Source: Acidobacteriota bacterium
Lineage (GTDB): Bacteria; Acidobacteriota; Terriglobia; Acidiferrales; UBA7541
Reading direction: 5' to 3'
DNA: 64,000 nt
Assembly (NCBI GenBank): GCA_003224145.1
Contig: QHYN01000203.1
Location: 11,201 to 75,200, forward strand
Numbering within the stretch: position 1 is the first letter of the stretch; each line of letters begins with the position of its first letter. The position numbers and the translations under genes are program-made. Of the stretch, positions 1 through 64,000 are shown piece by piece. The notes below the pieces were generated by a model, which was not told where the DNA came from, did not search any database, and worked only from the letters and a program-made list of their open reading frames with translations.

Positions 1-6
1 GAACGC

Positions 7-249
7 ATGGCAAGCGCGCAGCGGGCACCTCGGGACATACTTCTTCAAACAGACGCCGAGTATCAGCGTCTGGCAGAGCAGCACCGGCAATACGAAGCAG
101 AACTTCAAAAAATCTCCAAGTCGCCCTACCTGAGTTCAGAAGACCTCCTGGAAGAAATCAAGCTGAAAAAGATGAAGCTCCACTGCAAAGATGAGATGGA
201 GCGAATTGCTGCGCGCCTGCTGCGAGAGAAGGCGCACTACACGCAATAG
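7..249 (+). CDS. DUF465/YdcH-family small coiled-coil protein
   Basis: 80 aa. Pattern 'YQRLAEQHRQYEAEL...EEIKLKKMKLHCKDEM' resembles the DUF465 H...LKKxKLxxKD motif. Confidence 0.7.
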   Translation: MASAQRAPRDILLQTDAEYQRLAEQHRQYEAELQKISKSPYLSSEDLLEEIKLKKMKLHCKDEMERIAARLLREKAHYTQ

Positions 250-344
250 CGGCTTTCCACGAAGCCAAACTGTCGTAGAATGACCATGCGTCGCTCGCGC
301 CACTGGCGTTGCGAGCGGAAACGCGGGGAACTATTTCAGCAAGC

Positions 345-1037
345 ATGGTCAAAGAAGGCTATACCTTTGGAGTGCCGCCGCTGGTGCTGGGCGGTGTTGG
401 CTTTTTGCTGCATTGGTATGTAGCAGCAAGCGTGCTGGTATTTCTCGCCGCGTTCGTTTTCTCCTTCTTTCGCGATCCGGAGCGCATCATTCCTGCGGGA
501 CCTGGCACCGTGGTGTCCCCGGCAGACGGGCGTGTCGTTGTGGTGACGGACGAGGATAATGCAGGACGTGTGGGCCAACGCGTGAGCATCTTCCTGGCGA
601 TCTGGAATGTACACGTGAACCGTTCGCCCGCGGCAGGGATCATTACGGCCTTGGAATACCGGCCGGGAAAATTTCTGGCGGCGATGCGGGAACGGGCTTC
701 GCTCGAGAATGAACAGAACGTCTTTACGCTTTCCACGGATGCAGGTGAAATAGTGTTCAAGCAGATTGCAGGACTCATCGCGCGGCGAGTAGTCTCTTGG
801 AAGAAAGCGGGAGAACAGGTGGCGCGAGGAGAGCGAATAGGACTGGTTCGATTCGGATCCCGCGTGGATATATGGCTGCCGCGAGAAGCGGAGATTCTGG
901 TGAAGGTGGGAGAGAATGTGAAGGGCGGTTCCAGCGTGCTGGCGCGCTGGCAGGCAAAACCAGGGGGGCAGAAACAGAGCGCAACAAGCACGGCAGTGAT
1001 GGACGAAAATCTGACTGCGACAGGAAAACGGCCGTAA
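345..1037 (+). CDS. psd: Phosphatidylserine decarboxylase proenzyme (short type)
   Basis: Motifs FFRDPER, SPADG, HVNRSP and RFGSRVD (GS autocleavage site). ATG at 345 preferred to the ORF-track start 309. Adjacent to pssA. Confidence 0.92.
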   Translation: MVKEGYTFGVPPLVLGGVGFLLHWYVAASVLVFLAAFVFSFFRDPERIIPAGPGTVVSPADGRVVVVTDEDNAGRVGQRVSIFLAIWNVHVNRSPAAGIITALEYRPGKFLAAMRERASLENEQNVFTLSTDAGEIVFKQIAGLIARRVVSWKKAGEQVARGERIGLVRFGSRVDIWLPREAEILVKVGENVKGGSSVLARWQAKPGGQKQSATSTAVMDENLTATGKRP

Positions 1038-1039
1038 CC

Positions 1040-1861
1040 ATGCCAGATCTCGAACAGCACGAAATACCGTTTGAGGAGCGGCGCTTCAGGAATCCTCGAC
1101 TTCGACGGGGAATCTTTCTAATTCCCAGTATCTTTACGGTCGCCAATTTGTTGTGCGGCTATTACGCGGTCGTAGCGTCGCAGCTCGGGGGCAGCGAAAA
1201 TTTTGACCACGCGGCGAGGGCCATTGGCTTTGCCATCCTGTTTGATTCGCTCGATGGAAGACTGGCGCGGCTCCTGAAAGCGAACACGGAGTTCGGCGTG
1301 CAGTTTGACTCCCTTGCGGACATGGTGAGCTTTGGGATCGCGCCCGCGGTGCTGGCGTATGCCTGGGGAGTAAGGAGTTTGCCGGGCGATGGTGCTTTGG
1401 CCTTCCACGAGATTGGCCAGTTTGGCTGGATTTGCTGCCTTGCGTTTGTGATTTGCTGCGCGTGGAGGCTGGCGCGCTTCAATGTGCAAGGGATGGCCCC
1501 GGGCGGGTCGAAGTTTTTCGTGGGCATGCCGACGCCTGCGGCGGCGGGCGTAATTGCCGCGCTGGTGCACGGATTCAAGCAGCCGTTGCATGACTGGCGA
1601 TGGTCGGTGGCTTGGTTTTTGCTCGCAGCGGGGCTCGGGGCATTGATGACCAGCACGATCCGCTACTCCAGCTTTAAGGATGTTCCTTTGACACGAAAGC
1701 AGCCTTCGCTCGCGATTGTGCTGCTGTGCCTGATTGTGGGAGTGATTTACGTCTACTCGGAGTATGCATTGGTGATCTTGGCGTGCTCCTATGCGGCAGT
1801 TGGGGTAGGGCTGCATCTGGTGCGCTTCGTGCGGCACCGTCTGGTTTCGCGGACCGCGTGA
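1040..1861 (+). CDS. pssA: CDP-diacylglycerol--serine O-phosphatidyltransferase
   Basis: CDP-alcohol phosphotransferase motif DSLDGRLAR...G VQFDSLADMVSFG; polytopic membrane protein. ATG at 1040 follows the psd stop. Confidence 0.92.
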   Translation: MPDLEQHEIPFEERRFRNPRLRRGIFLIPSIFTVANLLCGYYAVVASQLGGSENFDHAARAIGFAILFDSLDGRLARLLKANTEFGVQFDSLADMVSFGIAPAVLAYAWGVRSLPGDGALAFHEIGQFGWICCLAFVICCAWRLARFNVQGMAPGGSKFFVGMPTPAAAGVIAALVHGFKQPLHDWRWSVAWFLLAAGLGALMTSTIRYSSFKDVPLTRKQPSLAIVLLCLIVGVIYVYSEYALVILACSYAAVGVGLHLVRFVRHRLVSRTA

Positions 1862-1864
1862 TTC

Positions 1865-2872
1865 ATGCCTTCATTCGAACGGGAATCCCAAAGGATTGTG
1901 ATAGCAGGTGCGTCTTCGCTGCTCGGTGCGGAGCTGAAATCACTGCTGGAAGAAAGCCGGTTCGCCGCGTACGATTTTCGGCTGGTGGACGAAGAATTGG
2001 CGGCTGGAACGCTAACGGAGGCGGGCGGAGAGCCGGCGGTGATTCAGCCGGTAGAAGAGGGAAGCTTCGAAAAAGCGCGATTCGTCTTCTTTACGGGCTC
2101 GGCTGAATTTACAAAGACCAACCTGGCGGCGGCGAAACGCGCGGGCGGAAAAATCATCGACCTTTCGGGCGCGCTCGCGCTCCAGAGCGCGGCAACGGCG
2201 TGGTTTCCGAAACTCGATGAACTGCTGGGGCGTAATTTTCCGGCGGATGCACCGGCTTACGCGATTCCTTCGGCGGCGGGGACCGCGGCGGCCATGTTGA
2301 CGCTGGCACTTTCAAAATGCGGCGCACGGAGATTAACGTTCGAATGGTTTCAGCCGGTTTCCGAGGCGGGACGCGCGGGAATTGAAGAGCTGGAGAGCCA
2401 GACTGGGCAACTATTGTCGTTTCACAGCGTGGGGCAACCGGTGTTTGACGTGCAAATTGCCTTCAACATGCTGGACCGGTATGGTTCAGCGAGCCGGCAG
2501 AAACTCGAAGCGGTTCGTGAACGGGTGCGGTCGGAGACGAAAGCTTGCGCGGGAACGAGCATGGTCATGCCATCGATTCAGGTGATTCACGCGCCGGTCT
2601 TTTATGGGACGACGTTTTCCGCCTGCGTGGAGCTAGAGCGGGGCGCCGATGCCGGAAAAATCGCAAAGACTTGCGGCGATGCTGGGTTCGCGCTTCACGC
2701 GCCGGGAGAAACGGGGCCGAATAACGTCAGCGCCGCAGGCGAGAAGGTGGTTCAACTGGCAGCGCCGGAAGCGGATTCCGCGCATCCGGGGACGTGGTGG
2801 TTTTGGGGAGCAGCGGACAATATTCGTTTGCCGGCAGCAAATGCCGTGAAATTGGCGGAGACGCTGGCGTGA
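1865..2872 (+). CDS. Aspartate-semialdehyde dehydrogenase-like (Usg-like) protein, probably non-catalytic
   Basis: Rossmann start IVIAGASSLLG and Asd-like segments FQPVSEAG, IAFN, APVFYG, ADNIRLPAANAV. Catalytic Cys and His positions are replaced. Confidence 0.75.
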   Translation: MPSFERESQRIVIAGASSLLGAELKSLLEESRFAAYDFRLVDEELAAGTLTEAGGEPAVIQPVEEGSFEKARFVFFTGSAEFTKTNLAAAKRAGGKIIDLSGALALQSAATAWFPKLDELLGRNFPADAPAYAIPSAAGTAAAMLTLALSKCGARRLTFEWFQPVSEAGRAGIEELESQTGQLLSFHSVGQPVFDVQIAFNMLDRYGSASRQKLEAVRERVRSETKACAGTSMVMPSIQVIHAPVFYGTTFSACVELERGADAGKIAKTCGDAGFALHAPGETGPNNVSAAGEKVVQLAAPEADSAHPGTWWFWGAADNIRLPAANAVKLAETLA

Positions 2873-3393
2873 GGATACGACGAATTTTATTCCCGATGCT
2901 GGTGACGACCGCGCTGCTGGACGGGTGCGGCTACCACGTAGCGGGGAAGAGCGACTCGCTGCCGAGGAATATTCACGTGATTGCGGTGCCCGCCATGGAG
3001 AACAAGACCACCAGCTACCGGATTGAGCAGAGGTTGACAACAGCGACGGTGCATGAGTTTTTGGCGAAGACGCCGTATCGTGTCGTACCTGACCCAGCGA
3101 ACGGAGACGCGGTGCTGCGCGGGAAAGTGCTGAACCTGGAGGCGGTACCGTTGCTGTTTGACACCAAGACAGGCCGCGCGACGACCATGCTGATCACCGT
3201 GAAGTGCGAGGTCACTTTGGAAGAGCGCGAGAGCGGAAAGATTCTCTATCACACGGATAATTTCTTGTTCCGCAATGAGTACGAGCTATCGACGGATGTG
3301 AAGAGCTTTTTCGAGGAGCAGGATCCGGCGCTCGACCGCTTGGCGCAGGATTTTGCGGCCCGGCTGGTGGCCGCGGTAACGGAGAATTATTGA
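2869..3393 (+). CDS. lptE: LPS-assembly lipoprotein LptE family
   Basis: Lipobox LDG-C followed by GY; LptE-like beta-strand pattern; located directly upstream of holA as in many Gram-negatives. GTG at 2869 overlaps the upstream stop. Confidence 0.75.
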   Translation: MRIRRILFPMLVTTALLDGCGYHVAGKSDSLPRNIHVIAVPAMENKTTSYRIEQRLTTATVHEFLAKTPYRVVPDPANGDAVLRGKVLNLEAVPLLFDTKTGRATTMLITVKCEVTLEERESGKILYHTDNFLFRNEYELSTDVKSFFEEQDPALDRLAQDFAARLVAAVTENY

Positions 3394-4433
3394 TGGCGCG
3401 GGTTTCGCAACGGGAATTTCTGGCGCGGCTGGAAAAAGGGAAAGCGATCCCGGCGATTCTTCTGCTGGGCGACGAGCCCTATTTGCGCGATAGCTGCCGC
3501 GCGCATTTGATGGAGCGATTTGTGCCGGAAGCGGCACGCGTGTGGGCCGTTTCCCGCTATTCGGCGGGCCGCGGAGAAACACAGGCGGCGCTTGAGCAGG
3601 CGCAGACCATGGCCATGCTCTCACCGCAGCAACTGGTTTTTCTCGAAGATGCGGAAGCAATCGAAAAGCTGGGAGAAAAAAGCAGGGAAGAAGCCGCGGC
3701 GCAGCTGGCAGCCTATCTAGAGGACCCGGCGCCGTTTACGGTGCTGGTGGTGGAAGCAACGGGACTGGACCAACGCATGAAACTGGGCAAGCTGCTGGCA
3801 GAGAAAACGCTGGTCGTGAACTGCGGGCTGGGAGAGCAGGCCGATGAACGATTGGCCGCTGCGGTGTTGATGGCGCGGGCGATTGCGAAAGAGCAAGGTG
3901 TGGAGTTCGAGAAAGGCGCTGCTGAGGATTTGTCGGAATTTGTGGGCGCGGATCTGATGCGGCTGAAAACAGAAATCGATAAACTGGCGACGTATGCAGC
4001 GGAGAGGAAACTGATCCGGCGGGCGGACGTGAGCGCGCTGGTCGTTTCGGAGAAGACGACAACCGTCTGGGAACTGGCGGACTTGCTGGCATCGAGCCAG
4101 GGAAAGCAGGCGCTGGAGTTTCTGGATCGATTGCTGCGCGAGGGCGAAGAGCCGCTGCAGATGCTGGGCGCGATCACTTGGATGTATCGCAAGCTCATCG
4201 AGGCGAGCGAAGTGAAAGGCGTCGCGAACGGATGGCAGGCAGCGCGAGCCTTGGGGATGCGGCCGGAACAGGCGGAAGTGGCGTTGCAAAGCGCGCGGAA
4301 AATCTCGAAGCCGCGCTTGCTCGGAGCGTTGGGAGCGCTGCGTCGCGCCGATGACCGGCTGAAGGGCGGCACGGAAGATGCGCGCACCGTGATGGAGTTT
4401 CTGGTGACGGAACTAACGAGCCAAGCGGCGTAG
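3390..4433 (+). CDS. holA: DNA polymerase III subunit delta
   Basis: LLLGDEPYL, EIDKLATY and VWELAD motifs; 347 aa; lptE-holA-rpsT neighbourhood. Confidence 0.9.
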   Translation: MMARVSQREFLARLEKGKAIPAILLLGDEPYLRDSCRAHLMERFVPEAARVWAVSRYSAGRGETQAALEQAQTMAMLSPQQLVFLEDAEAIEKLGEKSREEAAAQLAAYLEDPAPFTVLVVEATGLDQRMKLGKLLAEKTLVVNCGLGEQADERLAAAVLMARAIAKEQGVEFEKGAAEDLSEFVGADLMRLKTEIDKLATYAAERKLIRRADVSALVVSEKTTTVWELADLLASSQGKQALEFLDRLLREGEEPLQMLGAITWMYRKLIEASEVKGVANGWQAARALGMRPEQAEVALQSARKISKPRLLGALGALRRADDRLKGGTEDARTVMEFLVTELTSQAA

Positions 4434-4473
4434 ACGATCCCGGTTGCTTCACTCGGACCGAACGGCGCGCGTC

Positions 4474-5100
4474 TTAGACGGTTTGATCGGACAGCGCGAT
4501 TTCGTAGTGGCGGACGCGGCGATCGAAATTCGTAAGCAAAGCAGCGGCTTCCGGAGCGACGACAGCGGCTTCGAGGTCTGGCCCCGCAAAATTTTGGATG
4601 GACTCCAGCGAACGCCAGGAAGTCGCGACCAGAATCTCAACCTCGTTGCCGAGGTGACGAATGAAGACGGTGGCTCCGAGATAGCCATTCACGGGGCGCA
4701 ACCCCGGCAGAACATTTTTCGAAAAGTGGTCCAGATACTTTGGCAACTGGCTTTCGCTCGTGCGCGCAGACCAGTGCCGCAGAATGGCTCCGGCATCGCC
4801 AGCGGCAGAGTGAGGAGGGGGTTCGTGCCCAACGACCACTTTCCATGGCCGCACTTCCCATTTCTTGACCAGGCCGTTCACCACGTAAGGGTCTTTGCGC
4901 GCAAAGTCTTCGACCTTGCTCTTCTCGTCGGTGCGAAAAACGAGCAAGGCGCGATCAACGGGTTCCGCGAAAGCGCCCGCGAGAACCAGCTCTCCCCGCT
5001 CGCGCACCTCTCGGGCGACACGCAAATGCTGCTCGCGGTATTCCGCCCGGCGCGCGACATAATCGTCCACCACTTCATAAATCAGGGCGTAGTAGTTCAC
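4474..5100 (-). CDS. YciI-like domain fused to an antibiotic-biosynthesis-monooxygenase-like domain
   Basis: N half 'RRAEYREQHL...GELVLAGAF...DPYV' is YciI-like. C half 'ILRHWSAR...GYLG...VATSWRSLESIQNFAG' is ABM-like. Confidence 0.7.
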   Translation of the reverse strand: MNYYALIYEVVDDYVARRAEYREQHLRVAREVRERGELVLAGAFAEPVDRALLVFRTDEKSKVEDFARKDPYVVNGLVKKWEVRPWKVVVGHEPPPHSAAGDAGAILRHWSARTSESQLPKYLDHFSKNVLPGLRPVNGYLGATVFIRHLGNEVEILVATSWRSLESIQNFAGPDLEAAVVAPEAAALLTNFDRRVRHYEIALSDQTV

Positions 5101-5181
5101 TGGGTCACTCCTACTTCACAAACAAGAAAGGCGGCCACAGGCCGCCCGTGTCGTTGAAAACCTTTGGTAGAAGGATCGAAA

Positions 5182-5487
5182 CTACTTCGCGGCCTTCGCT
5201 TTGACCGCGTTGTAGGCCAGGGTGAGCCGCGATTTGTAACGGTTGGCGGTATTCTCATGGAGCACGCCTTTGGTAATGGCCTGGTCAATCGCGGATATGG
5301 TGGGTTGAAGAAGGTTGCCGGCGGCGGTTGGGTCGCCTGCGGTGATGGCTGTGCGCAGACGCCGCATCAACGTCCGGACCCGGGTGCGGTTGGCGCGGTT
5401 GACTTCGGCACGTTGACGAGCTTGCGCTGCGCGCTTCAAAACCGACTTTTTCTTCTTTTTAAGTTTGGTAGGCTGTCCCTGGGCCAT
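5182..5487 (-). CDS. rpsT: 30S ribosomal protein S20
   Basis: KRAAQ...N...RTRVRT, AIDQAITKGVLHENTANRYKSRL; basic, 101 aa. Confidence 0.95.
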   Translation of the reverse strand: MAQGQPTKLKKKKKSVLKRAAQARQRAEVNRANRTRVRTLMRRLRTAITAGDPTAAGNLLQPTISAIDQAITKGVLHENTANRYKSRLTLAYNAVKAKAAK

Positions 5488-5521
5488 CTATTGCTCCTTT
5501 TAGGTATCGCTCAAACTTCTA

Positions 5522-5550
5522 ACGTTAAACGAGGCTTACAGCTTTGTCAA
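5522..5550 (-). promoter_or_regulatory. Sigma70-type promoter for rpsT
   Basis: Minus strand reads TTGACA-17 nt-TAACGT, ending 35 nt before the rpsT ATG. Confidence 0.6.
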
Positions 5551-5582
5551 ACGACGTAAAAGATCCTGCTCCCGCTAGGCCG

Positions 5583-7136
5583 ATGTCACCGCAACCGCCG
5601 TGCCCGCCGATTGCCGCGGCAGGGAGCGTCGGCCCGGGAGCGCGTCCGAAGCAACCCAATAAGCGCGATGAGTTGCGGCTGCTGATCAATTCGCGCCATC
5701 CAGTCATCACCGTGGAAACTCCCGAAGAAGAGCGGCTCGAAGCGCTGTTGTTCGACGTGGCAACAGAGCTGGGCGTGCCGCTGTATGAATGGAGCGTCAC
5801 GACAGGGCTGGCAAAAGCGCATGGGGCGCCGCTGTACAACACCGACAATCCAGAGCAGGCACTTGCGAACATCACGCTGATTCAGGGCGATGGGATTTTT
5901 TTACTGAAAGATTTCGCGCGCTACTGCGACAACGACAAAATTTGCCGGCGGCTGCGGGATTTGGCGGAGAAGTTTCGAACCGTGCGGCGGTCGATTGTGC
6001 TCACAGCGGCGAAAATGGAACTGCCCGCGGACCTGGAAGCCGATGCCATGCCTTTTCAGTTGGGGTTGCCAGCTGCGGAAGACCTATTGCCGGGCGTGAA
6101 GCAGGTGCTGGCGGAACTGAAGCGCGAGCAGCGTATCCCCATCTCGCTCGATGCGGGCGCGATGCGGCAACTGGCTCAGAATCTGGTGGGATTGCCGGAA
6201 GAAGAAGCGCTGCGGGCGCTTCGAAAGAGTGCGCTCCAGCGAGGAAAGGCCGACGCGGGATTGCTCGATGCGGTGTTGGAAACAAAACGCGAAACGCTGA
6301 AGACCGAAGGACTGATCGAGACGGTGCGGCACGATGCTTCGTTCAGCGACGTGGCGGGATTGCGGCGCCTCCGTGATTGGATTGGGAAAAGGAAGAGCGC
6401 GTTAACGCCAGAGGGGCAACGCTTCGGGCTGGTGCCGCCGAAGGGCGTGCTCATCACCGGGGTGCAGGGTTGCGGGAAAAGCCTGGCGGCGCGCGCCGTG
6501 GCAGGCGAGTGGGGATTCGAGCTGGCGCGGCTGGATGCGGGCGCGCTGTATGACAAATATGTAGGTGAGAGCGAGCGGCGGCTGCACAAGGCACTTGAAC
6601 TGGCGCAGAAGCTGGTGCCGCTGGTGCTCTGGATTGATGAGATTGAAAAAGCATTTGCATCGGCGGGATCCAGCGGCGATGCGGATGCGGGGCTTTCACA
6701 GCGATTACTGGCGACGTTGCTGACCTGGATGCAGGACCGCGAGAGCGGCGTGTTCCTGGCCGCGACGTCGAATAACATCACCGTGCTGCCTCCGGAAATG
6801 CTGCGCAAGGGGCGGTTCGACGAAATTTTCTTTGTGGACTTGCCGAACGCGGAGATTCGCGCTGCGCTGTTTGCGCTGCACCTGAAAAAGCGCGGGCGTG
6901 ACGCGGCTGGATTCGACCTGGCGAAATTGGCCGGAGCGAGCGAAGGATTCTCGGGTGCCGAGATTGAGCAGGCCATCGTGTCCGGACTCTACACGGCGTT
7001 CAACGCGAAGCAGCAGCTCAACACGGAGATTTTGATCGCAGAGATTCAGAGCACACAGCCGCTCAGCGTGACGCGCGCGGAAGAAGTGCAAGCGATTCGC
7101 GAATGGGCCAAGACGCGCGCAGTGGCTGCGGATTAA
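5583..7136 (+). CDS. Ycf46-like AAA+ ATPase
   Basis: Walker A GVQGCGKS, Walker B LWIDEIEK, SRH LRKGRFDEIFFVDLP; degenerate N-terminal AAA-like half. ATG 5583 preferred because TTG 5544 lies inside the rpsT -35 box. Confidence 0.85.
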   Translation: MSPQPPCPPIAAAGSVGPGARPKQPNKRDELRLLINSRHPVITVETPEEERLEALLFDVATELGVPLYEWSVTTGLAKAHGAPLYNTDNPEQALANITLIQGDGIFLLKDFARYCDNDKICRRLRDLAEKFRTVRRSIVLTAAKMELPADLEADAMPFQLGLPAAEDLLPGVKQVLAELKREQRIPISLDAGAMRQLAQNLVGLPEEEALRALRKSALQRGKADAGLLDAVLETKRETLKTEGLIETVRHDASFSDVAGLRRLRDWIGKRKSALTPEGQRFGLVPPKGVLITGVQGCGKSLAARAVAGEWGFELARLDAGALYDKYVGESERRLHKALELAQKLVPLVLWIDEIEKAFASAGSSGDADAGLSQRLLATLLTWMQDRESGVFLAATSNNITVLPPEMLRKGRFDEIFFVDLPNAEIRAALFALHLKKRGRDAAGFDLAKLAGASEGFSGAEIEQAIVSGLYTAFNAKQQLNTEILIAEIQSTQPLSVTRAEEVQAIREWAKTRAVAAD

Positions 7137-7276
7137 GCCAGCGAAACTTGACCGCAACGCAGTGCTGCGCTAGGGTGTAAAGAGTTTCCCCGGAGCGGGC
7201 TGCGAAGCGGCCACGCGTAACGAGGAGGAATCCCATCGGCCAGCCGGCTCCCGTAACACGAAGACCTTCCAATTGG

Positions 7277-8326
7277 ATGCGACGTACCGTTCACATTTCC
7301 GGACAAATTGAACCCTTCTTCGGCACGCTGGATGAAAACGTGCGCTTGCTCGAGGATTCGCTGCAAGTGCGCACACATCTTCACGACACTCGCCTGGTCA
7401 TCGAAGGCGAGCAGGACAGCGTGGATCAGGCGGTGAAAATCATTGAGGAGTACAACCATCTGACACGGCACGGCCGGAAGCTTTCCGCCGCGGAAGTGAA
7501 GTCGCTGATGCGTGTGGCCACCGAAGAGCCGCACGAGTCGCCGCGCGGGATGTTTGAACACGGGCGCATGCGGTCGTTCGGCAAGAAACAGGTGACGCCA
7601 AAAGGTGCGAACCAGGGCCGCTACATGGAAGAAATTGAGAAGTACGACATGGTCTTTGCCATTGGGCCCGGCGGAACGGGGAAAACGTACCTCGCTGTGG
7701 CCATGGCCGTGAGCGCGTTGCTGACCAAGCAGGTGAACCGCATCATCCTCGCGCGGCCGGCGGTGGAAGCAGGCGAGCGGCTCGGATTTTTGCCGGGCAC
7801 GCTGCAGCAGAAGATTGACCCCTACATGCGGCCGCTCTACGACGCGCTGTACGATATGCTGGACGCGGACAAGCTGGAGCGCTTTCTGGAAAAAGGCATC
7901 ATCGAAGTGGCGCCCCTGGCGTTCATGCGCGGGCGCACGCTGAACGACTCCTTTGTGATTCTGGACGAGGCGCAGAACACCACCAGTGAGCAAATGAAAA
8001 TGTTCCTGACGCGGCTGGGGTTTAATTCGAAGGCGGTCATTACCGGCGACATCACGCAGATCGATTTGCCGCAGGGGAAAAAGAGCGGTTTGATCGAAGC
8101 GCTGGAAGTCTGCGGGAAGATCGAGGGCATCGGCGTGGTGCAGTTCGGAGAAAAGGATGTGGTGCGTCACAACTTGGTGCAGCAAATTATTCGCGCCTAC
8201 GAAGATTTTGAGGCGGTGCATCCGCAGCGCGGAACCAACGCCAACGGAAAAACGGTGACCGCGCCCAAGCAATCAGGGCCCAGAGAGTCTGCGAAAGAGC
8301 CAGGGCAAGAAACCCAGCAAGGATGA
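7277..8326 (+). CDS. phoH: PhoH-family ATPase
   Basis: [29 protein letters not shown] and DEAQN motifs. Confidence 0.93.
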
Positions 8327-8778
8327 TTCTGAACCGGCAGCATGAGGTGCTCGTGGCGCGGGGACCCTTGGAGTCGTTCTTGCGCCGGGTGAAGAGGGAA
8401 CTCGGCCTGAAACAATCGGACGTGACGGTCTGCCTGGTGAGCGACGCGGCGATGGCACGCTTGAACCAGAACTTTCGCATGAAAAAAGGGCCGACCGATG
8501 TGCTTTCGTTTCCAAGCGTGACCCGGCGCAGACCGGTGCGGCTGGGACGAAGATCGCGCCCGGCGAATTCTGGCCAGCAAGAATACCTGGGAGACATTGC
8601 CATTTCACCGGCGGCGGCGCGGCGGTACGCGAGCAAACATGAGCGAAAAATTGCGAAGGAACTTCGCGTGCTGATCCTCCACGGCGTTTTGCACCTGCTG
8701 GGCTACGACCACGAAACCGACCAAGGCGAGATGGATAAGGTCGAGCAAAAGCTGCGCAAGCGTTTCGGATTGACCTAA
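8323..8778 (+). CDS. ybeY: rRNA maturation endoribonuclease YbeY
   Basis: PTDVLSF, LGDIAIS and HGVLHLLGYDH (H3xH5xH) motifs. Confidence 0.95.
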   Translation: MILNRQHEVLVARGPLESFLRRVKRELGLKQSDVTVCLVSDAAMARLNQNFRMKKGPTDVLSFPSVTRRRPVRLGRRSRPANSGQQEYLGDIAISPAAARRYASKHERKIAKELRVLILHGVLHLLGYDHETDQGEMDKVEQKLRKRFGLT

Positions 8779-10064
8779 TGAATTTGAGCTGGCTCTATGC
8801 GCTCAGTGTCGTGCTGGTTGGCCTCACGCTGCCCATTTTTTCCTACCTGACGCTGATCTACCGCGAATTAGGCCGGATGACCACGGGCCGCGTCCACGAA
8901 CATCTGGAGATTTTCGAAGCGGAGATCGAGCCCAAGCTGAAAATCAACCGCCGCAGCGGCGGGCGAACCTTCCGCATCCTCGGGCATTTCTGGCTGGCGT
9001 TTCTGGTGCTGGAGACCACGCGCGGCGTGGTGTACTTCGTTCCGGGAACGTGGGAATCGCTTCTGGAGTTTTGCGTATTTGTAATCCTCGAAGTGGTCCT
9101 TGCGATGCACTTCATTCCCGACATGCTGCTGTACCGCACTACGGGGCGCTGGCTGATTCCGCTCTTGCCATTGATCCGCGGGGCGATGTGGGTCGTTTGG
9201 CCCGTGCGCGTGTTCTTGGAAGGCGCGGAATCGCTCGCACGAATCTCCGAGCAGGAAGTCGAAAGGACCGAAGAACAGCGCACAGAAGAGGGCATCGAGG
9301 CGCTGGTGGAGGCCGCGGAAGAAGAAGGGATCATCGAGCCGGAGCAGGCGGACCTGATCGAGCAGGTCGTGGAATTCAGCGACAAGCGCGTGCGCGAAGT
9401 GATGACACCGCGACCGGACATCGTGGCGATCCCGGCGGATGCCACACTGGAAGAATTGCATGCGAAGGTCGTGGAAACGAAATTCAGCAAGATTCCGGTC
9501 TATGAAAAATCGCTCGACGATATTTTCGGCGTGGTTTACGCCCAGGATCTTTTGCAAATCGCGGATCAGGATTTGCCAAACCGGAAGGTGCGCGAACTGG
9601 CAAAACCAGTTTTGTTCATGCCGGAAACGAAGATTGGATCGGAGTTGCTGCGCGAAATGCGTCAGAAGGGGCAGCCGCTGGCCGTTGTTATCGATGAACA
9701 TGGAACGGTAGCGGGGATCGCTACCGTGGAAGACCTCGTCGAAGAAATTGTCGGTGAAAGCGGCAACGAGGGGAAGCCTTTTGCACCGGACGTCGTGCGC
9801 GAAGCGGACGGAGGACTAGTCATGCGCGGTAGCTTGGCCATCGACGCAGTCGAGGAACTGCTGGGCGTGCATTTTGGCGAGCAAGCCGACGAGACCGTAA
9901 CTACGCTGGCCGGTTTGTTGAGCCACGTCTCCCGCAAGGTGCCCGCGCCCGGAGACAAGATTGACCTGGAAGGCCATCGATTTGAAGTGGTGGAAGCAAA
10001 CCAGAGAAAGGTGTTGCGGGTCCGAATCCGCAAGCATATGAAGGTTGTTCCCACCAAGCGCTAG
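8778..10064 (+). CDS. Hemolysin/CorC-type protein (membrane domain + CBS pair + CorC_HlyC domain)
   Basis: N-terminal TM segments; VREVMTPRPDI; VIDEHGTVAGIATVEDLVEEIVGE; TTLAGLL C-terminal domain. Confidence 0.88.
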   Translation: MNLSWLYALSVVLVGLTLPIFSYLTLIYRELGRMTTGRVHEHLEIFEAEIEPKLKINRRSGGRTFRILGHFWLAFLVLETTRGVVYFVPGTWESLLEFCVFVILEVVLAMHFIPDMLLYRTTGRWLIPLLPLIRGAMWVVWPVRVFLEGAESLARISEQEVERTEEQRTEEGIEALVEAAEEEGIIEPEQADLIEQVVEFSDKRVREVMTPRPDIVAIPADATLEELHAKVVETKFSKIPVYEKSLDDIFGVVYAQDLLQIADQDLPNRKVRELAKPVLFMPETKIGSELLREMRQKGQPLAVVIDEHGTVAGIATVEDLVEEIVGESGNEGKPFAPDVVREADGGLVMRGSLAIDAVEELLGVHFGEQADETVTTLAGLLSHVSRKVPAPGDKIDLEGHRFEVVEANQRKVLRVRIRKHMKVVPTKR

Positions 10065-10092
10065 ATTTCGATAAACTGCGCGGCAAACACCA

Positions 10093-11040
10093 ATGGCCAG
10101 AAAAGAAAACGCAAAGAACAAGTTCCGATCCGGGTTCGTGGCCGTTATCGGGCGTCCGAACACGGGGAAGTCCACCCTGGTGAACCGGCTGGTGGGGCAA
10201 AAAATCGCGATTGTCACTTCCAAGCCGCAAACCACGCGCAACCGCATTCAGGGAATCGTAACCAAAGCGGAAGGACAGATTATTTTTATCGACACGCCGG
10301 GGCTGCACGAGGCGGATTCGGCGCTCGGAAGGCAAATGATGCAGGAAGTGGCAGCCGCGCTGGAAGGAATCGACGTCCTTTTGTTGATGGCTGATGCGAG
10401 CGAGACACAGGCCCATAAAGACGATTTCTTGCTGGAAAAAGCGAAGCGCTTTCGCGGCAAGACCATACTGGCGCTGAACAAGATTGACCGGTTGCCGAAA
10501 CCCAAGTTGCTGCCGCTCATCGAAGCGTTTGCCAAAGCCTTTGAGTTTTCCGCGATTGTTCCCATTTCCGCACTCCGGGGTGAAGGCTGCGATGCATTGC
10601 AGGCCGAAGTTTTCAAGCAATTGCCGGAAGGAGAAGCGTACTTTCCGGAAGATCAGGTGACGGACCAGCCGGAGCGTTTTCTGGCAGCGGAAATCATTCG
10701 CGAGAAAGCGATTCGCGTGATGTACCACGAAGTGCCTTATGCACTGGCGGTGTTCGTGGAAAGATTTGAGGAGACCCCGAAACTGCTGCGCATCGAGGCG
10801 GTCATGAGTGTGGAGCGCGATTCGCAGAGAAAGATCTTGATCGGCCACAAGGGTGAAATGCTCAAGAGAATTGGGACCGAAGCGCGCAAAGAGCTGGAGG
10901 CCCTCCTCGGAGCGAGAATTTATCTTGGGCTGTACGTAAAAGTGGCGCCGGATTGGCGCGAAAATCCACAGCGGGTGCGAGAACTTGATTGGCGCTTCCA
11001 ATTGGAAGGGCTTGCGCGCGACCGCGGCGACGAGGAATGA
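10093..11040 (+). CDS. era: GTPase Era
   Basis: GRPNTGKST, KPQTTR, DTPG and NKID motifs; C-terminal KH domain (ILIGHKGEMLKRIG). Confidence 0.96.
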   Translation: MARKENAKNKFRSGFVAVIGRPNTGKSTLVNRLVGQKIAIVTSKPQTTRNRIQGIVTKAEGQIIFIDTPGLHEADSALGRQMMQEVAAALEGIDVLLLMADASETQAHKDDFLLEKAKRFRGKTILALNKIDRLPKPKLLPLIEAFAKAFEFSAIVPISALRGEGCDALQAEVFKQLPEGEAYFPEDQVTDQPERFLAAEIIREKAIRVMYHEVPYALAVFVERFEETPKLLRIEAVMSVERDSQRKILIGHKGEMLKRIGTEARKELEALLGARIYLGLYVKVAPDWRENPQRVRELDWRFQLEGLARDRGDEE

Positions 11041-11116
11041 ACAGTCTACTTCCGCTCATGACGCACGTCCGCAGACAGTTTCCATGGCGCAATTTTCAGT
11101 TGCTCCTTCTCTTCGG

Positions 11117-11728
11117 TCAATACGCAGAGGACGCTCCATTGCGGCCGTAGCCTCCAAAGGACCAGCGCACGCCAAAGGTGGCATAGAGACCGTAAGGACC
11201 GTTGGTGTGAAGGTCTGCCGTGCCCAGAGACTTGCTGTAGCGACCGAGCCAATCCACCTGATGTTGTGTCGCGCGCAGCTCGAAATTTTTCGGTAATTGA
11301 AACCCGATTCCAATGCAGCGGTCGTACGCAATCGGCTCCATTGAAGCGGCGTAAGTTGTTTGCGGGATATTTCGCCCGAAGCTGAATTTCGGCTCGAAGA
11401 AAAGGAAAAAGTGACGGAACGGCGTGCGACCCAGCGGCTGTACCTCCAGATATCCGCTGAAGAGATAGCGCGCGTAGGCCGTGCACATGGAAGCCGCCCC
11501 GCCCGCACTGGCTGGCTGGGGAAACATGCAGCGTCCAAGATCCGGCTCGTTGTGCGACGGCGCCACCGAGAAATCCGTATAGCCACGGACCCAGTTCGGT
11601 GGGAAAAATGTCCGTGGTTCTGCCGCCACGTGGGATACGCGGCCCGCTTTGGCGGCGGAGGTCTGTGCGTGCGCAGCAAAAGCCGAGACAGTCATGAAGG
11701 CCGTCAAAGCGATAAGGATTCTTTTCAT
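11117..11728 (-). CDS. Secreted hypothetical protein, possibly a small outer-membrane beta-barrel
   Basis: Signal peptide MKRILIALTAF...AHA|Q; alternating aromatic beta-strands, last one ATFGVRWSF. ATG at 11728. Confidence 0.6.
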   Translation of the reverse strand: MKRILIALTAFMTVSAFAAHAQTSAAKAGRVSHVAAEPRTFFPPNWVRGYTDFSVAPSHNEPDLGRCMFPQPASAGGAASMCTAYARYLFSGYLEVQPLGRTPFRHFFLFFEPKFSFGRNIPQTTYAASMEPIAYDRCIGIGFQLPKNFELRATQHQVDWLGRYSKSLGTADLHTNGPYGLYATFGVRWSFGGYGRNGASSAY

Positions 11729-11967
11729 CGGGATTCTCCAAGTTACCGGCGTGCGTCGCAAATCGATTGGCCGGCAGGCAAAGATAGCTCAGAAGATCAG
11801 TGAATGAAACGGCGGTGGACCGCAAGCGTCCGCGTGAGAACCGCTGATCCAGTCATTGTTGTGAAATGTGAGACACGGGTTGGGCGGATTCTACACGAAT
11901 TCGGTTTCCCGCGGGAAAAAGAGAGCTGCACCGCGGCGTAACGACGGCTCTGCCGGTTCGAAAAGTG

Positions 11968-13326
11968 TTAGTCCGGCGCGGCGATCCCCAGAGATTTCAT
12001 CTTGCGATAGAGGTGGCTGCGCTCGAGACCGAGAGCGCTGGCCGTCTGCGTCATGTTCCAACGATGCTCCTGCAATTTGCGAAGGATAAACTCGCGCTCG
12101 TAGGCGCTGCGAGCTTCGTGGAGTGTTGAATAAGGATGGTGAGGGCTCTCCGAAACTCCACGAAAGAGTTCGGGCGGAAGGTGATGTGGCTCGATGCGAG
12201 CCTGGGGACACACGATGACCAATCTTTCCACCAGATTCCGCAACTCGCGCACGTTTCCAGGCCAGGGATACCGAAGAAGAATTTCCATGGCGCCCTCGCT
12301 GAGCTCTCGGGTCTTCTTGCCATAGGCGGAGCTGAACTCCCTGAGGAAATAGTTCGCCAACGTGGGGATGTCCTCTTTGCGATCTCGAAGGGGCGGAACA
12401 TAGAAGGGAATGACGTTCAAACGGTAAAAGAGATCCTGGCGAAAGACACCGCGCGCGATTTCCTGCTCGAGATTCTTGTTGGTTGCAGCGATAACGCGCA
12501 CGTCGACGCTGGTGGCAACGTTGGACCCCACGCGTTCGAAGCGCTGTTCTTCGAGAACCCGAAGAACTTTTGATTGCGTGCGCAGGCTCATATCACCGAT
12601 CTCATCGAGGAAGAGCGTGCCGCCGTCGGCTTTCTGGAATTTTCCGATTTTATCTTCCGAAGCACCCGTGAAGCTGCCTTTAATGTGCCCAAAAAGTTCG
12701 GACTCGATCAGCTCCTCGGGAATGGCCGCGCAATTGACTTCCACAAAGGGGCCCTTGGCACGAAGGCTGGCCGCGTGCAGAGCGCGGGCCACCAGCTCTT
12801 TGCCGGTACCGCTTTCGCCGTAGATCAGCACGCGACCGTTGGTCGGAGCGGTGACGGCAATCTGCTGGCGCAGCGCCTTCATGGGGACGCTGCCGCCAAT
12901 AACTTGGTAGCGATGGCCCAGCTCGCTCCGCAGCAGCAGGTTTTCCTCTTCCAAACGGCGTTGCTGGAGCGCGTTGCGGACTAAAACGATGATCTTCTCC
13001 AGTGAGAGAGGCTTCTCGATGAAATCGAAAGCCCCGAGCTTGGTGGCGCGCACAGCGGTTTCGATGGTGCTATGGCCAGAGATCATGATAACCGCGGGCG
13101 GGCGGGGCAGCGCTTGCAAGCGGCTGAGTGCTTCGAGGCCGTCGATGCCCGGAAGCCAGACGTCAAGAAGAACAACTTCCAGATCACCGGCGGCGGCACG
13201 TTCCAGGGCTTCCTCCGCGGATCCCACAGCCTCCACCTGATGGCCTTCGTCGCTGAGGATCGAGGAGAGCGATTCGCGAATGCCGGCTTCGTCGTCGACG
13301 ATGAGGAGGCGTGGTCTAGTGGTCAT
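11968..13326 (-). CDS. Sigma54-dependent response regulator, NtrX-like
   Basis: Receiver domain (IVDDE, LDVW), GESGTGKE, GSFTGA, WPGNVREL and a Fis-type HTH; overlaps the stop of an NtrY-like kinase. Confidence 0.9.
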   Translation of the reverse strand: MTTRPRLLIVDDEAGIRESLSSILSDEGHQVEAVGSAEEALERAAAGDLEVVLLDVWLPGIDGLEALSRLQALPRPPAVIMISGHSTIETAVRATKLGAFDFIEKPLSLEKIIVLVRNALQQRRLEEENLLLRSELGHRYQVIGGSVPMKALRQQIAVTAPTNGRVLIYGESGTGKELVARALHAASLRAKGPFVEVNCAAIPEELIESELFGHIKGSFTGASEDKIGKFQKADGGTLFLDEIGDMSLRTQSKVLRVLEEQRFERVGSNVATSVDVRVIAATNKNLEQEIARGVFRQDLFYRLNVIPFYVPPLRDRKEDIPTLANYFLREFSSAYGKKTRELSEGAMEILLRYPWPGNVRELRNLVERLVIVCPQARIEPHHLPPELFRGVSESPHHPYSTLHEARSAYEREFILRKLQEHRWNMTQTASALGLERSHLYRKMKSLGIAAPD

Positions 13327-15563
13327 GGAGCGGTGTCTATTCCATTGGGGTTGGCAATGATGGCGGGGGTCAATTCCGCGACCGGCAATTCGATCACGAA
13401 ACGCGAGCCAATGGGGGAGTTATCTTCGACATGGATGCTTCCGCCGTGCTCCGCGATGATGCGCGCGGCGATGGCCAGACCAAGTCCAGTCCCACGGTCT
13501 TTTGTGGAGAAATGCGGCAGGAAAAGCTTGTCCTTGTCTTCGGGTGAAATCCCGTGGCCCGTGTCGGAAACGGAGATTTCCACGGTCTCGGAATCGGTCA
13601 GCGCTTTGGTAGAAACAGAAATCTCGCGGAAGGGGGAGTTCTCGAGGGCTTCCGCGGCATTGTCGATGAGATTAACGACCACGCTGCGCAGCAAGCCGGT
13701 ATCGGCCCTCACCTGAGGGAGATTGTCGGCCAAATTTGTCTTTAAGGTAATGCCATCGAGCCTTCCGGAGAAAACTTCGATAGCTTGCCGGACGATGGTG
13801 TTGGCGCTCACGGAGGCAAGCTTGGCGGAAGGGAAGCGCACAAATTGAGAGAATTCGTTCACGAGCGCGGCGAGCGTGGAAACCTCGCGTTCGATCAGGC
13901 GCGAACATTCCTGCACCAGCTTCGCCAATTCTGTGTCTCCGGGGACTCCCGGTGGGGACGGGTCCCGCCGCTCCAGGAATCGCGAAAGGCGCTGGGCGGA
14001 GAGTTGAATAGGTGTCAAGGGATTCTTGATCTCGTGAGCGATGCGCCGCGCCACTTCCTGCCACGCGGCGGTTTTCTGTGCGCGGAGCAATTCCGACAAA
14101 TCATCCAAAACGAGAACATAACCGGTGTTCGCCCGGCGCGGTCCGAGCGAGCTCACGGTAACCGCCAGGTGTGCAAGGCGACCGGTGACTACCGTCTCTA
14201 TCTCCCGCGAGACCACTCCCATGCGGAGGGATCTGCGCATCAAGTATTGCACGGTCCGCGCGGAGTCAGCTCCCAGCAGTTCCTCAAGAGAATGGATGTC
14301 CTGTCCCTGGACTCCGAACATCCGTAAAACGGAAGTGTTCATCCGCTGAATACTTCCGGAACTGTCGAGCGAAATCACGCCGGTGGGAATATTTTCCAGT
14401 ACGGTTTCCATCAATTGCCGCCGGCGTTCAAGCTCTTGAACCGCCTGCTGGAGGTTGCGTGTGAACTCATCGATTTGAGACCGGCTATCCCGCAGTTGCG
14501 TGGTCATGGTGTTAAACGAGCGCACCAGTACGCCGAGCTCGTCCTGAGCCTGCTCCGGGACCTGGTAATCAAAGTTGCCGGAAGAAACTTCTCGCGTACC
14601 TTCCGCGAGAGCCTGAATGGGAACAGTGACCTGCTTGGCTAGAAACAGAGCCACCCACATCACCGCGGAGAAGAGGAGCAGCGTAAAGAGAAGGAGAATG
14701 TATAGCATGAGGCGCTTCAGCGCGCGTAAGTCCTGTTTCTCCTCGTAATACTCGCGCGTCTGAGATTCAATTGCCGTGAGCCTTGGGAGTATGTCCGGAC
14801 TCGTTCGGAATCCCGCAACGATGGAGCCCCCTGCCTTGTCTTTCTGCGAAGCCGGGACCCTGGTGGCAAAGTAATTCCTTCCGCCTGCCGACCAAACTTC
14901 GACCCCGCTGGCCAGCGTTCGCAAATACTTGCCAGGAACATCAGGCTGCATGCAAATCTTGCCGGTACGATTCTCCGGCTGGTTGTCACAAACAATGCCA
15001 CCGCGAAGGTTTTTTCCTTCCCTGTCGAGAACCCACAGGGCATCCGCGCCCTTCGCGAACGCCAGCTGCAGAAAATCTTTGTCCGGGTGAGCGGCATCTT
15101 CACGCGCCTGCAATGCCATCCAACGTAGACGCGGCAATTGCGCCCGTCCCAGGTCGTTCAGCAGCTTTTGCGTCTCTTCAGAGGCGTTCTCCAGAGGCTT
15201 CGGGAACCAGAGCAGCAGGCTACGATTGATCAGGGAGTAGCTGACGATAAACATGAAGATGATCGGTAACAGGGAAATGGCCATGGCACCGACAACCATC
15301 TTTGTCTTAAAGCGTGCGCCGAACTGCTCCCGGCTGCTTTCCGCCCAGAGCCTAAGCGTGGTTCGCATGAGGATGAGGCCGAAGACAAGAAAGGCGGCGG
15401 TGATAAAACTGGAAACGGCAAAGAACTCCATCCTGGCACGCCAACTCTTCGGTTCGAGAGGCACATCGAGCGAGCCGAAGGTAAAAACGCCGGCAAGCAG
15501 CAAGGTCAGCAGGATTCCGCCAATGGCCAGGCCCCAACGCTGTTTGGTTTCCAACCGGCTCAT
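13323..15563 (-). CDS. HAMP/PAS sensor histidine kinase, NtrY-like
   Basis: H-box ARRIAHEIKNPLTPIQLSAQRL; HAMP (DELGVLVRSFNTM); G boxes DTGHG and GTGLGL; several TM helices. ATG 15563 preferred to the ORF-track start. Confidence 0.88.
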   Translation of the reverse strand: MSRLETKQRWGLAIGGILLTLLLAGVFTFGSLDVPLEPKSWRARMEFFAVSSFITAAFLVFGLILMRTTLRLWAESSREQFGARFKTKMVVGAMAISLLPIIFMFIVSYSLINRSLLLWFPKPLENASEETQKLLNDLGRAQLPRLRWMALQAREDAAHPDKDFLQLAFAKGADALWVLDREGKNLRGGIVCDNQPENRTGKICMQPDVPGKYLRTLASGVEVWSAGGRNYFATRVPASQKDKAGGSIVAGFRTSPDILPRLTAIESQTREYYEEKQDLRALKRLMLYILLLFTLLLFSAVMWVALFLAKQVTVPIQALAEGTREVSSGNFDYQVPEQAQDELGVLVRSFNTMTTQLRDSRSQIDEFTRNLQQAVQELERRRQLMETVLENIPTGVISLDSSGSIQRMNTSVLRMFGVQGQDIHSLEELLGADSARTVQYLMRRSLRMGVVSREIETVVTGRLAHLAVTVSSLGPRRANTGYVLVLDDLSELLRAQKTAAWQEVARRIAHEIKNPLTPIQLSAQRLSRFLERRDPSPPGVPGDTELAKLVQECSRLIEREVSTLAALVNEFSQFVRFPSAKLASVSANTIVRQAIEVFSGRLDGITLKTNLADNLPQVRADTGLLRSVVVNLIDNAAEALENSPFREISVSTKALTDSETVEISVSDTGHGISPEDKDKLFLPHFSTKDRGTGLGLAIAARIIAEHGGSIHVEDNSPIGSRFVIELPVAELTPAIIANPNGIDTAP

Positions 15564-15709
15564 GGGGTAACCGACTTTCGGTAACCTGTTCTGGTCCAAT
15601 TGGCGAGTTTGCAGCCGCACCTTTGGCCTGCTTCGCTGACAATTCTCGGCATCAGCGACCGCCGAGGAGCGGAAAGTGTTGTTGATGCGCGCGCAAGCAT
15701 TTCTCTGGC

Positions 15710-15737
15710 AAGATAACACCCTGAGGAGGCAAGTCAA
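15710..15737 (-). promoter_or_regulatory. Possible sigma70 promoter for the ntrY/ntrX-like operon
   Basis: Minus strand TTGACT-16 nt-TATCTT with a TG extension before the -10 box. Confidence 0.4.
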
Positions 15738-15883
15738 GATTTTCACCTGTCCCCCTTGCAGGAAGACCTGCCCGGCCGTACAGGTATTAGCGATTTCAGA
15801 ACGAAGCGCGAAATTCTGACTCCGCTCTCCGCTATCATTTGCTAAGGTGAGCCGTGGGTGCAAACCCGCCGGGAGTATTGTGG

Positions 15884-17602
15884 ATGTCCGTCCGTCTTGG
15901 CGAGATACTAGTCAAGGAAAGCCTGATCACGCAGGAACAGCTTCAGAAGGCGCTGGAGTTTCAGCGTGCTAATGGGGGCAAGCTGGGAAGCTGCCTGACG
16001 AGGATGGGGTTCATCACTGACGACGACATCACCGGCGTGCTCTCCCGCCAGTATGGCGTTCCCTCGATTAATCTGAAGTATTACGAGATCGACCCCAACG
16101 TGATCAAGCTGATCCCGCAGGACACTGCCTCGCGTTACCAGGTCATTCCGCTTTCGCGCGTTGGCTCTGTTCTGACCATTGCCATGACGGATCCCACGAA
16201 CGTCTTCGCGATGGACGACATCAAGTTCATGACTGGTTTCAACGTCGAGCCGGTGGTGGCTTCCGAAGCGGCCATCGGCGATGCGATCCTGCGCTTCTAC
16301 GGCGGGTCGTCCACAAACCAGGAAGAACTCACCAACTTGATGAAAGATCTTGTGGACGAGGACCAGGAGCTGGAACTGGCCGCCGAAGAATCGGAGCTGG
16401 ATGCCGCCTCGCTCGAAAAGGCGGCTGAAGAAGCTCCCATCATCAAGCTCGTCAACTTGATCCTGACCGATTCGGTGAAACGCGGCGCGAGCGACATTCA
16501 CGTCGAGCCTTACGAAGTGGAAATGCGCGTGCGATTCCGAGTTGACGGACAACTTCAAACGGTCATGTCCCCGCCACTCCGATTGAAGGATGCCATCACC
16601 AGCCGCATAAAGATCATGGCCAAGCTGGACATTGCGGAGAAGCGCCTGCCGCAGGACGGCCGCATCATGATCAAGTACAAGGCCGAAGGAAAGAAAAAGG
16701 AACTGGACTTCCGCGTGTCGACGGTGCCAACGCTGTTTGGCGAAAAGATCGTTTTGCGGTTGCTGGACAAGGAAAACCTGCGGCTGGATATGACCAAGCT
16801 GGGCCTTGAAGCGGAATCCCTCGAAAAATTCCAACGGAACATCATGAAGCCCTATGGCATGGTGCTGGTGACTGGTCCAACGGGTTCGGGAAAAACAAAC
16901 ACTCTCTATTCCTCAGTATCAACGCTGAACACCGTCGATACCAACATCATGACGGCCGAAGATCCCGTCGAGTTCCAATTGGCGGGAATCAATCAGGTTC
17001 AGATGAAAGAGCAGATCGGCTTGAACTTCGCGGCGTCGCTGCGTGCTTTCCTCCGGCAAGACCCTAATATCATCCTGGTGGGCGAGATCCGCGACTTTGA
17101 AACCGCGGAAATCGCTGTAAAGGCCGCGTTGACCGGCCACTTGGTGCTCTCCACGCTTCACACCAACGACGCTCCTTCCACCATCAGCCGCTTAATGAAC
17201 ATGGGCATTGAGCCGTTCCTTGTGGCGACTTCCGTGAACTTGATTTGCGCGCAGCGTTTGGTGCGGCGCATCTGTTCGAATTGCAAGGCGGAATTGGACA
17301 TCCCGGAGCAAGCGCTGATTGATGCGGGGTATACGCCGGAAGAAGCAAAGAAGACGAAAATTTATCACGGCAAAGGCTGCACGACCTGCGGCAAGCGTGG
17401 CTATAAGGGCCGCACCGGCCTGTATGAAGTCATGGAAATTAACGACGAGTTGCGCGAGCTGATCCTTGTTGGTGCTTCCGCATTGGAGCTGAAGAAGAAG
17501 GCAATCGAGCAGGGAATGATTACGCTCCGCCGCAGCGGCTTAATCAAGGTGGCACTAGGACAGACCACCATGGAAGAGGTCTTGCGCGAAACGGTTTTAT
17601 AG
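15884..17602 (+). CDS. pilB: Type IV pilus assembly ATPase PilB with an N-terminal MshEN-like motif
   Basis: RLGEILV...LQKALEFQ...KLG; GPTGSGKT; LRQDPNIILVGEIRD; CxxC pairs CSNC and CTTC. Confidence 0.95.
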   Translation: MSVRLGEILVKESLITQEQLQKALEFQRANGGKLGSCLTRMGFITDDDITGVLSRQYGVPSINLKYYEIDPNVIKLIPQDTASRYQVIPLSRVGSVLTIAMTDPTNVFAMDDIKFMTGFNVEPVVASEAAIGDAILRFYGGSSTNQEELTNLMKDLVDEDQELELAAEESELDAASLEKAAEEAPIIKLVNLILTDSVKRGASDIHVEPYEVEMRVRFRVDGQLQTVMSPPLRLKDAITSRIKIMAKLDIAEKRLPQDGRIMIKYKAEGKKKELDFRVSTVPTLFGEKIVLRLLDKENLRLDMTKLGLEAESLEKFQRNIMKPYGMVLVTGPTGSGKTNTLYSSVSTLNTVDTNIMTAEDPVEFQLAGINQVQMKEQIGLNFAASLRAFLRQDPNIILVGEIRDFETAEIAVKAALTGHLVLSTLHTNDAPSTISRLMNMGIEPFLVATSVNLICAQRLVRRICSNCKAELDIPEQALIDAGYTPEEAKKTKIYHGKGCTTCGKRGYKGRTGLYEVMEINDELRELILVGASALELKKKAIEQGMITLRRSGLIKVALGQTTMEEVLRETVL

Positions 17603-17617
17603 AATTGAGGATAGGCG

Positions 17618-18742
17618 ATGGCCGGAATTACACTGAGTGAATTGCTGAAGAAGATGATCGAAATGGGAGGCAGCGACCTGCATATCACCACGAACAGCGC
17701 CCCTCGTGTGCGCGTGCACGGAAAACTCCGGCCACTGGACATGCCGCCGCTGACAGCGGCGGATACCAAGTCCCTGGCCTACAGCGTGCTCACGGATGCA
17801 CAGAAGCACCGGTTCGAAGAAAACCTGGAATTGGATTTTTCCTTCGGTTTGAAAAGCCTGGCTCGGTTCCGCGGAAACGTGTTCAATCAACGCGGCGCGG
17901 TCGGCGCCGTGTTCCGTACCATTCCATGGGAGATCAAGGGATTCGAGGCATTGGGTCTGCCTCTCGTGGTGAAAGGCCTGTGTGACAAGCCTCGCGGGCT
18001 TGTCCTGGTCACCGGACCCACCGGCTCTGGCAAGTCCACCACGCTCGCCGCCATGCTGGACAAGATCAACGGTGAACGTGAAGAGCACATGATCACCATC
18101 GAAGATCCCATCGAATTCCTTCACAACCACAAGAGGTGCCTAGTGAACCAACGCGAGGTTCACGCCGACACACATTCGTTCGCGAACTCACTCCGTGCGG
18201 CGCTGCGCGAAGACCCGGACGTCGTCCTGATCGGTGAAATGCGCGACCTAGAAACCATCGAGTCCGCCCTCCGCATCGCCGAAACCGGCCACTTAACCTT
18301 CGCGACGCTGCACACGAATTCCGCGTCTTCGACTATCAACCGTATCATCGATGTCTTTCCTGCGCATCAGCAGCCGCAGATTCGCGCCCAACTCTCCATG
18401 GTGCTCGAAGGGATTCTCTGTCAGGCGCTCCTTCCGCGCGCCGATGGGCGCGGCCGCGCGATGATTATGGAGGTACTTATTCCAACGGCCGCGATCCGCA
18501 ACCTCATCCGCGAGGACAAGATTCACCAGATTTATTCGGCAATGCAGACGGGTACCGGGCAAACGGGAATGCAGACTTTTAACCAGGGTCTCGCGAACGC
18601 CTATTTTGCAAAGCTAATTACGCTGGACCTGGCTCTCTCTCGTTCATCGAACCCCGATGAACTGCAGGATATGATCAACCGTGGGGTCGCTACGACGGGC
18701 AGCGGGGTCGGGGTGAAGGCACCTGTAGCCAACAGGCGCTAA
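17618..18742 (+). CDS. pilT: Type IV pilus retraction ATPase PilT
   Basis: GPTGSGKST, LREDPDVVLIGEMRD, TLHTNSA, and AIRNLIRE (the PilT hallmark). Confidence 0.96.
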   Translation: MAGITLSELLKKMIEMGGSDLHITTNSAPRVRVHGKLRPLDMPPLTAADTKSLAYSVLTDAQKHRFEENLELDFSFGLKSLARFRGNVFNQRGAVGAVFRTIPWEIKGFEALGLPLVVKGLCDKPRGLVLVTGPTGSGKSTTLAAMLDKINGEREEHMITIEDPIEFLHNHKRCLVNQREVHADTHSFANSLRAALREDPDVVLIGEMRDLETIESALRIAETGHLTFATLHTNSASSTINRIIDVFPAHQQPQIRAQLSMVLEGILCQALLPRADGRGRAMIMEVLIPTAAIRNLIREDKIHQIYSAMQTGTGQTGMQTFNQGLANAYFAKLITLDLALSRSSNPDELQDMINRGVATTGSGVGVKAPVANRR

Positions 18743-18798
18743 AGGATTGGCGAAGCAGCCGTAGGTCAAAGAGATCAAAGAACTAAGGAGGCAATGCG

Positions 18799-20013
18799 AT
18801 GCCAGATTATAAATATCAGGGAACGAGCCGCTCTGGCTCCAGCGTTAGCGGCGTGATGACCGCTTCGAACAAGACGGAACTGGCGAGCCTTTTGAAACGC
18901 CAGCAAATCACCGCGACCAGAATGACCGAGAAGGGGAAGGAGTTCAATATCCCCACGTTCGGCGGCGGTGTTTCCGCCAAGGAGCTGGCCATCTTCACGC
19001 GCCAGTTCTCGGTCATGATTGACGCCGGTCTGCCGCTCGTCCAGTGTCTTGAGATTCTCGCGAGCCAGCAGGAAAACAAGACCTTTCAGAAGGTCTTGAC
19101 CGGGACGCGGGCCCAGGTCGAAGGGGGCGCGACGCTCTCTACCGCGATGAGAAGCTCGCCAAAAGTGTTTGATGCCTTATACGTGAACATGGTCGAGGCC
19201 GGCGAGACGGGCGGTATTCTAGATACCATTCTGCAGCGCCTTTCTACCTACATCGAAAAGAACGTCAAGCTCAAGCGCGCGGTGAAATCGGCCCTGGTCT
19301 ACCCGGTAGGCGTCTTGACCGTAGCCGCCGGCGTCATCACGCTGCTTCTCTGGAAAGTCGTTCCGATCTTCGCGACGCTGTTTGCGGGCCTCGGTGTGGA
19401 TCTTCCGTTGCCCACGAAAATCGTGATCGCTTTAAGCAACTTCGTTGGGAGCATCTTTGGGTTACTGATTCTGGTTGCCCTGGGCGCCATTCTTTTTGGA
19501 TTGAAAGCCTGGTATGGCACTCCCCAGGGGCGCTACATCTTGGACACGATCGTCCTTAAACTGCCTGTCATCGGTATCTTAATGAGAAAGATCGCTGTCG
19601 CCCGCTTTACTCGAACACTAGGGACGTTGATCTCCAGCGGCGTGCCTATCCTCGAAGGATTGGACATCACCGCCAAGACGTCGGGCAACGCGGTTGTCGA
19701 AAAAGCTCTTCTAAAAGTGAGAAAATCGCTCGAAGAGGGCAAGTCGCTCACGGAACCGCTCAAGGAATGTGATGTTTTTCCGGGCATGGTGACGCAGATG
19801 ATTGCGGTCGGCGAACAGACGGGCGCGATGGATGCCATGTTGCAAAAGATCGCCGATTTCTATGAGGAAGAAGTGGATGCGGCGGTGAAGGATCTGCTCA
19901 CGGCTCTCGAACCCATCATGATCGTTTTTCTCGGCCTGGTGGTCGGTGGCGTGGTTATTTCTATGTACTTGCCGCTGTTCTCACTTATCGGAAAACTGAG
20001 CACGATGCACTAA
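18799..20013 (+). CDS. pilC: Type IV pilus inner-membrane platform protein PilC
   Basis: Two T2SSF repeats ([14 protein letters not shown]; [14 protein letters not shown]); GEQTGAMD; LEPIMIV. Confidence 0.93.
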
Positions 20014-20098
20014 TCGGGCTCGCTCCGCAGGTCGACATCCGCTTTGCGCAGGGCAGAGGCGCAGCCTCTGCCCTCTGCTTTCCTGCCTGAACTGGGGA

Positions 20099-21748
20099 AT
20101 GGCCCGAAGCCGGGGGCGAGGGCACAGGCAAACAATGGACCAGAGCTTTGCGACCAGAGCATGGCTGGAATGGCTGACACGTGTCCGTCTTCTGACGATC
20201 ACGCTCATCCTGACCGTTGGGGTCGTGTGGCCGCAATACGTACCCGGCTCAAGTACCAACCGCTTTTTTCTTCCTCTGATCATATTCTGGATCACCCTCG
20301 GAATCCTTCATCTTATTCTGCTTCGATGGGTTCCCCAAGCCAGCTGGCATGGTGGACTGCAAGTAACGGGCGATGTGGTGATGGTCACGCTGCTGGTCTA
20401 CCTGACCGGCTTGCAGGAAAGCTATTTCATTTCGCTTTATCTGCTCGTGATTATTGTTGGAAGTATCGTCTTTTCCCGCGGCCTTGCTTTCCTGAACGCG
20501 GCGATCTGCTTCTCTCTTCTAGCCGCCATGGCCATCCTGGCCTACACCGGCAAACTCCCACGCACCTCCACGAGCCTGCCGGCGGTCGAAAGCCTCCGCA
20601 CCTGGCTGGTCATGAATCTCTTGGGTTTTCTTGCGGTCGCTTATCTGGCCAGCCTGCTGGCCCAATCGCTCCGCAGCAAGGGAATCGAACTCGAGGAGAA
20701 GCGCGAGCAGCTTCTTAGTCTCCAGGATTTCACACAAGATATCATCCATTCGATGCGCGGAGGTTTGATTACCACGGACCTGGAGGGGCGTATCCTGCTG
20801 CTCAACCGTACGGGCGAAGAGATCCTCGGACATCGTTTCACGGAGTTGCGCGGCAAGAAGCTCCAAGAGCTGAACGAGGCCTTCTGGCTCCCCGGTCAGT
20901 ACGCCAATGTCGAGAGGCTTTCCCTGAGAAAGGAGATTGATTTCCGCACCCCTTCGGGAGAAGTGCGTTATTTGGGAATCAGCATTTCGCCCTTGCGATT
21001 GCGAACTGACGAACGCAGCGGATACGTGTTCAATTTTCAGGACCTTACCGAGTTGCGTCGGCTGGAGCAGGAAGTCGCAACGAAGGAGCGCATGGCTGCC
21101 CTGGGCCGCCTTTCAGCGGCGATCGCCCACGAGATACGCCAGCCGTTGACGGCCATGGCTGGCGCCGTCAAGGAGCTGGCGCGCCTCGTGCCGCTCGAAG
21201 ACGATGAGAAGCATCTGGTTCATATTGTCAGCCGGGAATCCGAAAGGCTCAACAATATCATTACGGATTTTTTGAACTACTCGCGGGAGAAAACCTACGA
21301 ATTCCATGAAGCCGACGTTCGCACCCTCCTTGATGAGACCCTGATGCTGGTGGAGAAGAAGCCGGAGGTCGGCTCCAAATACAGGATCGTGCGCACCTTC
21401 AACGGGCGGGAACTGCATGCGCGCGTCGATGCCAACAAAATCAAACAAGTGTTCTGGAATCTCTGCGATAACGCTATGCGCGCTATGCCCAATGGAGGCA
21501 CGCTGACGGTGAAGCTGGAGCAGTATCCATTCTGGCTGCGCATTGCCTTTCGCGATACTGGGATTGGTTTGGATGCCAAACAAAAAGCTAAAATCTTTGA
21601 GCCGCTTCAATCGAGCTTCGAGGGCGGCACCGGGTTGGGGTTGTCCATCGTCTATCAGATCGTTCAGGCTCACAGTGGAAAGATCAGCGTTATCTCAGAA
21701 AAAGACCGCGGCGCTGAATTCATTGTCGAATTGCCGCGAGTTGCGTGA
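20099..21748 (+). CDS. pilS: PilS-like sensor histidine kinase
   Basis: About six N-terminal TM helices, a PAS-like region, H-box [10 protein letters not shown] and GTGLGL; lies between pilC and a sigma54 regulator. Confidence 0.82.
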
Positions 21749-21796
21749 GGCGTTATGCAAGGAACGAAAGCTGCTATCAAGGAAGCGGGACGCGAG

Positions 21797-23179
21797 ATGC
21801 CCAATATCCTTGTCGTCGACGATGAGAAATCGATCGGCGAACTGCTCGAGATCACCTTCCGCAAGGAAGGTCACCGGGTTGAAGTGGTGCCTGGCGCTGA
21901 GGCCGCCAAGCGCAAGCTGGAATCGCAGATCTTTGACATTATTATTTCAGATATCCGTATGCCTGGGGAGAGTGGAGTAGACCTCCTCAAGTTTGCCAAG
22001 GAAATTGCCCCGGGGTCATTCTTCCTTTTAATGACGGCGCTTCCTTCCCTGGACACGGCCATCGCGGCACTTAACTCCGGCGCTGATCGCTACGTCATCA
22101 AGGGAGACTCGTTAGTCGATCAATTGCGCCTCGCTGTGCGTGAAGTTTCTGAAAGCCTGAAATGGAAGAAAGAAGCAGGCTATCTGCGCCGCGAACTCCG
22201 CCGTCTCACTGGGCTCGACAATATCATTGGGCAAAGCCCAAAGATGCGCGCCATTTTCGACCTGATTCAAACCGTCGCTCCGCAGGCGAGCCGGGTGCTG
22301 GTGACCGGCGAGAGCGGGACCGGAAAGGAGCTGGTTGCCCGTGCGATTCACGAAAACAGCCTCCGCGCGCAGGCTCCGTTCATTACCATCAATTGCGGCG
22401 CGTTTCCGGAGACCCTTCTGGAATCCGAGCTTTTTGGGTACATGAAAGGCTCTTTCACTGGCGCCAACGAAAACCGGCAAGGGCTCTTCCAGGCAGCGCA
22501 CGGCGGAACTCTTTTTATGGACGAAATCGGTAACATGAGCCTGACCATGCAGGTAAAGTTGTACCGCGTCCTGCAGGAAGGCAAGGTCCGCCCAATCGGC
22601 AGCACCGAGGAATCGGACGTGGATGTTCGGATTATCGCCGCGACCAACAAGGAATTTGAGAAAGAAATCGCCGAAGGCCGCTTCCGCGAGGACCTCTATT
22701 ACCGCCTCAGCGTAATTCCCATCCACGTTCCGGCACTGCGTGAACGCCGGGAGGACATTCCCCTTTTGGCACGGCATTTCCTAGAACGGTTCCGAAAAAG
22801 CATGGAGAAGCCCATCGAGGGAATTACGCCTGAGACGATGACAAAGCTTGAGGCCTACGAATGGCCAGGGAACGTCCGGGAGCTTGAAAACACAATGGAG
22901 CGCGCCGTGGCTTTGGAAACCGGCAGAGAGATCTCCGTGCGGGTGCTGCCGGACCGGATCGCTGGCTATGCGGCAAGCGGGTCGGGTGCATTGATGGGTA
23001 GCCAAGCAATGGAATTCCCCGAAGAAGGCGTCGATTTTGAAAAAGTGATTGCCACAGCCGAGCGCCAATACCTGCAAGCCGCGCTGGAAAAGGCAGGAGG
23101 CGTCCGGACCAGAGCCGCCGAGCTGCTGAAAATCACGTATCGCTCTTTCCGCCATTTCGCCAAGAAACACGGCCTATAG
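21797..23179 (+). CDS. pilR: PilR-like sigma54-dependent response regulator
   Basis: Receiver domain, GESGTGKE, GSFTGA, WPGNVRELEN and HTH; directly upstream of pilin genes carrying sigma54 promoters. ATG 21797 (MPNILVVDD). Confidence 0.85.
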   Translation: MPNILVVDDEKSIGELLEITFRKEGHRVEVVPGAEAAKRKLESQIFDIIISDIRMPGESGVDLLKFAKEIAPGSFFLLMTALPSLDTAIAALNSGADRYVIKGDSLVDQLRLAVREVSESLKWKKEAGYLRRELRRLTGLDNIIGQSPKMRAIFDLIQTVAPQASRVLVTGESGTGKELVARAIHENSLRAQAPFITINCGAFPETLLESELFGYMKGSFTGANENRQGLFQAAHGGTLFMDEIGNMSLTMQVKLYRVLQEGKVRPIGSTEESDVDVRIIAATNKEFEKEIAEGRFREDLYYRLSVIPIHVPALRERREDIPLLARHFLERFRKSMEKPIEGITPETMTKLEAYEWPGNVRELENTMERAVALETGREISVRVLPDRIAGYAASGSGALMGSQAMEFPEEGVDFEKVIATAERQYLQAALEKAGGVRTRAAELLKITYRSFRHFAKKHGL

Positions 23180-23232
23180 TTATTCAAACCAAAAACCTAT
23201 GAATTTCTAGACCCAAACGGCTAGTACAGAGT

Positions 23233-23281
23233 GACGATTTGTGTTTAGAGTGACAGACAAAAAGTGTCGACTGAAAAGGTC
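23233..23281 (+). promoter_or_regulatory. Putative PilR upstream activator sites for pilin 1
   Basis: GACG-N5-TGTT (23233-23245), GACA-N5-TGTC (23256-23268) and GACT-N5-GGTC (23269-23281). Confidence 0.55.
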
Positions 23282-23397
23282 ACTGGCTCCTTTAGACTGT
23301 TTGGCTATCCGCGAATAATGTCCATAGATCACTATAATCCTTTTACTTTCAGCAGGATACATAAGAATCGGCACATGGTCTTTCCCGTAGATTAAGA

Positions 23398-23414
23398 TTG
23401 GCCTCTCGTATGCT
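23398..23414 (+). promoter_or_regulatory. Sigma54 -24/-12 promoter of pilin 1
   Basis: TTGGCCTCTCGTATGCT: GG at 23400-23401, exactly 10 nt, GC at 23412-23413. Confidence 0.7.
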
Positions 23415-23461
23415 CCCTAGGGAGCCGTGCTCTGGCATCACACAATTCTCAAGGAGATAGC

Positions 23462-23950
23462 ATGAAGAAACAGAAGGGTTTCTCTCTTATCGAGCTCTTG
23501 ATCGTCGTGGCGATCATTTTGATCATCGCGGCCATCGCTATTCCGAACTTGCTCCGGTCCCGTATGGCCGCGAACGAGTCTTCGGCAGTGGGTACGGTCC
23601 GCACGCTGAACACGGCGGAAGTCACCTTCTCAACGACATATCCGGCAGTTGGTTTCGGCGCACTGACCGCTCTGGGCGGTGCTCCGGCCACCTGCACAAC
23701 GACCGCGAGTTCAACCGCTGCGTGCTTGGTTGACAATACCATCTCGCAGGCGCCGAATCAGAAGAGTGGATATACCTTCTCGATTGGGAACTTGCTTGGA
23801 GCGCCGACAGTGGTGCAGTATAGCTCGCTGGCGGTGCCGATTGTTGTTGGACAGAGCGGGCAGCGTGGGTTCTGCTCCGACCAATCCGGCGTCATCCGCT
23901 ATAATGCGGCTGGCACCGGTTGCGCGGTCACCACGGACCCGGCACTTTAA
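23462..23950 (+). CDS. pilA: Type IVa major pilin, copy 1
   Basis: MKKQKG|FSLIELLIVVAII prepilin leader with Glu5; four Cys; AAGGAG ribosome-binding site. Confidence 0.9.
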   Translation: MKKQKGFSLIELLIVVAIILIIAAIAIPNLLRSRMAANESSAVGTVRTLNTAEVTFSTTYPAVGFGALTALGGAPATCTTTASSTAACLVDNTISQAPNQKSGYTFSIGNLLGAPTVVQYSSLAVPIVVGQSGQRGFCSDQSGVIRYNAAGTGCAVTTDPAL

Positions 23951-23991
23951 GGCGTCATCCCTGCGGCTGGTTGTTGGCCGCGCTTGAAAAC

Positions 23992-24023
23992 GAAAAGCAC
24001 GGGATGCGAATCCCGTGCTTTTC
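23992..24023. terminator. Intrinsic (probably bidirectional) terminator after pilin 1
   Basis: Perfect 14-bp stem GAAAAGCACGGGAT / ATCCCGTGCTTTTC with a GCGA loop. Confidence 0.85.
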
Positions 24024-24125
24024 AGTTATAAGGTACTGCACGCAATCTTGGGAGCCTCCGTAGTTGCTGACGAGTTTTGCAGCTGAATGCTTTGCCCCGA
24101 AGTGACCATTTATGCTTTACAAGGC

Positions 24126-24140
24126 TGACAAAAACTGTCA
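24126..24140 (+). promoter_or_regulatory. Putative PilR site for pilin 2
   Basis: Palindromic TGACA-AAAAC-TGTCA about 128 nt upstream of the -24 GG; a weaker GACC-N5-TGCT at 24104-24116. Confidence 0.55.
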
Positions 24141-24264
24141 AACTAAGGCGTATTTGCTTGTGACGGGGAGCAAGGACTCAGCTACTAGTTAATAATTCAG
24201 CGAATAATCTCTTTGTATTGAGTAGGATACAGGATGGTAGAGATGTCACGCCGGAATTCTCACT

Positions 24265-24281
24265 TTGGTCCCTGCTTTGCT
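24265..24281 (+). promoter_or_regulatory. Sigma54 -24/-12 promoter of pilin 2
   Basis: TTGGTCCCTGCTTTGCT: GG at 24267-24268, 10 nt, GC at 24279-24280. Confidence 0.7.
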
Positions 24282-24336
24282 TCCACCACAGTGTGCCTTT
24301 GCAGGTAAAAATTCTCTCAAGGAGTCAGGAGACAGC

Positions 24337-24876
24337 ATGAAGAAACAGAAGGGTTTCTCTCTTATCGAGCTCTTGATCGTCGTGGCGATCATTCTGATCA
24401 TCGCGGCCATCGCTATTCCGAACTTGCTCCGGTCCCGCATGGCCGCGAACGAGTCTTCGGCAGTGGGTACGGTCCGCACGCTGAACACGGCGGAAGTCAC
24501 CTTCTCAACGACATATCCGGCAGTTGGTTTCGGCGCACTGACCGCTCTGGGCGGTGCTCCGGCCACCTGCACAACGACCGCGAGTTCAACCGCCGCGTGC
24601 TTGGTTGACGATACCATCGCGCAGGCGCCGAATCAGAAGAGTGGATATACCTTCTCGATTGGGAACTTGCTTGGAGCGCCGACAGTGGTGCAGTATAGCT
24701 CGCTGGCGGTGCCGATTGTTGTTGGACAGAGCGGGCAGCGTGGGTTCTGCTCCGACCAATCCGGCGTCATCCGCTATAATGCGGCTGGCACCGGTTGCGC
24801 GGTCACCACGGACCCGGCACCTGTAGTTTCGCTCTTCCCTTGGCAATTGAACGGTGACCTAAAATGTCCCCAATAG
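24337..24876 (+). CDS. pilA: Type IVa pilin, copy 2 (near-identical to copy 1, frameshift-extended C-terminus)
   Basis: Five substitutions relative to copy 1 (two nonsynonymous: N/D, S/A). An extra C at ~24820 puts CTG TAG (24821-24826) out of frame. ATG at 24337. Confidence 0.88.
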   Translation: MKKQKGFSLIELLIVVAIILIIAAIAIPNLLRSRMAANESSAVGTVRTLNTAEVTFSTTYPAVGFGALTALGGAPATCTTTASSTAACLVDDTIAQAPNQKSGYTFSIGNLLGAPTVVQYSSLAVPIVVGQSGQRGFCSDQSGVIRYNAAGTGCAVTTDPAPVVSLFPWQLNGDLKCPQ

Positions 24877-24898
24877 GGGTTCAGGGACTATTTCTGTC
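24856..24898 (+). promoter_or_regulatory. Putative PilR sites for pilin 3
   Basis: GACC-N5-TGTC (24856-24868) and GACT-N5-TGTC (24886-24898). Confidence 0.5.
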
Positions 24899-24989
24899 AA
24901 TATGGGTCAGAACACCCATCAACCAGGCCACCATCTTCCTGTAAGTCTATGAATTTAAGCATTTTATCGGCATGTTAGTGCCCGGCGAG

Positions 24990-25006
24990 TTGGCCCGCAA
25001 AATGCT
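24990..25006 (+). promoter_or_regulatory. Sigma54 -24/-12 promoter of pilin 3
   Basis: TTGGCCCGCAAAATGCT: GG at 24992-24993, 10 nt, GC at 25004-25005. Confidence 0.7.
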
Positions 25007-25043
25007 CCATCATTCTGGTGAATTGAGCGCCTGGAGACGACCT

Positions 25044-25520
25044 ATGGGGAGAAAACAAACAGGCTTTTCTCTGATCGAGCTGCTGATCGTGGTGGCGATT
25101 ATCATGATCATCGCCGCGATAGCGTTGCCCAGTCTCTTGAGTGCTCGCATCTCCGCCAACGAGGCTTCCGCAGTGCAGAGCCTTCGCACCATCCAGACAT
25201 CGGAAACGGAATACGCCACGACTTATCCCAACCTTGGCTACTCCGCCACGCTTGCGGATCTCGGCGGGGCGAGTAGTAGTGCATGCGTCCCTTCGCCGAC
25301 ACTGGCCTGCCTGATCGACAACCTTCTGGCCAGCGGTACGAAAAGTGGGTACAACATCACGTGGGCTGGCGACGGCCTTACGCCCTCTGTCAGCTACAAC
25401 CTTAACGCCGACCCCATTGTTCGTGGTACCAGCGGCCGACGGAGTTTTTACACGAATTATCCGGGCGTGATCCGTTACAACGATACGGGTCCGGCAACGG
25501 TAAATGACCCTGCCATCTAG
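25044..25520 (+). CDS. Type IVa pilin, divergent paralogue 3
   Basis: MGRKQTG|FSLIELLIVVAII leader; only two Cys (the C-terminal pair is absent). ATG at 25044. Confidence 0.88.
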   Translation: MGRKQTGFSLIELLIVVAIIMIIAAIALPSLLSARISANEASAVQSLRTIQTSETEYATTYPNLGYSATLADLGGASSSACVPSPTLACLIDNLLASGTKSGYNITWAGDGLTPSVSYNLNADPIVRGTSGRRSFYTNYPGVIRYNDTGPATVNDPAI

Positions 25521-25611
25521 GCCCATCTTACCCAGCTTCTCCAAGGTGTGAGGAACCAGCGCCAGTAGGTTAAGGTTCTATACCACGGCTGGGGCTTGCT
25601 AAACTGTTGGC

Positions 25612-26334
25612 ATGCTCCAGTGCATTCATCCCTACCTCTTTTTGTTTCTGACGATCATTGGTGCCCCCGATGTAAAGGTTCTTGTCAGCCGCTTGGAGGC
25701 GAGGTATCGCTCGGCCAGAACACTGCAAGCTACTTTTCTGGAACGCTACACTGAAAACGGGCGCGTGGTTCGCGTGGAAGCCGGCACGGTCTATTTTCGC
25801 AGGCCTGGCAAGATGCGCTGGGAGTATGACTCCCCGGAGAAGAATCTTTTCCTGGTGGATGGCAAGACCGCCTGGTTCTACGTTCGCGCCGATCGCACCG
25901 TCACGCGTGTTCCGGCGAAGGAGAGTAGCGATTGGCGGACGCCTTTGGCCTTACTGGCCGGAGAGATGAAACTTTCCAGGGTCTGCGAGAAAGTTCAATC
26001 GGCTTTTGACGAGCCTGCGGAATCTTCCGCGGACGCCATGCTCTACTGCGAGTTGAGGGCAGCGGAGGAAAAAATACAGGAACAGGGTGTTGCCGCCGGC
26101 ATGCCGAACGTGACCGCGGCGCGCGATATGGTTTATCTCGAGATTGTTCAGAGCTCCGGAGATCTTGTCCGCATCTTGGTGAAGAATTCCGGAGGAGTGG
26201 GGATTGAATTCCGCTTTGCCGGCTGGCAGTACAATCCACAGGTTGCTGATTCGCTCTTCCATTTCAGCGTTCCTCCGGGCGTGGCCATCGTGAATGGGGA
26301 ATTACCCCCTAATCAGGCAGGGGCAACACCTTGA
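25612..26334 (+). CDS. lolA: Outer-membrane lipoprotein carrier LolA family
   Basis: LQATF, G.VYFRRPGKMRWEY, LFLVDGKTAWFY and FHFSVPPGVAIV motifs. Confidence 0.85.
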   Translation: MLQCIHPYLFLFLTIIGAPDVKVLVSRLEARYRSARTLQATFLERYTENGRVVRVEAGTVYFRRPGKMRWEYDSPEKNLFLVDGKTAWFYVRADRTVTRVPAKESSDWRTPLALLAGEMKLSRVCEKVQSAFDEPAESSADAMLYCELRAAEEKIQEQGVAAGMPNVTAARDMVYLEIVQSSGDLVRILVKNSGGVGIEFRFAGWQYNPQVADSLFHFSVPPGVAIVNGELPPNQAGATP

Positions 26335-26344
26335 GGTTGCAGGC

Positions 26345-26396
26345 AGGCCCGCCCCGTATCTGTGGGGAAACGGCCAACCTCAGAGGCCCGCTACGC
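26345..26396. repeat. REP-like GTAG-hairpin element
   Basis: Minus strand GTAG-CGGGCC... with an internal CCCC/GGGG hairpin; same style as the elements at 43.4 and 44.7 kb. Confidence 0.4.
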
Positions 26397-26427
26397 ATAT
26401 CAGGTAGTTGAGGTAAACTAGAAGATT

Positions 26428-27642
26428 ATGGGAGAATTTGTCTGCCGCGTAGCGGATGCCGAGGGACGTGTCTTTTCCCACGTCGAGCCCGCGAACTCGC
26501 TCGACGAAGCGCGCCAGAAACTAGCGGATCGGGGCTTGTACGTCTACTCGGTGGAAACCCGTGGCGGCCGTCTTGGCGCGTTGGTCCGCCCAAGGTCTGG
26601 GCGGCAGATCACCGGCTCGGAATTCCTCGTTCTCAACCAGCAGTTCAACACACTCATCAAAGCCGGTCTGCCCATCCTGCGGGCCTTGGATCTCCTGGCG
26701 ACGCGCGCCAGTGCTCCCAAACTTCGCCCGGTGATCGCCCAGATCCGGGACCATGTGCGGGAAGGGAAATCGCTCTCGGAGGCGGTCGCGGAATCGGGTT
26801 TGTTTTCCAAAGTCTATTCGACGGCGATCCTTGCGGGAGAAAAAAGCGGGAATCTGCCCGGGGTGTTGGACTATTACATCGCCTATCAGCGCGTGAGCAC
26901 GGGCGTGCGCAAGAAGATTCTCGCCACACTCGTCTATCCCTGTCTGCTGATAACCGTTGCCACCATTATCGTGACCTACTTGGTCACCGGGGTCATTCCG
27001 AAATTTGCGCTTCTGTATCGCGATTTAAACGTGGAACTCCCGGCGCCGACACGCCTGTTGATAGCCCTGACGGTTGACTACCGTTTCGTGTTTTTGGGTG
27101 TCGTGGCCCTGATCGTGGCGACGGCTGCGGGAGTTTTTCTATGGTCACGCACCGAGGGAGGCGGAACAGCTTTCGACCGTTTCAAGTTCCGCCTGCCGAT
27201 CATCGGAGACACGCTTCTCAAATTTCAGGTGGCACAATTCTCGCGCACGCTCGCGACGCTCCTGACCGGGGGCACACCGCTGGTGGCGGGGCTGCAAACG
27301 GCTACCGACGCCATTACCAGCAAACTGTTGCGTTCTACCGTCGCTCAGGCAACCCAGACGGTCCGCGAGGGGCAGTCGCTGCACGTGGCTCTCTCTTCCA
27401 ACGGGGTCATTCCCGAAATGGCGCTGGACATGATTGAAGTCGGCGAATCGAGCGGCGCGCTTTCACCCATGCTCAATAGCGTGGCGGAGTTTTATGAAGA
27501 AGAGGTCAATGTGCGGCTCTCCGCGCTGGTTGCCATCATCGAGCCGGTTTTACTGATCTTCATGGGATTGTTTGTTGCCTTTATTCTCATTTCGCTCTAT
27601 TTGCCCATTTTTTCTTTCTCTCTGAGCGGAGCGACAAGATAA
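26428..27642 (+). CDS. Second T2SSF/PilC-family platform protein
   Basis: QQFNTLIKAGLPIL, FSRTLATLLTGGTPL and GESSGAL...IEPVLLI motifs. Confidence 0.9.
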   Translation: MGEFVCRVADAEGRVFSHVEPANSLDEARQKLADRGLYVYSVETRGGRLGALVRPRSGRQITGSEFLVLNQQFNTLIKAGLPILRALDLLATRASAPKLRPVIAQIRDHVREGKSLSEAVAESGLFSKVYSTAILAGEKSGNLPGVLDYYIAYQRVSTGVRKKILATLVYPCLLITVATIIVTYLVTGVIPKFALLYRDLNVELPAPTRLLIALTVDYRFVFLGVVALIVATAAGVFLWSRTEGGGTAFDRFKFRLPIIGDTLLKFQVAQFSRTLATLLTGGTPLVAGLQTATDAITSKLLRSTVAQATQTVREGQSLHVALSSNGVIPEMALDMIEVGESSGALSPMLNSVAEFYEEEVNVRLSALVAIIEPVLLIFMGLFVAFILISLYLPIFSFSLSGATR

Positions 27643-27648
27643 GGAATT

Positions 27649-29292
27649 ATGGCCACCACCGACCAACACACGAATGTGATTGCCGGCGCGGCATCGGCTG
27701 CCGAAGAGCAGCAAGAACGCGAGTTCGCGCGCAAACTTGCCGAGCGGTATCGATACGCCTTTATCGACCTGCGCGAACAGCGCATCGATCCTGAATTGTT
27801 TCGCACCATACCTGCGGACTTGATGTTCCGCTACAACTTCGTCCCGTTGGAAACGCACAACAACATTTTGGCAATTGCCGCGGCTGATCCCGGCCAGGTC
27901 CAGAGCAGCGATGAGCTGCCGCTCCTTCTCGGCAAGAAGCTTCTGATTCGCGTCGCGACTGCCCGTCAGATCGGTGATCTGCTGAAGCGCACCGAGCAAT
28001 CGCAGCGCGTCCTGGAACAGGCCACGGAAGCCTTCACTCTGCAGACCTCCAAGGAGGAAGAGGAAAGCGAAGAGACCATTTCCGGCGACCGCTTGACTCG
28101 CGACAGCACCGCCAGCCCGGTGGTGCGCCTCGTGGAAACCATCATCTTCACCGCGCTCGAGCGGCGCGCCAGCGACGTTCACATCGAAGCGCGCGATACC
28201 GAAGTGGCCGTCAAGTACCGCATCGATGGCGTCTTGCAGCATGCCATGCAGCCCATCGCCAAGGAATGGCATTCCATGGTGCTCTCACGCATCAAGGTTT
28301 TGAGCGACTTGGACATTGCCGAGCGCCGCGTCCCGCAAGACGGCCGCTTCCGTGTGCGCTACAAAGGGCGTTACATTGACTTGCGCGTTTCGATCATGCC
28401 CGCCAGCCACGGCGAAGACGCCGTTCTTCGCGTGCTCGATAAAGAAACCCTTTCGGAGAAGTTCCAAAACTTGAATTTGGATGTGGTCGGCTTCTCCCGC
28501 GAGGAGCTCCAACGTTTCCGCCGCTACATTCGGGAGCCTTATGGCATGGTTCTCGTGACCGGCCCCACGGGCTCCGGCAAGACAACTACGCTCTACGCGG
28601 CTATCAATGAAATTAAGAGCGATGATGACAAATTCGTCACCATCGAGGACCCGGTTGAATACCAGGTACGGGGCATCACCCAGATTCCCGTCAACGAGAA
28701 AAAAGGCTTAACCTTCGCCCGGGGATTGCGTTCCATCCTGCGTCACGACCCGGACAAGATCATGGTCGGCGAGATTCGCGACCAGGAGACCGCGCAAATT
28801 GCAATTCAGTCCGCCCTCACAGGCCATCTCGTCTTCACCACGGTTCACGCCAACAACGTAACGGACGTGATCGGCCGCTTCATCAATATGGGTGTCGAGC
28901 CTTATAACTTTGTCTCCGCGCTGAACTGCATCATGGCGCAACGGCTTGTCCGCGTGATCTGCCCGAATTGCAAGCGCCCCAAGAAGTTTTCTTTGGAGGA
29001 GTTGAAAGACGTAGGTCTCGATCCCGGCGTGTGGTCCAGTGTCGTCCTGGTCGAGGGCGTCGGATGTCTGGAATGCTCGGGGACCGGGTATCACGGCCGA
29101 ACGGCGATCTGCGAATTGCTGGACTTGACGGACCGTATCCGGGAAATGATCATTGACCGTAGGCCGACTTCGGAGATCAAACGCGTTGCGCGTGAAGAAG
29201 GAATGATCACTTTGCGGGAAAGCGGATTGGCGAAAGTGCGCGCCGGCACTACGACCATTAAAGAAATCAACAAGGTGACTTTCGTTGAGTAG
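27649..29292 (+). CDS. Second GspE/PilB-family assembly ATPase (no MshEN motif)
   Basis: PQDGRF, GPTGSGKT, LRHDPDKIMVGEIRD; CxxC pairs CPNC and CLEC. Confidence 0.92.
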   Translation: MATTDQHTNVIAGAASAAEEQQEREFARKLAERYRYAFIDLREQRIDPELFRTIPADLMFRYNFVPLETHNNILAIAAADPGQVQSSDELPLLLGKKLLIRVATARQIGDLLKRTEQSQRVLEQATEAFTLQTSKEEEESEETISGDRLTRDSTASPVVRLVETIIFTALERRASDVHIEARDTEVAVKYRIDGVLQHAMQPIAKEWHSMVLSRIKVLSDLDIAERRVPQDGRFRVRYKGRYIDLRVSIMPASHGEDAVLRVLDKETLSEKFQNLNLDVVGFSREELQRFRRYIREPYGMVLVTGPTGSGKTTTLYAAINEIKSDDDKFVTIEDPVEYQVRGITQIPVNEKKGLTFARGLRSILRHDPDKIMVGEIRDQETAQIAIQSALTGHLVFTTVHANNVTDVIGRFINMGVEPYNFVSALNCIMAQRLVRVICPNCKRPKKFSLEELKDVGLDPGVWSSVVLVEGVGCLECSGTGYHGRTAICELLDLTDRIREMIIDRRPTSEIKRVAREEGMITLRESGLAKVRAGTTTIKEINKVTFVE

Positions 29293-30262
29293 CGCCGCGA
29301 CATTTCAACAGGGCATTTACCGCAATAGTCTCGTCCGGCGTGTGGCGCGCTGGCTCGATGCCATCCCGCATCCGCCGGTAGCCATTGAGATCGCCTCGGA
29401 TCGTCTCGCCGTGGCGCGCTGGAGCCGCGCGGGGTCCCTCGATGAATTCGCCATCGAATTGTTGCCGCCCGGAGCGATTGTTCCCTCTGCGGTCGAGACC
29501 AATCTGTTAAATTCGTTTGCTGTCAAGTCCTCAATAACCAAGGCCTGCGAGAGGGTTCGCACGCGGGATGAAGATGTTGCCCTGATCCTCCCCGATCCCG
29601 TTATTCGCGTCTTTGTCCAGCACTTCGAGGAATTTCCACGCTCCTCGGAAGAAGCAATTCCCTTATTGCGCTGGAAGCTGAAGAAGAGCGTGCCCTTCGA
29701 GGCCGACGAAACGATCATTTCCTACATGCGCCAGGCGCCGCGCGAAACGGGCGTGGACATCGTCACCGCGCTTGGCCGGCTTCGCATTATCCGTGAGTAC
29801 GAAGCGCTCGCCGAGGGAGTTGGGCTTTACCCCGGCGTCGTGCTCAGCTCTTCTCTCGCTGCCATTTCGCTGCTCGACGACGATAGGCCCGCGTTGCTTG
29901 CGCGGGTTTCGGGCTCCGCCCTAACCACGGCGATTGTGCGCTCCGGCGTGCTCTGCGGCTATCGTTGTACCGAACTTCCCGCGGCCGGCGCGGGTCTCAC
30001 TCCGGAAATGCTGCTTGAGGAGATTTTCCCCGTCATCGCCTACTACCAGGACACCTGGCACCAGGGCATTGCCTCGGTCCGGATTGCGGGCCTCGGTACG
30101 CGCCTCGCCGAATTTGCCCGTCCCTTGGAGCAGGAATTTCATTGCCAGGTGCGCTCCTTATTGCAGTCCGCGCTTTCGGAAGGGCGCATCAAGGATGATG
30201 TACGCCAGCTCGCCGATCGTGACCTGGAAGGCCTGGTTGGCTGGATGTTGCACGGCGGCTAA
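29285..30262 (+). CDS. PilM-like cytoplasmic alignment protein
   Basis: VAIEIASDRL and RWKLKKSVPFEA motifs; operon position after the ATPase and before PilN/PilO-like genes. Confidence 0.65.
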   Translation: MSSAATFQQGIYRNSLVRRVARWLDAIPHPPVAIEIASDRLAVARWSRAGSLDEFAIELLPPGAIVPSAVETNLLNSFAVKSSITKACERVRTRDEDVALILPDPVIRVFVQHFEEFPRSSEEAIPLLRWKLKKSVPFEADETIISYMRQAPRETGVDIVTALGRLRIIREYEALAEGVGLYPGVVLSSSLAAISLLDDDRPALLARVSGSALTTAIVRSGVLCGYRCTELPAAGAGLTPEMLLEEIFPVIAYYQDTWHQGIASVRIAGLGTRLAEFARPLEQEFHCQVRSLLQSALSEGRIKDDVRQLADRDLEGLVGWMLHGG

Positions 30263-30295
30263 GAAGAATTTTCAGAGTTCGGGAAACAAGTCGAA

Positions 30296-30868
30296 ATGCG
30301 AGTTCGACTCAACTTAGCAACCAAGCCGACGGAAACGCACCGCCGCTTCCTTGCCGGTGCTGGCGTCTCCATTTTCGCTGCAGCCGTCGTTTTTCTTGGG
30401 CTGGGGTGGCACGCCTACTCCGTCCGCAATGCAGCCGCTGAAGTTCGCGCCCGCACGGACAAAATGGACCAGGAGTTTGCCAAGTACGAAGCGCAGCGCC
30501 AGGAACTCGAGCGCTATTTCAGCCAGAAAGACATCGCCAGCCTCCATGACCGCGCCACTTTCATCAACGGCATCATCGATGCACGCAGCTTCAACTGGAC
30601 GCAGATGTTCATGGACCTTGAGCACACTTTGCCGCCCGGTGTTCGTGTCATCCGGATTGAACCCAAGCAGGTTGGCGGGCATGTCGAAGTCAAATTGGCC
30701 GTTGGCGCGACAAACGATGAAGCCAAGCTGAATTTCTTGCATATCCTCGCAACTTCAAAGCACTTCTCCGACGTCCAGGAACAGAGTGATGTCTCTCCCA
30801 GCACGGCCAACAATGTCGGCGGCGATCAGAGGATTGTTCAATTGACGACTACTTATTCGGGGACTTGA
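30296..30868 (+). CDS. PilN-like protein
   Basis: Begins with the MRVRLNLA (N-L/P) motif; single TM helix, coiled coil, then LPPGVRV; operon position. Confidence 0.7.
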   Translation: MRVRLNLATKPTETHRRFLAGAGVSIFAAAVVFLGLGWHAYSVRNAAAEVRARTDKMDQEFAKYEAQRQELERYFSQKDIASLHDRATFINGIIDARSFNWTQMFMDLEHTLPPGVRVIRIEPKQVGGHVEVKLAVGATNDEAKLNFLHILATSKHFSDVQEQSDVSPSTANNVGGDQRIVQLTTTYSGT

Positions 30869-31428
30869 TGCGACGTGACTTCACAACCCGCAGGCGGACC
30901 ATTCTCGGATGCTTGGTCGTTCTCCTGCTCGCCGATCTGGTTCTTGCCGGCTACAGTTGGCAGCTCGCGTCTTCTCCGCAGATGCCTCGGGAGCAATCCG
31001 CCAGGCAGGCCTTGCAGCTTAAGTTGCTGCAAAAAAATATAGAAGAAGTGCAAAAGATCAAAGCGGACATGCCCACGACCCAAAAAGAATGCGAGAAGTT
31101 TGAACAATCGCTGCTTTCCTCGAGCAACGGGTACTTTTCCCTTTCTTCCGAGCTCGGCGCAATTGCGAAAAAAGGCGGTGTTCAGCTCGAGGCCCTTTCG
31201 TTCAAGCCCACCGCCATTCCGGAACGTGGGATGACGGAGATGGTGATCGAGTCCACCATCAAGGGGGATTACCGGAGCGTGATTGAATTCTTGAACGGCC
31301 TGCAACGCTCTGCCAATATTTACGAAGTCGAGTCTCTGACCCTGGCCACCGAAAAATCGAACCAAGGGACGACGAATCTCATAAAGCTGGAACTGCATCT
31401 GAAGACGTATTTTCGGACAACGGCGTGA
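30865..31428 (+). CDS. PilO-like protein
   Basis: Single TM helix plus coiled coil; GDYRSVIEFLNGLQ...YEVESLTL motif. Confidence 0.7.
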   Translation: MMRRDFTTRRRTILGCLVVLLLADLVLAGYSWQLASSPQMPREQSARQALQLKLLQKNIEEVQKIKADMPTTQKECEKFEQSLLSSSNGYFSLSSELGAIAKKGGVQLEALSFKPTAIPERGMTEMVIESTIKGDYRSVIEFLNGLQRSANIYEVESLTLATEKSNQGTTNLIKLELHLKTYFRTTA

Positions 31429-32006
31429 AGCAGAAACGCCAACTCGCTGGGCTCATCGCGCTCTTGATCATTGCCGCCGGCGTGTGGGGGTGGTATCTCC
31501 GGAGAAACCAGCTAGTCGCGCCTACGGAAACGGGTTCCCTTGCCCAAAATTATCACTTGCTCGCCGTGGAAAACCCCCACATCCGAATAGAGGAAATCGA
31601 AAAAGCTCGCAAAACCGAATACAAGAGCACGGGAAGAAATATCTTCAGCGCGGTGGCCTTGCCAACTCAGGTTTCGCAATCGCGCTCTGCTGACCCGCCC
31701 AAGATCGTTGTGAATACTCCTTGCGGCGTTTACGGACCTTGCCCGGAGCCGCCACCGCCGCCGCTGACGCTTCCGGCGAACATGAAATTCTTCGGTTACG
31801 GCACAGGTCCTAACGGCGCCTCCCGCCGCGCCTTCTTCCACGACACCAACGGCGACGATGTGTATATTGTGAACGAGGGGCAAATTTTTTTGAATCGCTT
31901 CCGCATCCTCAAAATCGGCAACGCGAGCCTCGAATTCGAAGAAATTTCCTCAGGGCGCAAGGGCACCGCTCCTCTTGAGGAACAAACTACGGGTCCATCG
32001 GCATGA
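31425..32006 (+). CDS. PilP/GspC-like hypothetical protein
   Basis: N-terminal TM helix, RNIF motif, Pro-rich linker, beta-rich C-domain (VYIVNEGQIFLNRFRILKI). Confidence 0.5.
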   Translation: MKQKRQLAGLIALLIIAAGVWGWYLRRNQLVAPTETGSLAQNYHLLAVENPHIRIEEIEKARKTEYKSTGRNIFSAVALPTQVSQSRSADPPKIVVNTPCGVYGPCPEPPPPPLTLPANMKFFGYGTGPNGASRRAFFHDTNGDDVYIVNEGQIFLNRFRILKIGNASLEFEEISSGRKGTAPLEEQTTGPSA

Positions 32007-33001
32007 TCGCTAAACGCAAACACAAAAAGAGGTTGGGGAAACCTGGTGAGCGCGGCTATGTGTTGCTTTTGGTTGTTTTCATGGCCACTGCTCTGCTCGT
32101 CCTGGCGATGATGATTGCTCCCAACATTCTGACCGAAGGCAAGCGCGAAAAAGAAAAAGAGATGATTTGGCGCGGCAAGCAGTACGCGCGCGGTGTAAAG
32201 CTGTACTACCGCAAAATGGGCCGTTTCCCCACGAATCTGGACGACCTCACCAAACCTAAAGTCGGCTCACTGCGTTTTCTGCGCCAGGCCTACAAGGATC
32301 CCATGAACGTGCAGGATGGTTCATGGAGACTCATTTATGTCGGACCGGCCGGGCAGCTCATTGGCAGCTTGAAACCTCAGCAGCCGAATCTTCAATTCGG
32401 GCAACCAGCCGGAATCGGCACCCCCGTGGGCGCGATGAATGCACCCGGCACCCCGGCGCAACCCGGCGCTTTTGGCCAATCCAATGTTTTCGGCCAGTCC
32501 GGCGCATTCGGTCAAATGGGACAGGCCGGAGGAGCGCCGGCTGGTGGAGCGGCTTTGGGCACGAATCAAGCAAATCCTGCGAATCCAGGAAACGCTGCCA
32601 ACCCTGCGGGCGTGACGGGAATTCCTGTTTCTGCCGATCAGAGCACGGATATCAATGGTCAACCGATTCCGATGGGCGACACTCCTATCATCATGGGTGG
32701 AAACATCATTGGAGTCGGCAGCAAGATCAACCAAAAGTCCGTCATCGTTTATGAGAAAGCAAAAAACTATCGCCTGTTCGAATTTATCTGGGATCCTTCG
32801 AAGGACACATTCGGTATGGGCCAACCCGGCATGCAGACCGGAACGGGGCTGGGGCAACCTCTCGGCCAGCCGCCGGGACAGAATCCGTTCGGTCAGCAGC
32901 CTGCTCAGAATCCGTTCGGCCAGCAGCCCACGCAGAATCCGCAGCAGCAACCTCAAAATCCGCAGCAGCCGCAGCCGCAAAATCCACCGCAACAACAGTA
33001 G
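32003..33001 (+). CDS. GspK/PilX-like minor pilin with Gln/Pro/Gly-rich low-complexity regions
   Basis: RG|YVLLLVV prepilin-like site without Glu5; RFPTNLDDL, LRQAYKDPM; tail of QNPFGQQP-type repeats. Confidence 0.6.
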   Translation: MIAKRKHKKRLGKPGERGYVLLLVVFMATALLVLAMMIAPNILTEGKREKEKEMIWRGKQYARGVKLYYRKMGRFPTNLDDLTKPKVGSLRFLRQAYKDPMNVQDGSWRLIYVGPAGQLIGSLKPQQPNLQFGQPAGIGTPVGAMNAPGTPAQPGAFGQSNVFGQSGAFGQMGQAGGAPAGGAALGTNQANPANPGNAANPAGVTGIPVSADQSTDINGQPIPMGDTPIIMGGNIIGVGSKINQKSVIVYEKAKNYRLFEFIWDPSKDTFGMGQPGMQTGTGLGQPLGQPPGQNPFGQQPAQNPFGQQPTQNPQQQPQNPQQPQPQNPPQQQ

Positions 33002-33068
33002 GCTGCATGTCAGGCTGCATGTCGTGCGGTGTTTCGAAGTTCAGCGCCGGTGCCTCGTGAATCCCGGT

Positions 33069-33851
33069 TTATTGCGAGCCCAGCGTATGCGGAGCCGAAG
33101 ATGGCGATCCCACTGCCGGAGGTGCGGGCGTCGCCGCGCCAGGCGAATTTCGCGTGGCCGCGGCAGGGGAAGTCGCCGATTTGGCTGCGCCGGAGGGAGT
33201 CACCGGTTTGGCTGCGGCGTTGGTCTTACTTTTCTCGTAGGTGCGCTTGACGCGCCGCACGTACGAGATCGTTTCGGCGAAGGGCGGCACGCGCCCGTAT
33301 TGCTGCACGCGATCAGGTCCCGCGTTATAGGCGGCCAACGTCAGCGCCAAGTCGTTGTTGTACTTCTGAAGAAGGTCGCGCAAATAGCGAGTCCCGGCAT
33401 CGATGTTCTCTTTTGGATCGAAAACGTCTTTCACTCCCAAGCGGGCCGCGGTTTCCGGCAGCAACTGCATTAAGCCGCGCGCATTTTTGTGGGAAACGGC
33501 TTTCGGGTCAAAGTTAGACTCCACGGCAATTACACTGGTGATGAGCTCGGCATCCACGCCGTAGCGCGAAGCAGCTGCTGACACCAGTTCGCGGTAGGGC
33601 GGCTGGTCGGCCTGCGCCGCTGGCGGTGCGGGAATCGGAGTGAAGACTTCTTCCGGCTCGATGGCCACTACGTCTTGCGCAGCGACTTCCACCCAGCCGC
33701 CGGCCATTTGCAGACGATACTTGTCACCTACAAGTTGATAGCCCGTCACGTGCAGGCGCAGGCCGGTTCGGAGCGCTATATACTCGGCCCGGAGGTTCGA
33801 CACCGCCAGCAGAAGGAGGGGCGCCAAAAGCGCAATGTGCTTCAGGCGCAC
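33069..33851 (-). CDS. Lytic transglycosylase (SLT domain)
   Basis: IAVESNF, ARGLMQLLPET, ALTLAAYNAG and ETISYV motifs; signal peptide from GTG 33851; Pro/Ala-rich tail. Confidence 0.9.
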   Translation of the reverse strand: MRLKHIALLAPLLLLAVSNLRAEYIALRTGLRLHVTGYQLVGDKYRLQMAGGWVEVAAQDVVAIEPEEVFTPIPAPPAAQADQPPYRELVSAAASRYGVDAELITSVIAVESNFDPKAVSHKNARGLMQLLPETAARLGVKDVFDPKENIDAGTRYLRDLLQKYNNDLALTLAAYNAGPDRVQQYGRVPPFAETISYVRRVKRTYEKSKTNAAAKPVTPSGAAKSATSPAAATRNSPGAATPAPPAVGSPSSAPHTLGSQ

Positions 33852-34693
33852 GGCGCGGCCTCCCGCAGCGCAAATTGTTCGATCGCGTGCGCTACGCCGT
33901 TTTCGTCGTTGCTGGCGGTCTCGTGCCAGCCAAACGTTTTCAATTCCGCCACGCCGTTGCCCATCACCACGGGAATGCCCGCGAAGGTGAGCATTTCCAA
34001 GTCGTTGTGGTTGTCGCCAATAGCCATGATTTCTTCGCGCGCGAACCCGCGTAGCGTGGCCCATTCCGCCAGCGACGCTCCCTTCGAGCAGATGGGATTG
34101 AGCACATCCATCATCGCGAAGTCCCGCTGCTCGTAACAGGTCACTGCGAGCGCGAACTCGCCGGCGAAGGGCGCTGCGCGAAGCGCTTTCTCCGCGTCCC
34201 GCATCGGCGCGACCTTCCCCGAAAGCATCACCTGGATGGGGTCTTCGGTCAAGCAGGTTTCTAACGGATTCGCCAGGCCGATGAATTCTTTGTTGCGCGA
34301 ATAATAGGCGTAACGAAGGGAATCGTCCGGGTCGAGCGTTTCCAGCATCAACTGGTTTTCCAACGGACGGTCGAAGATGACCGCCGCGCCTTCGCGCCAG
34401 GGCTTGGTCAGGTTGAGAACGCGTTCCGCGGTACGCAGCGGCAGTAGATGGCGAAGATGCGTGCGGCCATCGTTCGAGCGGATCAACGCGCCGTTGTTGA
34501 CGATCATGGTGAGCGGGGCATGGAGCTGGCGCGCTACGGGCATGGCGAAATCGTAGCGCCGCCCGGTGACCAGGGCCACTTCGATGCCTCGCCGCTCGGC
34601 CTCCGCGATCGCCGCGCGGTTGGCTTCTGAAACCTGCCAGCGGCTGTCCAGCAGCGTGCCGTCAATATCCAGCGCAATGAGTCGCACCGCCAT
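33842..34693 (-). CDS. Cof-type HAD hydrolase
   Basis: DIDGTLL, VTGR, SKG and AIGDNHND motifs. Canonical start ATG 34693; the frame is open upstream to GTG 35038. Confidence 0.9.
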   Translation of the reverse strand: MAVRLIALDIDGTLLDSRWQVSEANRAAIAEAERRGIEVALVTGRRYDFAMPVARQLHAPLTMIVNNGALIRSNDGRTHLRHLLPLRTAERVLNLTKPWREGAAVIFDRPLENQLMLETLDPDDSLRYAYYSRNKEFIGLANPLETCLTEDPIQVMLSGKVAPMRDAEKALRAAPFAGEFALAVTCYEQRDFAMMDVLNPICSKGASLAEWATLRGFAREEIMAIGDNHNDLEMLTFAGIPVVMGNGVAELKTFGWHETASNDENGVAHAIEQFALREAAPCA

Positions 34694-34857
34694 GCCTCTA
34701 TTGTAGCGGGAGAGAACGTTTGCACGTTGGAAAGTTTGCAGGTTGCACGTCTGTAAGAGCGGGAATGCGAAGAGTCGGTTCCAGAATGGGAAGCGGACTT
34801 CAAGTGATTCTTGAGGATTTTGGCAAGAAAGATCAAGTGACACCCGGCAGTTTTCGC

Positions 34858-34923
34858 AAGAGCGGATTCTAAAGGGGTTACGGGCGTCACAGTTTGTAAG
34901 AGCGGAATCTAAAGGACTTACGG
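34858..34923. repeat. Two 26-nt direct repeats with 40-nt period (plus a degenerate copy at ~34755)
   Basis: AAGAGCGGATTCTAAAGGGGTTACGG (34858) and AAGAGCGGAATCTAAAGGACTTACGG (34898); three mismatches. Confidence 0.75.
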
Positions 34924-35043
34924 TGACACGTTTTTCGTCACGGTGACGCGCAACGAGGAGGTAAGGAAGCAAAAAGGTAAGGATGTAAATAGAAGGATCG
35001 AAAAGCGAGGGGCGGGGGGAGAGGAGTCGAGAATTCACGACCT

Positions 35044-35072
35044 ATGATACCCTGAATTATTTGTTCTGTCAA
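35044..35072 (-). promoter_or_regulatory. Near-consensus sigma70 promoter facing the repeat tract and HAD gene
   Basis: Minus strand TTGACA-17 nt-TATCAT. Confidence 0.7.
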
Positions 35073-35520
35073 GTAAAAATAAAGTATTTCTGTTGAGCAA
35101 GTTGCGGAATCGTTCGAATTGGCGTGTAAGAAAAAGAAAACACAGGGGTAGAGTTTACAGGGGGCGGAGGGAAATGCAGGAGAGTGGAATGAATGGCGCT
35201 GGCGGGCGCAAGAGGAACAAGAAAAGGCAAAGTCAAAGGCCCCACACGTAAAACCGACATGTTGGGGCACCCAAATTCGTATCAAGATTTATCGTCCGGG
35301 CCACCCGCCGAGTGGCTGTTCGCTGGATGAGGATTTTACCCACAGCGTCAACGTTCTTCCGCCCGGAGCTGAGATGAGTGACCCTATAATGAGGGCTTAT
35401 CCGAACCGCGAACGTGGAAGTGCTTGCTTCTAGGCCGCCTTGTCCACGGCGATTTAGGTGGGTCGGCCAAGACAAGCGGTGGGCGCATTGCGGGGCGCAC
35501 GGAAAGGAAGAGAGCCGCCG

Positions 35521-35937
35521 ATGAAGATCCCAGAACAGCTGCATGCCTCCGCCGCCGAAGAAGCGAAAAAAAAAGAAGTTCGTCGGCAGCTTGACTTCGC
35601 ATATGCCTGCTTCGCCCTTCTCGGCCTGACCATGCTGGCCTTTGAGGCCGAAGCATTTGTCGACGCAAAGAACCAGGGAGCTTACGCAATGACCATTGGC
35701 CTGCTGCTTCTCCTGCCATCCATGCTCGCTTTTGTGCTCGCCATCTGCCTGACTGTGATGCGCCGGCGTTACCGGCCCATCGTCGTCTTTTGCCTTCTCA
35801 CCATGCTGCTTCTGGCCCTGGCGATTGGAAGCGTTGCCATGGCCTGGATCTACGGAGCCGTCTCCATGCTCGTACCTGCCTGGTGGTTCACCGTCGGCAG
35901 ATGGCGCAATGCGATCCCTCCCCGCTCGCTTGGGTGA
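35521..35937 (+). CDS. Unknown small polytopic membrane protein, paralogue A
   Basis: About four hydrophobic helices; motifs LDFAYACF and PAWWFTVGRWR shared with three neighbours. ATG at 35521. Confidence 0.75.
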   Translation: MKIPEQLHASAAEEAKKKEVRRQLDFAYACFALLGLTMLAFEAEAFVDAKNQGAYAMTIGLLLLLPSMLAFVLAICLTVMRRRYRPIVVFCLLTMLLLALAIGSVAMAWIYGAVSMLVPAWWFTVGRWRNAIPPRSLG

Positions 35938-35982
35938 TAAGCGACGGGAGTGGAATGATATAGAGAACATAAGGAGGCACTG

Positions 35983-36417
35983 ATGACGATCCCAGGACAG
36001 CCGCATGCCTCCCCCGCCGAAGAAGCGGAGAAAAAAGAAGTTCGTCGGCAGCTTGACTTCGCGTATGCCTGCCTCGCTTTTGTGGGCTTCACAATGTTGG
36101 CCTATGTGGCCGAACCATTCTTTGTTGACGCGAAGAGCCCAGGGGCAGAAGCAGGCTATAGCTTTGTTGTCGGCATAGGCCTTGTGCTTCCCTCGATGCT
36201 CGCACTTGTGCTCGCCATTTGCTTGACCGTGATGCGCCGGCGTCACCAGCCGATCGTAATCTTCTGCATGCTCAACGTGCTGCTTCTATCTCTGGCTCTA
36301 ATCTGGGAGAACAATTCCATGCGGTGGGTCTACGGAACTGTTTCAATGCTCGTACCTGCCTGGTGGTTCACCGTCGGCAGATGGCGTAACACGGACACGC
36401 CGCTCTTGCAGCCATGA
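35983..36417 (+). CDS. Unknown small polytopic membrane protein, paralogue B
   Basis: LDFAYACL and PAWWFTVGRWR; AAGGAGG ribosome-binding site; tandem duplicate of A. Confidence 0.78.
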   Translation: MTIPGQPHASPAEEAEKKEVRRQLDFAYACLAFVGFTMLAYVAEPFFVDAKSPGAEAGYSFVVGIGLVLPSMLALVLAICLTVMRRRHQPIVIFCMLNVLLLSLALIWENNSMRWVYGTVSMLVPAWWFTVGRWRNTDTPLLQP

Positions 36418-36522
36418 ATCTCCCTTCCTCCTTACTTTTCCTCACTTCTCGTTTCGATATTTCAACAGTTATCACACAGTGCCGCGCTCCCAGGCACCTG
36501 TCTTGGTATGACCACCTGAAGT

Positions 36523-37038
36523 TTATTCCTGAGCGAGCGCCTTGCTTCTGTAGCGCCGTCTGCCCATGGCAAACCACCACGCCGGTAATAGGATGTTGGC
36601 GGCTATATAGATTGCGGCTCCGATGGCCACTGCATTGTCGAGATAATGTGGAAGGTTAGGTGCGTCCGAGTGGGATATGTAAATCATGGCTCCGCCCACA
36701 CAAACTATCGAGACCACGGAAAGAACCACGAGCGCCGAGTGACGCCAGAACTTCACGGTCAGTACGATGCCGCACACCGAAGCAAAGAGCATTCCCACTA
36801 AAAGCAGAGGACCTAAAAGCATCGCCCCGACCAACGTCCACCCAAAGCCGTGCGAACCTTCATCAAAGTTCACCAGGCCAAACTGTGACAGTAAGGCGGC
36901 AATGCCGAAAGACATGGTCACCAAGCCGAGAAAGCCGAAGCAGCCATAGGCCCGGTCCAGCAGGGCGTCCTCGCTCTTTTCTGTGACTGCTTTTAGCACT
37001 GCTCTTAGCAGGGCGAAGATGGCTTCCAGCAAGTCCAT
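36523..37038 (-). CDS. Unknown small polytopic membrane protein, paralogue C
   Basis: LDRAYGCFGFLG and PAWWFAMGRRRYRSKA; its ATG directly follows the TAA of paralogue D. Confidence 0.78.
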   Translation of the reverse strand: MDLLEAIFALLRAVLKAVTEKSEDALLDRAYGCFGFLGLVTMSFGIAALLSQFGLVNFDEGSHGFGWTLVGAMLLGPLLLVGMLFASVCGIVLTVKFWRHSALVVLSVVSIVCVGGAMIYISHSDAPNLPHYLDNAVAIGAAIYIAANILLPAWWFAMGRRRYRSKALAQE

Positions 37039-37641
37039 TTACTTGACTTCCTTCTCGCTCACTATCCGTTCATTCGCCTTGCTTCTGTAGCGCCGCCTGC
37101 CCATGGTGAACCACCACGCGGGTATGAAGATGTTCGCGGTTATGTAGATCCCGAATGCGATGCCCAGCACATAGCCCGTCACATAGTCGAGAGTGGGATG
37201 GAGGTCCGAATAGCGCATGTAAATCATCGTTCCGCCCCAAAAAATGATCGAGATCACGGAAAGAACCACGAGCGCCGGGTGCCGGAACCGCACCGTCTGC
37301 CGGATGCCGTAGATCGTGGCACAGAGCATTCCCGGAATACCTAAAAATATCGTCCATCCCTCCAACTTTATCCCGACGATGGCGTCAAAGTTCATCAGGT
37401 GGAACTCGTCCAGTAAGGCGCCAAGGCCGAAGGGCAGGGTCACCAATCCGAGAAAGGCAAAGCAGCGATAGGCGCGGTTCAGCCGCGCATACTCCAACCG
37501 AAGGACCTCACTACTGTTTTCCGGGACAAGGGCAGGCGACGCCGGCTGGTGTACTGGCGTCGAATGTGAATCCCTCCAATACTTCGCCAGCAACAGGACC
37601 GTCGCGGCCACGATCAAAAGCGTTGTCAGGCTGACATCCAC
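37039..37641 (-). CDS. Unknown small polytopic membrane protein, paralogue D (extra N-terminal TM)
   Basis: LNRAYRCFAFLG and PAWWFTMGRRRYRSKA; GTG start with an AGGAG site upstream. Confidence 0.78.
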   Translation of the reverse strand: MDVSLTTLLIVAATVLLLAKYWRDSHSTPVHQPASPALVPENSSEVLRLEYARLNRAYRCFAFLGLVTLPFGLGALLDEFHLMNFDAIVGIKLEGWTIFLGIPGMLCATIYGIRQTVRFRHPALVVLSVISIIFWGGTMIYMRYSDLHPTLDYVTGYVLGIAFGIYITANIFIPAWWFTMGRRRYRSKANERIVSEKEVK

Positions 37642-37911
37642 GTGCTGCTCCTTCTGGAATTTCCGAGTCTACAGGCTCTTCCTTCTCGATTGCTAGCTTT
37701 AGCAGGAGATTTCACCAGCTAAATACAACAGCTTTGCTGCCAGCCACAAAACCCTCAATATGGTCCGTTGCGGTTGTGGGCGGCGCATTAGTTTCTCTAT
37801 GCCGGATAACCGTGCTAACCGCACAAGCGAAACCACATGTCCCGCAATCCGACCTCTCAGGAGTTACATTGACAACGCGCAGCTTTGGGCAGCATTGCTT
37901 CGAGGTGCTCT

Positions 37912-39176
37912 ATGCTCCGACCCGTACTGCCGCTGCAACTTTTATCGTCCCTGGTCTTAGTTCTGTGCTCCCCTGTGATTGGCCAGAACCAAACCTCACT
38001 CGGCGAGGCAGCGCGTCAAACGAAGGCTGCTAAATCCGCCGCGCCGGATAAAGCTGCGAAAGTTATCACAAACGAAACTCAGGACGGGCAAGGCGCCTGC
38101 ACACTGCCAGCCCAATCGACGAAGGACCCTACGGCGGAGGACGCGCTGCGCATGGCATTTCTCCATCGGATTGCTGGGCGGTGGAATTTAGCCTATTCCG
38201 GCAAGGGTAACCATCACTGGTGGCCGAATCACGGCTCGGTAGGGCCCAAGGACCAAATTCATTACTTGTTTGGACCCACAGAGTTGTCAATAGAATCTAG
38301 CCCGAATTCAATCCGACTTCCGTCACTGGTCGCTTTGTCTATGGCTCGGTGCGCAAGATCTCGGCGGACGTGTTCGATGTGGCTCTGTACAAGCCTTGCG
38401 AGCCCGCCACCCAAGAAATCAAGCGGTTCAAACTCTTAATCAACGGGAAGATGCTAGAAATCACGGCAGACGCTGAAGGAAATCCAGAACCTACCATCCA
38501 GGTTCTGGAACTTGTCGAACCAAGCTTCGCCCTTCCGCAGGAACCGAAGCCGAAAGTGCAGTCCGGCGAGATCAAGGAAGGCAAGCAGTACACGAGTAGC
38601 AAGGGAATGTTCTCCATTACTGTACCTCCGCGCAATTGGGCTGTAGACACGTACAAATTTGAAGAGTCACAGTTGAAGTATGAAAACTATGACTACGAGG
38701 AAGTGGTCTTTTACATCCCTGACTTTGGACAAGCCTACGGGGTAGGGGTTCGCCGGATTCCGCAGGCGGCCCTGATACAGATGGCAAAAGAGGAAGAGAA
38801 GCAAACACTCTCGAGCCTTGCGAATAAAGCCCTTCACCAATGGCGGGACTATGCCGCAGAACCCCAGCCGGTGGAAGAAACCTCCCTCCAGACGCAGTTC
38901 GGAGCAAGTTTGCTCCGTATCTACCTTGCTAAGCGTTCCTCGCTGGGTGAAACCGCGGTCGGTGGAGACAGGATCGGCAATCTCAAAGGCGAGAAGCTTG
39001 ATACTCACATTGCTGTGATTGTGGCGAAGAAGGGGGATTTGTTCATCTATGCGACAGTGGAAGACGACGATCTGCAGTCCAACTCCACACGACCGCCACA
39101 GGGTCCTTTCGACCCCAAACCAATCTTGAGCAAGAAGTTGCAGAGCTTCTTTGCCAGCATGACCGTAAAAATCTGA
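37912..39176 (+). pseudogene. Secreted hypothetical protein split by a single-base frameshift near 38301
   Basis: Frame 1 has a signal peptide and runs to ...ELSIESS. The second frame is open from 38301 (PEFNPTSVTGRFVYGSVRKISAD...) to the stop at 39176. One extra C in AGCCCG would fuse them. Confidence 0.6.
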
Positions 39177-39277
39177 CACAAGCCCACCCTGTGGGCGAAT
39201 GGACGCATAGTAGGCTACACGTCAGAAGTGCCCTCCTTCGCAGCCAATTTGCGACGCCTCTCGGGATTGTGCCTGGA

Positions 39278-40804
39278 TCACGGTGTTGCCGGAACAGGAC
39301 GAACACTGCGGAGCTGGTTGACAATATCGATCGCCAGCCGCTGCGCCGCGGCGGGACCGTCAATTGCGGTGACCTTCCCTGTTCCCAGGACCATGCCTGT
39401 TTTCGGGCTAATCATTTTGAAAATCCAGTCGTACGTCAGGAAGGGCCGCGTGACGTCGATATAGATATCGGCTCCGTTGCGGTCGTCGACGATACGGATG
39501 CCCCACTCCTTCATCTCGGGCCGAATGTAAAGCGCGTCTTGCAACAAATTGCCCTTCATCCAGATCGTGTGGGATTCCACAAATATCGATCGAGCAGAGC
39601 GAAGAATTCCTGCCGGATCGTTTCCTGATTCACGAATCGCCGTGTTGTTCGCCTCCGATGTTCCGGTAGGTCTGTCCAGTTCTTCGCGCGGGAACTGCAC
39701 GGCACTCGCGAGCTGCTCCACAATGACTTCCGCCAGCTTCGGACCGGCGTCGAATTCATCGGTTGCTTCAACCATGCCTGAAGCGAGTGTCAAGGACTTG
39801 GGCTGATAAACCAGGGTGTAGGTCCAGTCAAACGTCATGACCGGCCGGTCAACGGTGATGGCAATATCGGCAGTCTGCCCGTAATCGGCGAAGCGCAATC
39901 CCAAGTGCGGGAACATCGCTGTTTTATGAATATCGTCCTGCAGCCGCTCGCGGCGCAAATAAATCGTTTTGGAATGCACCGAAATGGTGTACATTTGCCG
40001 CTGGTCCGGGCGAGGTAGAGTCAGACCAGGAGGAGCCACTGGTGCTGCAGGAGGGTTGGAAGGAGCCGCTGCAGCGGACGCGGCTTTGGCGCTGAATGGC
40101 TGCAGACGCGCGCCCGAGTCAAAGCGCGCGCCGCCAGATGCATTGCCGAGACCGGCAATGCTGTCGAAGGGCACGGCAAAATTCAGGTTCTGGCCGACGC
40201 TGAGTGAACCGACGACGATTCCTAGTATCCTAGCTTCGGCATCCACCAGCACGCCGCCGCTGGATCCGGGCGACAATGGAGCGGTGAACTGCAAAACCCG
40301 GTAGCCACTACCAGCCCCGGGTACATCGTCGGCCATTCGGGTGGCGCTCAGGATGCCGGAAGATGCAGTCCAGGGCAAGCCCACAGCGTTCGATACGACA
40401 AAAACCGTGGCACCGGATGCCGCGCTAGCGGAGTTGCCGATGGGCAGCACTGGAAGCCCCGTTGCAGGGATGCGCAGTGCTGCAACGTCGCGGCGCTCAT
40501 CGGACGCGATCAGCTCGACTTGGTCGTAGATTTCGCCGCTTTTGACCCGCACTTGCACCTCGCGCATCCCTTTCACGACATGGTTCGCAGTGAGGATCAC
40601 GCCATCGCTCCGGACAATCACGCCGGAAGCTACGCCCGCCACTTGGCCGTCACCTTTGCCGACCAGAATGGATACAGCTGCAGGCGAAACTCGATCGACG
40701 ACTTGATCTCCGGACAGTGCTTGGGGAGTTCCGCCTTGCCCCATCAAGTTCGATGTGGACATCCCGCACAGAACCGCGATAGCTAACAAGTTGACTAGTC
40801 GCAT
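39278..40804 (-). CDS. Secreted trypsin-like (S1) serine protease with two repeated C-terminal domains, no PDZ
   Basis: Catalytic triad motifs LTANHV, RDVAAL and PGSSGG; signal peptide; internal duplication in the C-terminal ~230 aa. Confidence 0.85.
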   Translation of the reverse strand: MRLVNLLAIAVLCGMSTSNLMGQGGTPQALSGDQVVDRVSPAAVSILVGKGDGQVAGVASGVIVRSDGVILTANHVVKGMREVQVRVKSGEIYDQVELIASDERRDVAALRIPATGLPVLPIGNSASAASGATVFVVSNAVGLPWTASSGILSATRMADDVPGAGSGYRVLQFTAPLSPGSSGGVLVDAEARILGIVVGSLSVGQNLNFAVPFDSIAGLGNASGGARFDSGARLQPFSAKAASAAAAPSNPPAAPVAPPGLTLPRPDQRQMYTISVHSKTIYLRRERLQDDIHKTAMFPHLGLRFADYGQTADIAITVDRPVMTFDWTYTLVYQPKSLTLASGMVEATDEFDAGPKLAEVIVEQLASAVQFPREELDRPTGTSEANNTAIRESGNDPAGILRSARSIFVESHTIWMKGNLLQDALYIRPEMKEWGIRIVDDRNGADIYIDVTRPFLTYDWIFKMISPKTGMVLGTGKVTAIDGPAAAQRLAIDIVNQLRSVRPVPATP

Positions 40805-41343
40805 GGCCCCTCCTTCCTAGTGCGATACTTTGCGATCAGCGGGTGGGACTCGTCACACCGCGCTAGTCACATTCGAGTGAGTTTTGTGGTTTCTGACTTA
40901 GACTTGCTTCTCGATTGGCTCCGAGTATATACCCATTGGGCTCCAACGCGGCGACCGGGTGGTTCTTCTCGCCCGCGCCCGCTAATCCAGGCCGCAGATA
41001 CGCAAGCGCCAAATACGCAACTAACATCACTTTTCGCATGGCGGCGGCCTCCTTTGTTTATTCTCGATCGCCGAACTACCCGGCACTGTCCGTGGCACTT
41101 TTCAGTCCATACCTTTGCGAACCAATGTGGCGGGGAATAAGGCGAATTACGCAAGGCAAATTTGGCAGCAGAGCCTGTGGTCTGCAAGATTCTCCTGACA
41201 TCGTCATCCGGGCAGGACACTCGGAGCTGCAGCACCAGTCGCAGGGACAAGGAAATTACGTGGGTACACTTCTGGGGTTATGCGCGCAGAACGCAAGGGC
41301 TTGCAGTTGCCGTCGTTTGACTTGCCAGCTGCGAGGGCCTAAC

Positions 41344-42741
41344 ATGACCCGCCAAGAGCAAGCTCCTTCTCCAATTATGGTCGGACAGACCATTTCGCAC
41401 TTTCGAATCCTTGAGAAGCTGGGCGAGGGAGGAATGGGCGTCGTCTATAAGGCCGAGGACACTAGGCTGGGTCGCTCGGTGGCGCTGAAATTCCTCCCTG
41501 AAGAGCTTTCCACGGACCACCATGCGGTGGATCGATTTCAACGGGAAGCCCGTGCCGCATCGGCTTTGAACCATCCCAACATCTGCACGATCCACGACAT
41601 TGATGAGCACAAGGGCCAGTTCTTCATCGTCATGGAGCTACTCGAGGGAAAAACCTTAAAGTATTATATCAGTAGGAAGCCCTTCAGCATTGAGTGTCTG
41701 CTGGAGCTTGGCATGCAGATCGCCGACGCGCTAGATGCCGCGCATGCGAAGGGCATTGTCCATCGCGATATCAAACCCACGAATATCTTCGTGACAGCAC
41801 GGGGCCAGGCTAAGGTCCTCGATTTTGGCCTAGCCAAACTGTTCCGGCCGCTGGCCTTTGGGGTGACCGCTGGCCCCGCGACGGCGGAGACTGCGACGAT
41901 GTCTACTGCTTCAGGCATGCTCGTCGGCACGGTGGCCTACATGGCTCCGGAACAGCTCGAAAGTCAGCCTGTGGACCCGCGCACCGATGTTTTCGCGCTC
42001 GGTCTCGTGCTGTACGAGATGGCCACCGGGTGCAACCCCTTCCTCGGCCGGTCAGCCACTTCCACCATTGCGAACATCCTGAAGGAAGAAGTGCCGCCTG
42101 TTGCGCAGCGCAATCCCCTGGCTCCCCCTGAGCTGGAGCGCATCGTGCAGAAATGCCTGCGCAAGCGCATTGATGAGCGATACGCCTCGGCTCGAGACCT
42201 TGCGGTCGATCTTGCAGCTTTGCGTCGAAGCCTCGAACCGACGACGGGGCGGCGCTCTGCCGCGGTGGCTGCCGAGCCTGCAGCGCCCCTTGCGATACCG
42301 CGCGGCGCCATCCGGGCCTTGCTGGAGCTCATTCAAGTCGGCTATCTGGCCATGTATGGGCTGGCGCTCTATAAGTTCCACGACGTGCTGCGCGTCAGCC
42401 ACGAGCTGTACACGTCGACCGTCTTGGGCGGAGTCTTGGGTGGAGTGCTACTGATGGCTAGCGTGCTCGGCGTTCCCGTGCGTCTCTACCAGTTCACTGC
42501 CATTGCTTTCGACTACCGCGACCTTGGCCAGAAGTTTCGCAGGTTGTTTCCGTTCGTATTACTGCTCGATGTAGTCTGGGCTGCGGCTCCCTTGCTCTTT
42601 CTCGGGCAGCTCCAGGGGCTTGTCCTAGTCTGTGCGGCCGCACTTGCCTTTCTTCCGTTCTCGCAGCGTACGCTACTCTACGCTGCTTATGCTCACACGG
42701 GTGGCCGCTCCTCCGCTATCCAGATGCCGGGCTCTAACTGA
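41344..42741 (+). CDS. Hanks-type Ser/Thr protein kinase with a C-terminal multi-pass membrane domain
   Basis: [21 protein letters not shown] and GTVAYMAPE all intact; about four hydrophobic helices at the C-terminus. ATG 41344 or 41377. Confidence 0.9.
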
Positions 42742-42884
42742 CTCGGCTAGCGAGTGAGAGTCTCGACTACGCTCGGGATGAAAGGCGGGAGGAGCGGGAC
42801 GTCGAAACGTCGGAATGTCTAGAAAGGCGCACAGGCACTCCTGTGTAGCTGCTAATAGACATCCCGGACAGGTGGGGTATTCTC

Positions 42885-43226
42885 TCAGCCCACCGCAGGA
42901 GGTTCGGGATGAAGAATCCAGTTTACGAGCAGGTCCAGACGAGGAAGGTGAAGGCCAGGCTGCACATGCCGCACGATTGCCTCGGCCCTGATTTGGCCTT
43001 CCTCGACGAGAAAATCGAGCTTGGCTTTCATGCCCATCGGCTGTGGAACCGGGGTAGCAATAAACAGACCTGCGGCGCTCAGGTCCCGGACGCGTGAGAC
43101 ATCATTCCTATCATTACAACGCCAACAGACCCAGACCCCGTCCGGCATCTCGACCCGAGAGGTGTGCCGCCGCGAATACGAAGGTGTTTGCAGAGAAGGG
43201 GACACAAAGCACCTCAAGCCTTGCAT
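42885..43226 (-). pseudogene. PilZ-domain gene, apparently shortened at the C-terminus
   Basis: RxxxR (RRHTSR) and DxSxxG (DLSAAG) motifs present; the terminal GxGxxF strand of PilZ is missing. Start uncertain. Confidence 0.55.
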
Positions 43227-43368
43227 GGCTGTAGGAGTAGTGATGAGGACGTACAGGAGGTTGTAAGGTGTATGGAAAACTACTCCTGAAATCTGTGGAA
43301 AACAAGGGAAAATTTCTGCCAGATCCTCCCAACCCTGGCGGGCTGGGCGTCCCGGTACAGAACGCCGC

Positions 43369-43490
43369 GACGCCCCGACAAGAGTCGGAGTAAACGCCAA
43401 GCGCCAACCTCGCCGGTACAAGCCAAGGGCACGATGCATCGCGCCCGCACAAAAGCGGAGACGGCGGCATCAAGCCGCGGCCACAAAAGC
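43369..43490. repeat. Cluster of REP-like palindromes
   Basis: CCGAC-AAGA-GTCGG (43375-43388), GGGCACGATGCATCGCGCCC (43427-43446) and GCGGC-ATCAA-GCCGC followed by GGCCACAAAAGC. Confidence 0.6.
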
Positions 43491-43546
43491 GAAGCGCGTA
43501 GAGGGATTGCGGTGCGACGCGACGACGATGGTAGACTGGCACGGAC

Positions 43547-44746
43547 ATGAGCCAACCGTCGAAAATCAAATCGCAGGCTACGAATGTTGTTGAGCTGGAA
43601 TGCTCGGCGTGCGGCAAGAAGTACGACGCAGCGGTGGAGCAACACTTGTGTACGTGCGGGAAGCCGCTGCTAGCGCGATACGATTTGCTGCAGGCGGCCG
43701 CTACGCTGACGCTGGAAAGCCTGAAGAGCCGGCCGCGAACGCTGTGGCGTTACGCGGAGGTGCTTCCGAACAACGCGCCCGTGTCGTTGGGGGAAGGAAT
43801 GACGCCGTTGGTGCATGTGAAGCGCCTGGGCGCATCGATGAACCTTGAGAAGTTGTATATCAAGGACGAGGGGCTGAATCCCACCGGGTCGTTTAAAGCG
43901 CGAGGGATGACGGTGGCTGTGACGCGCGCTAAGCGACTGGGAGCGAAGGCTTTAGCTGCGCCTACGGCGGGCAATGCGGGGGGCGCATTGGCTGCGTACG
44001 CGGCGGCCGCAGGGCTACCTGCTGTGATCGTCATGCCCGCAGATACTCCCGCGGCGAACGTGATGGAGTGCCAGGCATTTGGGGCAAAGGTCGTGAAGCT
44101 GAACGGCTTAATCTCCGATTGCGGGAAGTATGTGGCGGAGCACAAGGACCGCGAGGGCTGGTACGACGTCTCCACGCTGAAAGAGCCGTACCGCGTGGAA
44201 GGCAAGAAGACCATGGGCTACGAGCTTTGGGAACAATTCGGCGGGAAGCTGCCGGATGTGATTTTGTATCCCACGGGAGGCGGAGTCGGGCTCATTGGGA
44301 TGTGCAAAGCATTCGATGAAATGCAAGAGATGAGATGGATTGGCTCTGAGCGCCCCCGGATGGTGGCCGTTCAGGCTGAAGGTTGCGTGCCGATCGTGCG
44401 AGCGTGGGAAGCGCACCAGAATACCTCGCAATTTTTCCCGAACGCCGCGACGATTGCTTCCGGATTGCGCGTGCCCGGGCCGCTGGGCGATCTGCTCATT
44501 TTGAGCATGCTTCGCCAGACGAAGGGAACAGCTTTAGCGGTCAGCGACGAGGAGATGCTTAACGCCGGCAAGGAACTCGCTTCACTCGAAGGCATCTTTG
44601 CCGCGCCGGAAGGAGCCGCGACGGTGATTGCCGTGCGGAAACTGGCGGCTTCCGGCTGGATCAAGGCGCGGGAAACCGTGGTGCTGTTCAACACTGGCAC
44701 GGGGTACAAATACTCGGAAGCCTGGGAACGGGCTTTGCAGGCGTGA
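43547..44746 (+). CDS. thrC: Threonine synthase-family PLP enzyme
   Basis: N-terminal C-x2-C...C-x-C; SLGEGMTPL, NPTGSFKARG, TAGNAG, EGKKT and PEGAA motifs. Confidence 0.8.
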   Translation: MSQPSKIKSQATNVVELECSACGKKYDAAVEQHLCTCGKPLLARYDLLQAAATLTLESLKSRPRTLWRYAEVLPNNAPVSLGEGMTPLVHVKRLGASMNLEKLYIKDEGLNPTGSFKARGMTVAVTRAKRLGAKALAAPTAGNAGGALAAYAAAAGLPAVIVMPADTPAANVMECQAFGAKVVKLNGLISDCGKYVAEHKDREGWYDVSTLKEPYRVEGKKTMGYELWEQFGGKLPDVILYPTGGGVGLIGMCKAFDEMQEMRWIGSERPRMVAVQAEGCVPIVRAWEAHQNTSQFFPNAATIASGLRVPGPLGDLLILSMLRQTKGTALAVSDEEMLNAGKELASLEGIFAAPEGAATVIAVRKLAASGWIKARETVVLFNTGTGYKYSEAWERALQA

Positions 44747-44748
44747 TA

Positions 44749-44826
44749 CGGCGTAAAGCCGCCGCTACAAAAGCAAGATAAAGGCGACGTCCCGACATTG
44801 TCGGGATGAATGCCGTCACCGCTACA
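44749..44826. repeat. Two REP-like GTAG-hairpin elements
   Basis: Minus strand GTAG-CGGCG-N6-CGCCG, and a second unit ending CCGCTACA that carries a TCCCGAC-ATT-GTCGGGA hairpin. Confidence 0.65.
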
Positions 44827-44854
44827 GGAGCGATTCCGGACAGGAGTGAGCACG

Positions 44855-46075
44855 GTGGCTACGCGCCGCTTGTACTACGACGATTCTTTCCAAAAGGAGT
44901 TCACCGCGCGGGTCGTCCATTGCGAAGTGCTTCCCCCGGATGTGAACTCCGGGATTACCGGGACCGTTTGGGGCCTGATCCTCGACCGCACCGCGTTCTA
45001 CCCAACGTCGGGAGGACAGCCGAACGACTCGGGGAAGATCGGCGATGCGAATGTTCTGGATGTCCGCGAAGAAGGGGATGAAATCATTCACGTGGTCGAC
45101 CGCCGTCCCGAAAGTCCGGACGTGAATGGCTGCATCCACTGGCCGCGGCGCTTTGACCACATGCAGCAACACACCGGCCAGCATGTGCTCTCCGCCATGT
45201 TTCAGGAACGCTTTGGCCGGCCCACGGTTTCGTTTCATCTGGGAGCCGAGGTGTGCACGATCGATCTGCGCGGGCCGGAGCCGTCCGAGGAAGTTCTGGA
45301 AGGCGCCGAGCGGGCGGCGAATCAGATCGTTTTCGATGATCGGCCGATCAACATTCGCTACGACTCGGCAGAGGAGTTTTCTAAGCTTGGCGTGCGCAAG
45401 GAAGTCAAGCGCGCCGGCATCCTCCGCGCCATCGAAATCGAGGGCGTGGAGTTGCAACCCTGCGGAGGCACGCACGTCAAGAGCACGGGACAGATCGGCA
45501 TGGCGCTGGTGCGGCGTTGCAGCAAGGTCCGACAGGATTGGCGCGTCGAGTTTGTTTGCGGCGGCCGTGCGGAAAAAGCCGCACGTCACGATTTTCAGTT
45601 ACTTCGGCAGGCTGCGGAAAAACTGAGCTGTGCCCAAGAGGACGTCGCTTCTGCCGCATCGCGGGCACTTGCCGAACGCGACGCGAACTTCAAGAATCTT
45701 CGCGCGATGCTCGGGCGCTTGGCACGCGCAGAGGCCGCGCTTGCACTGCAATCTGCGCCTCCCGGCCCCGATGGACTTCGCATCGTATCGCGCGTTTTTG
45801 AAGGCGTCCCTTCCGAATATCCCGGTTTCTTCGCCACGGAACTCGCAAAATCAGAGAAAACGGTTGCTCTCCTGTCGGCGAAAGAACAAGGCCACTTGCT
45901 CTTCGCCCAGCATCCTTCGTCGGGCAAAGATATGAATGCGCTTCTCAAACATGTCTTCGAAAAATTCAACGGCAAAGGCGGCGGCACGCGCGATTTCGCC
46001 CGCGGCAAGCTTAGCGATCCTGCTCACGCCGACGGTGCTCTCGCATTCGCGAGAGAACAGTTGTTCCGTGCTTAG
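44855..46075 (+). CDS. Alanyl-tRNA editing protein (AlaX-like) with a C-terminal DHHA1/C-Ala domain
   Basis: FYPTSGGQPND, HTGQH (HxxxH), CGGTH (CxxxH) and GKGGG motifs; GTG 44855 with an AGGAG site. Confidence 0.85.
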   Translation: MATRRLYYDDSFQKEFTARVVHCEVLPPDVNSGITGTVWGLILDRTAFYPTSGGQPNDSGKIGDANVLDVREEGDEIIHVVDRRPESPDVNGCIHWPRRFDHMQQHTGQHVLSAMFQERFGRPTVSFHLGAEVCTIDLRGPEPSEEVLEGAERAANQIVFDDRPINIRYDSAEEFSKLGVRKEVKRAGILRAIEIEGVELQPCGGTHVKSTGQIGMALVRRCSKVRQDWRVEFVCGGRAEKAARHDFQLLRQAAEKLSCAQEDVASAASRALAERDANFKNLRAMLGRLARAEAALALQSAPPGPDGLRIVSRVFEGVPSEYPGFFATELAKSEKTVALLSAKEQGHLLFAQHPSSGKDMNALLKHVFEKFNGKGGGTRDFARGKLSDPAHADGALAFAREQLFRA

Positions 46076-46148
46076 ACCTGCGCTATAAGCTGTGCACGAA
46101 TCATCAGTGCCGATGCGAGCAGGGCAAATGGTTTAGGTGAGGTGCTGG

Positions 46149-47720
46149 ATGAGCGAAAGACTCACGCGTCGCGACGCTTTGAAACTGGGCACGAGCGCGG
46201 CCCTCACCGCTACGGTTTCGCCCCTTCTGTCGTCTGCGGTGCGTCCTCATTCTTCCGCGCATCTCGAAGCGCCAAAACCTGATGATTCTGCGACAGCCTC
46301 CACCTCAGGAAACGAGATTTGTTTCATGCGAGCCAAACACCTCGCCAGCCTGATCCGTGAGAAGAAACTGTCTTCCCGCGAAGTGATGCAGGCGCATCTC
46401 AAGCAGATTGAGCGCGTGAATCCCAAGGTCAATGCGATTGTTACGCTGGTTCCGGAAGAGCAGTTGATGGCCCAAGCCTTGGCCGCCGATGAAGCCATCG
46501 CGAAAGGAAACTGGCTTGGCCCGCTGCACGGGCTTCCCGTTGGCGTCAAGGATTTGCACCCCACAAGAGGCATTCGAACCACCCACGGTTCGCCTCTCTA
46601 TAAAGACGATATTCCGAATTTTGATTGCCTCGTGGTCGAGCGCGAGAAGAAGGCGGGAGCCATCATCATCGGCAAAACAAACGTGCCGGAGTGGGGCCTG
46701 GGCTCTCAGACCTTCAATCCGGTCTTCGGGCCGACGCTGAATCCCTACGACCTGACGAAAACTTGCGGCGGCAGCACGGGAGGCGGCGCGGTGGCGCTCG
46801 CGTGCGGGATGTTGCCGCTCGCCGACGGCAGCGACATGGGCGGCTCGCTCCGCAATCCTCCGAATTTTTGCAACGTGGTCGGCATTCGCCCTTCGCCGGG
46901 CCGCGTTCCCAACCCTCCGACGACTCTGGGATGGTTCACGCTGAGTGTGGATGGGCCCGTTGCCCGCGACGTTAGCGATTGCGCGTTTTTCCTGAGCGCC
47001 CTTGCGGGATTCGATCGTCGGTCGCCGATTGCCATTGACCAGGCCGGAAGCCAATTCGCGCAGCCGCTCAGTGGGCGCGATTTCAAAGGCGCGCGCGTTG
47101 CCCTCTTCAAAGATTTGGGCCTTCCCTGGGAGGCGGCTGTCCGTGATGCTGTCAAATCCCAGCGCAAAGTCTTTGAATCTTTGGGCTGTATTGTCGAAGA
47201 GGCTGAACCCGATTTCAAGGATGCCGACGAATGTTTTCTCACGTGGCGCCACTGGTCAGTCGAACTCGGCTTCGGCGACATTTTAGAAGCGAACGTGGAC
47301 AAGTTGAATGAATACGTCCACTGGCATGTTCAAGAGGGTCGCAAGCTTACCGGGCCGCAGCTCGCGCGAGCGGAAGCCAAACGCACGGAACTGTATCAGC
47401 GCATGCGCCGGTTCATGGAGAAGTACGAATTCTTTGTTTTGCCAGTAAATCAGGTTTTGCCCTTCGATGTGAAGACGCATTACCCGACGGAAATCGCCGG
47501 CGTGAAAATGAAAAACTATATCGCGTGGATGAAGTCGGCCTACTATATCTCCACGGTCGGAAATCCCGCGATTTCCGTGCCGTGCGCTTTCTCCGACAGT
47601 GGCCTGCCCATCGGTATTCAAATCGTCGGCCGGCACAATGACGATTGGGGTGTGCTGCAAATGGCTTTTGCTTTCGAGCAAACGACGAATATCGGCAAGC
47701 GGCGGCCGCCCAACGTTTAA
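46149..47720 (+). CDS. Amidase-signature enzyme with a Tat signal peptide
   Basis: LTRRDALK twin-arginine motif; GVKD, GGSTGG and GSDMGGSLRNP motifs. Confidence 0.88.
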   Translation: MSERLTRRDALKLGTSAALTATVSPLLSSAVRPHSSAHLEAPKPDDSATASTSGNEICFMRAKHLASLIREKKLSSREVMQAHLKQIERVNPKVNAIVTLVPEEQLMAQALAADEAIAKGNWLGPLHGLPVGVKDLHPTRGIRTTHGSPLYKDDIPNFDCLVVEREKKAGAIIIGKTNVPEWGLGSQTFNPVFGPTLNPYDLTKTCGGSTGGGAVALACGMLPLADGSDMGGSLRNPPNFCNVVGIRPSPGRVPNPPTTLGWFTLSVDGPVARDVSDCAFFLSALAGFDRRSPIAIDQAGSQFAQPLSGRDFKGARVALFKDLGLPWEAAVRDAVKSQRKVFESLGCIVEEAEPDFKDADECFLTWRHWSVELGFGDILEANVDKLNEYVHWHVQEGRKLTGPQLARAEAKRTELYQRMRRFMEKYEFFVLPVNQVLPFDVKTHYPTEIAGVKMKNYIAWMKSAYYISTVGNPAISVPCAFSDSGLPIGIQIVGRHNDDWGVLQMAFAFEQTTNIGKRRPPNV

Positions 47721-47801
47721 CCTCTAGCGGAATCGATGCGTAGCCTCTTCGGCGAGTTCCTCTTTGTCTTTCTAAAGAAGGCCATTGTGATCCTGTGAGT
47801 G

Positions 47802-48815
47802 CTATGGTTTTTTCGTTTGCCTTGCTACCTCGTTGTCTCGGTTTGCCTGCACTTCCTTAGAGTTTAAGAGTTTGATCAATTCTTCGCCTGGGACGATGGT
47901 AGCGATTCCACTGTTATCGCGAACTTCGCCGGTTAGAACTGTAGCTGCGGGAACACTAAAGCCTGCAGACTCGGGGTAGTATCCGCTAATGAGCCCTAAA
48001 AGAATGTATCTATCGCCAGCAAAAAACGACCCGTGGTGCATCCCTCCAAGATTGACGAAGACAGGAGACCCACTGTTACCGTGAAATGCATGGAGGTCTG
48101 CTAGGAACAGTTTCCCTTTTTTGTGTAGTGTGGTGTCCAGCTTCTCTTCAGGCAACATTGCAATGACCCCTTCTCTGACAATTGGTTCCATACGGGTCTG
48201 TCCTGAAAAACTGCTGAAGTATCCGGCAAAGACGAGCTGATCCCCGACTGCAACGTCGCCGTTTTTGAGTTGGTCAGAACTTGCAACGATACTGAATGGG
48301 ATGTGCCGATAGGCATATCTCTTGCTGTCCGGTGCGAGGGGGAGAATGGCGAGGTCCACGGCATCGTCTGATGCGAAGAACCATTGTATCTGGCCGCCTA
48401 GCGGGATTTGTTCGGCTATGGATTGGAGTCCATGCTCCGGAGTGGCCAGATTCATTCGTAAATATACAGCTAGAACATGGTAAGGCGAGCCAACGTCAAT
48501 ACCTGGTTGCGCGACGTGCCGGTTTGTCACGAGGTATATGAAGGCCCGATCTGCCCCGAGCCTGGCGTCGGGGAACATTACAAAGAAACAGGTTCCGATG
48601 ACACCGCCTTGTGTCAGTCCATTCTGATAGGTAACCATCAAGAAGCCAACCGTGCTTCGAATTTGTTCTGGAAGGGGTGGCATAGGTGCTGCTGTGCTGG
48701 TCGCCGACTGCTGAGGTGCCGCGGTGGGTGGGGGCTGTGTTGGCTGTTGGGCTGAAGAAGTGAGCAATGCTAGCAATAAGCAAGAAACCAGAGCTGGAAT
48801 GCTGAAATCTCGCAT
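47802..48815 (-). CDS. Secreted trypsin-like serine protease (no PDZ)
   Basis: Signal peptide ...TSSA|QQP; triad motifs VTNRHV, DLAIL and HGNSGSPV. Confidence 0.78.
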   Translation of the reverse strand: MRDFSIPALVSCLLLALLTSSAQQPTQPPPTAAPQQSATSTAAPMPPLPEQIRSTVGFLMVTYQNGLTQGGVIGTCFFVMFPDARLGADRAFIYLVTNRHVAQPGIDVGSPYHVLAVYLRMNLATPEHGLQSIAEQIPLGGQIQWFFASDDAVDLAILPLAPDSKRYAYRHIPFSIVASSDQLKNGDVAVGDQLVFAGYFSSFSGQTRMEPIVREGVIAMLPEEKLDTTLHKKGKLFLADLHAFHGNSGSPVFVNLGGMHHGSFFAGDRYILLGLISGYYPESAGFSVPAATVLTGEVRDNSGIATIVPGEELIKLLNSKEVQANRDNEVARQTKKP

Positions 48816-48934
48816 CTACTGTGAACCTCCTGCGATTAGAACGAATGCAAGAGGAAAACTTGCAAGTGTTCTAGGATTTAATTCTAGACCTGAGGAAGGT
48901 AAAAGCACCTGCACAGAACTGCCCAAGGGTGGCC

Positions 48935-48982
48935 CAAAACTAAAATGAAATTAAAATGAAGGGCGGCCCGGAGAAGCCGCCC
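48935..48982 (-). terminator. Intrinsic terminator, probably the original tRNA-Ala terminator
   Basis: GGGCGGC/GCCGCCC stem (48961-48982) followed on the minus strand by TTCATTTTAATTTCATTTT. Confidence 0.55.
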
Positions 48983-49006
48983 GGCTCGGAAACCGCGTTT
49001 CTAAAG

Positions 49007-50302
49007 TGAGCGGCCTGACACAAGGGTGACAGTTTGTACCGGACACATGGGTGACACTCTTTCCCTTTAGGGGGAGAGAGTGATGCCTTGGAAGGAGTGT
49101 TCGGTTATGGATGAACGTGTTCGCTTTGTGGCTCGCTTGCTGGACGGAGAAAAAATGGCGGCTCTCTGTCGAGAGTTCGCTATCTCTCGCAAGACCGGCT
49201 ATAAGATCTTTGACCGCTACAAAGAATCCGGTCTGGAAGCTCTGACGGACCGTTCCCGCAGGCCCTGGCGTTACGGCAATCAGCTGCCCCAGCAGGTAGA
49301 GGCCGCCATTCTGAACCTCAAACGGGAGAAGCCCTACTGGGGCGCACGCAAGATCCGCGAACGCTTGCTGCGTCGCTTTTCCTGTGAGGTTAAGGTTCCT
49401 GCCCGCAGCACTATCCACGCCGTGCTCGATCGACATGGTCTAGTCCAGCGCCGAGGGCGCAGGCGCCACCATGCTCAGGGCACGCCCTTGTCTCTCGGGC
49501 AAAAGCCCAACGAGCTATGGTGCACCGATTACAAAGGCGAGTTCCTGCTGGGCAACAAAAAATACTGCTACCCTCTGACCGTCACCGATCACGCCTCGCG
49601 CTATCTCCTCCTCTGTGAAGCCCTGGAATCTACCTGTGAGGTTCTTGCTTTTACCGCTTTTGATCGTCTGTTTAAAGAGCGCGGCCTGCCTGGCAGCATG
49701 CGCTCGGACAACGGCGTGCCCTTCGCCTCACCCAACTCTCTGTTTAACCTCTCCAAACTCTCTGTCTGGTGGTTGCGTCTGGGCATCACCATCGAACGCA
49801 TCCAACCCGGTCATCCGCAACAGAATGGCCGGCATGAACGCATGCATCTTACGCTCAAAACGGAAACCACTCGTCCTGCGGGCATGAACAGTCTGCAGCA
49901 GCAAACCAAATTCGATGATTTTCTCGAAGAGTTCAACAACGAGCGGCCGCACCAAGCCCTCGACATGAAGTGCCCCGCGGAAGTCTATGCTCCCGCCACC
50001 CGCCCCTATCGCGGCCTGCCGGAACTTGCTTATCCTTTTCACGACAGCACCATCCACGTCACCAGCTGCGGACGTATCTGTCTCCACCGCAAAAAAATTA
50101 ATCTCAGCACCGTCTTCGCGGGACAAGCTGTCGGTATCAAGGAGGTCGAAGAAGGTATTTGGCTGGTCAGCTTTATGGATTACGATATCGGGTACATCGA
50201 TCTGGAGGAAAAAACTCTGCAGCCTCTCGACAACCCTTTTGGCCCAAAAGTGTTACCTATGTAGCCGGTACGTTCTGTCACCTATGTCTCCGGGTCGGAC
50301 CA
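49007..50302 (+). mobile_element. IS481-family insertion sequence
   Basis: Imperfect ~50-bp terminal inverted repeats: left end reverse complement TGTCACCCATGTGTCCGGTACAAACTGTCACC vs right TGTTACCTATGTAGCCGGTACGTTCTGTCACC. Single transposase; exact ends uncertain by a few nt. Confidence 0.85.
49083..50264 (+). CDS. IS481-family DDE transposase
   Basis: MPWKECSVMDER start, HTH region, and catalytic motifs WCTDYKG, RSDNG and RHERMH. Confidence 0.92.
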   Translation: MPWKECSVMDERVRFVARLLDGEKMAALCREFAISRKTGYKIFDRYKESGLEALTDRSRRPWRYGNQLPQQVEAAILNLKREKPYWGARKIRERLLRRFSCEVKVPARSTIHAVLDRHGLVQRRGRRRHHAQGTPLSLGQKPNELWCTDYKGEFLLGNKKYCYPLTVTDHASRYLLLCEALESTCEVLAFTAFDRLFKERGLPGSMRSDNGVPFASPNSLFNLSKLSVWWLRLGITIERIQPGHPQQNGRHERMHLTLKTETTRPAGMNSLQQQTKFDDFLEEFNNERPHQALDMKCPAEVYAPATRPYRGLPELAYPFHDSTIHVTSCGRICLHRKKINLSTVFAGQAVGIKEVEEGIWLVSFMDYDIGYIDLEEKTLQPLDNPFGPKVLPM

Positions 50303-50310
50303 AGGGATTT

Positions 50311-50386
50311 TGGTGGACGAGAGGGGATTCGAACCCCCGACCTCCTCGTTGCGAACGAGGCGCTCTCCCAGCTGAGCTACTCGCCC
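50311..50386 (-). tRNA. tRNA-Ala (anticodon CGC)
   Basis: GGGCGAGTAGCTCAGCTGGGAGAGCGCCTCGTT-CGC-AACGAGGAGGTCGGGGGTTCGAATCCCCTCTCGTCCACCA; 76 nt, encoded CCA. Confidence 0.97.
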
Positions 50387-50522
50387 ACGAGCAGCACGTC
50401 AAGTTTAGCAAACGCCTCATGCCTTGCCAACGCGCGGTCTTCCGCCCGTAAACACACTGGCGTACAACATGCAGCGCCGCTGCTGCTCAAATCTACGTTT
50501 GTGGAATCCTCTGCGGGTGTTT

Positions 50523-52136
50523 TTACGGTTGATCGACCGACTCGCCCATGCGTTGCGCGATGATCTTCCGCGCGTTTTGGTACAGCGCACGCGCCTGTGG
50601 AATCACCTCCACGGCCTTCTGCACCTGCGGGTCGGCTTCCAGCAGAACCTTGAAGCCCTCCTGCTGGCTGAACGCGGACATAAATACTTCCTGCTTAATC
50701 TTCCGCTTCATCCAGTCCAGGTTCTCCGCCATCTCCGGTTCCGTGTACCTGACGTTGTGCTTGCTCAAGTACTCGCGAAACATTCGCATCACGTTCTCAT
50801 CCGCCTCAAATTCTTTGGTAATGGTTGGCTTCATCCCCAGGTAATAGCGCGTAAACCCTCCCACACCCGTCTCCGCGGGGAAGAATACATCGTCGCGAAA
50901 TAGCAATTGCTGAAACTTGGTCAGCTTCGGCGCCGCTACGATGATATCCGGAATAATTCCTCCTCCGCCGGTAACCTGCCGCCCGCTGTCCGTCAGTTTC
51001 ACTTCCGTGGGATGATCAGGCACTTTGCGTTCGTAGTGATATTCGTAAAGCGAAACCGACTTGTAATCCCTCTGAATCAGCCGGCCACTTGGCGTGTAAT
51101 AACGCGCCGTAGTCAGCGCAAGCCCGGTATTCTCGCTGAGGGGAGTTACCGTCTGAACCAGGCCTTTGCCGAAAGTCGTCTCGCCCACGATCAGGCCGCG
51201 ATCGTGATCCTGCACTGCACCGGAAACAATCTCCGTGGCCGAGGCAGAATTGTTGTTCACCAGGATCACCAGGGGCACGGTCACGCCCTGATTGCCGCGC
51301 ACGGCGTAATACCGCCGTTCCGGCGACGTCCTTCCGTGGTGCGACACGATCAACTGGTTCTTGTCCAGGAACATATCGCCGACAGCCACCGCCTCATTCA
51401 GCAATCCGCCTGGGTTGCCCCGCATATCCAGAATTAGCCCGTCCAGCGAGGAGGCGCCCAACTGTTTCAACGCATCCGCAATTTCGCGATCCGTTGTTTC
51501 GTTAAACCCCGACAGCCGGATGTACCCAATCCCCGGCTTCAGCAGGAATGCGATGTCCACGGAATGCCGCGGAATCTCATCCCGGGTCACCGTGAACACC
51601 AGGGTTTCTGGATATCCTTCGCGCGAAACGGTGATCTTGACCACCGTTCCCTTCGGTCCCTTCAACATATCGGCGACTTCGGTGGTGGAGAGGCCTTCGG
51701 TTGATCTGTCATCGACCTTGACGATCACATCGCCCGGCCGGATTCCTGCCTTATACGCGGGCGCGCCGGCGTACGGCGCCATCACCACGGTATGGTTCTC
51801 CCGCGGTGCCACAATCATTCCCACGCCGTAATACTTCCCGCGCTGGTCCTCCCGCAAAAGCGAAAATTGCTTGGCATCAAAGAAACTGGAGTGCGGATCG
51901 AGCATCCGCAGCATGCCCGGGATGGCTCCCTGGTAGACGGCCTTGTCCACATCCATTGGCTCGGCGTAGTTGTTCTGAACCACGTCCAGCACGCGTGTAA
52001 AATCCCGCACGGCGGTCTGATAATCATCCGCCGAAGCGGCAGTAGCCCGCACATTGGGGCCGTAAATACCTCCCAAAATAGCGGATAACAGCAATACCCC
52101 AATAGCGATAACAATTCCGCGACGTTCTGATTTCAT
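50523..52136 (-). CDS. ctpA: S41-family carboxy-terminal processing protease
   Basis: PDZ domain; LDMRGNPGG, SASATEI and TFGKGLVQ motifs; N-terminal signal or anchor. ATG 52136. Confidence 0.9.
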   Translation of the reverse strand: MKSERRGIVIAIGVLLLSAILGGIYGPNVRATAASADDYQTAVRDFTRVLDVVQNNYAEPMDVDKAVYQGAIPGMLRMLDPHSSFFDAKQFSLLREDQRGKYYGVGMIVAPRENHTVVMAPYAGAPAYKAGIRPGDVIVKVDDRSTEGLSTTEVADMLKGPKGTVVKITVSREGYPETLVFTVTRDEIPRHSVDIAFLLKPGIGYIRLSGFNETTDREIADALKQLGASSLDGLILDMRGNPGGLLNEAVAVGDMFLDKNQLIVSHHGRTSPERRYYAVRGNQGVTVPLVILVNNNSASATEIVSGAVQDHDRGLIVGETTFGKGLVQTVTPLSENTGLALTTARYYTPSGRLIQRDYKSVSLYEYHYERKVPDHPTEVKLTDSGRQVTGGGGIIPDIIVAAPKLTKFQQLLFRDDVFFPAETGVGGFTRYYLGMKPTITKEFEADENVMRMFREYLSKHNVRYTEPEMAENLDWMKRKIKQEVFMSAFSQQEGFKVLLEADPQVQKAVEVIPQARALYQNARKIIAQRMGESVDQP

Positions 52137-52164
52137 TCTGACCTCGCGCGAGAACCTAGCAAAA

Positions 52165-52219
52165 ATTATACCACATCGCAAACTCCGGTTTGACAGCGCC
52201 TAAACACCCTTTCTATGAT
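52165..52219. promoter_or_regulatory. Divergent promoters for ctpA and the tat operon
   Basis: Minus strand TG-G-TATAAT (52173-52165); plus strand TTGACA (52190-52195)-18 nt-TATGAT (52214-52219). Confidence 0.6.
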
Positions 52220-52251
52220 GCCAATGGCGCTTTAAACGGCTGCCAAACGCA

Positions 52252-52674
52252 ATGTTGAGCATTCCCCACATGATTGTTGTCTTTATCGTGGTCTTGGTCG
52301 TTTTCGGACCTCAGAAGCTGCCGGAGCTTGCCCGCGGCCTGGGCAAACTCATGGCTGAGTTTCGCAAAGCTTCTACGGACTTTAAGACTGCCTTCGAAGA
52401 GGAGATGCGCGACCTGGAGCGCCAGGCGCTTCTGGCCGAGCGCAAGAAGGCCGCAGATGCGGCCGCCGGCGAGCCAATACAACCTGCGACCATCGCTACC
52501 GCCTCAGGCGCCGAAACGCCTTCGAGCGAAGGCCCAGCAGAACCTCGCGGCACCGAAGCCCCGGTGATTTCCCCGGTGGCTGAATCGGTCGCGCGTTCTG
52601 GCGAAGAATCGGCCGATATTAAGGCGGAAGCCGCCGCGCCAACCGAATCTGAAGAATCCAGACATGACGCATAG
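52252..52674 (+). CDS. tatB: Twin-arginine translocase TatB (TatA/B family)
   Basis: TM helix, FGPQKLPELARGLGK, amphipathic helix and a long low-complexity tail; upstream of tatC. Confidence 0.78.
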   Translation: MLSIPHMIVVFIVVLVVFGPQKLPELARGLGKLMAEFRKASTDFKTAFEEEMRDLERQALLAERKKAADAAAGEPIQPATIATASGAETPSSEGPAEPRGTEAPVISPVAESVARSGEESADIKAEAAAPTESEESRHDA

Positions 52675-53515
52675 CGTCCCGCCTGATCTTGTGCCCGACT
52701 CCACTCACAAACCGCAGAACGCCAGCCCGGCTGAAGAGCCCGGCGGCGCCATGACCTTTTTCGAGCACTTGAGCGAGCTGCGCAAGCGCATCATCTATTC
52801 GCTTTATGCTATCGGCATCGGCGCCTTCATTGGCATTTACCTTTCCAAGTATTTGATCTACTGGATTAACAAGCCGATGCTGAAGGCGCTCGCGGACGCA
52901 CACCTTGATCCGAAACTGATTTATACGCATCCGGCGGGCTATTTGAATCTCGTTATCACAGTGGGCGTGTATCTCGGAATCGTGTTGGCTTCGCCCATCG
53001 TGCTCTATCAAATCTGGCTTTTTGTCGCACCGGCCCTCTACAAACATGAGCGCGGCGCCATTACCGGCTTCATGTGTTCCACCGTTTTTCTCTTTCTGGC
53101 AGGGATTGCCTTTGGGTACTTCATCACTCTCCCCTACGTCCTGCACTTCCTGATCAGCCCGGGGCCGTTATTCATGTTGCAGCGTGACGTCACGCCCATG
53201 ATTAGCGTAAACGAGTATTTCGATTTGATCTTGCTGATCCTTCTGGGTATCGGGTTGATGTTCGAGCTCCCCGTTCTGATTTTCTTTCTCTCCCTCTTTG
53301 GCATCGTTACGCCGAAGTTTCTCTGGAAAAATTCGAAATACGCCATTCTCGTCATCTCGGTGATCGCCGCGATCGTGACCCCCACTCCGGACGCTTTGAC
53401 CATGCTGGTCTTCATGGCTCCGATGATTGGGCTCTATTTCCTGGGCATCGCGGTCTCCGCAGTCGTCACGCGGCGGCGGGATCGGCGGCTGGCCGCTCCG
53501 GTGGAGGCACGCTGA
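52664..53515 (+). CDS. tatC: Twin-arginine translocase TatC
   Basis: MTFFEHLSELRKR, YQIWLFVAPALY, FELP and TPTPD motifs. Confidence 0.95.
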   Translation: MTHSVPPDLVPDSTHKPQNASPAEEPGGAMTFFEHLSELRKRIIYSLYAIGIGAFIGIYLSKYLIYWINKPMLKALADAHLDPKLIYTHPAGYLNLVITVGVYLGIVLASPIVLYQIWLFVAPALYKHERGAITGFMCSTVFLFLAGIAFGYFITLPYVLHFLISPGPLFMLQRDVTPMISVNEYFDLILLILLGIGLMFELPVLIFFLSLFGIVTPKFLWKNSKYAILVISVIAAIVTPTPDALTMLVFMAPMIGLYFLGIAVSAVVTRRRDRRLAAPVEAR

Positions 53516-54547
53516 ATGGGATTGCACTCGAGAGCTGTTCTGCGCACCGCTTTGCTCTTTAGCTTCATCCCCGCAGGGTTGCTAGGCTGTAAAGCAGGCG
53601 GGAACGATCCCTCCGGCGCCACCGGCCAGCCACCCTTCATGAGCACCGTGGCTTCCGCGCCGCCGCAAACTGCTGACGACGCACCGCCACCCGAGAAGAC
53701 CGACGGCTTCGATGGCAAGCGGGCTTTCGCATTAGTCGCCAAGCAAGTCAGCTTCGGCCCGCGTCCTTCCGGCTCACAAGCCATCGTGCAACTGCAGGAT
53801 TTTCTGCAATCAGAGTTGAAGAGTTATGGCTGCGCCATGGAGACCGACAGTTTTAGCGCTGACACGCCAATTGGCCGTCTCCCGATGAAAAACATTCTCG
53901 TGAAGATTCCCGGCGAGAAACCCGGCGTGATCCTGCTCGGCACTCATTACGACACGAAGCGCCTAGAGAGGTTCGTCGGTGCGGATGATGCTGGCTCCTC
54001 CACTGCGGTGATGCTGGAGCTCGCCCGTCTCCTTTGCAAGCAGCGGGGCAAGTACGCGGTTTGGATCGCTTTCTTCGACGGCGAAGAAGCCGTCAATCGT
54101 GACTGGAAGGATCCTGACAATCGCTACGGCAGCCGTCAGATGGCCGCAAAACTTTCCGCCAGCAGCGACCTCCCGAGAATCAAAGCTCTCCTTCTTGCCG
54201 ATATCGTCGGTGGCCGCAATCTGCACGTCAAGAAGGAGAGTTACTCCACTAAATGGTTGACGGAGTTGGTATGGGCTGTCGCCGACCGGCTGGGTTATCA
54301 AAGTGTGTTTCTGAACGAGGAGAGCACCATCGAAGACGACCACTTATCTTTTTTGAGCCGCAAGGTTCCTTCCATGGATGTGATCGATTTGGACAACGGA
54401 CCGGAAGGCGATGTCTACTACTGGCACACTCCGCAGGACACACTCGACAAGATCAGTGCCAAGAATCTTGCCATCATCGGCCACGTTTTTCTAGAGTCGG
54501 TGAAACAACTTCAATCCAGATACTTAGGCCTCGATCGACAGATGTGA
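53516..54547 (+). CDS. M28-family lipoprotein, glutaminyl-peptide cyclotransferase-like
   Basis: Lipobox LLG-C; HYDTK, GADD, FFDGEE, LADIVG, IEDDHLSFL and YWHT motifs. Confidence 0.75.
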   Translation: MGLHSRAVLRTALLFSFIPAGLLGCKAGGNDPSGATGQPPFMSTVASAPPQTADDAPPPEKTDGFDGKRAFALVAKQVSFGPRPSGSQAIVQLQDFLQSELKSYGCAMETDSFSADTPIGRLPMKNILVKIPGEKPGVILLGTHYDTKRLERFVGADDAGSSTAVMLELARLLCKQRGKYAVWIAFFDGEEAVNRDWKDPDNRYGSRQMAAKLSASSDLPRIKALLLADIVGGRNLHVKKESYSTKWLTELVWAVADRLGYQSVFLNEESTIEDDHLSFLSRKVPSMDVIDLDNGPEGDVYYWHTPQDTLDKISAKNLAIIGHVFLESVKQLQSRYLGLDRQM

Positions 54548-54562
54548 TTCTGTGCGCGAAAT

Positions 54563-56185
54563 CTACGGCTCGAACTGCACATCCTTACCCTTTTGCACTA
54601 CCGAGTGCTTGCTAAAATCCTCATCATTCCTGTACGCAAAGTCCGAGCGGTAATGGCTCCCGCGACTCTCTTCGCGCGCCCGCGCCGCCCGCGCTATCAC
54701 CAGTGCCAGCGTATGCAGGTTCCGCAGTTCATGCCCGCTGCGCCCAGGCTTTTCGGATTTCGGCAGTTCCATGGCTTCCAACTGTTTGATGGCATCGGCG
54801 AGCTCTTTCCCGCTTCGCATGATGCCCACTTCGCGCCACATGACATCCTGGATTTTCTTCCGCATCACGCACTCCGTGGACGGCTTACCCGAATTCTTCA
54901 TCGCTTCTTTCGGCGTGCTCGAAGAATTGTCCGGCATCGGCGCAGGACTTCCCGGCAGCGCGCCCGGCTGACGCTTCCCCGCCGGCGCGTCTTTCATCAT
55001 GGCCTGTCCCGCGCGTGCTCCGAAAACCAGTCCCTCGAGCAGCGAATTGCTGGCCAGCCGGTTCGCGCCGTGTACGCCCGTGGCCGCCGTTTCGCCTGCG
55101 GCATACAGGCCGAGAAGGGAAGTGCGCCCAGCCAGATCGGTCCTCACTCCGCCCATCACGTAATGCGCGGCGGGACAGACTGGAGCAAGATCGCTCGCCA
55201 AGTCCAATCCATAACTCAGGCACGTCTCGTAAATTCGCGGGAAGCGCTTTCTCAGGAATTCCGCGCTCTTTTTCGTCATGTCCAGATAGACGTGAGTGCT
55301 CTGTGTGCGCTGCATTTCGCTGACGATGGCGCGCGCCACAACGTCGCGCGGCGCCAGTTCCTGTGCTTCGTTATACCGCTTCATGAAGCGCTCCAAGCCG
55401 ATGTTGCGCAGCACAGCGCCTTCGCCGCGTAGCGCCTCGGAAAGAAGAAATCGCGGTGCGCCCTGGATTGCCAGCGCTGTGGGGTGAAACTGCACGAACT
55501 CCATGTCGGAAAGGACTGCCCCCGCTTCGTACGCGATGGCAATGCCGTCGCCAGTGGCGACCTCGGGATTGGTCGTCTCGCGATAAATCTGCCCGAGCCC
55601 GCCGGTTGCCAGCAGCACCGCCCCCCCTCGCAATTCGTGCAGCGTCCCGTCTGCCTCATCGATGAAACGAAGTCCCGTGACTCGTTCGCGCTCGACGATT
55701 AATTCCGTCGTGAAGGCGTGCGCGCGCAAATGCAGATGTGGAATCGAGTGCGCCCTCGCCAGCAGCGCGCGGCTGATTTCCCGTCCGGTGGAGTCCCCAT
55801 GGGCGTGCAGAATCCGCGAGCGGCTGTGCGCCGCCTCCCGTGTAAACGCCAGTTTCGTTCCGGCGCGGTCGAATTCCGTGCCCCACTCGATGAGCTGCGT
55901 GATGTACTTCGGCCCCTCTTCTACTAGCAGGCTGACCGCTTCGGGACGGCACAAGCCGTCTCCGGCCTTGATGGTGTCCTGCTCGTGCAGCCCGATTTCG
56001 TCCTCGTCGGAAAGCGCCACGGCGATTCCGCCTTGCGCCCATGCCGTCGCTGAATCACTCAGGGTCGATTTCGCCAAAACAAGAACGCTTCCCGCCGCGC
56101 TCAGCTCGATGGCCGCTCGCAAACCTGCGATTCCGCTGCCCACAACGGCGTAATCGGCGCGATGGGTTTTGTGGGAATTAGGCAT
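54563..56185 (-). CDS. nadB: L-aspartate oxidase
   Basis: GSGIAG, AQGGIA, EAAHSRSR, QFHPT, SEALRGEG, AHYVMGG and HGANRLASNSLLEG motifs. ATG 56185. Confidence 0.93.
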   Translation of the reverse strand: MPNSHKTHRADYAVVGSGIAGLRAAIELSAAGSVLVLAKSTLSDSATAWAQGGIAVALSDEDEIGLHEQDTIKAGDGLCRPEAVSLLVEEGPKYITQLIEWGTEFDRAGTKLAFTREAAHSRSRILHAHGDSTGREISRALLARAHSIPHLHLRAHAFTTELIVERERVTGLRFIDEADGTLHELRGGAVLLATGGLGQIYRETTNPEVATGDGIAIAYEAGAVLSDMEFVQFHPTALAIQGAPRFLLSEALRGEGAVLRNIGLERFMKRYNEAQELAPRDVVARAIVSEMQRTQSTHVYLDMTKKSAEFLRKRFPRIYETCLSYGLDLASDLAPVCPAAHYVMGGVRTDLAGRTSLLGLYAAGETAATGVHGANRLASNSLLEGLVFGARAGQAMMKDAPAGKRQPGALPGSPAPMPDNSSSTPKEAMKNSGKPSTECVMRKKIQDVMWREVGIMRSGKELADAIKQLEAMELPKSEKPGRSGHELRNLHTLALVIARAARAREESRGSHYRSDFAYRNDEDFSKHSVVQKGKDVQFEP

Positions 56186-56301
56186 GGGAATGGAGAATTT
56201 TGCGCTCGAGTATGGTAGCACGAAGGAATTGGGCGGATAAGGAAGACGGCTCCGGCATGCGGTGTGCCTGGACCGTGTGTTACATTGAAAACGTCTCGCG
56301 A

Positions 56302-57414
56302 ATGAAAATCAAACGCATCTCTGTAAAATCGTTGAGTGGTCCGTACTCCGTGGTGGCAGGAGCAGGCGCCATCCGCTGCGCGCCGCAGGAGATAGCCTCG
56401 CTGGGCCGATTTTCGAGCGTTCACGTCATCTCGTCACCCAAAGTCTGGCGCGCCCTTGGAAAAACCGTCCAGCGCGGGCTGCAACTTCCGAGCCGCAACG
56501 CAATCCACCTTTTCAAGGACGCAGAAGCCGCAAAGAATCTTCGCAGCTTGGAGCACATCGCGCGCTCCCTGTGCCGCGCGGGCGCCGATCGCAAATCGCT
56601 CCTGATCGCCGTCGGCGGAGGTGTCGTCGGCGACGTGGCCGGCTTTGCCGCCTCTTGCTATTTGCGCGGAGTGAAACTCGTCCACGTCCCCACAACTCTA
56701 GTCGCTCAAGTGGACAGCTCCATCGGCGCGAAGACCGGTGTGAATCTGCCCGAAGGGAAAAATCTCGTCGGCTCGTTTTATCCGCCACGGTTGGTGCTCA
56801 CGGATCCGCAACTTCTGCGAACACTTCCCGACCGCGAATTCCGCTGCGGCCTCGCGGAAATCATCAAGCATGCCATCATCGCGGATGCCCGGATGTTCGC
56901 TCTTCTTGAGAAGGATATGGAAAAGGTTCTGCGGCGCGACCGCCAGTCTCTCCATTTTCTGATTCCCCGCAACGTGCAGATCAAAGCGCGCGTCGTCGGC
57001 GGCGACGAGCGTGAATCCGGCTTGCGCGAAATCCTCAATTTCGGCCACACCTTTGCCCATGCTCTCGAAAGCGCCACCCGATACAGGCGCTACCAACACG
57101 GTGAAGCGGTTGCCTGGGGAATGATCGCCGCAGCTTTCCTTGGGCACGAACTCGGTTTGACGCGCGCGGATGATGTTTCCCGCATCGTTGCACTCATCCG
57201 CCGCCTGGGGCCGCTGCCTCCCTGGCCCCGCGTTGCTCCCGCCACCCTTCTCCACGTCATGCGCTCAGACAAAAAATCCTGCAGCGGGATTCTACGTTTC
57301 GTTCTTTCTCCGCGCATAGGCCAGGCGCGCACATATGATATGGTCCCGATACATGCGGTCGAGCGCGTTCTCCACCTCACCCCTCGTCTGATCACCGCGA
57401 GCGCCAATCTCTAG
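56302..57414 (+). CDS. aroB: 3-dehydroquinate synthase
   Basis: GGGVVGD, PTTLVAQVDSSIGAKT, EIIKH, LNFGHTFAHALE and HGEAVAWG motifs. Confidence 0.94.
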   Translation: MKIKRISVKSLSGPYSVVAGAGAIRCAPQEIASLGRFSSVHVISSPKVWRALGKTVQRGLQLPSRNAIHLFKDAEAAKNLRSLEHIARSLCRAGADRKSLLIAVGGGVVGDVAGFAASCYLRGVKLVHVPTTLVAQVDSSIGAKTGVNLPEGKNLVGSFYPPRLVLTDPQLLRTLPDREFRCGLAEIIKHAIIADARMFALLEKDMEKVLRRDRQSLHFLIPRNVQIKARVVGGDERESGLREILNFGHTFAHALESATRYRRYQHGEAVAWGMIAAAFLGHELGLTRADDVSRIVALIRRLGPLPPWPRVAPATLLHVMRSDKKSCSGILRFVLSPRIGQARTYDMVPIHAVERVLHLTPRLITASANL

Positions 57415-57424
57415 GGGAAATGAA

Positions 57425-58207
57425 ATGACTGAAATTGCCCCGCCCGCCAAGGGCTCTCGCCCCGAAGGGGCCGTCACCGAAGCCGACTCTTCGAAAAAAG
57501 TCCGCGAGATGTTCACGCAGATCGCTCCGCGTTACGACCTGCTGAACCATCTCCTCTCCTTGCAACTGGATCGTCTCTGGCGCGCCCGCACCGCCAAGCT
57601 TCTCCGCCCGGTCCTCAATCGCCCCGATGCTTTGGTCCTCGATCTCTGTTCCGGAACGGGCGATCTTGCCTTCGCTCTCGCTCGCGCCGGAAAAGCCCGC
57701 ATCCTCGGCGCGGATTTCGCCCACACCATGCTTGTCCGCGCCAAAGCGAAGAGCACAGCTCTCTCCCCTTCAGCCGGCGCTAACGCCCCTCCCCGAATGC
57801 CTTTTTTCGAAGCCGACGCCCTCCGCTTGCCGTTTGCCGATGCTTCCTTTGATCTCGTAACTAGCGCTTTCGGCTTCCGCAATCTGGCCAACTATGAAGC
57901 AGGCCTTCGCGAAATTCAGCGTGTCCTCAAGCCTGGCGGCACCATCGCCATTCTCGAATTCAGTGAACCACCACAAGGCTTGCTCGGGGATTTGTACCGC
58001 TGGTATTTCACCAAAGTCCTGCCGAAAATCGGCTGGCTCGTCTCCGGCCACCAATCGGCCTACACCTATTTGCCCAAGTCCGTCGCCAGCTTCTTCCGCC
58101 CGGCGGAACTCGCTGCACTCATGACCAGCGTGGGCTACCAATCCGTGGAATTTCGGGAATGGACAATCCGCACCGTAGCCTTACACACCGGCACGCGCCC
58201 ACGCTAA
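57425..58207 (+). CDS. ubiE: UbiE/MenG C-methyltransferase
   Basis: MFTQIAPRYDLLN, LDLCSGTGD, FGFRN and YTYLPKSV motifs. Confidence 0.9.
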   Translation: MTEIAPPAKGSRPEGAVTEADSSKKVREMFTQIAPRYDLLNHLLSLQLDRLWRARTAKLLRPVLNRPDALVLDLCSGTGDLAFALARAGKARILGADFAHTMLVRAKAKSTALSPSAGANAPPRMPFFEADALRLPFADASFDLVTSAFGFRNLANYEAGLREIQRVLKPGGTIAILEFSEPPQGLLGDLYRWYFTKVLPKIGWLVSGHQSAYTYLPKSVASFFRPAELAALMTSVGYQSVEFREWTIRTVALHTGTRPR

Positions 58208-58216
58208 TTTGAGTCT

Positions 58217-59605
58217 CTACTCTTCCAATCCCGCGCTCCGCAGTTTTGCCAGCAGCGTCTTTGGTGTAATCCCCAGCTTCTCGGCAGCGCGCGTCTTGTT
58301 CCACTTGCATTCGCGCATCGTATTCTCGAGCAATAGCTTTTCGACGTGACCGGCGGCCCGGCCGGTGACTTGCTCCAGCGTTCCTTCCCAATCGAATTTC
58401 TCTGGCAGCATGCCTTCAGGCAAGTGCGCCGCGTCGGGCTTGGTTGCCGGCAACTGCAAAGCTTCTGGGCGTATGCTTACTCCGTCCGCCAGGATCACCG
58501 CCCGCTCGAGCGTGTTCTGCAGTTCGCGCACGTTTCCCGGCCAGCGGTAATGCAACAACCGGTCTCGCGCTTCCGCGGATAGCTCCAGCCCCGGTTTTCC
58601 AAACTCCCTGCTGAATTTCTCCAAGAAGTAATCCGCCAGTAGCAACACGTCATTCCCGCGTTCGCGCAAGGGTGGAACGGTAAGGGGCACGGCCGAAATC
58701 CGGAAAAACAAATCATCGCGAAACAGTTTCTCTTGCACTTGTTTTTGTAAATTACGGTTTGTGGCCACGACGATTCGAACGTCCACATCAATCGGCTGCG
58801 TCCCGCCAACGCGTTCGAATCGTTTTTCTTCCAGCACGCGCAGCAGTTTCGCCTGAATCGCCAGCGGCAATTCCCCGATCTCATCGAGAAAAAGCGTCCC
58901 ACGGTGCGCCAAATCCATTTTTCCCACTTTGCGCGCGCCGGCTCCCGTGAAAGCACCCTTTTCGTGCCCAAACAGCTCGTTCTCCACCAGCCCTTCCGGG
59001 ATCGCCGCACAGTTCAGAGCCACGAACGGATTTTCCCGTCGCGGCGACAGGTGATGAATCGCCAGCGCGAACAATTCTTTTCCTGTGCCGCTCTCCCCCA
59101 GCAACAGACACGTCGAATCCGTCGCCGCCACTTTCTGAATCTGCTGGCTGACTTCCCGGATGGAAGGGTGTTCTCCCACGATCCGCGGAAATCCGTAGCG
59201 CGCCGCATACTCCGCGCGCAGCAGCAAATTTTCCCGCTGCAGCTCCTGTTGCTGCGCCGCGCGCTTCACCAGCAGCTTCAAATGGTCCAGGTCCACCGGC
59301 TTCTGCAAAAAGTCGAAAGCGCCTTCTTTCATTGCTGCTACCGCTTCTTCCACCGACCCGTACGCTGTCAGTAGCAAAACCGGTATCGTCGCGTCGGCTT
59401 GCTTGGTCTCCCGCAAAACATCGAGCCCCGACGCCCCGGGCATCTTTAAATCGGTGATCACCAGCAGGTATCTTCTCGCGCGCACCTTTTGAATCGCCGC
59501 CGGCCCGTCCGGCGCTTCGTCCACGCTGTAGCCCGCCCGCTCCAAGGCCTTACGCATCATGGCACGCAATTCGCTTTTGTCTTCAACCAGGAGGAGAGGT
59601 TCCAT
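58217..59605 (-). CDS. Sigma54-dependent response regulator (NtrC family)
   Basis: Receiver domain (VEDK, TDLKMP), GESGTGKE, GAFTGA, WPGNVRELQN and HTH. ATG 59605. Confidence 0.9.
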   Translation of the reverse strand: MEPLLLVEDKSELRAMMRKALERAGYSVDEAPDGPAAIQKVRARRYLLVITDLKMPGASGLDVLRETKQADATIPVLLLTAYGSVEEAVAAMKEGAFDFLQKPVDLDHLKLLVKRAAQQQELQRENLLLRAEYAARYGFPRIVGEHPSIREVSQQIQKVAATDSTCLLLGESGTGKELFALAIHHLSPRRENPFVALNCAAIPEGLVENELFGHEKGAFTGAGARKVGKMDLAHRGTLFLDEIGELPLAIQAKLLRVLEEKRFERVGGTQPIDVDVRIVVATNRNLQKQVQEKLFRDDLFFRISAVPLTVPPLRERGNDVLLLADYFLEKFSREFGKPGLELSAEARDRLLHYRWPGNVRELQNTLERAVILADGVSIRPEALQLPATKPDAAHLPEGMLPEKFDWEGTLEQVTGRAAGHVEKLLLENTMRECKWNKTRAAEKLGITPKTLLAKLRSAGLEE

Positions 59606-59761
59606 CTCTTTCGTTTCTACCACGAATCGCGCTGCACCAGCGCACAACCGGAGAACCATGTGCAGAGAAGGGAAGCACCGGGCCCAGCTAAAGACGATTT
59701 CCCGTGTATACTCTGCACCTCGATTTTTATAGCCCAAACGTTTCGCTCATTGGAGGCAAGG

Positions 59762-60274
59762 ATGTCCAACTATCGGAGGGTGCTTGTGTGGAGTGTGATG
59801 GCCTTTTTATCGGCCGGTGCCTACTCAGCAATATCCGTGGGGAAGACCCCGTCGCAAGTATCAGACAACAAGCAAACGCTCTGGAATCTGAAGCACAAAT
59901 ATTGGCGCTCCGTTCAGGAAAATGATTTGCCGTCTTATCGAAACTTATGGCACAAGGATTTCCTTGGTTGGCCGTCAGTCAGCCCCATGCCCATTTGCAG
60001 GGACCACATAACGGACTGGATTATCTCACAAACTAGTAAGGGATTGACTCCCAAGGTCATTGAATTCAAGCCAGCGGAGATTCAGATAACCGGGGATGTA
60101 GCAGTGCTGTATTACTGGCTCACGTATGCATGGCTGGATAAGGACGGAAAGGGAGCGCCCCACACTCTCCGTGTTACACACACCTGGCTCAAAGACGGGA
60201 AGGATTGGCGGATTATTGGGGGGAATGTCCATGCTCGAAGCCGTCAATTCGCAGAAGTAGCTGGAGAACGATGA
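59762..60274 (+). CDS. Secreted NTF2-like (DUF4440/SnoaL) protein with a probable C-terminal frameshift
   Basis: Signal peptide; LWHKDFLGW, GDVAVLYY and VTHTWLKDGKDWRIIGG motifs. A G6 run at 60218-60223 shifts a GGMSM...stop ending out of frame. Confidence 0.7.
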   Translation: MSNYRRVLVWSVMAFLSAGAYSAISVGKTPSQVSDNKQTLWNLKHKYWRSVQENDLPSYRNLWHKDFLGWPSVSPMPICRDHITDWIISQTSKGLTPKVIEFKPAEIQITGDVAVLYYWLTYAWLDKDGKGAPHTLRVTHTWLKDGKDWRIIGGNVHARSRQFAEVAGER

Positions 60275-60320
60275 ATTTCTTTGCAAACTTATAACTAACG
60301 ACTTACAACTTCGTCTTTTT

Positions 60321-60962
60321 TTATTGCGCCCATCCGGGATCGCCCCCGGATTTCCTCAATTCCGATTCCATGTCATCCAATTCCTGCCGGAGCTGGTCCA
60401 GTTCCTTTTTCTTGTCGGCGATCTTTGCGCGCTTTTCATTGACCTCCGTGCGATTGTTCTGTTCATTCATGGCCTTCTGTGGATCCGCGTAATACTGCAC
60501 CTGTGTTTTCTCTAACTCGCGTTGCAGGACATTCAGCTCCTTTTCCGCACGGACAATCTTTGCGTGCTGCTCGCTGAATCGCTTCCGCCATGCTTTCTCG
60601 CTGTTGGGATCCTCCAGCGGCGTTGATTCGTCTTTCTTCGCCGTGCTTTCGGCCTTTTGGGTGTCTGTCGCCGTCCTGCCAGTAGCGCCCTGGCCCTCGT
60701 TCGTTGCTCCAGCAGCAGCACCGGCACCCGTTTCCGCCGGCTTCTCTTGACCCGCAGTTCCAGAGTGCTTCACGTCATCGTCTGTAAAAACCTTCTTCGG
60801 TTTTTGGGCGTTCTTCTTTTCTTCACGCGCTTTTCTTGCGGCGTCCGCTACCGGGTCGCCTGCCTGCTGCGAAGAGCTCTGTTGCTGCGCGTAGCTCGGC
60901 ACGCCTGCCAGGCACAGTCCCGCCACAATCACCGCCGCCTTCATCCATTCTCTCATTCGCAT
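60321..60962 (-). CDS. Secreted coiled-coil hypothetical protein
   Basis: Signal peptide ...PSYA|QQQ; DPVADAARKAR...KKVFTDDD motif; long heptad-rich C-terminus. Confidence 0.7.
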   Translation of the reverse strand: MRMREWMKAAVIVAGLCLAGVPSYAQQQSSSQQAGDPVADAARKAREEKKNAQKPKKVFTDDDVKHSGTAGQEKPAETGAGAAAGATNEGQGATGRTATDTQKAESTAKKDESTPLEDPNSEKAWRKRFSEQHAKIVRAEKELNVLQRELEKTQVQYYADPQKAMNEQNNRTEVNEKRAKIADKKKELDQLRQELDDMESELRKSGGDPGWAQ

Positions 60963-61006
60963 TGTGTCTCATCCTTCCAGGGCAGCTCGAACTCCCCGGC
61001 TCTTTC

Positions 61007-62368
61007 TTAGATGCGTTCTTGCTTAGATTCTACTGCTTCCGCTACTCCTCGTTGTAGCGGTAGCGTAACTATAAACGCGGCCCCGCCCTCTGGGCAGTTC
61101 CGCACTTCCACCTGTCCGCCGTGCTGCAGGATGATTTTCTGCACCACTGCCAGTCCCAGTCCGGTTCCGTTTGTCTTCGTCGTAAAAAATGGCCGAAATA
61201 ACTTCGGCAAAGCCTCCGCCGCGATCCCCGGCCCGTTATCCGCCACGGTGATGCGCTGGGCTCCCGCCTCTTCGCCCTCAATCACTTCGCCGCGAACCAC
61301 GACACGCCCGCCACCATCCGCGGCCGCGCATGCTTCCGCCGCGTTCCGCGCCAGATTCAGCAGCGCCTGCCTGATTAACCCTTCGTCTCCGGCCACGTCC
61401 CCAAAGGCCCCTTTGCACTCGATTTTCACTTGCGGAAGCGCCTGCGCCACTTCCGCCACGGCGCGCTGCACCACCTCTTCCAGCTCCACCCGCTCATCCG
61501 GAATTTCCAGCGGGCGCGCATATTTCAGGAACTCCGCCACAACGTGTGTGATATTTCGGGTTTGTTCCACGATGCGCCGCGCGTAATCTGCGGACTCGCT
61601 TGGGGAAGCCTCCGGAATTAACTGGGCATATCCGGATATCGTCGCCAGCGCATTTTTGAATTCGTGCGCGATTCCCGCGGACAATTCACCCAGCGCCGCC
61701 AGGTTTTCCTTGAGCTGCATGCGCTGCTGCAGCGCCGCCAATTCCGTCAAATCTGTCAGCAGGCAGATGGCCCCGCTGATTTTTCCTTCACCGCGTTGAA
61801 TCGGCGAAATCGTTACACCCAGGTGCCGTGTGTCCCCCGCCGGAGGCACGTGCTCGACTTCTTCTCTCCGGAAGATCTTTCCCGTCGCCAGGCATTCCGC
61901 CAGGAGCTTGGTTAGCTCCGAAGCCGCTCCCAGCGCTTCGCTGTAGCGCCGGAATCCCAATCCTCGAATTCCCAGAACCTGCTCTGCCGCGGGATTCGAA
62001 CTGGAAATAATCCCCGTCGCATTCACCACCACCAGACCCGCAGGCATGTTTCGCGTGACTTCCTCGCTCAGCCGTTCGGTTTGTTCAGCGCGCTCTTTTT
62101 CAATCTTGTGCAGCCGCTCCAATTCTTTTTCCTGCTCGCGCAGTTGCTGAATCACTCCTTGCATCGACGCCGTCATGAACGCCGAAGCGTTCTCTGTACG
62201 TGGCGAGTTCTCCCCCGATTCCCCGTGGTACTCTTCGCGTCTGCTCTGAAAAGACTTCCGCATCAGATACACGATCAGCCCGGTTATCGCCAGCAGCCCC
62301 AAACCCAGCCCTGCAGCGATCTCCCACAGATGCTGCGTGTTGTTTCCGCTTTGCAATGTGTCTAGCAT
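61007..62368 (-). CDS. PAS-domain sensor histidine kinase
   Basis: Single TM helix, PAS region, H-box GIAHEFKNAL, DNGPG, FFTTK and GTGLGL motifs. Confidence 0.88.
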   Translation of the reverse strand: MLDTLQSGNNTQHLWEIAAGLGLGLLAITGLIVYLMRKSFQSRREEYHGESGENSPRTENASAFMTASMQGVIQQLREQEKELERLHKIEKERAEQTERLSEEVTRNMPAGLVVVNATGIISSSNPAAEQVLGIRGLGFRRYSEALGAASELTKLLAECLATGKIFRREEVEHVPPAGDTRHLGVTISPIQRGEGKISGAICLLTDLTELAALQQRMQLKENLAALGELSAGIAHEFKNALATISGYAQLIPEASPSESADYARRIVEQTRNITHVVAEFLKYARPLEIPDERVELEEVVQRAVAEVAQALPQVKIECKGAFGDVAGDEGLIRQALLNLARNAAEACAAADGGGRVVVRGEVIEGEEAGAQRITVADNGPGIAAEALPKLFRPFFTTKTNGTGLGLAVVQKIILQHGGQVEVRNCPEGGAAFIVTLPLQRGVAEAVESKQERI

Positions 62369-62393
62369 CGGACCTGCTGGTCAGCTCTCTTTC

Positions 62394-63326
62394 CTATCCG
62401 AAGATCTCTCTCAGCGATGGCCAATTTTTCGCCAGTAACGGCCCTCCATACACGATGGTCAGCGCTCCGATGCCCAGGAATGTTCCCAGCGGCAGTTGGC
62501 ACTGACTCGCAATCGTCCACCGCAGCGCACTCTCTTTCCCAAGACCTCTCCGGCTCGCGCGTTCCGCCAATCTTTTTTTCCAACCTCCTAGATACAGCCC
62601 AGCCACCACGCTCAACCCGATCACGCTCCCGAGCAGGCTTCCCAGCAGAATCGTCCAAAATGTTCCCCGCAAGCCCACGAACGCCCCCACCATGGCCATC
62701 ATCTTCACGTCGCCCATGCCCATGCCCTCGCGCTTGCGCACCGCTTTGTAAACCACCGCCAATCCCCACAACAAAAAGCTTCCGAAGGCCGCTCCCAGAA
62801 GTCCATCCAGAAAACCAGCCGCATTTTCCTGCAAGCGCTGATGCAGCAATCGCCAGCTCAAGTTCGCGGCAAATCCGGTGTTGGGCGGCACAAACGCTGA
62901 AAACAGTAGTCCCGCCGCGAATCCCGGCCACGTCACCAAATCCGGTAAAAGGCGGACCCGCAAATCCGTTACCGTCAAAATCAGGATCAAGCACGCGAAA
63001 AAAAGCCACTTCACCGTCGCCTGTGTCAGCCCATACTCCAGAAACGCCGCCACAAACAGTAGCCCCGTCGCCAGTTCGACCAGCGGGTACATCACGGAAA
63101 TCGGCGCGCCGCATGTCCGGCACTTGCCCTTCAGCCACATCCATGCAAACACTGGCACATTGTCATAAGGCTTGATCGGCGTCCCGCATTGGGGGCAGCG
63201 CGACCCCGGCGAAATGATGGAAATCTCTTCCGGAATCCGCGTAATGCACACATTCAGGAAGCTCCCAATCACAATCCCAAAAAGGAAAAAAAATATGCCG
63301 GCGATGACCACAGTTCCGTTGACCAT
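62394..63326 (-). CDS. pilD: Prepilin peptidase/N-methyltransferase
   Basis: GSFLNVCI, CPQC and CRTC zinc motifs; TDL..RLLPD and GMGDVKM aspartate motifs; LPLGTFL. Confidence 0.93.
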   Translation of the reverse strand: MVNGTVVIAGIFFFLFGIVIGSFLNVCITRIPEEISIISPGSRCPQCGTPIKPYDNVPVFAWMWLKGKCRTCGAPISVMYPLVELATGLLFVAAFLEYGLTQATVKWLFFACLILILTVTDLRVRLLPDLVTWPGFAAGLLFSAFVPPNTGFAANLSWRLLHQRLQENAAGFLDGLLGAAFGSFLLWGLAVVYKAVRKREGMGMGDVKMMAMVGAFVGLRGTFWTILLGSLLGSVIGLSVVAGLYLGGWKKRLAERASRRGLGKESALRWTIASQCQLPLGTFLGIGALTIVYGGPLLAKNWPSLREIFG

Positions 63327-63561
63327 CTTACGGTCGAGCGTGAAGTCGACCGCTTCGCGGCCGCTCTTACTACTGTCCCACAGCCATCCTGCGCTCTCAA
63401 CAAACCACTTCTTCCGCGTGCCCCATCCCTAACGCCTTCTGCTCGGTGTCCTCTGTGTTGAAATCCCCTTTAATGCCGGGCCGTTACCATTTTTCTTCCT
63501 CGATCGTTAACGGTAAACTGGTGTTGCTGATCCCTGATCTCCGATCTCTGATCACTCACAA

Positions 63562-64000
63562 ATGAATTTCTTCGAACGCAAAATCCGCCGCTACGAGCAT
63601 CGTCGCTGGAGCACGGACGACAATCGCCGCGTCCAGCCTTTCTCTTGGGGCCTCGAGCACATCGGCGGCTCCCCCCACGATCCCAATCCCGTCGCTTTCG
63701 TCCGCCAATACACGCAAAAGGCCATTGAAAACAGCCACGACTGGTACGCCACGACTCCGGCCACCGACTACCGCCTCGACTCCGAAAATGTCCTCACCTT
63801 CACCAGTTCTATCGAATCCCCCTGGCCCGAAAACAATACCGTCCACGCCCGGCTCTGGCCCGCCTCCCGCAGTTGGCGTCCCCCGATCAAGGCGGCACGA
63901 GGCACCGCGGTCCTCGTCCTTCCCAACTGGAATGCCAAATGGCATGGCCAGGACGGCCTCTGCGAATGGATTGCCCGCTTCGGGATCACCGCACTGAAGT
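63562..64000 (+). CDS. Partial CDS running off the window end, probable alpha/beta-hydrolase-type protein
   Basis: Open frame from ATG 63562 (MNFFERKIRRYEHRRWSTDD...TFTSSIESPWPENNTVHAR...AVLVLPNWNA...) with no stop before 64000, which is why the ORF track omits it. Confidence 0.55.
   Translation, partial: MNFFERKIRRYEHRRWSTDDNRRVQPFSWGLEHIGGSPHDPNPVAFVRQYTQKAIENSHDWYATTPATDYRLDSENVLTFTSSIESPWPENNTVHARLWPASRSWRPPIKAARGTAVLVLPNWNAKWHGQDGLCEWIARFGITALK

Follow-up and report, generated by a model that had tools for sequence, protein, structure and literature searches.

Likely concerted evolution of two tandem type IV pilin genes with separate predicted promoters in uncultured Acidobacteriota

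Why two neighbouring pilin genes should be nearly identical from the start codon onwards and differ widely in the DNA that precedes it is the question raised by a pilus locus of an uncultured, Acidoferrales-like member of the Acidobacteriota. The locus is contained in a stretch of 64,000 nucleotides, referred to here as the window, and the two genes, P1 and P2, sit directly 3' of pilS-pilR. The initial annotation of this DNA had read them as an old duplication, the coding regions of which are homogenised while each copy keeps a regulatory region of its own. From the comparison with related loci described below, it is likely that P1 and P2 go back to an ancient tandem duplication and that recombination has repeatedly overwritten their coding parts as their promoters diverged.

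The flanks of the pilin genes carry T2SSE (three), T2SSF (two), PilS, PilR and PilO-like genes, which together make up a pilus assembly locus. The domains of pilS are the Pfam families recorded for the identical gene of another assembly, L001 (537 aa), and pilR was the anchor gene with which 80 related loci were retrieved. The genes that concern us are the following:

20135..21748, + strand: ORF of a pilS-type sensor histidine kinase (6TM_PilS, PAS, HisKA, HATPase_c)
21755..23179, + strand: pilR-type sigma-54-dependent response regulator (Response_reg, Sigma54_activat, HTH_8)
23462..23950, + strand: pilin copy 1 (P1), predicted type IVa prepilin of 162 aa, with Asn92 and Ser95
24337..24876, + strand: pilin copy 2 (P2), 179 aa, equal to P1 except for Asp92, Ala95 and the C-terminus
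25044..25520, + strand: third pilin paralogue (P3), 158 aa

The products of P1 and P2 are predicted type IVa major prepilins, an assignment based on the leader, the family model TIGR02532, the predicted fold and the gene context. In both, the short, basic leader MKKQKG ends in Gly and is followed by FSLIELL, with Phe at +1 and Glu at +5, as in a prepilin peptidase site. TIGR02532 is matched with 32.9-34.0 bits (P1, 32.9) at a cut-off of 16.3, and PF07963 is on record for identical proteins. The AlphaFold model of P1 (pLDDT 89.1) has a helix at residues 9-59 and strands at 104-112, 119-126, 136-140 and 146-148, that is, a long alpha1 helix and a four-stranded antiparallel sheet. Its best three PDB matches are Pseudomonas aeruginosa PilE, the PAK pilin 1oqw (prob 0.99) and Dichelobacter nodosus FimA, with weak E-values of 0.013-0.03. 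The pilin contains Cys78, Cys88, Cys138 and Cys154, candidates for a D-region disulfide loop, and across 50 homologues Cys88 is invariant and Cys138 nearly so.

Five species were compared at this locus, namely that of the window and those represented by L091, L093, L096 and L097, the pilR genes of which are 80-89% identical in nucleotide sequence. The spacers in front of copy 1 and copy 2 are called u1 and u2. Each pilin gene of the window is preceded by a candidate promoter, and the signals around the genes are these:

23231..23284, + strand: upstream enhancer-like element of copy 1, GTGACGATTTGTG, then the palindrome GACA-N5-TGTC (23256-23268)
23399..23414, + strand: predicted sigma-54 -24/-12 box of copy 1, TGGCCTCTCGTATGCT, conserved in the five species
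23951..24024, + strand: 3'UTR of P1 with two hairpins, the second (~23989-24024) an intrinsic terminator followed by UUUUC
24102..24139, + strand: upstream enhancer-like element of copy 2, GTGACCATTTATGC, then the palindrome GACA-N5-TGTC (24127-24139)
24266..24281, + strand: predicted sigma-54 -24/-12 box of copy 2, TGGTCCCTGCTTTGCT, conserved in the five species
24991..25006, + strand: predicted sigma-54 -24/-12 box of P3, TGGCCCGCAAAATGCT

The pattern TGGY-N7-WTGCT matches the window seven times, against 2.0 expected, and three of the seven matches lie 39-57 nt 5' of the three pilin start codons; a GG-N10-GC element of the -24/-12 type also lies at a suitable distance ahead of P1, P2 and P3. 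Each of the three genes has, by prediction, its own sigma-54-type promoter, and the earlier statement that both copies retain a prepilin leader and a promoter is upheld. The -12 regions differ consistently across species, with ATGCT in u1 and TTTGC in u2. The blocks of the copy 1 element are invariant across the u1 spacers of the five species, and the copy 2 element, which has a homologous layout, is conserved in their u2 spacers. The GACA-N5-TGTC element of copy 1 is a putative PilR binding site, given the conservation of the palindrome and its flanking blocks. Downstream, the P1 3'UTR folds with -40.2 kcal/mol (z = -5.2), and a 3'UTR with hairpins and terminator is kept after P1 and P2 in all relatives. 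No significant fold was seen in the 5'UTRs (z = +1.0 and +0.2), and an Rfam scan of positions 22900-25800 gave zero matches. In metatranscriptomes of the same study, no sequence of this species was seen, and the matches were confined to the part of other pilin genes that codes for the conserved N-terminus.

The near-identical block, of 494 nt in each copy, and the junction that interrupts its 3' part in P2 have the following coordinates:

23452..23945, + strand: near-identical block, copy 1 arm
24327..24820, + strand: near-identical block, copy 2 arm
24818..24823, + strand: deletion junction, GGCAC|CTGTAG, between 24820 and 24821, with 113 nt missing relative to L001, L002 and all sister species

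In an ungapped comparison at an offset of 875 nt, the arms differ at 6 bases in 494 nt. Five of these lie inside the ORF and are exactly those reported before: 23519 TTG/CTG, 23563 CGT/CGC and 23719 GCT/GCC, together with two that change a residue, 23735 AAT/GAT (N92D) and 23744 TCG/GCG (S95A). The sixth, 23458 T/C, is found 4 nt 5' of the ATG, in the Shine-Dalgarno region, and the final 200 nt of the block contain no differences. Identity between the copies is 40-55% at positions -120 to -31, about 70% at -30 to -1 and 96-100% from +1. Over 280-390 nt 5' of each copy, the sequences align at just 55-60%, in conserved blocks only, in agreement with the motif-level similarity noted previously for the upstream regions. 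The collapse of identity that had been described outside the ORF holds for the 5' side, where there is a step at the ATG; on the 3' side it is peculiar to the window, as the identical tract normally passes the stop codon.

At its 3' end, the block stops at 23945, 5 nt before the stop codon of copy 1 (CTT TAA). Copy 2 has no stop at this point and reads through 18 codons to 24876 (179 against 162 aa), so that its last Leu is swapped for an 18-aa extension, PVVSLFPWQLNGDLKCPQ, which brings a fifth Cys. The sequences after the last codons had been called unrelated; this is specific to the window, and the edge is an apparent 113-nt deletion in copy 2 that took the terminal Leu and stop codons of the gene together with its 3'UTR and terminator and is bordered by a 3-nt CAC repeat (CAC/CAC). 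L001 and L002 are contigs with 99.9% identity to the window in which copy 2 ends in a Leu-stop of its own, followed by a 3'UTR and a terminator; there the repeat reaches the equivalent of window position 24024. The identical tract likewise extends about 85 nt beyond the stop, through the terminator, in other assemblies of the species and in four sister species. The undeleted copy-2 end occurs in contigs of all four Logan runs; the deletion is absent from every other assembly and seen in the window alone, and the assembly search returned no other record of the exact 179-aa P2 product. Downstream of P2 in the window there is no terminator-like fold (z = 0.0), and in this genome the 113 nt were probably lost by slippage over the terminator hairpin between the CAC repeats. 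Across the aligned copies, the stop codon does not limit the homogenised tract, which normally takes in the 3'UTR and the terminator.

Repeats of this kind raise the suspicion of a mis-scaffolded or falsely duplicated sequence, since short-read contigs often break or collapse at them, and L005-L007 indeed end inside or just past copy 1, with L004 and L005 appearing as single-copy. However, both complete copies are present in two independent assemblies (L001 and L002), copy 1 together with the start of copy 2 in four more (L003, L008-L010), and a 369-nt Logan contig joins the copy 1 terminator, the spacer and the copy 2 start in three of four soil runs (X1, X2, X4). The flanks of the two copies differ at both sides, and relatives show the identical architecture on Mb-scale contigs. 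An assembly artefact is accordingly very improbable, and the copies are, at the level of contigs, real and separately resolved. The single-copy contigs L004, L005, L094 and L095 may either have collapsed during assembly or reflect real deletions, and the assembler may be responsible for part of the 100% identity between copies in L001 and L093. A scan of metagenomes for the pilin gave mostly distant, short contigs. Population contigs carry variant combinations that differ between positions, with phasing that is unreliable, and inside the repeat the assignment of variants to one copy or the other is provisional in the window and in the short-read contigs. A linkage of the variants C,G,G to the copy 1 3'UTR in Logan contigs was set aside, as bubbles are collapsed over the identical 240 nt when such contigs are constructed.

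The history of the pair can be read from the five species by treating ORFs and spacers separately. In the ORF tree, P1 and P2 pair by genome with a bootstrap of 100 in four of the five species (window, L093, L096, L097), the result expected under conversion when a phylogeny of both copies across genomes was proposed as a check. In the spacer tree, all five u2 sequences form one clade (bootstrap 88; window with L093, 100), apart from the u1 spacers, and the u2 of the window is 83.7% identical to that of L093, whereas u1 and u2 of the window share 59.6%. As the u2 spacers are orthologous across species, the duplication is older than the speciations. Within a genome, P1 and P2 are 96.7-100% identical in four species and 89.1% in L091, and pilins of different genomes are 80-87% identical, with a single exception (L091 P2 against L093, 91.6%). 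The synonymous distance, dS, behaves in the same way: it is 0-0.10 within four genomes and 0.26 within L091, against 0.25-0.67 between species, and for the window it is 0.024 between P1 and P2 and 0.43-0.67 towards the sister species. Since synonymous sites are homogenised too, more than purifying selection is at work. The window lineage also has an elevated dN (0.10-0.13), common to both copies. ORFs that group by genome, u2 spacers that group by position and a low within-genome dS together bear out the proposal of an old duplication with homogenised coding regions and separate regulatory regions. By its identities, P3 is an ordinary positional orthologue outside this homogenisation: it has 51% amino acid and 63% nucleotide identity to P1, and 86.7%, 80.8% and 76% identity to P3 of L093, L096 and L097, respectively.

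Near-identical copies could in principle be young, and the ORF tree alone cannot exclude recent duplications because pilins evolve fast. An ORF-only duplication that arose recently and independently in each lineage, without conversion, is nonetheless most improbable, as the copy-2 spacer is orthologous in five species (83.7% against 59.6%; u2 bootstrap 88) and more than 20 species would each have had to acquire the edge at the ATG on their own. Of 49 related species with two or more pilins, 22 show the ORF-limited pattern; adjacent copies in these 22 are 88-99% identical in nucleotide sequence, with upstream regions near baseline identity, and 12 of them are represented by contigs of 0.27-1.4 Mb. 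In 29 of 30 pairs, the left edge precedes the ATG by 0-13 nt. Six genomes show the identity step at the ATG, the 3' edges vary between species, and in an independent clade (L085/L089/L090) spacers again group by position and ORFs by genome. The L091 pair is a mosaic, with ends 93-100% identical and a centre of 66-86%.

Concerted evolution of an ancient duplicate is likely to have proceeded as follows. In a pilus locus controlled by PilS/PilR and sigma-54, the major type IVa pilin gene would have been duplicated as a unit of enhancer, promoter, ORF and terminator, after which the promoter regions would have diverged almost to saturation, with position-specific conservation between species. Homologous recombination between the direct repeats would have overwritten the DNA that extends from the ribosome-binding site to the end of the ORF and normally to the terminator, either in non-reciprocal gene conversion or, equivalently, in cycles of unequal sister-strand exchange; repeated overwriting by either process would make both copies evolve as one gene. 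The conserved 5' coding region (leader and alpha1 helix) would always supply perfect homology for strand exchange, and the diverged promoter DNA would halt it at the start codon. The likely benefit would be that two promoters, each tuned separately, double the supply of one abundant subunit of the filament, and a dosage role for the pair is plausible. Because the copies are kept alike, their subunits would still co-assemble and a new pilin variant would reach both of them.

Cycles of unequal crossing-over, with contraction to one copy and re-expansion, would leave the same pattern as conversion. Relatives with one, two, three or four near-identical copies (L052 against L046, L031, L039 ABABA, L085) and single-copy contigs with copy-1 upstream and copy-2 downstream sequence (L004, L005, L094, L095) speak for such cycles. 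The latter may, however, be assembly collapses, and the L091 mosaic and the species-varying 3' edges fit short conversion tracts at least equally well, so that homogenisation through crossing-over in place of non-reciprocal conversion is a possibility to be taken seriously, if the less probable one. The two processes are not mutually exclusive, as both need homologous recombination. The single-copy contigs come from the species of the window and from a sister species.

Gene conversion also acts on the pilin gene of Neisseria, where many silent, promoterless, 5'-truncated pilS cassettes feed diversity into one expressed gene, pilE. A related role here, with the copies as donors for antigenic variation, might be suggested by the large differences between the pilins of different species and by the raised dN of the window lineage. 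It is hardly credible for this locus: pilin matches in the 64 kb are P1, P2 and P3 only, all full-length and with predicted promoters, with no promoterless or truncated cassettes among them, and no G-quadruplex motif (G3+N1-7 x4) occurs on either strand at 22900-25800. As the copies differ at two residues only, there is almost no variation to exchange. The suggestion of a diversification system with two expression sites finds no support in these observations. In Neisseria, conversion imports diversity, whereas here differences are erased between two complete, promoter-bearing genes.

One of the two residue differences recurs. In the window, L091, L096, L097 and the more distant L036, one and the same codon specifies Asn in P1 and Asp in P2; between the L096 copies, this is the sole amino-acid difference. 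L178, with a copy-2-type upstream region, has Asp, and the reverse polarity was seen in no genome. The maintenance of Asn/Asp by position in five species implies that homogenisation is incomplete, and P1 and P2 may not be simply redundant. It has been considered, with some doubt, that two isoforms are kept because homogenisation spares a selected Asn (upstream copy) and Asp (downstream copy) after CL(V/I)D, which would complement the explanation by concerted evolution and not replace it; the isoforms could co-assemble into a heteropolymeric pilus or be used under different conditions through differently tuned promoters. The position-specific residues, the Asp of L178, the absence of reversed polarity and the consistently different -12 regions agree with this idea. 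On the other hand, the difference is absent in L001 and L002 (Asn/Asn) and in L093 (Asp/Asp), short-read contigs with 100% identical copies, and the lineages are few and related, so that recurrent A-to-G mutation at one site could account for it; overall, Asn-to-Asp between upstream and downstream copies stands at 11 against 3 in a small, non-independent sample. The stronger statement, that selection shields Asn/Asp and differing sigma-54 promoters in at least five species as a two-isoform pilin system and not as redundant dosage, with recombination ensuring that the genes co-evolve and their products co-assemble, is rather unlikely; if true, the ratio of two subunits identical in all else could set the surface charge of the pilus. 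A bacterial N-glycosylation sequon at the site was rejected on inspection, as the context VDNTI does not match D/E-X-N-X-S/T.

As a process, concerted evolution is already known, and P1/P2 is a clear example of it that recurs in many related species. A textbook case among tandem duplicates is flaA/flaB of Campylobacter jejuni, in which flaA uses sigma-28 and flaB sigma-54, FlaB being a minor component. These adjacent filament-subunit genes are about 95% identical and have their own promoters (PMC5126078). They resemble P1/P2 in being an adjacent pair that encodes the main subunit of a surface filament, with a promoter for either gene, and differ in that they serve a flagellum and two sigma factors, in place of a type IV pilus with sigma-54 boxes predicted on both copies. 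For tufA/tufB and the rRNA operons, RecA-dependent conversion holds paralogues near-identical over long times, including at synonymous sites (PMC5485169, PMC8022953, PMC6053082), and pilins are not among the 26 cases of long-lasting conversion in one of these studies (PMC6053082). Those genes are dispersed and encode slow-evolving core machinery, in contrast to the tandem, fast-evolving pilin pair (dS 0.25-0.67, dN up to 0.13).

Among pilins, PilE1 and PilE2 of Streptococcus sanguinis, a monoderm, are clearly diverged, with roughly four-fifths identity, and we know of no report of their homogenisation. They are tandem major pilins that are built together into a single heteropolymeric type IV pilus (PMC6497953, PMC10628169). 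Unlike them, P1 and P2 differ at two residues. The locus shares with pilA of Pseudomonas, Myxococcus and Geobacter the pilS-pilR genes directly upstream, the -24/-12 promoter and the upstream activator site, the last two being predicted here. PilS/PilR/sigma-54 models usually have one pilA target, whereas here three successive pilin genes each have a predicted sigma-54 box. Literature searches turned up no account of tandem pilin genes that evolve in concert.

The pair thus offers a clean, phylogenetically tested instance of concerted evolution that affects a rapidly changing surface protein of bacteria, with a scope that extends across an order of abundant, uncultured soil Acidobacteriota. 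In this group, pilin trees misreport the history of duplication, and pilin copy counts from short reads are unreliable, as the repeat collapses or breaks. Diverged promoters appear to confine the conversion tracts, whose left edge lies at most about 13 nt from the start codon in nearly all species examined. A new pilin variant can fix in both genes together, which is relevant to arms races with phages and predators that act via pili, and the recurring Asn/Asp difference is a testable lead on why bacteria retain several major pilin genes.

The two adjacent pilin genes of the window lie in a pilus locus with the order pilB-pilT-pilC-pilS-pilR-P1-P2-P3; beyond P3 come a LolA-like gene, a further pilC-pilB pair and genes resembling pilM-P. 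The features discussed are the following:

18799-20013, 26428-27642 and 27649-29292, pilC-type (T2SSF) and pilB-type genes of the locus, two of them pilC-type
23427-23446, conserved 5'UTR block in u1, the spacer upstream of P1
23462..23950, + strand, P1 (copy 1, the upstream pilin gene), 162 aa
24290-24312, conserved 5'UTR block in u2, the spacer upstream of P2
24337..24876, + strand, P2 (copy 2), 179 aa
25044-25520, P3, third pilin paralogue, 51% amino acid identity to P1
25612-26334, LolA-like gene between the pilins and the second pilC/pilB pair

The P1 and P2 reading frames both start with a type IV prepilin leader and cleavage site (MKKQKG before the cut, FSLIELLIVVAII after it) and score above the cut-off of TIGR02532. 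The AlphaFold model, built from 50 homologues (pLDDT 89), packs an N-terminal helix of 51 residues against a sheet of four strands; all three of its top PDB hits are pilins, PAK pilin (probability 0.99) among them, with weak E-values of 0.013-0.03. The LolA-like gene reaches 94 bits against TIGR00547, under the cut-off of 112, and its position is kept in the four contigs reaching beyond P3 (L001 of the same species and L093, L096 and L097 of sister species). Counting the upstream genes seen in L001, there are two pilB-type ATPases, which together with the two pilC genes suggests two assembly motors around one pilin set. A second tandem paralogue set, at 35458-37641, comprises convergent genes for four small membrane proteins, two encoded on the + strand (159 and 144 aa) and two on the - strand (171 and 200 aa), with a common C-terminal motif, PAWWFTxGRxR, and 80-85% nucleotide identity in blocks.

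Aligned without gaps (offset 875 nt), 23452-23945 and 24327-24820 form a block of 494 nt with six mismatches. One of them (23458, T/C) lies four bases 5' of the ATG and five fall in the ORF (23519 TTG/CTG; 23563 CGT/CGC; 23719 GCT/GCC; 23735 AAT/GAT, N92D; 23744 TCG/GCG, S95A); the final 200 nt hold no mismatch. The five ORF differences match exactly those listed in the initial annotation, which also described an upstream likeness at the level of motifs and a collapse of identity just outside the ORF. On the 5' side this description holds: identity is 40-55% at -120 to -31, ~70% over the Shine-Dalgarno sequence and 96-100% from +1, a step near the ATG, and the upstream regions align at 55-60% identity with their blocks in the same order. 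Beyond the three genes, no further pilin copies or fragments were found in the 64 kb window.

All three pilin genes have a GG-N10-GC sigma-54 box 39-57 nt 5' of the ATG (seven matches to the pattern in the window vs 2.0 expected), and both near-identical copies thus keep a predicted promoter as well as the leader, as first proposed. Upstream of P1 and P2, a block GTGACnATTnATG, a palindrome GACA-N5-TGTC and a GATACA block are shared, each conserved in position in five species; because of this conservation and its context, the palindrome region is read as a putative PilR enhancer. The 5'UTR block between the -12 box and the Shine-Dalgarno sequence (GTGCTCTGGCA in u1, GTGCnnTTGCA-like in u2) is conserved in u1 and u2 of L091-L097, with no significant fold predicted and no Rfam match. 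Two hairpins follow P1, the second a strong intrinsic terminator (-40 kcal/mol, z = -5.2).

A protein identical to P1 occurs on 13 metagenome contigs; soil projects and a single NCBI MAG are their source. The related loci fetched with PilR all come from Acidobacteriota MAGs labelled Acidoferrales or Acidiferrum, and since the top PilR identity among the related reference loci is 89%, the reference genomes do not include the window's species. Two other contigs of the species (L001, L002), 99.9% identical to the window, carry both copies complete, four more (L003, L008-L010) run from copy 1 into the beginning of copy 2, and a 369-nt Logan contig, assembled from soil runs, spans the copy 1 terminator, the spacer and the copy 2 start in three of the four runs (X1, X2, X4). 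An assembly artefact as the source of the tandem pair is therefore ruled out, and the two copies are real and separate, their join being seen in the runs at contig level. Some short-read contigs are broken at the repeat, and contigs with a single copy, flanked by copy 1 sequence upstream and copy 2 sequence downstream (L004 and L005 of this species, L094 and L095 of the L093 species), could be repeat collapses in assembly or products of unequal-exchange deletion.

A protein search and context look-ups yielded four sister species that share the window's gene order.

Table. Nucleotide identity of pilR to the window; ORF identity of P1 vs P2 in the same genome; within-genome dS of P1/P2
Window; not applicable; 98.4%; 0.024
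L093; 88.8%; 100%; 0
L091; 88.1%; 89.1%; 0.26
L096; 84.6%; 98.6%; 0.048
L097; 79.9%; 96.7%; 0.104

Across the five species, ORF identity between genomes is 80-87%, except for L091 P2 to L093 (91.6%), and dS is 0.25-0.67. The spacers of the window and L093 are 78.2% (u1) and 83.7% (u2) identical, whereas the window's u1 and its own u2 share 59.6%. In neighbour-joining trees, P1 and P2 pair within the genome with bootstrap 100 in the window, L093, L096 and L097, and the u2 spacers of the five species group by position in a single clade (bootstrap 88; window with L093, 100). The L091 pair is a mosaic with ends 93-100% and a centre 66-86% identical, and P3, 86.7% identical between the window and L093, behaves as an ordinary orthologue. 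From the ORF, spacer and dS comparisons it follows that the duplication is older than the five species and that the coding regions, including synonymous sites, have been homogenised since. These sequence comparisons support the core of the initial interpretation, concerted evolution rather than recent duplication, with coding sequences grouping by genome and not by locus.

The 3' edge is a different matter. Copy 2 of L001 and L002 ends ...DPAL-stop as copy 1 does, followed by a 3'UTR and terminator of its own; the repeat there spans ~573 nt, up to the equivalent of 24024, and its 3'UTR part contains four mismatches. The window's copy 2 is without 113 nt at this end (junction between 24820 and 24821, site 24818-24876, CAC at both borders), namely a Leu codon and the stop together with 3'UTR and terminator; its ORF gains 18 codons (PVVSLFPWQLNGDLKCPQ), including a fifth Cys, no terminator-like fold is predicted downstream of it, and transcription would continue towards P3. 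The undeleted end is present in all four soil runs, all four sister species and all other assemblies of the window's species; the junction words occur in none of the runs searched, and the 179-aa product is encoded in no other assembly on record. The 3' collapse is either a private deletion of this genome, for which hairpin slippage is a plausible cause, or a sequence error; a join made by the assembler is unlikely, as the overlap is only 3 nt. In both cases the window's 3' edge does not mark where homogenisation naturally stops. The first description, sound in its observation and core reading, is corrected on two points: the natural tract takes in the terminator, and the window's copy 2 has a private loss of 113 nt.

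At least two complete pilins lie 3' of pilR in 49 of 80 reference loci, and in 22 of these 49 adjacent copies are 88-99% identical in nucleotides, the nearest pilin of another genome usually being at 70-83%. Since 12 of the 22 loci sit within contigs 0.27-1.4 Mb long, the pattern is independent of short-read assembly. The 300 nt 5' of the copies are 52-67% identical in most pairs, near the alignment baseline; the left identity edge falls 0-13 nt 5' of the ATG in 29 of 30 near-identical pairs, and the right edge at the stop or 20-100 nt further. In an independent clade (L085, L089, L090) the spacers match by position; the L090 copies pair together (93.3% vs at most 83% to the other two), whereas those of the closer L085 and L089 pair by position (93.3% vs 88%), so homogenisation is episodic. 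Unequal exchange also occurs, since copy number varies (three near-identical copies in L031, two in L046 vs one in L052, an ABABA array in L039). The array (L039, 11701-15010) has five pilin genes of 159, 173, 159, 173 and 159 aa, with identities of 95-97% among the A copies, 94.6% among the B copies and 95% among the spacers preceding the B genes, and looks like a recently amplified two-gene unit.

At codon 92, after CL[V/I]D (23735 / 24610), five species (window, L091, L096, L097 and the more distant L036) show Asn in the upstream and Asp in the downstream copy. The copies differ at 7 bases in L096, where this is the sole amino acid difference, and at 16 in L097. A contig with a copy-2-type upstream region (L178) has Asp at the codon, and the reverse polarity was found in no genome examined; the exceptions, L001/L002 and L093, are short-read contigs with 100% identical copies. 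Given the 7 and 16 differing bases in L096 and L097, chance sharing of the site with the same polarity is unlikely (rough estimate <1e-3). Across all near-identical adjacent pairs, a small and non-independent sample, Asn upstream and Asp downstream occurs 11 times vs 3 for the reverse, and other substitution pairs are symmetric; the adjacent pairs concerned are those of L025, L031, L036, L043, L066, L067, L091, L096, L097 and the window. A second site, VIRxN/D close to the C-terminus, also recurs (L031, twice in L066, L067).

Taken together, the comparisons show an old tandem duplication of a unit that holds a putative enhancer, a predicted promoter, the ORF and a terminator; since then, the stretch reaching from the ribosome-binding site through the terminator has been homogenised repeatedly. 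The agent would be homologous recombination of the RecA type acting on the two direct repeats (spacing 875 nt), as conversion or unequal sister-strand exchange, which fit these data alike; the always-conserved 5' coding stretch would supply the homology, and diverged promoter DNA would halt the exchange, which would account for how widely among the species the edge coincides with the start codon. The window lineage has a dN of 0.10-0.13, about twice the 0.035-0.058 among the four sister species at similar dS; the rise is common to P1 and P2, an illustration of how changes would reach both copies.

Neisseria pilE/pilS also acts through conversion, with an effect opposite to that in the window pair. 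As the initial annotation held, the pair is unlike pilS cassettes: the 64 kb hold no silent cassettes, only P1, P2 and P3 matching, all full-length with predicted promoters, and no G-quadruplex motif (G3+N1-7 x4) occurs on either strand of 22900-25800. The tandem major pilins of Streptococcus sanguinis are clearly diverged, in contrast to the near-identical P1 and P2. The closest analogue is Campylobacter flaA/flaB, tandem genes of the main filament subunit, ~95% identical and each with its own promoter (PMC5126078). The S. sanguinis pilins form a heteropolymer (PMC10628169), tufA/tufB and rRNA operons are the classic bacterial conversion cases (PMC5485169, PMC8022953), and a survey of long-lasting prokaryotic concerted evolution lists 26 genes, no pilin among them (PMC6053082). 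In the literature covered, which is incomplete, no published account of concerted evolution of tandem type IV pilins was found, and the evidence supports the pair as a further case of a known process. The benefit is probably that two promoters yield more of the major subunit while the subunits stay able to co-assemble. The position-specific Asn/Asp, an addition to the initial account and for now a lead, suggests that one difference is shielded from homogenisation and that the pair may represent two isoforms and not a pure duplication.

What the first reader, a model, noticed from the sequence alone, without database searches (positions are those of the whole stretch)
35521..37641. Four-member array of an unrecognised small membrane-protein family with fixed ends and variable middles
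Seen: four adjacent 138-200 aa hydrophobic proteins, two on + (A, B) and two on - (D, C), pointing at each other. All share L[DN]xAYxC[FL]xx[LV]G near the N-terminus and PAWWFxxGRxR at the C-terminus. I recognise neither motif from a named family. A and B are identical over 41 nt at the 3' end (35866-35906 vs 36346-36386) and differ at only 4 of ~70 nt at the 5' end, while the central loop region carries indels and many substitutions. D and C are translationally coupled (TAA-ATG). Inference: conserved recombinable ends around a variable, probably surface-facing loop is the architecture of poly-immunity or receptor-decoy arrays. These could be immunity proteins against membrane-acting toxins, or phage-exclusion or receptor variants. 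No cognate toxin is visible in the window.
Basis: partly seen in the sequence, partly recalled or inferred. Interest (0 to 1): 0.75.

Follow-up and report, generated by a model that had tools for sequence, protein, structure and literature searches.

The report
Recombining array of unknown membrane proteins
Four neighbouring genes in a soil Acidobacterium encode an undescribed family of small four-helix inner-membrane proteins whose conserved ends act as natural crossover points, giving inversions, gene fusions and reshuffled variable loops, but what the proteins do is still unknown.

Summary
Four real paralogous genes lie at 35521-37641: A and B on +, C and D on -. They share the L[DN]xAYxC and PAWWFxxGRxR motifs, a 41-nt identical run in A and B, and a TAA-ATG junction between D and C.

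No Pfam, NCBIfam, PADLOC, PHROG, PDB or Foldseek match exists. About 100-130 relatives were found, all from soil metagenomes or Acidobacteriota MAGs, none viral.

The proteins are predicted as four-helix inner-membrane proteins with both ends in the cytoplasm. The three conserved blocks sit on the cytoplasmic side. The two variable cassettes face the periplasm, not the cell surface.

New result: the conserved blocks are used as crossover points in nature.
- In a sister lineage, the 781-bp segment between the PAWWF-coding DNA of B and D is inverted. This swaps the B and D tails and moves gene C into the other operon.
- Both junction types occur in one sequencing run.
- Same-species variants carry A/B fusions, with crossovers exactly in the 32-nt and 41-nt identical runs.
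- Other lineages carry a D/C fusion and cassette mosaics.
- Arrays hold 1-4 genes in unrelated genomic contexts.

No toxin, recombinase or mobile-element gene is linked anywhere. An immunity or recognition role is plausible but untested.

The parts
35421..35520 (+). Conserved leader of about 100 nt upstream of the first A/B-class gene. It marks the left edge of the conserved module.
   Evidence: Alignable at high identity in 8 contigs whose further flanks are unrelated. No Rfam match. Only 1 of 24 predicted pairs shows a compensatory change.
35521..35937 (+). Gene A, 138 aa. Four-helix membrane protein of the A/B class.
   Evidence: AF2 model has mean pLDDT 85 and helices at 11-46, 49-80, 85-101 and 105-131. 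The exact protein is on 22 public contigs.
35569..35600 (+). 32-nt run identical to 36031-36062 in B. It is the crossover interval of the A/B fusion, a 462-bp deletion.
   Evidence: Separate 32-nt unitig at double depth. In L056-L060, A-type bases run up to 35568 and B-type bases start at 36063.
35617..35712 (+). Gene A, variable cassette L1: periplasmic half of helices 1-2 plus loop 1.
   Evidence: Against B: pS 0.63, pN 0.28, 4 gap columns. L1 types reassort with L3 types.
35791..35850 (+). Gene A, variable cassette L3: periplasmic half of helices 3-4 plus loop 3.
35866..35906 (+). 41-nt run coding MLVPAWWFTVGRWR, identical to 36346-36386 in B. It is the crossover interval of the A-body/B-tail fusion, a 480-bp deletion.
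   Evidence: locus L061.
35983..36417 (+). Gene B, 144 aa, A/B class.
36350..36386 (+). Inverted-repeat arm in B (PAWWF..GR.R coding DNA). It is the equivalent of the left inversion junction seen in the sister lineage.
   Evidence: In blastn of L019 and L029 against the window and L028, this 37-nt stretch aligns with both the flank and the flipped segment.
36418..36522 (.). Intergenic stretch of 105 nt between the convergent genes B and C. It lies inside the invertible segment.
   Evidence: No convincing terminator found by the consensus scan.
36523..37038 (-). Gene C, 171 aa, C class. It starts directly after the D stop codon, and the inversion flips it into the B operon.
   Evidence: AF2 model has pLDDT 74, with four TM helices plus an N-terminal helix.
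36553..36612 (-). Gene C's copy of the motif-coding DNA. It is a direct repeat of D's copy and an inverted repeat of the copies in A and B.
   Evidence: the repeat finder items D4 and I2. A D-body/C-tail fusion is seen in L063.
37039..37641 (-). Gene D, 200 aa, GTG start, D class, with an extra N-terminal hydrophobic helix.
37091..37127 (-). Inverted-repeat arm in D. It is the equivalent of the right inversion junction.
37642..37812 (-). Conserved region upstream of D. It marks the right edge of the conserved module.
   Evidence: Similarity to L019, L034, L035 and L063 ends at 37795-37812.

Best explanation
Shown. The locus is a cluster of four paralogues of an undescribed protein family so far seen only in Acidobacteriota. 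Each protein is a small four-helix inner-membrane protein.
- Three short blocks are conserved across the whole family: LxRAYxCFxFLG, GIxxTVRFRH and YxxxNxxxPAWWFxxGRRRY.
- Two cassettes, L1 and L3, vary by substitutions, indels and wholesale replacement.
- The DNA of the conserved blocks is a natural crossover substrate. B x D recombination inverts a 781-bp segment, which swaps the two C-terminal tails and moves gene C from the D operon to the B operon. A x B and D x C recombination fuses genes and shrinks the array. Crossovers in the central and 3' blocks reassort L1, L3 and tail types.
- The whole module, about 2.4 kb (35421-37812), is 84-94% identical in contigs with unrelated flanks.

Inferred.
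- Both protein ends are cytoplasmic. The conserved blocks lie at the cytoplasmic membrane interface and the cassettes face the periplasm.
- The conserved cytoplasmic side is the working scaffold. The periplasm-side cassettes are specificity determinants kept diverse by recombination among paralogues and alleles.
- The most likely role is protection from, or recognition of, agents that reach the inner membrane from the periplasm, meaning orphan immunity against membrane-acting toxins.
- The rearrangements are most simply sporadic short-homology recombination and gene conversion that persist as polymorphisms, not a dedicated switch.
For: Family and fold:
- No hit above threshold in Pfam, NCBIfam, PADLOC or PHROGs.
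- PDB profile search gave only weak TM-like matches. Foldseek gave nothing below E = 0.5.
- AF2 models show four long helices.
- K+R residues cluster in the N-terminus, the loop between helices 2 and 3, and the C-tail.
- In 28 non-redundant members, entropy is low at reference positions 27-43, 90-100 and 144-163, and high at 61-70 and 121-140.

Inversion:
- L029 against L028: the middle 781 bp is 99.2% identical but reversed. The flanks are 96% and 98.5% collinear, with a 37-nt overlap at both joints.
- Gene order becomes B'(D tail) > C > < D'(B tail), with intact ORFs.
- The longest exact match between the two arms is 12 nt, so a k-mer misassembly is excluded.
- The inverted state is in NCBI, ENA and three JGI samples.
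- Runs X24 and X25 hold inverted joints (depth 6-8) and a normal B joint (depth 3.1-3.5). Run X37 is inverted, with a B L1 region that does not lay on L029 at 95% identity. Runs X26-X30 and X36 are normal.

Fusions and mosaics:
- L056-L060, five k141 assemblies, have the crossover in the 32-nt run. L056 also carries a SNP and a frameshift in C.
- L061 has its crossover in the 41-nt run. L063 is a D/C fusion. L022 combines A-type L1 with B-type L3.
- All four combinations occur for L1 x L3 and for L3 x tail among 29 A/B-class proteins.
- Synonymous divergence is mosaic (p = 0.0009).
- Loop pN/pS is 0.7-1.8 in most comparisons. Window D against sister D has 0 synonymous and 9 non-synonymous changes between the first and last conserved blocks, all 9 in the loops.

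Copy number is 1-4. Contexts are unrelated.
Against: On function:
- No toxin, T6SS, CDI or bacteriocin gene lies next to any family member examined. There is no similarity to known immunity proteins and no expression data.
- Many genomes carry a single copy among housekeeping genes, which also fits an ordinary cellular role.
- Loop pN/pS is not significantly above 1, so relaxed constraint cannot be separated from diversifying selection.

On mechanism:
- Arms with at most 12 nt of perfect identity are poor substrates for RecA-type recombination.
- The crossover maps to a 7-nt identical core (TACCCGC) at the body-side edge of the repeat.
- Both orientations coexist in one sample.
- These points lean towards a site-specific enzyme, which is the first rival explanation.
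Confidence: 0.4

Rival explanations
1. Programmed inverton or shufflon. A site-specific recombinase encoded elsewhere in the genome flips the segment between the B and D repeats, and possibly other pairs. A clonal population would then hold cells with different tail/body combinations and different operon membership of gene C, which is phase variation.
For: - The arms are short and imperfect: 37 nt, with 12 nt the longest exact run. The crossover falls in a 7-nt identical core flanked by mismatches.
- Both hybrid ORFs stay intact.
- Both joint types occur in one run, X24/X25.
- Both states occur among samples of one study: X24 and X37 against X30 and X36.
- The inverted state is on at least two B-allele backgrounds (P0018/P0221 and P0086; also X37), and the P0018-type B allele also occurs with a normal tail in P0220.
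- The lineage showing the inversion has the perfect TACCCGC core in both arms. The window's B has TACCTGC, and the window species was only ever seen in one orientation.
- Invertases of known invertons are often not adjacent to their targets (PMC10028968).
Against: - No recombinase was found in the 64-kb window or in any flank of related loci.
- The three inverted contigs that could be compared share one B-body haplotype, which fits a single old event.
- Allele backgrounds can be swapped later by the cassette recombination that is evidently frequent.
- Metagenome contigs cannot separate a strain mixture from switching.
- Only one of the six possible repeat pairs is seen inverted.
Confidence: 0.2
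2. An ordinary lineage-specific membrane protein, for example a subunit of a small hetero-oligomeric transporter or channel, or an envelope accessory factor. The loops vary only because they are unconstrained, and the recombination among tandem paralogues is incidental.
For: - Many genomes have a single copy set among housekeeping genes (MetH, DAHP synthase, BamA/TamB, TonB, GltB) and there are no mobile-element genes.
- The strongly conserved cytoplasm-side residues (Y, C, T, N, P, WWF, RRR) suggest a common biochemical function.
- D and C are directly coupled, and tandem pairs recur in relatives, as expected for hetero-oligomer partners.
- Loop pN/pS is close to 1.
Against: - There is no match to any transporter or channel family.
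- Cassettes are replaced wholesale and reassorted among alleles.
- Copy number varies from 1 to 4 even within a species.
- A C frameshift allele occurs on several contigs from different collections.
- The module is 84-94% identical in quite different genomic contexts.
- None of this is typical of a housekeeping subunit.
Confidence: 0.3
3. An inner-membrane phage-entry receptor variant or a superinfection-exclusion protein. The periplasmic cassettes would diversify to escape, or to block, phage DNA-injection machinery.
For: The periplasm-facing variable cassettes and the recombinational diversification are also what is expected for a phage-interaction surface.
Against: - No relative was found in IMG/VR viral contigs.
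- No PHROG or PADLOC match.
- No prophage genes lie near any locus.
Confidence: 0.06
4. The rearranged forms are assembly chimeras created at the repeated motif, and only the four-gene reference arrangement is real.
For: The A/B fusions have their crossovers exactly in the 32-nt and 41-nt exact repeats. That is also where a k-mer assembler could mis-join. L061 is a k=31 Logan contig.
Against: - The inversion arms share at most 12-17 exact nt, too short for any assembler k. The inverted form was assembled independently by NCBI submitters, ENA, JGI and Logan.
- L056-type fusions come from five separate k141 assemblies; L056 itself also carries the 36477 C>T change and a +1 frameshift in C.
Confidence: 0.03

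Closest known systems
Shufflons and 'partial intergenic invertons' (R64 pilV/Rci, phage Mu G segment/Gin; catalogue in PMC10028968)
   Same: Inverted repeats lie inside oppositely oriented paralogous coding sequences. Inversion exchanges the 3' parts of the genes in frame and re-wires what is co-transcribed. Both orientations exist in natural populations.
   Different: - No recombinase gene is adjacent.
- The repeat is simply the DNA for a conserved protein motif.
- The exchanged part is a short cytoplasmic tail of 9-16 residues plus a whole neighbouring gene, not the large variable specificity domain.
- Switching within a clone is not shown.
- The R64 and Mu details come from my own knowledge.
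Phase-variable type I restriction hsdS loci (for example the pneumococcal ivr locus)
   Same: Several paralogues in direct and inverted orientation recombine at conserved blocks that separate variable specificity modules, giving reassorted chimeras.
   Different: The protein family, cellular location and function are entirely different. Those loci carry a tyrosine recombinase gene, and none is seen here. This comparison rests on my own knowledge.
Inner-membrane immunity proteins against pore-forming colicins and membrane-acting T6SS/CDI effectors; orphan poly-immunity arrays
   Same: Small polytopic inner-membrane proteins, in arrays of diverged paralogues with variable copy number. Specificity is expected in the membrane and periplasmic parts.
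   Different: No cognate or neighbouring toxin was found in any context. There is no sequence or fold similarity. Protection has not been tested.
Paired small 4-TM transport proteins (paired SMR type)
   Same: Adjacent, tightly coupled genes for small 4-TM proteins, suggesting a hetero-oligomer.
   Different: - No hmmscan match.
- All four proteins are predicted with the same N-in/C-in topology.
- No membrane-embedded acidic residue is conserved.
- The cassette-like diversity is not typical of transporters.

Membership tests
Shufflon / programmed inverton | Inverted repeats located in oppositely oriented coding sequences that bound the invertible segment | tested here: met
   The 37-nt arms are at 36350-36386 and 37091-37127. 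In the sister lineage they are the exact joints of a 781-bp inversion.
Shufflon / programmed inverton | Both orientations exist and both give intact reading frames | tested here: met
   L028 type against L029, L020, L064-L066. Hybrid ORFs are P0018 (151 aa) and P0009 (184 aa).
Shufflon / programmed inverton | Both orientations within one clonal population (reversible switching) | tested here: inconclusive
   Both joint types occur in runs X24 and X25. These are soil metagenomes kept as contigs, so a strain mixture cannot be excluded.
Shufflon / programmed inverton | Dedicated site-specific recombinase encoded next to the invertible DNA | tested here: not met
   No recombinase domain was found in the window ORFs scanned or in the flanks of L013, L015, L017, L022, L024, L028, L031, L034, L035 and L054. 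A recombinase acting in trans is not excluded.
Immunity proteins to membrane-acting toxins / poly-immunity arrays | Cognate toxin gene adjacent, or linkage to toxin or secretion loci in relatives | tested here: not met
   Neighbours are HAD hydrolase, SLT, trypsin-like protease, Ser/Thr kinase, MetH, DAHP synthase, TonB, BamA/TamB, GltB, LysR, redoxin and similar.
Immunity proteins to membrane-acting toxins / poly-immunity arrays | Sequence or fold similarity to a described immunity family | tested here: not met
   Pfam, NCBIfam, PADLOC, PDB profile search and Foldseek all gave nothing significant.
Immunity proteins to membrane-acting toxins / poly-immunity arrays | Small polytopic inner-membrane protein in arrays of variable copy number | tested here: met
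   Four predicted TM helices. Arrays of 1, 2, 3 and 4 genes. Array size is polymorphic within the species.
Immunity proteins to membrane-acting toxins / poly-immunity arrays | Protects against a specific toxin | not testable with these tools
   This needs an expression and competition assay.
Any curated protein family (Pfam-A, NCBIfam) | hmmscan score above the family's curated cut-off | tested here: not met
   The best hits are far below the cut-offs, for example DUF6541 at 15.2 bits against 29 and Ycf66_N at 20.8 against 22.3. No family recurs among the 84 members scanned.
Anti-phage defence systems / phage proteins | Match to a PADLOC or PHROG model, or presence on viral contigs | tested here: not met

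The most novel reading that the evidence does not exclude
The array is a true shufflon acting on inner-membrane proteins. A recombinase encoded elsewhere uses the PAWWF-coding repeats, and perhaps the other conserved blocks, to flip and reassort tails, operon membership and periplasmic specificity cassettes. A clonal lineage of soil Acidobacteria would then keep presenting new variants of a new immunity or recognition protein family. This would be a diversity-generating system of a kind not yet described for membrane immunity proteins.
Probability: 0.12. Interest if true: 0.85.

Novelty: new variant of a known kind. Interest (0 to 1): 0.58.

Why it matters
Acidobacteriota are among the most abundant soil bacteria, and most of their lineage-specific genes are uncharacterised. 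This is a compact, well delimited case of an unannotated membrane-protein family with a clear division into a conserved cytoplasm-side scaffold and exchangeable periplasm-side cassettes. Natural rearrangements are caught at nucleotide resolution.

If the family proves to be immunity or recognition proteins, it would point to an unknown class of membrane-targeting antagonism in soil. It would also show how poly-immunity arrays diversify without a linked toxin.

If the inversion proves to be enzyme-driven, it would extend shufflon-type variation to a new phylum and a new kind of target protein.

Even on the modest reading, the locus defines a new family that deserves a model in the domain databases.

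Tried and rejected
- **Rfam scan** of 33000-40000 at E <= 1: no match.
- **Promoter and terminator consensus scan:** no more sites than in shuffled sequence.
- **RNA-seq runs:** three metatranscriptomes from one of the studies were listed, all with 0% of the words, so there is no expression evidence.
- **Viral contigs:** no relatives.
- **Fold searches:** PDB for both models and BFVD viral for the C model, nothing below E = 0.5.
- **PDB profile search:** weak SecY-like TM matches at E about 1e-3 over 80 residues, judged hydrophobic noise.
- **JGI label** 'succinate-acetate transporter' on P0042: it corresponds only to a sub-threshold AceTr_1 hit at 16 bits against a cut-off of 50, so it was rejected.
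- **Conserved neighbours:** all-against-all BLAST of flanking ORFs from 24 loci found no recurrent partner. A Ser/Thr kinase lies near three arrays and TonB_C near two.
- **tRNA-flanked island in the sister lineage:** only a 46-nt tRNA-Ala fragment and a 118-bp direct repeat were found, with no integrase.
- **Structured RNA in the leader:** too little covariation to call.
- **Single or repeated inversion events:** not resolvable. The three comparable inverted contigs share one B haplotype, but other data show other B alleles.
- **Literature search** for a described family: nothing specific.
Full report
**1. What is in the sequence**

Four ORFs lie head to tail and tail to tail:
- A, 35521-35937 (+), 138 aa
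- B, 35983-36417 (+), 144 aa
- C, 36523-37038 (-), 171 aa
- D, 37039-37641 (-), 200 aa, GTG start where relatives have ATG

A and B are 68% identical. C and D are about 30% identical to A. All four share L-[DN]-x-A-Y-x-C near the start of the first hydrophobic helix and P-A-W-W-F-x-x-G-R-x-R at the end of the last.

- The 41-nt identity 35866-35906 = 36346-36386 is exact. Public assemblies hold it as a separate unitig at double depth.
- The 5' ends differ at 6 of the first 80 nt and share a 32-nt identical run, 35569-35600 = 36031-36062.
- The D stop codon abuts the C start codon.

The genes are real. The four-sequence profile finds 129 proteins in one collection and 103 representatives at 50% identity in the other. 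The conserved blocks are under purifying selection in most comparisons, with pN/pS of 0-0.4.

**2. Organism and setting**

The window is core chromosome of a Terriglobia-class Acidobacterium. Its PhoH is 90% identical to Candidatus Angelobacter and 89% to Candidatus Acidoferrum.

Around the array lie type IV pilus and T2SS-like operons, two-component systems, a lytic transglycosylase, a Cof-type HAD hydrolase, a trypsin-like protease, a Ser/Thr kinase, AlaRS, TatC and similar genes. There is no toxin, secretion-system effector, recombinase, transposase or phage gene among the window ORFs scanned. The same four-gene arrangement is on at least 22 public contigs from many soil samples.

**3. The family is undescribed**

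- No Pfam, NCBIfam, PADLOC or PHROG model reaches its threshold for any of the four proteins.
- No family recurs among 84 diverse members.
- A profile search of PDB sequences gives only weak hydrophobic matches.
- AlphaFold2 models of A (pLDDT 85) and C (pLDDT 74) show four long helices. C has an added N-terminal helix, and D has an added N-terminal hydrophobic segment.
- Foldseek finds nothing below E = 0.5 in the PDB or in viral models.
- Named relatives come from Acidobacteriota MAGs, plus two bins labelled Dormibacterota and Syntrophobacteraceae that may be mis-binned.
- None is on a viral contig.

**4. Anatomy of the protein**

Lys and Arg cluster in the N-terminal segment, in the short loop between helices 2 and 3 (RRRY, KFWRH, RFRH) and in the C-tail. 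The other two loops are neutral or acidic. By the positive-inside rule this gives an N-in/C-in topology, which is an inference.

In 28 non-redundant members, entropy is low in three blocks, all at the cytoplasmic ends of helices:
- LxRAYxCFxFLG
- GIxxTVRFRH
- YxxxNxxxPAWWFxxGRRRY

Entropy is high in two cassettes: L1 (periplasmic halves of helices 1-2 plus loop 1) and L3 (helices 3-4 plus loop 3). The variable parts therefore face the periplasm, not the cell surface.

**5. The conserved blocks are crossover points in nature**

This is the main new result.

(a) *Inversion.*
- In a sister lineage the array has three genes, B> <C <D, and the module is about 90% identical to the window.
- Contig L028 has the window orientation. 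L029 (WNFG01057969.1) has the 781 bp between the two PAWWF-coding stretches reversed.
- The middle is 99.2% identical but flipped. The flanks are 96% and 98.5% identical and collinear. A 37-nt stretch is shared by both alignments at each joint (against the window).
- The gene order becomes B'(D tail)> C> <D'(B tail). B' is now directly coupled to C, and all ORFs are intact.
- The two arms share at most 12 exact nucleotides (TGGTGGTTCACC), so no k-mer assembler could have created the joint.
- The inverted form was assembled independently in NCBI, ENA and three JGI samples.
- Logan contigs of runs X24 and X25 hold the inverted joints (depth 6-8) and also a 79-nt contig for the normal B joint (depth 3.1-3.5).
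- Run X37, from the same study as X24, is inverted, and its B L1 region does not lay on L029 at 95% identity. Runs X26-X30 and X36 are normal.
- The crossover maps to a 7-nt identical core (TACCCGC) at the body-side edge of the repeat. The window's own B has TACCTGC there, and the window species was only seen in one orientation.

(b) *Fusions in the window's own species.*
- Five independent k141 assemblies (L056-L060) carry an A-head/B-body gene, a 462-bp deletion. The switch from A-type to B-type bases falls inside the 32-nt identical run.
- L056 also carries 36477 C>T and a +1 frameshift in C.
- L061 carries A-body/B-tail, a 480-bp deletion with its switch inside the 41-nt run. L061 is a k=31 contig and counts for less.

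(c) *Other lineages.*
- L063 has a D-body/C-tail fusion and lacks C.
- L022 is a single gene with A-type L1 and B-type L3.
- L062 has a B-like body with the A-type tail.

(d) *Reassortment.* Among 29 distinct A/B-class proteins, all four combinations exist for L1 x L3 types and for L3 x tail types.

(e) *Mosaic history inside the window.* Synonymous differences between A and B are 3 per 21.5 sites in the first 32 codons and 15.2 per 24 sites in L1 (p = 0.0009). This indicates gene conversion at the ends, not only protein-level constraint.

**6. Selection on the cassettes**

Between orthologues of the window, L028 and L024, the conserved blocks mostly show pN/pS of 0-0.4; the exceptions rest on very few synonymous changes. 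The cassettes mostly show 0.7-1.8:
- C L1: 1.61 and 1.79
- D L3: 1.18
- Window D against sister D: 0 synonymous and 9 non-synonymous changes between the first and last conserved blocks, all 9 in the loops, plus a 6-codon indel

It is not significantly above 1, so diversifying selection and relaxed constraint cannot be separated.

**7. Copy number and context**

Relatives have 1, 2 (tandem), 3 (tandem or convergent) or 4 genes.

The module from about 35421 to about 37812 is 84-94% identical to contigs whose flanks share nothing with the window or with each other. It includes a conserved leader of about 100 nt before the first gene and about 170 nt before D. The flanks include:
- Ser/Thr kinase-TPR, DUF4386 and cupin in L028
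- GltB, LysR and TonB in L024
- redoxin and RDD in L031
- MetH, DAHP synthase and a giant peptidase in L013
- TonB, GGDEF and MotAB in L015
- BamA/TamB and ThiF in L017

No integrase, transposase or toxin appears in any of them.

**8. How it most likely works**

*Shown:* a new 4-TM family, a conserved scaffold with two variable cassettes, and recombination at the scaffold-coding DNA that inverts, fuses and reassorts.

*Inferred:*
- The topology.
- The cassettes are specificity determinants facing the periplasm.
- The diversity is maintained because it matters in an interaction with something that reaches the inner membrane from outside.

The best functional guess is orphan immunity or recognition towards membrane-acting toxins. 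The only support is architecture: small polytopic proteins, arrays, cassette diversity and copy-number polymorphism. Nothing links the family to a toxin.

An ordinary lineage-specific membrane function with unconstrained loops remains a serious rival. It is favoured by single copies in housekeeping contexts, a strongly conserved cytoplasmic face and coupled gene pairs that suggest hetero-oligomers.

On mechanism, the A/B and D/C events look like plain homologous exchange in the longest identical runs. The B x D inversion uses arms that are very short for RecA. That fact, and the co-occurrence of both states in one sample, keep a programmed, recombinase-driven inverton alive as a rival. Invertases are often not adjacent to their targets (PMC10028968). 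Against it, no recombinase was found, and the comparable inverted contigs share one B haplotype.

**9. Comparison with known systems**

The locus works like a shufflon or 'partial intergenic inverton', and like recombining hsdS loci, in that conserved repeats inside inverted paralogues reassort gene parts. It fails the membership feature of an adjacent dedicated recombinase, and clonal switching is untested.

It resembles poly-immunity arrays in architecture. It fails the features of toxin linkage and family similarity. It belongs to no curated protein family.

**10. Verdict**

Novelty: a new protein family showing a new variant of a known kind of behaviour, recombinational shuffling of paralogous genes. 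Interest is moderate to high because natural rearrangements are caught at nucleotide resolution in an abundant, poorly known phylum. It is limited by the unknown function.

Noticed in passing
window 34691-35520: An unusually long non-coding stretch of about 830 nt lies between the HAD hydrolase gene and gene A. It has a purine-rich, strongly G-skewed part (GC skew up to 0.36, GC 0.48 at 34750-35250). It also has two 30-nt direct repeats 40 nt apart (34860-34889 and 34900-34929, GAGCGGAWTCTAAAGG..TTACGG). No Rfam match. Only the last 100 nt or so is conserved in relatives.
   Followed up: partly
window 33842-35038 (-): The 398-aa form of the HAD (Cof-type) gene called on several public contigs looks over-extended. 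The Pfam Hydrolase_3 match starts at residue 5 of the 282-aa form that begins MAVRLIALDIDGT (start at about 34690), and one public contig aa.
   Followed up: partly
window 35421-35520; L028 3664-3766 and six other loci: The leader before the first A/B-class gene is conserved in sequence across unrelated genomic contexts. A predicted pairing joins a GGUGGG stretch with the GCCGCC just before the start codon. Covariation is too sparse to call a structure (1 compensatory pair of 24).
   Followed up: partly
L034 3206-3251; L028 7305-7350; L019 263-308 (against window tRNA-Ala 50311-50386): In the sister lineage a 46-nt fragment lies a few hundred nt from the D side of the array. It is 96-98% identical to the 3' part of the window's tRNA-Ala(CGC), and ARAGORN finds no intact tRNA there. 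L028 also has a 118-bp direct repeat (3312-3429 and 7157-7274) bracketing the array plus a DUF4386 gene and a cupin gene. This could be an old integration scar, but no integrase is present.
   Followed up: partly
L056 about 1820 (window about 36639); also L025, L057 and protein P0036: A +1 A insertion in a short A run frameshifts gene C. It is seen on several contigs from different collections, so C is probably a pseudogene in some strains of the window species.
   Followed up: partly
L034 1-1697; L035 3387-5083: In two contigs, B is reduced to its last 40 codons or so. The breakpoint is equivalent to window 36298, inside cassette L3, and unrelated sequence without Pfam hits lies upstream. The same 976-aa Ser/Thr kinase gene (99.9% identical) lies left of B in L028 but right of D in L034. 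This points to a further rearrangement or a second array copy.
   Followed up: partly
L032 (Ga0137420_1403070), whole contig: A frameshift-ridden contig carries family fragments in both orientations, like a palindromic duplication. It is probably an assembly or sequencing artefact and was not used as evidence.
   Followed up: no
L005 10013-10663; L006 10013-10669: Some family members carry an insertion of about 80 residues in cassette L3, so this loop can hold a small periplasmic domain. A few distant representatives have two family domains fused in one protein.
   Followed up: no
window 40915-42741; L028 323-3253; L054 683-3451: A Ser/Thr protein kinase gene lies within a few kb of the array in three otherwise different contexts, with 55-58% identity in the kinase domain. 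TonB_C proteins lie next to family genes in two more loci (L015, L024). The numbers are too small to call an association.
   Followed up: partly
window 15854-23179 and 26428-33001: Two separate pilus/secretion gene sets lie upstream of the array. One is PilB/PilT/PilC-like with PilS/PilR-like regulators. The other is a GspF/GspE-like operon with pseudopilin-like genes. The last ORF of the second operon (32003-33001) ends in a long Q/P/G/N-rich low-complexity tail.
   Followed up: no

Follow-up and report, generated by a model that had tools for sequence, protein, structure and literature searches.

Bacteria of the class Terriglobia (Acidobacteriota) probably possess a capping system for Sec substrates, in which a glutaminyl cyclase (QC), presumably co-transcribed with genes of the Tat translocase, would turn the Gln exposed at position +1 of exported proteins into a protective pyroglutamate. 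The enzyme appears to be made from the tat operon and Gln is the commonest first residue of the exported proteins; therefore pyroglutamate capping, as in Bacteroidota, probably works here too. This preference for Gln, or Q-rule, is presented as a hallmark of the Bacteroidetes, where the QC is essential and pursued as a drug target in periodontal pathogens. The Gln preference in the phylum Acidobacteriota and the coupling with tat appear to be undescribed, and literature searches on the Q-rule or QC in connection with Acidobacteria or tat found nothing. The enzyme family itself is already known, as the structure 7D18 exists and JGI names the orthologs glutaminyl-peptide cyclotransferase. The source is the metagenome-assembled genome of an uncultured soil acidobacterium, and our reading rests on its sequence; the window is the whole stretch of 64,000 nucleotides that was analysed.

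The tatA-tatC-QC locus

In the window, tatA, tatC and the QC gene follow each other on the same strand (Table 1), with an overlap of 11 nt between tatA and the tatC start. The sequence-only reading described the QC gene as fused into the tat operon, with its ATG immediately after the tatC stop. The second statement was borne out (TGA at 53513-53515, then ATG at 53516, with zero gap), whereas the first has to be corrected, since the genes lie side by side, with apparent translational coupling but no fusion; a GGAGG lies 7 nt 5' of the QC ATG. The putative promoter of tatA agrees with 11 of 12 consensus positions, and no convincing terminator was seen from tatA to the 3' end of the QC gene, an arrangement in which the QC would be transcribed together with tatA-tatC.

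Table 1. Features of the window discussed in the text (arrow, predicted cleavage site).
Feature	Position	Strand	Evidence
Exported protein, ...AFAAHA↓QTSAAK	11120..11728	-	predicted signal peptide
Exported protein, ...CSPVIG↓QNQTS	37912..38439	+	predicted signal peptide
Trypsin_2 (HtrA-like) peptidase, ...TSNLMG↓QGGTP	39278..40804	-	predicted signal peptide
Trypsin_2-like peptidase, ...LLTSSA↓QQPTQ	47802..48815	-	predicted signal peptide
S41 C-terminal processing peptidase (ctp) with PDZ domain	50523..52181	-	Pfam Peptidase_S41, E 3.7e-51
Predicted sigma-70-like promoter TTGACA-18-TATGAT, 5' of tatA	52190..52219	+	consensus match only
tatA (140 aa, TatA_B_E family)	52252..52674	+	Pfam PF02416, E 1.7e-17
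tatC (283 aa)	52664..53515	+	Pfam PF00902, E 2.4e-64
QC lipoprotein, type II (animal-type, M28-fold), 343 aa	53516..54547	+	Pfam, PDB, Foldseek, tree
QC: Sec-type lipoprotein signal peptide, lipobox L-L-G-C at residues 22-25 (Cys25)	53516..53590	+	
QC: Pro/Ala/Gly-rich tether from lipid anchor to catalytic domain, ~residues 26-61	53591..53698	+	
QC: catalytic domain	53699..54520	+	motif alignment to PdQC, TfQC, 7D18
Exported protein, ...GVPSYA↓QQQSS	60321..60962	-	predicted signal peptide

The order tatA-tatC-QC is kept across the class Terriglobia, whereas the samples of other Acidobacteriota classes do not have it. tatC lies directly 5' of the QC gene in 79 of 80 related loci, and in 65 of 69 loci at most 4 nt separate the stop of tatC from the QC start codon. 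All 12 of the additional Terriglobia genomes have the linkage, versus 0 of 18 genomes from other classes. The gene of the S41 peptidase is divergent and upstream of the operon in nearly all related loci. A relative of the same genus without a QC match (G005) was considered as a natural negative control and rejected, for its tatC is missing too; as G005 and three other QC-less relatives all lack tatC, the whole locus is simply unassembled there. The Gln preference is present in G005 despite the missing QC match.

An animal-type glutaminyl cyclase

The product of the third gene matches Peptidase_M28 (PF04389, E 1e-32), and M28 peptidase is the only label given to it by NCBI and Pfam; a scan with NCBIfam returned no QC-specific model, only a weak match to LapA far below the cut-off. 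Such labels would also suit a two-zinc M28 aminopeptidase trimming exported or Tat-dependent proteins, and the zinc-2 ligand residues, His144 and Asp229, are present, though human QC has them as well. Against this possibility, the best solved relative is 7D18, the QC of an Acidobacteriales bacterium (HMMER, E 1e-60, residues 55-334), and the next ~40 matches in the PDB are all QCs, with those of Bacteroidota, insects and human at E 1e-28 to 1e-15; aminopeptidases only come behind these ~40 entries, at E 5e-10 or worse. Similarly, the best 50 Foldseek matches of the AlphaFold model (pTM 0.76) against the PDB are all QCs, 7D18 being the first (E 2.5e-23). In a maximum-likelihood tree the protein pairs with 7D18 (support 97/91) inside a clade of characterised QCs, those of Bacteroidota among them, that also holds 3tc8 and 6qro (98/99), whereas the genome's 12 other M28 paralogs, whose best PDB matches are di-zinc aminopeptidases of the YwaD, SGAP and AAP types, all fall outside it. 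Moreover, the protein retains the Trp-His pair of the QC type, the DDH Asp and the EE pair, and the same-class relative 7D18 was itself deposited as a glutaminyl cyclase. An aminopeptidase thus has next to no chance of being the right assignment. The animal-type identity proposed from the letters alone withstood both the structural searches and the M28 phylogeny: judged by sequence and predicted fold, the protein is an animal-type (type II) QC and not an aminopeptidase, and we infer cyclase activity for this ortholog. Plant-type (beta-propeller) QCs were considered as a confounder and rejected, PF05096 being absent from the eight genomes searched (G000, G005, G044, G041, G046, G124, G171 and G027).

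A closer view of the translated ORF recovers the lipobox and all six motifs that had been named beforehand: HYDTK (144), GADD (155), FFDGEE (186), LADIVG (227), IEDDH (272) and WHT (303). By alignment to PdQC, TfQC and 7D18, the predicted zinc ligands are D158 (GADD), E191 (GEE) and H304 (WHT), equivalent to human Asp159/Glu202/His330, with E190 as the predicted catalytic residue, an acid network formed by D229 (LADIVG) and D274 (first D of DDH), and, in addition, H144 and W303 (residue roles and ligand identities from PMC11312887 and PMC7948796). Invariant among 81 orthologs are H144, D146, D158, E190, E191, D229, D274, D275, H276, W303, H304 and the lipobox Cys25, Lys26 being nearly so. The structure 7D18, released in 2021, reportedly belongs to the work of Huang et al. 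(J Mol Biol 2021) on the carboxylic-acid hydrogen-bond network of M28 cyclases versus peptidases, where an acidic network (human E201-D305-D248) is said to tell cyclases from di-zinc peptidases. Also typical of QCs are a Trp before the His ligand and a Phe four residues earlier (PgTrp298/PgPhe294), in place of which aminopeptidases have a Tyr and a small residue. Trp303 is present; the position four residues earlier, equivalent to PgPhe294 or human Phe325, is non-aromatic by simple register counting, an Asp or Val (GDVYYWH) in a loop of moderate model confidence.

The N-terminus of the QC reads MGLHSRAVLRTALLFSFIPAGLLGC, and no twin-arginine motif was found in the signal peptides of the window protein and its orthologs. 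The predicted model has pLDDT <50 at residues 1-52 and a folded domain from about residue 62, and the PDB alignments begin at residues 55-62. The mature lipoprotein is predicted to be exposed to the periplasm, anchored in either the inner or the outer membrane.

The comparison with known systems shows how much is shared and what sets the window QC apart. The closest one, 7D18, comes from the same bacterial class and has the same fold, with 37% identity over 284 aligned columns (Foldseek) and the GEE, DDH and (W/H)-H-T motifs in common; it differs in having His where the window QC and all 81 orthologs have Trp303 (YHHT versus YWHT), and its PDB entry is silent on operon context, lipidation and substrates. 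The Bacteroidota QCs (PgQC PG2157, TfQC, PdQC and BtQC) are likewise type II lipoproteins facing the periplasm, but the window QC belongs to another phylum, its gene is coupled to tatA-tatC, and its third zinc ligand is the Glu of GEE, as in animals, instead of the "bacteroidal QC-specific" Asp (AED). Human and insect QCs (QPCT 2AFM, isoQC 3PB4 and Drosophila 4F9U) share with it the Zn1 triad (Asp, Glu, His), the catalytic Glu, the acid network and the motif series HYD(S/T)K, FFDGEE, DDH and WHT (E 1e-15 to 1e-23). These are, however, eukaryotic enzymes of the secretory pathway and Golgi, acting on hormones and chemokines and lacking both lipobox and operon.

Gln at the first position of exported proteins

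Five signal-peptidase-I substrates of the window had been proposed from the letters to expose Gln at +1 (AHA↓Q, VIG↓Q, LMG↓Q, SSA↓Q and SYA↓Q), and all of them read as described, with the reservation that the site of the protein starting at 11728 (minus strand) is ambiguous, as the alternative cleavage AFA↓A is equally legal. Trypsin_2 peptidases make up two of the five. The cases without Gln given alongside are present as well: LRA↓E, YSA↓I and, in the S41 peptidase, VRA↓T. Gln therefore stands at +1 in 5 of 8 proteins versus a baseline of ~8% (p = 1.5e-4).

For the whole genome, signal peptides were called with a home-made heuristic predictor, which has an appreciable false-positive rate. 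Its initial version, blind to +1, placed many sites too far upstream, a few residues short of an obvious xxA↓Q, and for this reason the analysis was extended with a purified set, EM in two variants, a last-site rule and a motif test that needs no prediction. Three site rules resulted: EM blind to +1, EM using +1 to +3, and the last AxA before the first charge. Under these rules Gln occupies +1 in 23%, 37% and 28% of the cases, respectively, and is always the commonest residue there, compared with 6-8% in pooled non-Terriglobia controls; the genome-wide enrichment that the sequence-only reading had named as a test is therefore found with this predictor. Gln makes up 3.7% of the proteome and ~9% of positions +2 to +6, and is 3-4 times richer at +1 than at the neighbouring positions. 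As these mature N-termini are Gln-rich, the signal is partly compositional.

Could the enrichment be an artefact of heuristic gene calling, site choice or composition, which a proper predictor would bring down to an ordinary value? The crude predictor admits some cytoplasmic proteins (e.g., carB-like N-termini in E. coli), EM is open to self-reinforcement when +1 is among its inputs, and the comparators are samples of 250-700 kb, each of them small (n = 6-69). Nevertheless, the two rules that never read +1 still rank Gln first, and in the prediction-free test Gln was the sole residue enriched right after AxA-type motifs (19% versus 6%, OR 3.4, p 6e-37), an effect not seen in non-secreted proteins. 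With the same code, E. coli and G044 read 0-11% and the positive control Prevotella 26-43%, a Bacteroidota value from which our genome is statistically indistinguishable. G171, an acidobacterium from another class that is matched in GC (57%) and has a proteome richer in Gln (4.4%), shows no clear enrichment at +1. Moreover, the visible mis-sitings conceal further xxA↓Q sites, so that the bias in the Gln share runs downward. Altogether, we consider an artefact very improbable.

The raw shares of the genome stay below 50%. Prevotella reads only 26-43% in the same pipeline, and the true share is therefore probably 50-60%; a crude two-point calibration puts it, probably, at 51-62%. The genome resembles the Bacteroidota, in whose Sec/SPase-I substrates Gln prevails at +1 (Bochtler et al. 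2018, PMC5837995; Taudte et al. 2021, PMC7948796; Szczesniak et al. 2023, PMC10653852), its own share being probably somewhat below the published Bacteroidetes mean of 71%, with values above 48% in 332 of 334 species. Isolated high Q-values have been reported outside the Bacteroidetes, in Ignavibacterium and some cyanobacteria (PMC5837995).

The pattern apparently extends to the class, as three other Terriglobia samples show it and the pooled value for other Terriglobia is 24-35%. Only 8 pairs of orthologous signal peptides were available between G000 and G005/G159, too few to interpret for conservation of Gln at +1. A search for SprA_N had no match in the genome and none in the controls either, and is uninformative. 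The presence of a QC does not predict the Gln preference. The QC-less G046 reads 18% under one site rule, and two QC-bearing acidobacteria of other classes have no clear enrichment (G124, 3-6%; G171, 8-17%), so that the enzyme alone does not suffice for the trait.

This separability of enzyme and preference is what a more modest reading would expect, namely a genuine QC with few dedicated substrates, in which Gln at +1 stems from a P1' preference of SPase I/Sec or Gln-rich N-termini, and cyclisation is spontaneous or incidental. QCs do occur in most bacteria without a Q-rule (PMC10653852), and Gln is also raised ~2.5-fold at positions +2 to +6. However, Bacteroidota enzymes of the same class act indiscriminately on Gln(+1) substrates (PMC10653852), and a tethered QC facing the periplasm would meet any exposed N-terminal Gln. 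The excess of +1 over its neighbours and the exclusive enrichment of Gln after AxA also argue against such a reading, as does the coincidence of the trait and an operon-embedded QC in one class. We find it quite unlikely, and favour a capping pathway for Sec substrates at large.

A putative capping pathway and its implications

In the proposed pathway, the zinc-dependent QC would leave the cytoplasm by the Sec route and receive its lipid at Cys25; a flexible tether of ~35 residues would then keep it on the periplasmic side of a membrane. A large share of the Sec/SPase-I substrates, crudely about half, would expose Gln at +1 in this organism and apparently across Terriglobia, and the QC would convert it to pyroglutamate, leaving the new N-terminus capped. 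By analogy with Bacteroidota, the cap may shield exported proteins from aminopeptidases. Among the genome's own products are at least 12 M28 paralogs of the aminopeptidase type.

Tat substrates were considered as clients of the QC and rejected, as the proteins with a consensus S/T-RR-x-F-L in this genome mostly have A, D, E, K or Y at +1. The pathway would therefore serve Sec substrates, and the linkage with tat is left without an obvious mechanistic meaning. A stronger version, in which Terriglobia run a proteome-wide capping of the Bacteroidota type with a QC made stoichiometrically with the Tat translocase from one operon, and possibly acting at or near the translocon, is tentative and, in our opinion, somewhat doubtful.

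Terriglobia are among the most abundant soil bacteria. If correct, the capping system would contradict the published statement confining the Q-rule to the phylum Bacteroidetes, and pyroglutamate capping would become a more widespread strategy, used by diderm bacteria living among proteases. It would also affect how the N-termini of acidobacterial exoenzymes are predicted, and how these proteins are expressed and sequenced, as Edman sequencing fails on blocked N-termini, which also alter recombinant design. The conserved tatA-tatC-QC operon offers a simple genomic marker for the trait, and raises the puzzle of an enzyme for the maturation of Sec substrates apparently co-expressed with the Tat translocase. 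For the capping system, Granulicella, Terriglobus and Acidobacterium would provide a culturable and non-pathogenic test bed.

A predicted glutaminyl cyclase encoded in the tat operon

The window (GC 55-61%), assigned through its closest relatives to the uncultured 'Candidatus Acidoferrum'/Acidoferrales group of Acidobacteriota (class Terriglobia), carries an M28 gene whose product had been proposed, from the sequence alone, to be an animal-type glutaminyl cyclase (QC). The motifs on which that reading was based were all recovered (HYDTK at residue 144, GADD at 155, FFDGEE at 186, LADIVG at 227, IEDDH at 272 and WHT at 303, together with the lipobox LLGC at 22-25), and the gene does start straight after tatC, with the stop TGA and the ATG abutting with no nucleotide between them and a GGAGG 7 nt upstream of the ATG. 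tatA and tatC overlap by 11 nt, tatA is preceded by what looks like a strong promoter (TTGACA-18-TATGAT, matching 11 of 12 consensus positions), and no convincing terminator was found within the tatA-tatC-QC run. A convergent nadB-like ORF ends 15 nt past the M28 gene stop. The Tat genes are flanked by a predicted N-terminal capping enzyme on one side and a C-terminal processing protease on the other. The nearby tRNA gene is crossed by long spurious ORFs on both strands.

Features of the tatA-tatC-QC locus (window positions) and examples of consensus twin-arginine proteins (contig:position in the source genome)
Feature	Position	Strand	Remarks
tRNA-Ala (CGC) gene	50311-50386	-	immediately past the 3' end of the S41 peptidase gene
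S41 C-terminal processing peptidase with PDZ domain	50523-52181	-	divergent from tatA; same in nearly all related loci
tatA	52252-52674	+	PF02416; upstream of QC gene
tatC	52664-53515	+	PF00902; upstream of QC gene
M28 gene (QC)	53516-54547	+	343 aa; sole Pfam domain Peptidase_M28, E 1e-32
Consensus twin-arginine proteins	C23:11210, C33:4522, C141:15734, C167:5987, C256:1721		

In a sequence search against all PDB chains, the best match of the protein was 7D18 (E 1e-60), entitled 'Crystal structure of Acidobacteriales bacterium glutaminyl cyclase', followed by the Bacteroidota QCs 3tc8, 6qro, 7cje, 6qql and 4fuu (E 1e-28 to 1e-22) and then by Drosophila QCs, human isoQC and human QC (E about 1e-15), with true aminopeptidases starting only at E 5e-10. 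An AlphaFold model obtained with 25 orthologs as input (pTM 0.76, with residues 1-52 disordered and a confident catalytic domain) retrieved glutaminyl cyclases in all 50 matches returned by Foldseek, 7D18 being the first. In the maximum-likelihood tree, the protein forms one clade with six orthologs and 7D18 (97/91), which joins the QCs of Parabacteroides and Tannerella (98/99), whereas 12 other M28 paralogs of the source genome fall outside. The two of these paralogs checked against the PDB have di-zinc aminopeptidases (YwaD, SGAP, Aeromonas AP) as best solved relatives. The genome thus contains exactly one QC-clade gene. Sequence, predicted fold and phylogeny all place the protein with QCs, as the sequence-only reading had anticipated, and its assignment as a predicted glutaminyl cyclase is secure. 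The identification of the enzyme is not new in itself.

The Zn1 ligands of human QC, Asp159, Glu202 and His330 (PMC11312887), correspond to D158, E191 and H304, and the catalytic Glu and two network aspartates to E190, D229 and D274; all of them, as well as Trp303, are invariant among 81 orthologs. With Glu as the third zinc ligand, the protein resembles animal QCs and differs from those of Bacteroidota, which carry at this position an Asp termed 'bacteroidal QC-specific' by Taudte et al. The lipobox Cys25 is invariant across orthologs, Lys26 nearly so, and no twin-arginine motif occurs in the N-terminus, so that the enzyme is a predicted lipoprotein of the Sec/SPase-II type, held on a tether of some 35 residues that is disordered in the model. 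Orthologs bear different names, with 'glutaminyl-peptide cyclotransferase' used for many in JGI/IMG and 'M28 family peptidase' at NCBI, and an NCBIfam scan of the window protein returned no QC-specific model.

Conservation of the tat-QC linkage

Among 80 related loci, 79 have tatC directly upstream of QC in the same orientation, preceded in turn by tatA, and the S41 peptidase gene divergent. In 65 of the 69 evaluable loci, the tatC stop and a start codon for QC are at most 4 nt apart: they abut in 49, and the two genes overlap by 4 nt in 11 and by 1 nt in 5. Of 151 high-quality Acidobacteriota genomes, 54 contain a QC homolog. When whole-genome coordinates were compared, QC and TatC were neighbours in every one of the 12 Terriglobia genomes examined from outside the genus, among them a further family group that carries the label 'same class', and in none of the 18 QC-bearing Acidobacteriota from other classes. 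Such a linkage may simply come from co-regulation of genes for envelope biogenesis, a view that fits with the neighbouring gene being a C-terminal processing protease. Four of 25 same-genus assemblies (G002, G004, G005 and G013), one of them rated 96% complete, were rejected as true QC negatives because tatC is gone along with QC, which means that the whole locus is missing from them; it seems to drop out of these metagenome-assembled genomes, a warning against inferring absence from such genomes.

Glutamine at the first mature position

The five signal peptides of the window described as exposing Gln after signal peptidase I (SPase-I) cleavage, Gln(+1), and the three that do not, were all confirmed in the sequence, and this proportion (5/8) exceeds a baseline of about 8% (p = 1.5e-4). 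Two of the five Gln-first proteins are trypsin-like (HtrA-type) peptidases. For the whole source genome (G000), genes were called with a self-trained codon model, and signal-peptide-like N-termini were defined without any cleavage motif by a home-made predictor. Before siting, this set was cleared of lipoproteins, of proteins with additional transmembrane segments and of long hydrophobic anchors. Cleavage sites were then placed by (a) expectation-maximization (EM) restricted to positions -5 to -1 and thus blind to +1, (b) EM with +1 to +3 included, or (c) choice of the AxA-type site that most closely precedes the first charged residue, which if anything disfavours Gln. Among 3,855 called genes, these rules placed 479, 479 and 244 sites, at which Gln(+1) reached 23%, 37% and 28%, respectively, and Gln was the commonest +1 residue under all three, with Ala second (5-14%). 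In the proteome as a whole Gln accounts for 3.7% of residues, and at positions +2 to +6 for about 9%. These raw values are under-estimates, since by inspection many 'non-Gln' calls were mis-sited, with an evident xxA|Q a few residues downstream.

A prediction-free test in the c-region gave the same picture, with Gln after an AxA-type motif in 19% vs 6% of cases (OR 3.4, p 6e-37) and as the sole residue enriched directly after it; non-secreted proteins showed no such enrichment (3.5% vs 3.5%). Consensus twin-arginine proteins of the genome mostly have A, D, E, K or Y, not Gln, at +1, so that the preference seems confined to Sec substrates. Three tandem genes in the window (23462-25520, plus strand), with nearly identical prepilin-type N-termini (MKKQKGFSLIELLIVVAIILIIAAIA...), encode paralogous type IV pilins or pseudopilins that the heuristic wrongly took as SPase-I substrates.

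All controls were passed through identical code, the comparator samples being small (values under rules a/b/c). The sole positive-control species, Prevotella sp. oral taxon 299 (Bacteroidota, 700 kb), gave 26%/43%/37%, the published mean for Bacteroidetes being 71% (PMC5837995). Its source, PLSDB record NC_022111.1, is a 1.77-Mb replicon filed as an unannotated 'plasmid', and carries a QC homolog at 1411850-1412716. The values were 11%/5%/0% for E. coli K-12 (250 kb), 0%/0%/0% and 4%/18%/14% for the QC-less acidobacteria G044 and G046, and 3%/3%/6% and 12%/8%/17% for G124 and G171, two acidobacteria from other classes that do have a QC; QC-less G041 had too few sites. The other Terriglobia gave 22%/27%/50% (G005, same genus), 27%/27%/26% (G159, another family, with a tatC-linked QC) and 22%/28%/30% (Granulicella tundricola megaplasmid pACIX901). 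Pooled, other Terriglobia reached 24-35% vs 6-8% for non-Terriglobia (p about 1e-4 to 3e-4), and the genome-wide enrichment expected from the window was found in the source genome (23-37% vs the same 6-8%, p from 2.5e-4 to 3e-12), with no significant difference from Prevotella under any of the three rules. Crude calibration on two points, a baseline of about 7% and Prevotella at about 71%, would put the true Gln(+1) share of the source genome at 51-62%. Composition alone does not explain the effect, because G171 has equal GC and more proteome Gln. In G046 (loci L161-L180, no QC of either type) there is a weak Gln-after-AxA signal (OR 2.6, p 0.03), which may be due to chance with n = 28, or may indicate that a Gln preference can arise without a known QC.

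A possible N-terminal capping pathway in Terriglobia

A survey by Bochtler et al. 2018 (PMC5837995) covered the FCB group, Spirochaetes, Chlamydiae and cyanobacteria, with Acidobacteria unmentioned, and found high Q-values outside Bacteroidetes in isolated cases (77% for Ignavibacterium album and 40-67% for a few cyanobacteria). A 2023 mBio paper (PMC10653852) called the Q-rule exclusive to Bacteroidetes. Full-text literature searches combining Q-rule or glutaminyl cyclase with Acidobacteria, Terriglobia or tat returned nothing relevant. The strong Gln(+1) preference detected with our home-made predictor in the source genome and three other Terriglobia samples, comparable to that of the Bacteroidota control, appears new, and it coincides with the class-wide tatA-tatC-QC operon. 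G124 and G171 encode a QC yet show no clear Gln(+1) preference, so that the enzyme by itself is no predictor of the trait, in agreement with the view that QCs are widespread but the rule is not (PMC10653852).

The mechanism known from Bacteroidota would be the most economical one for Terriglobia: Sec would export the substrate, SPase-I would cut it leaving Gln exposed, and the membrane-tethered QC, whose activity is proposed by analogy, would cyclise this residue to give an N-terminus that withstands aminopeptidases. In this regard, PF04389 (M28) matches occur at 17 places of the genome (e.g., C51:10137-10706 and C158:1659-2222, as well as on contigs C96, C140, C42 and C327), and such a large predicted aminopeptidase load would fit with a need for N-terminal capping.
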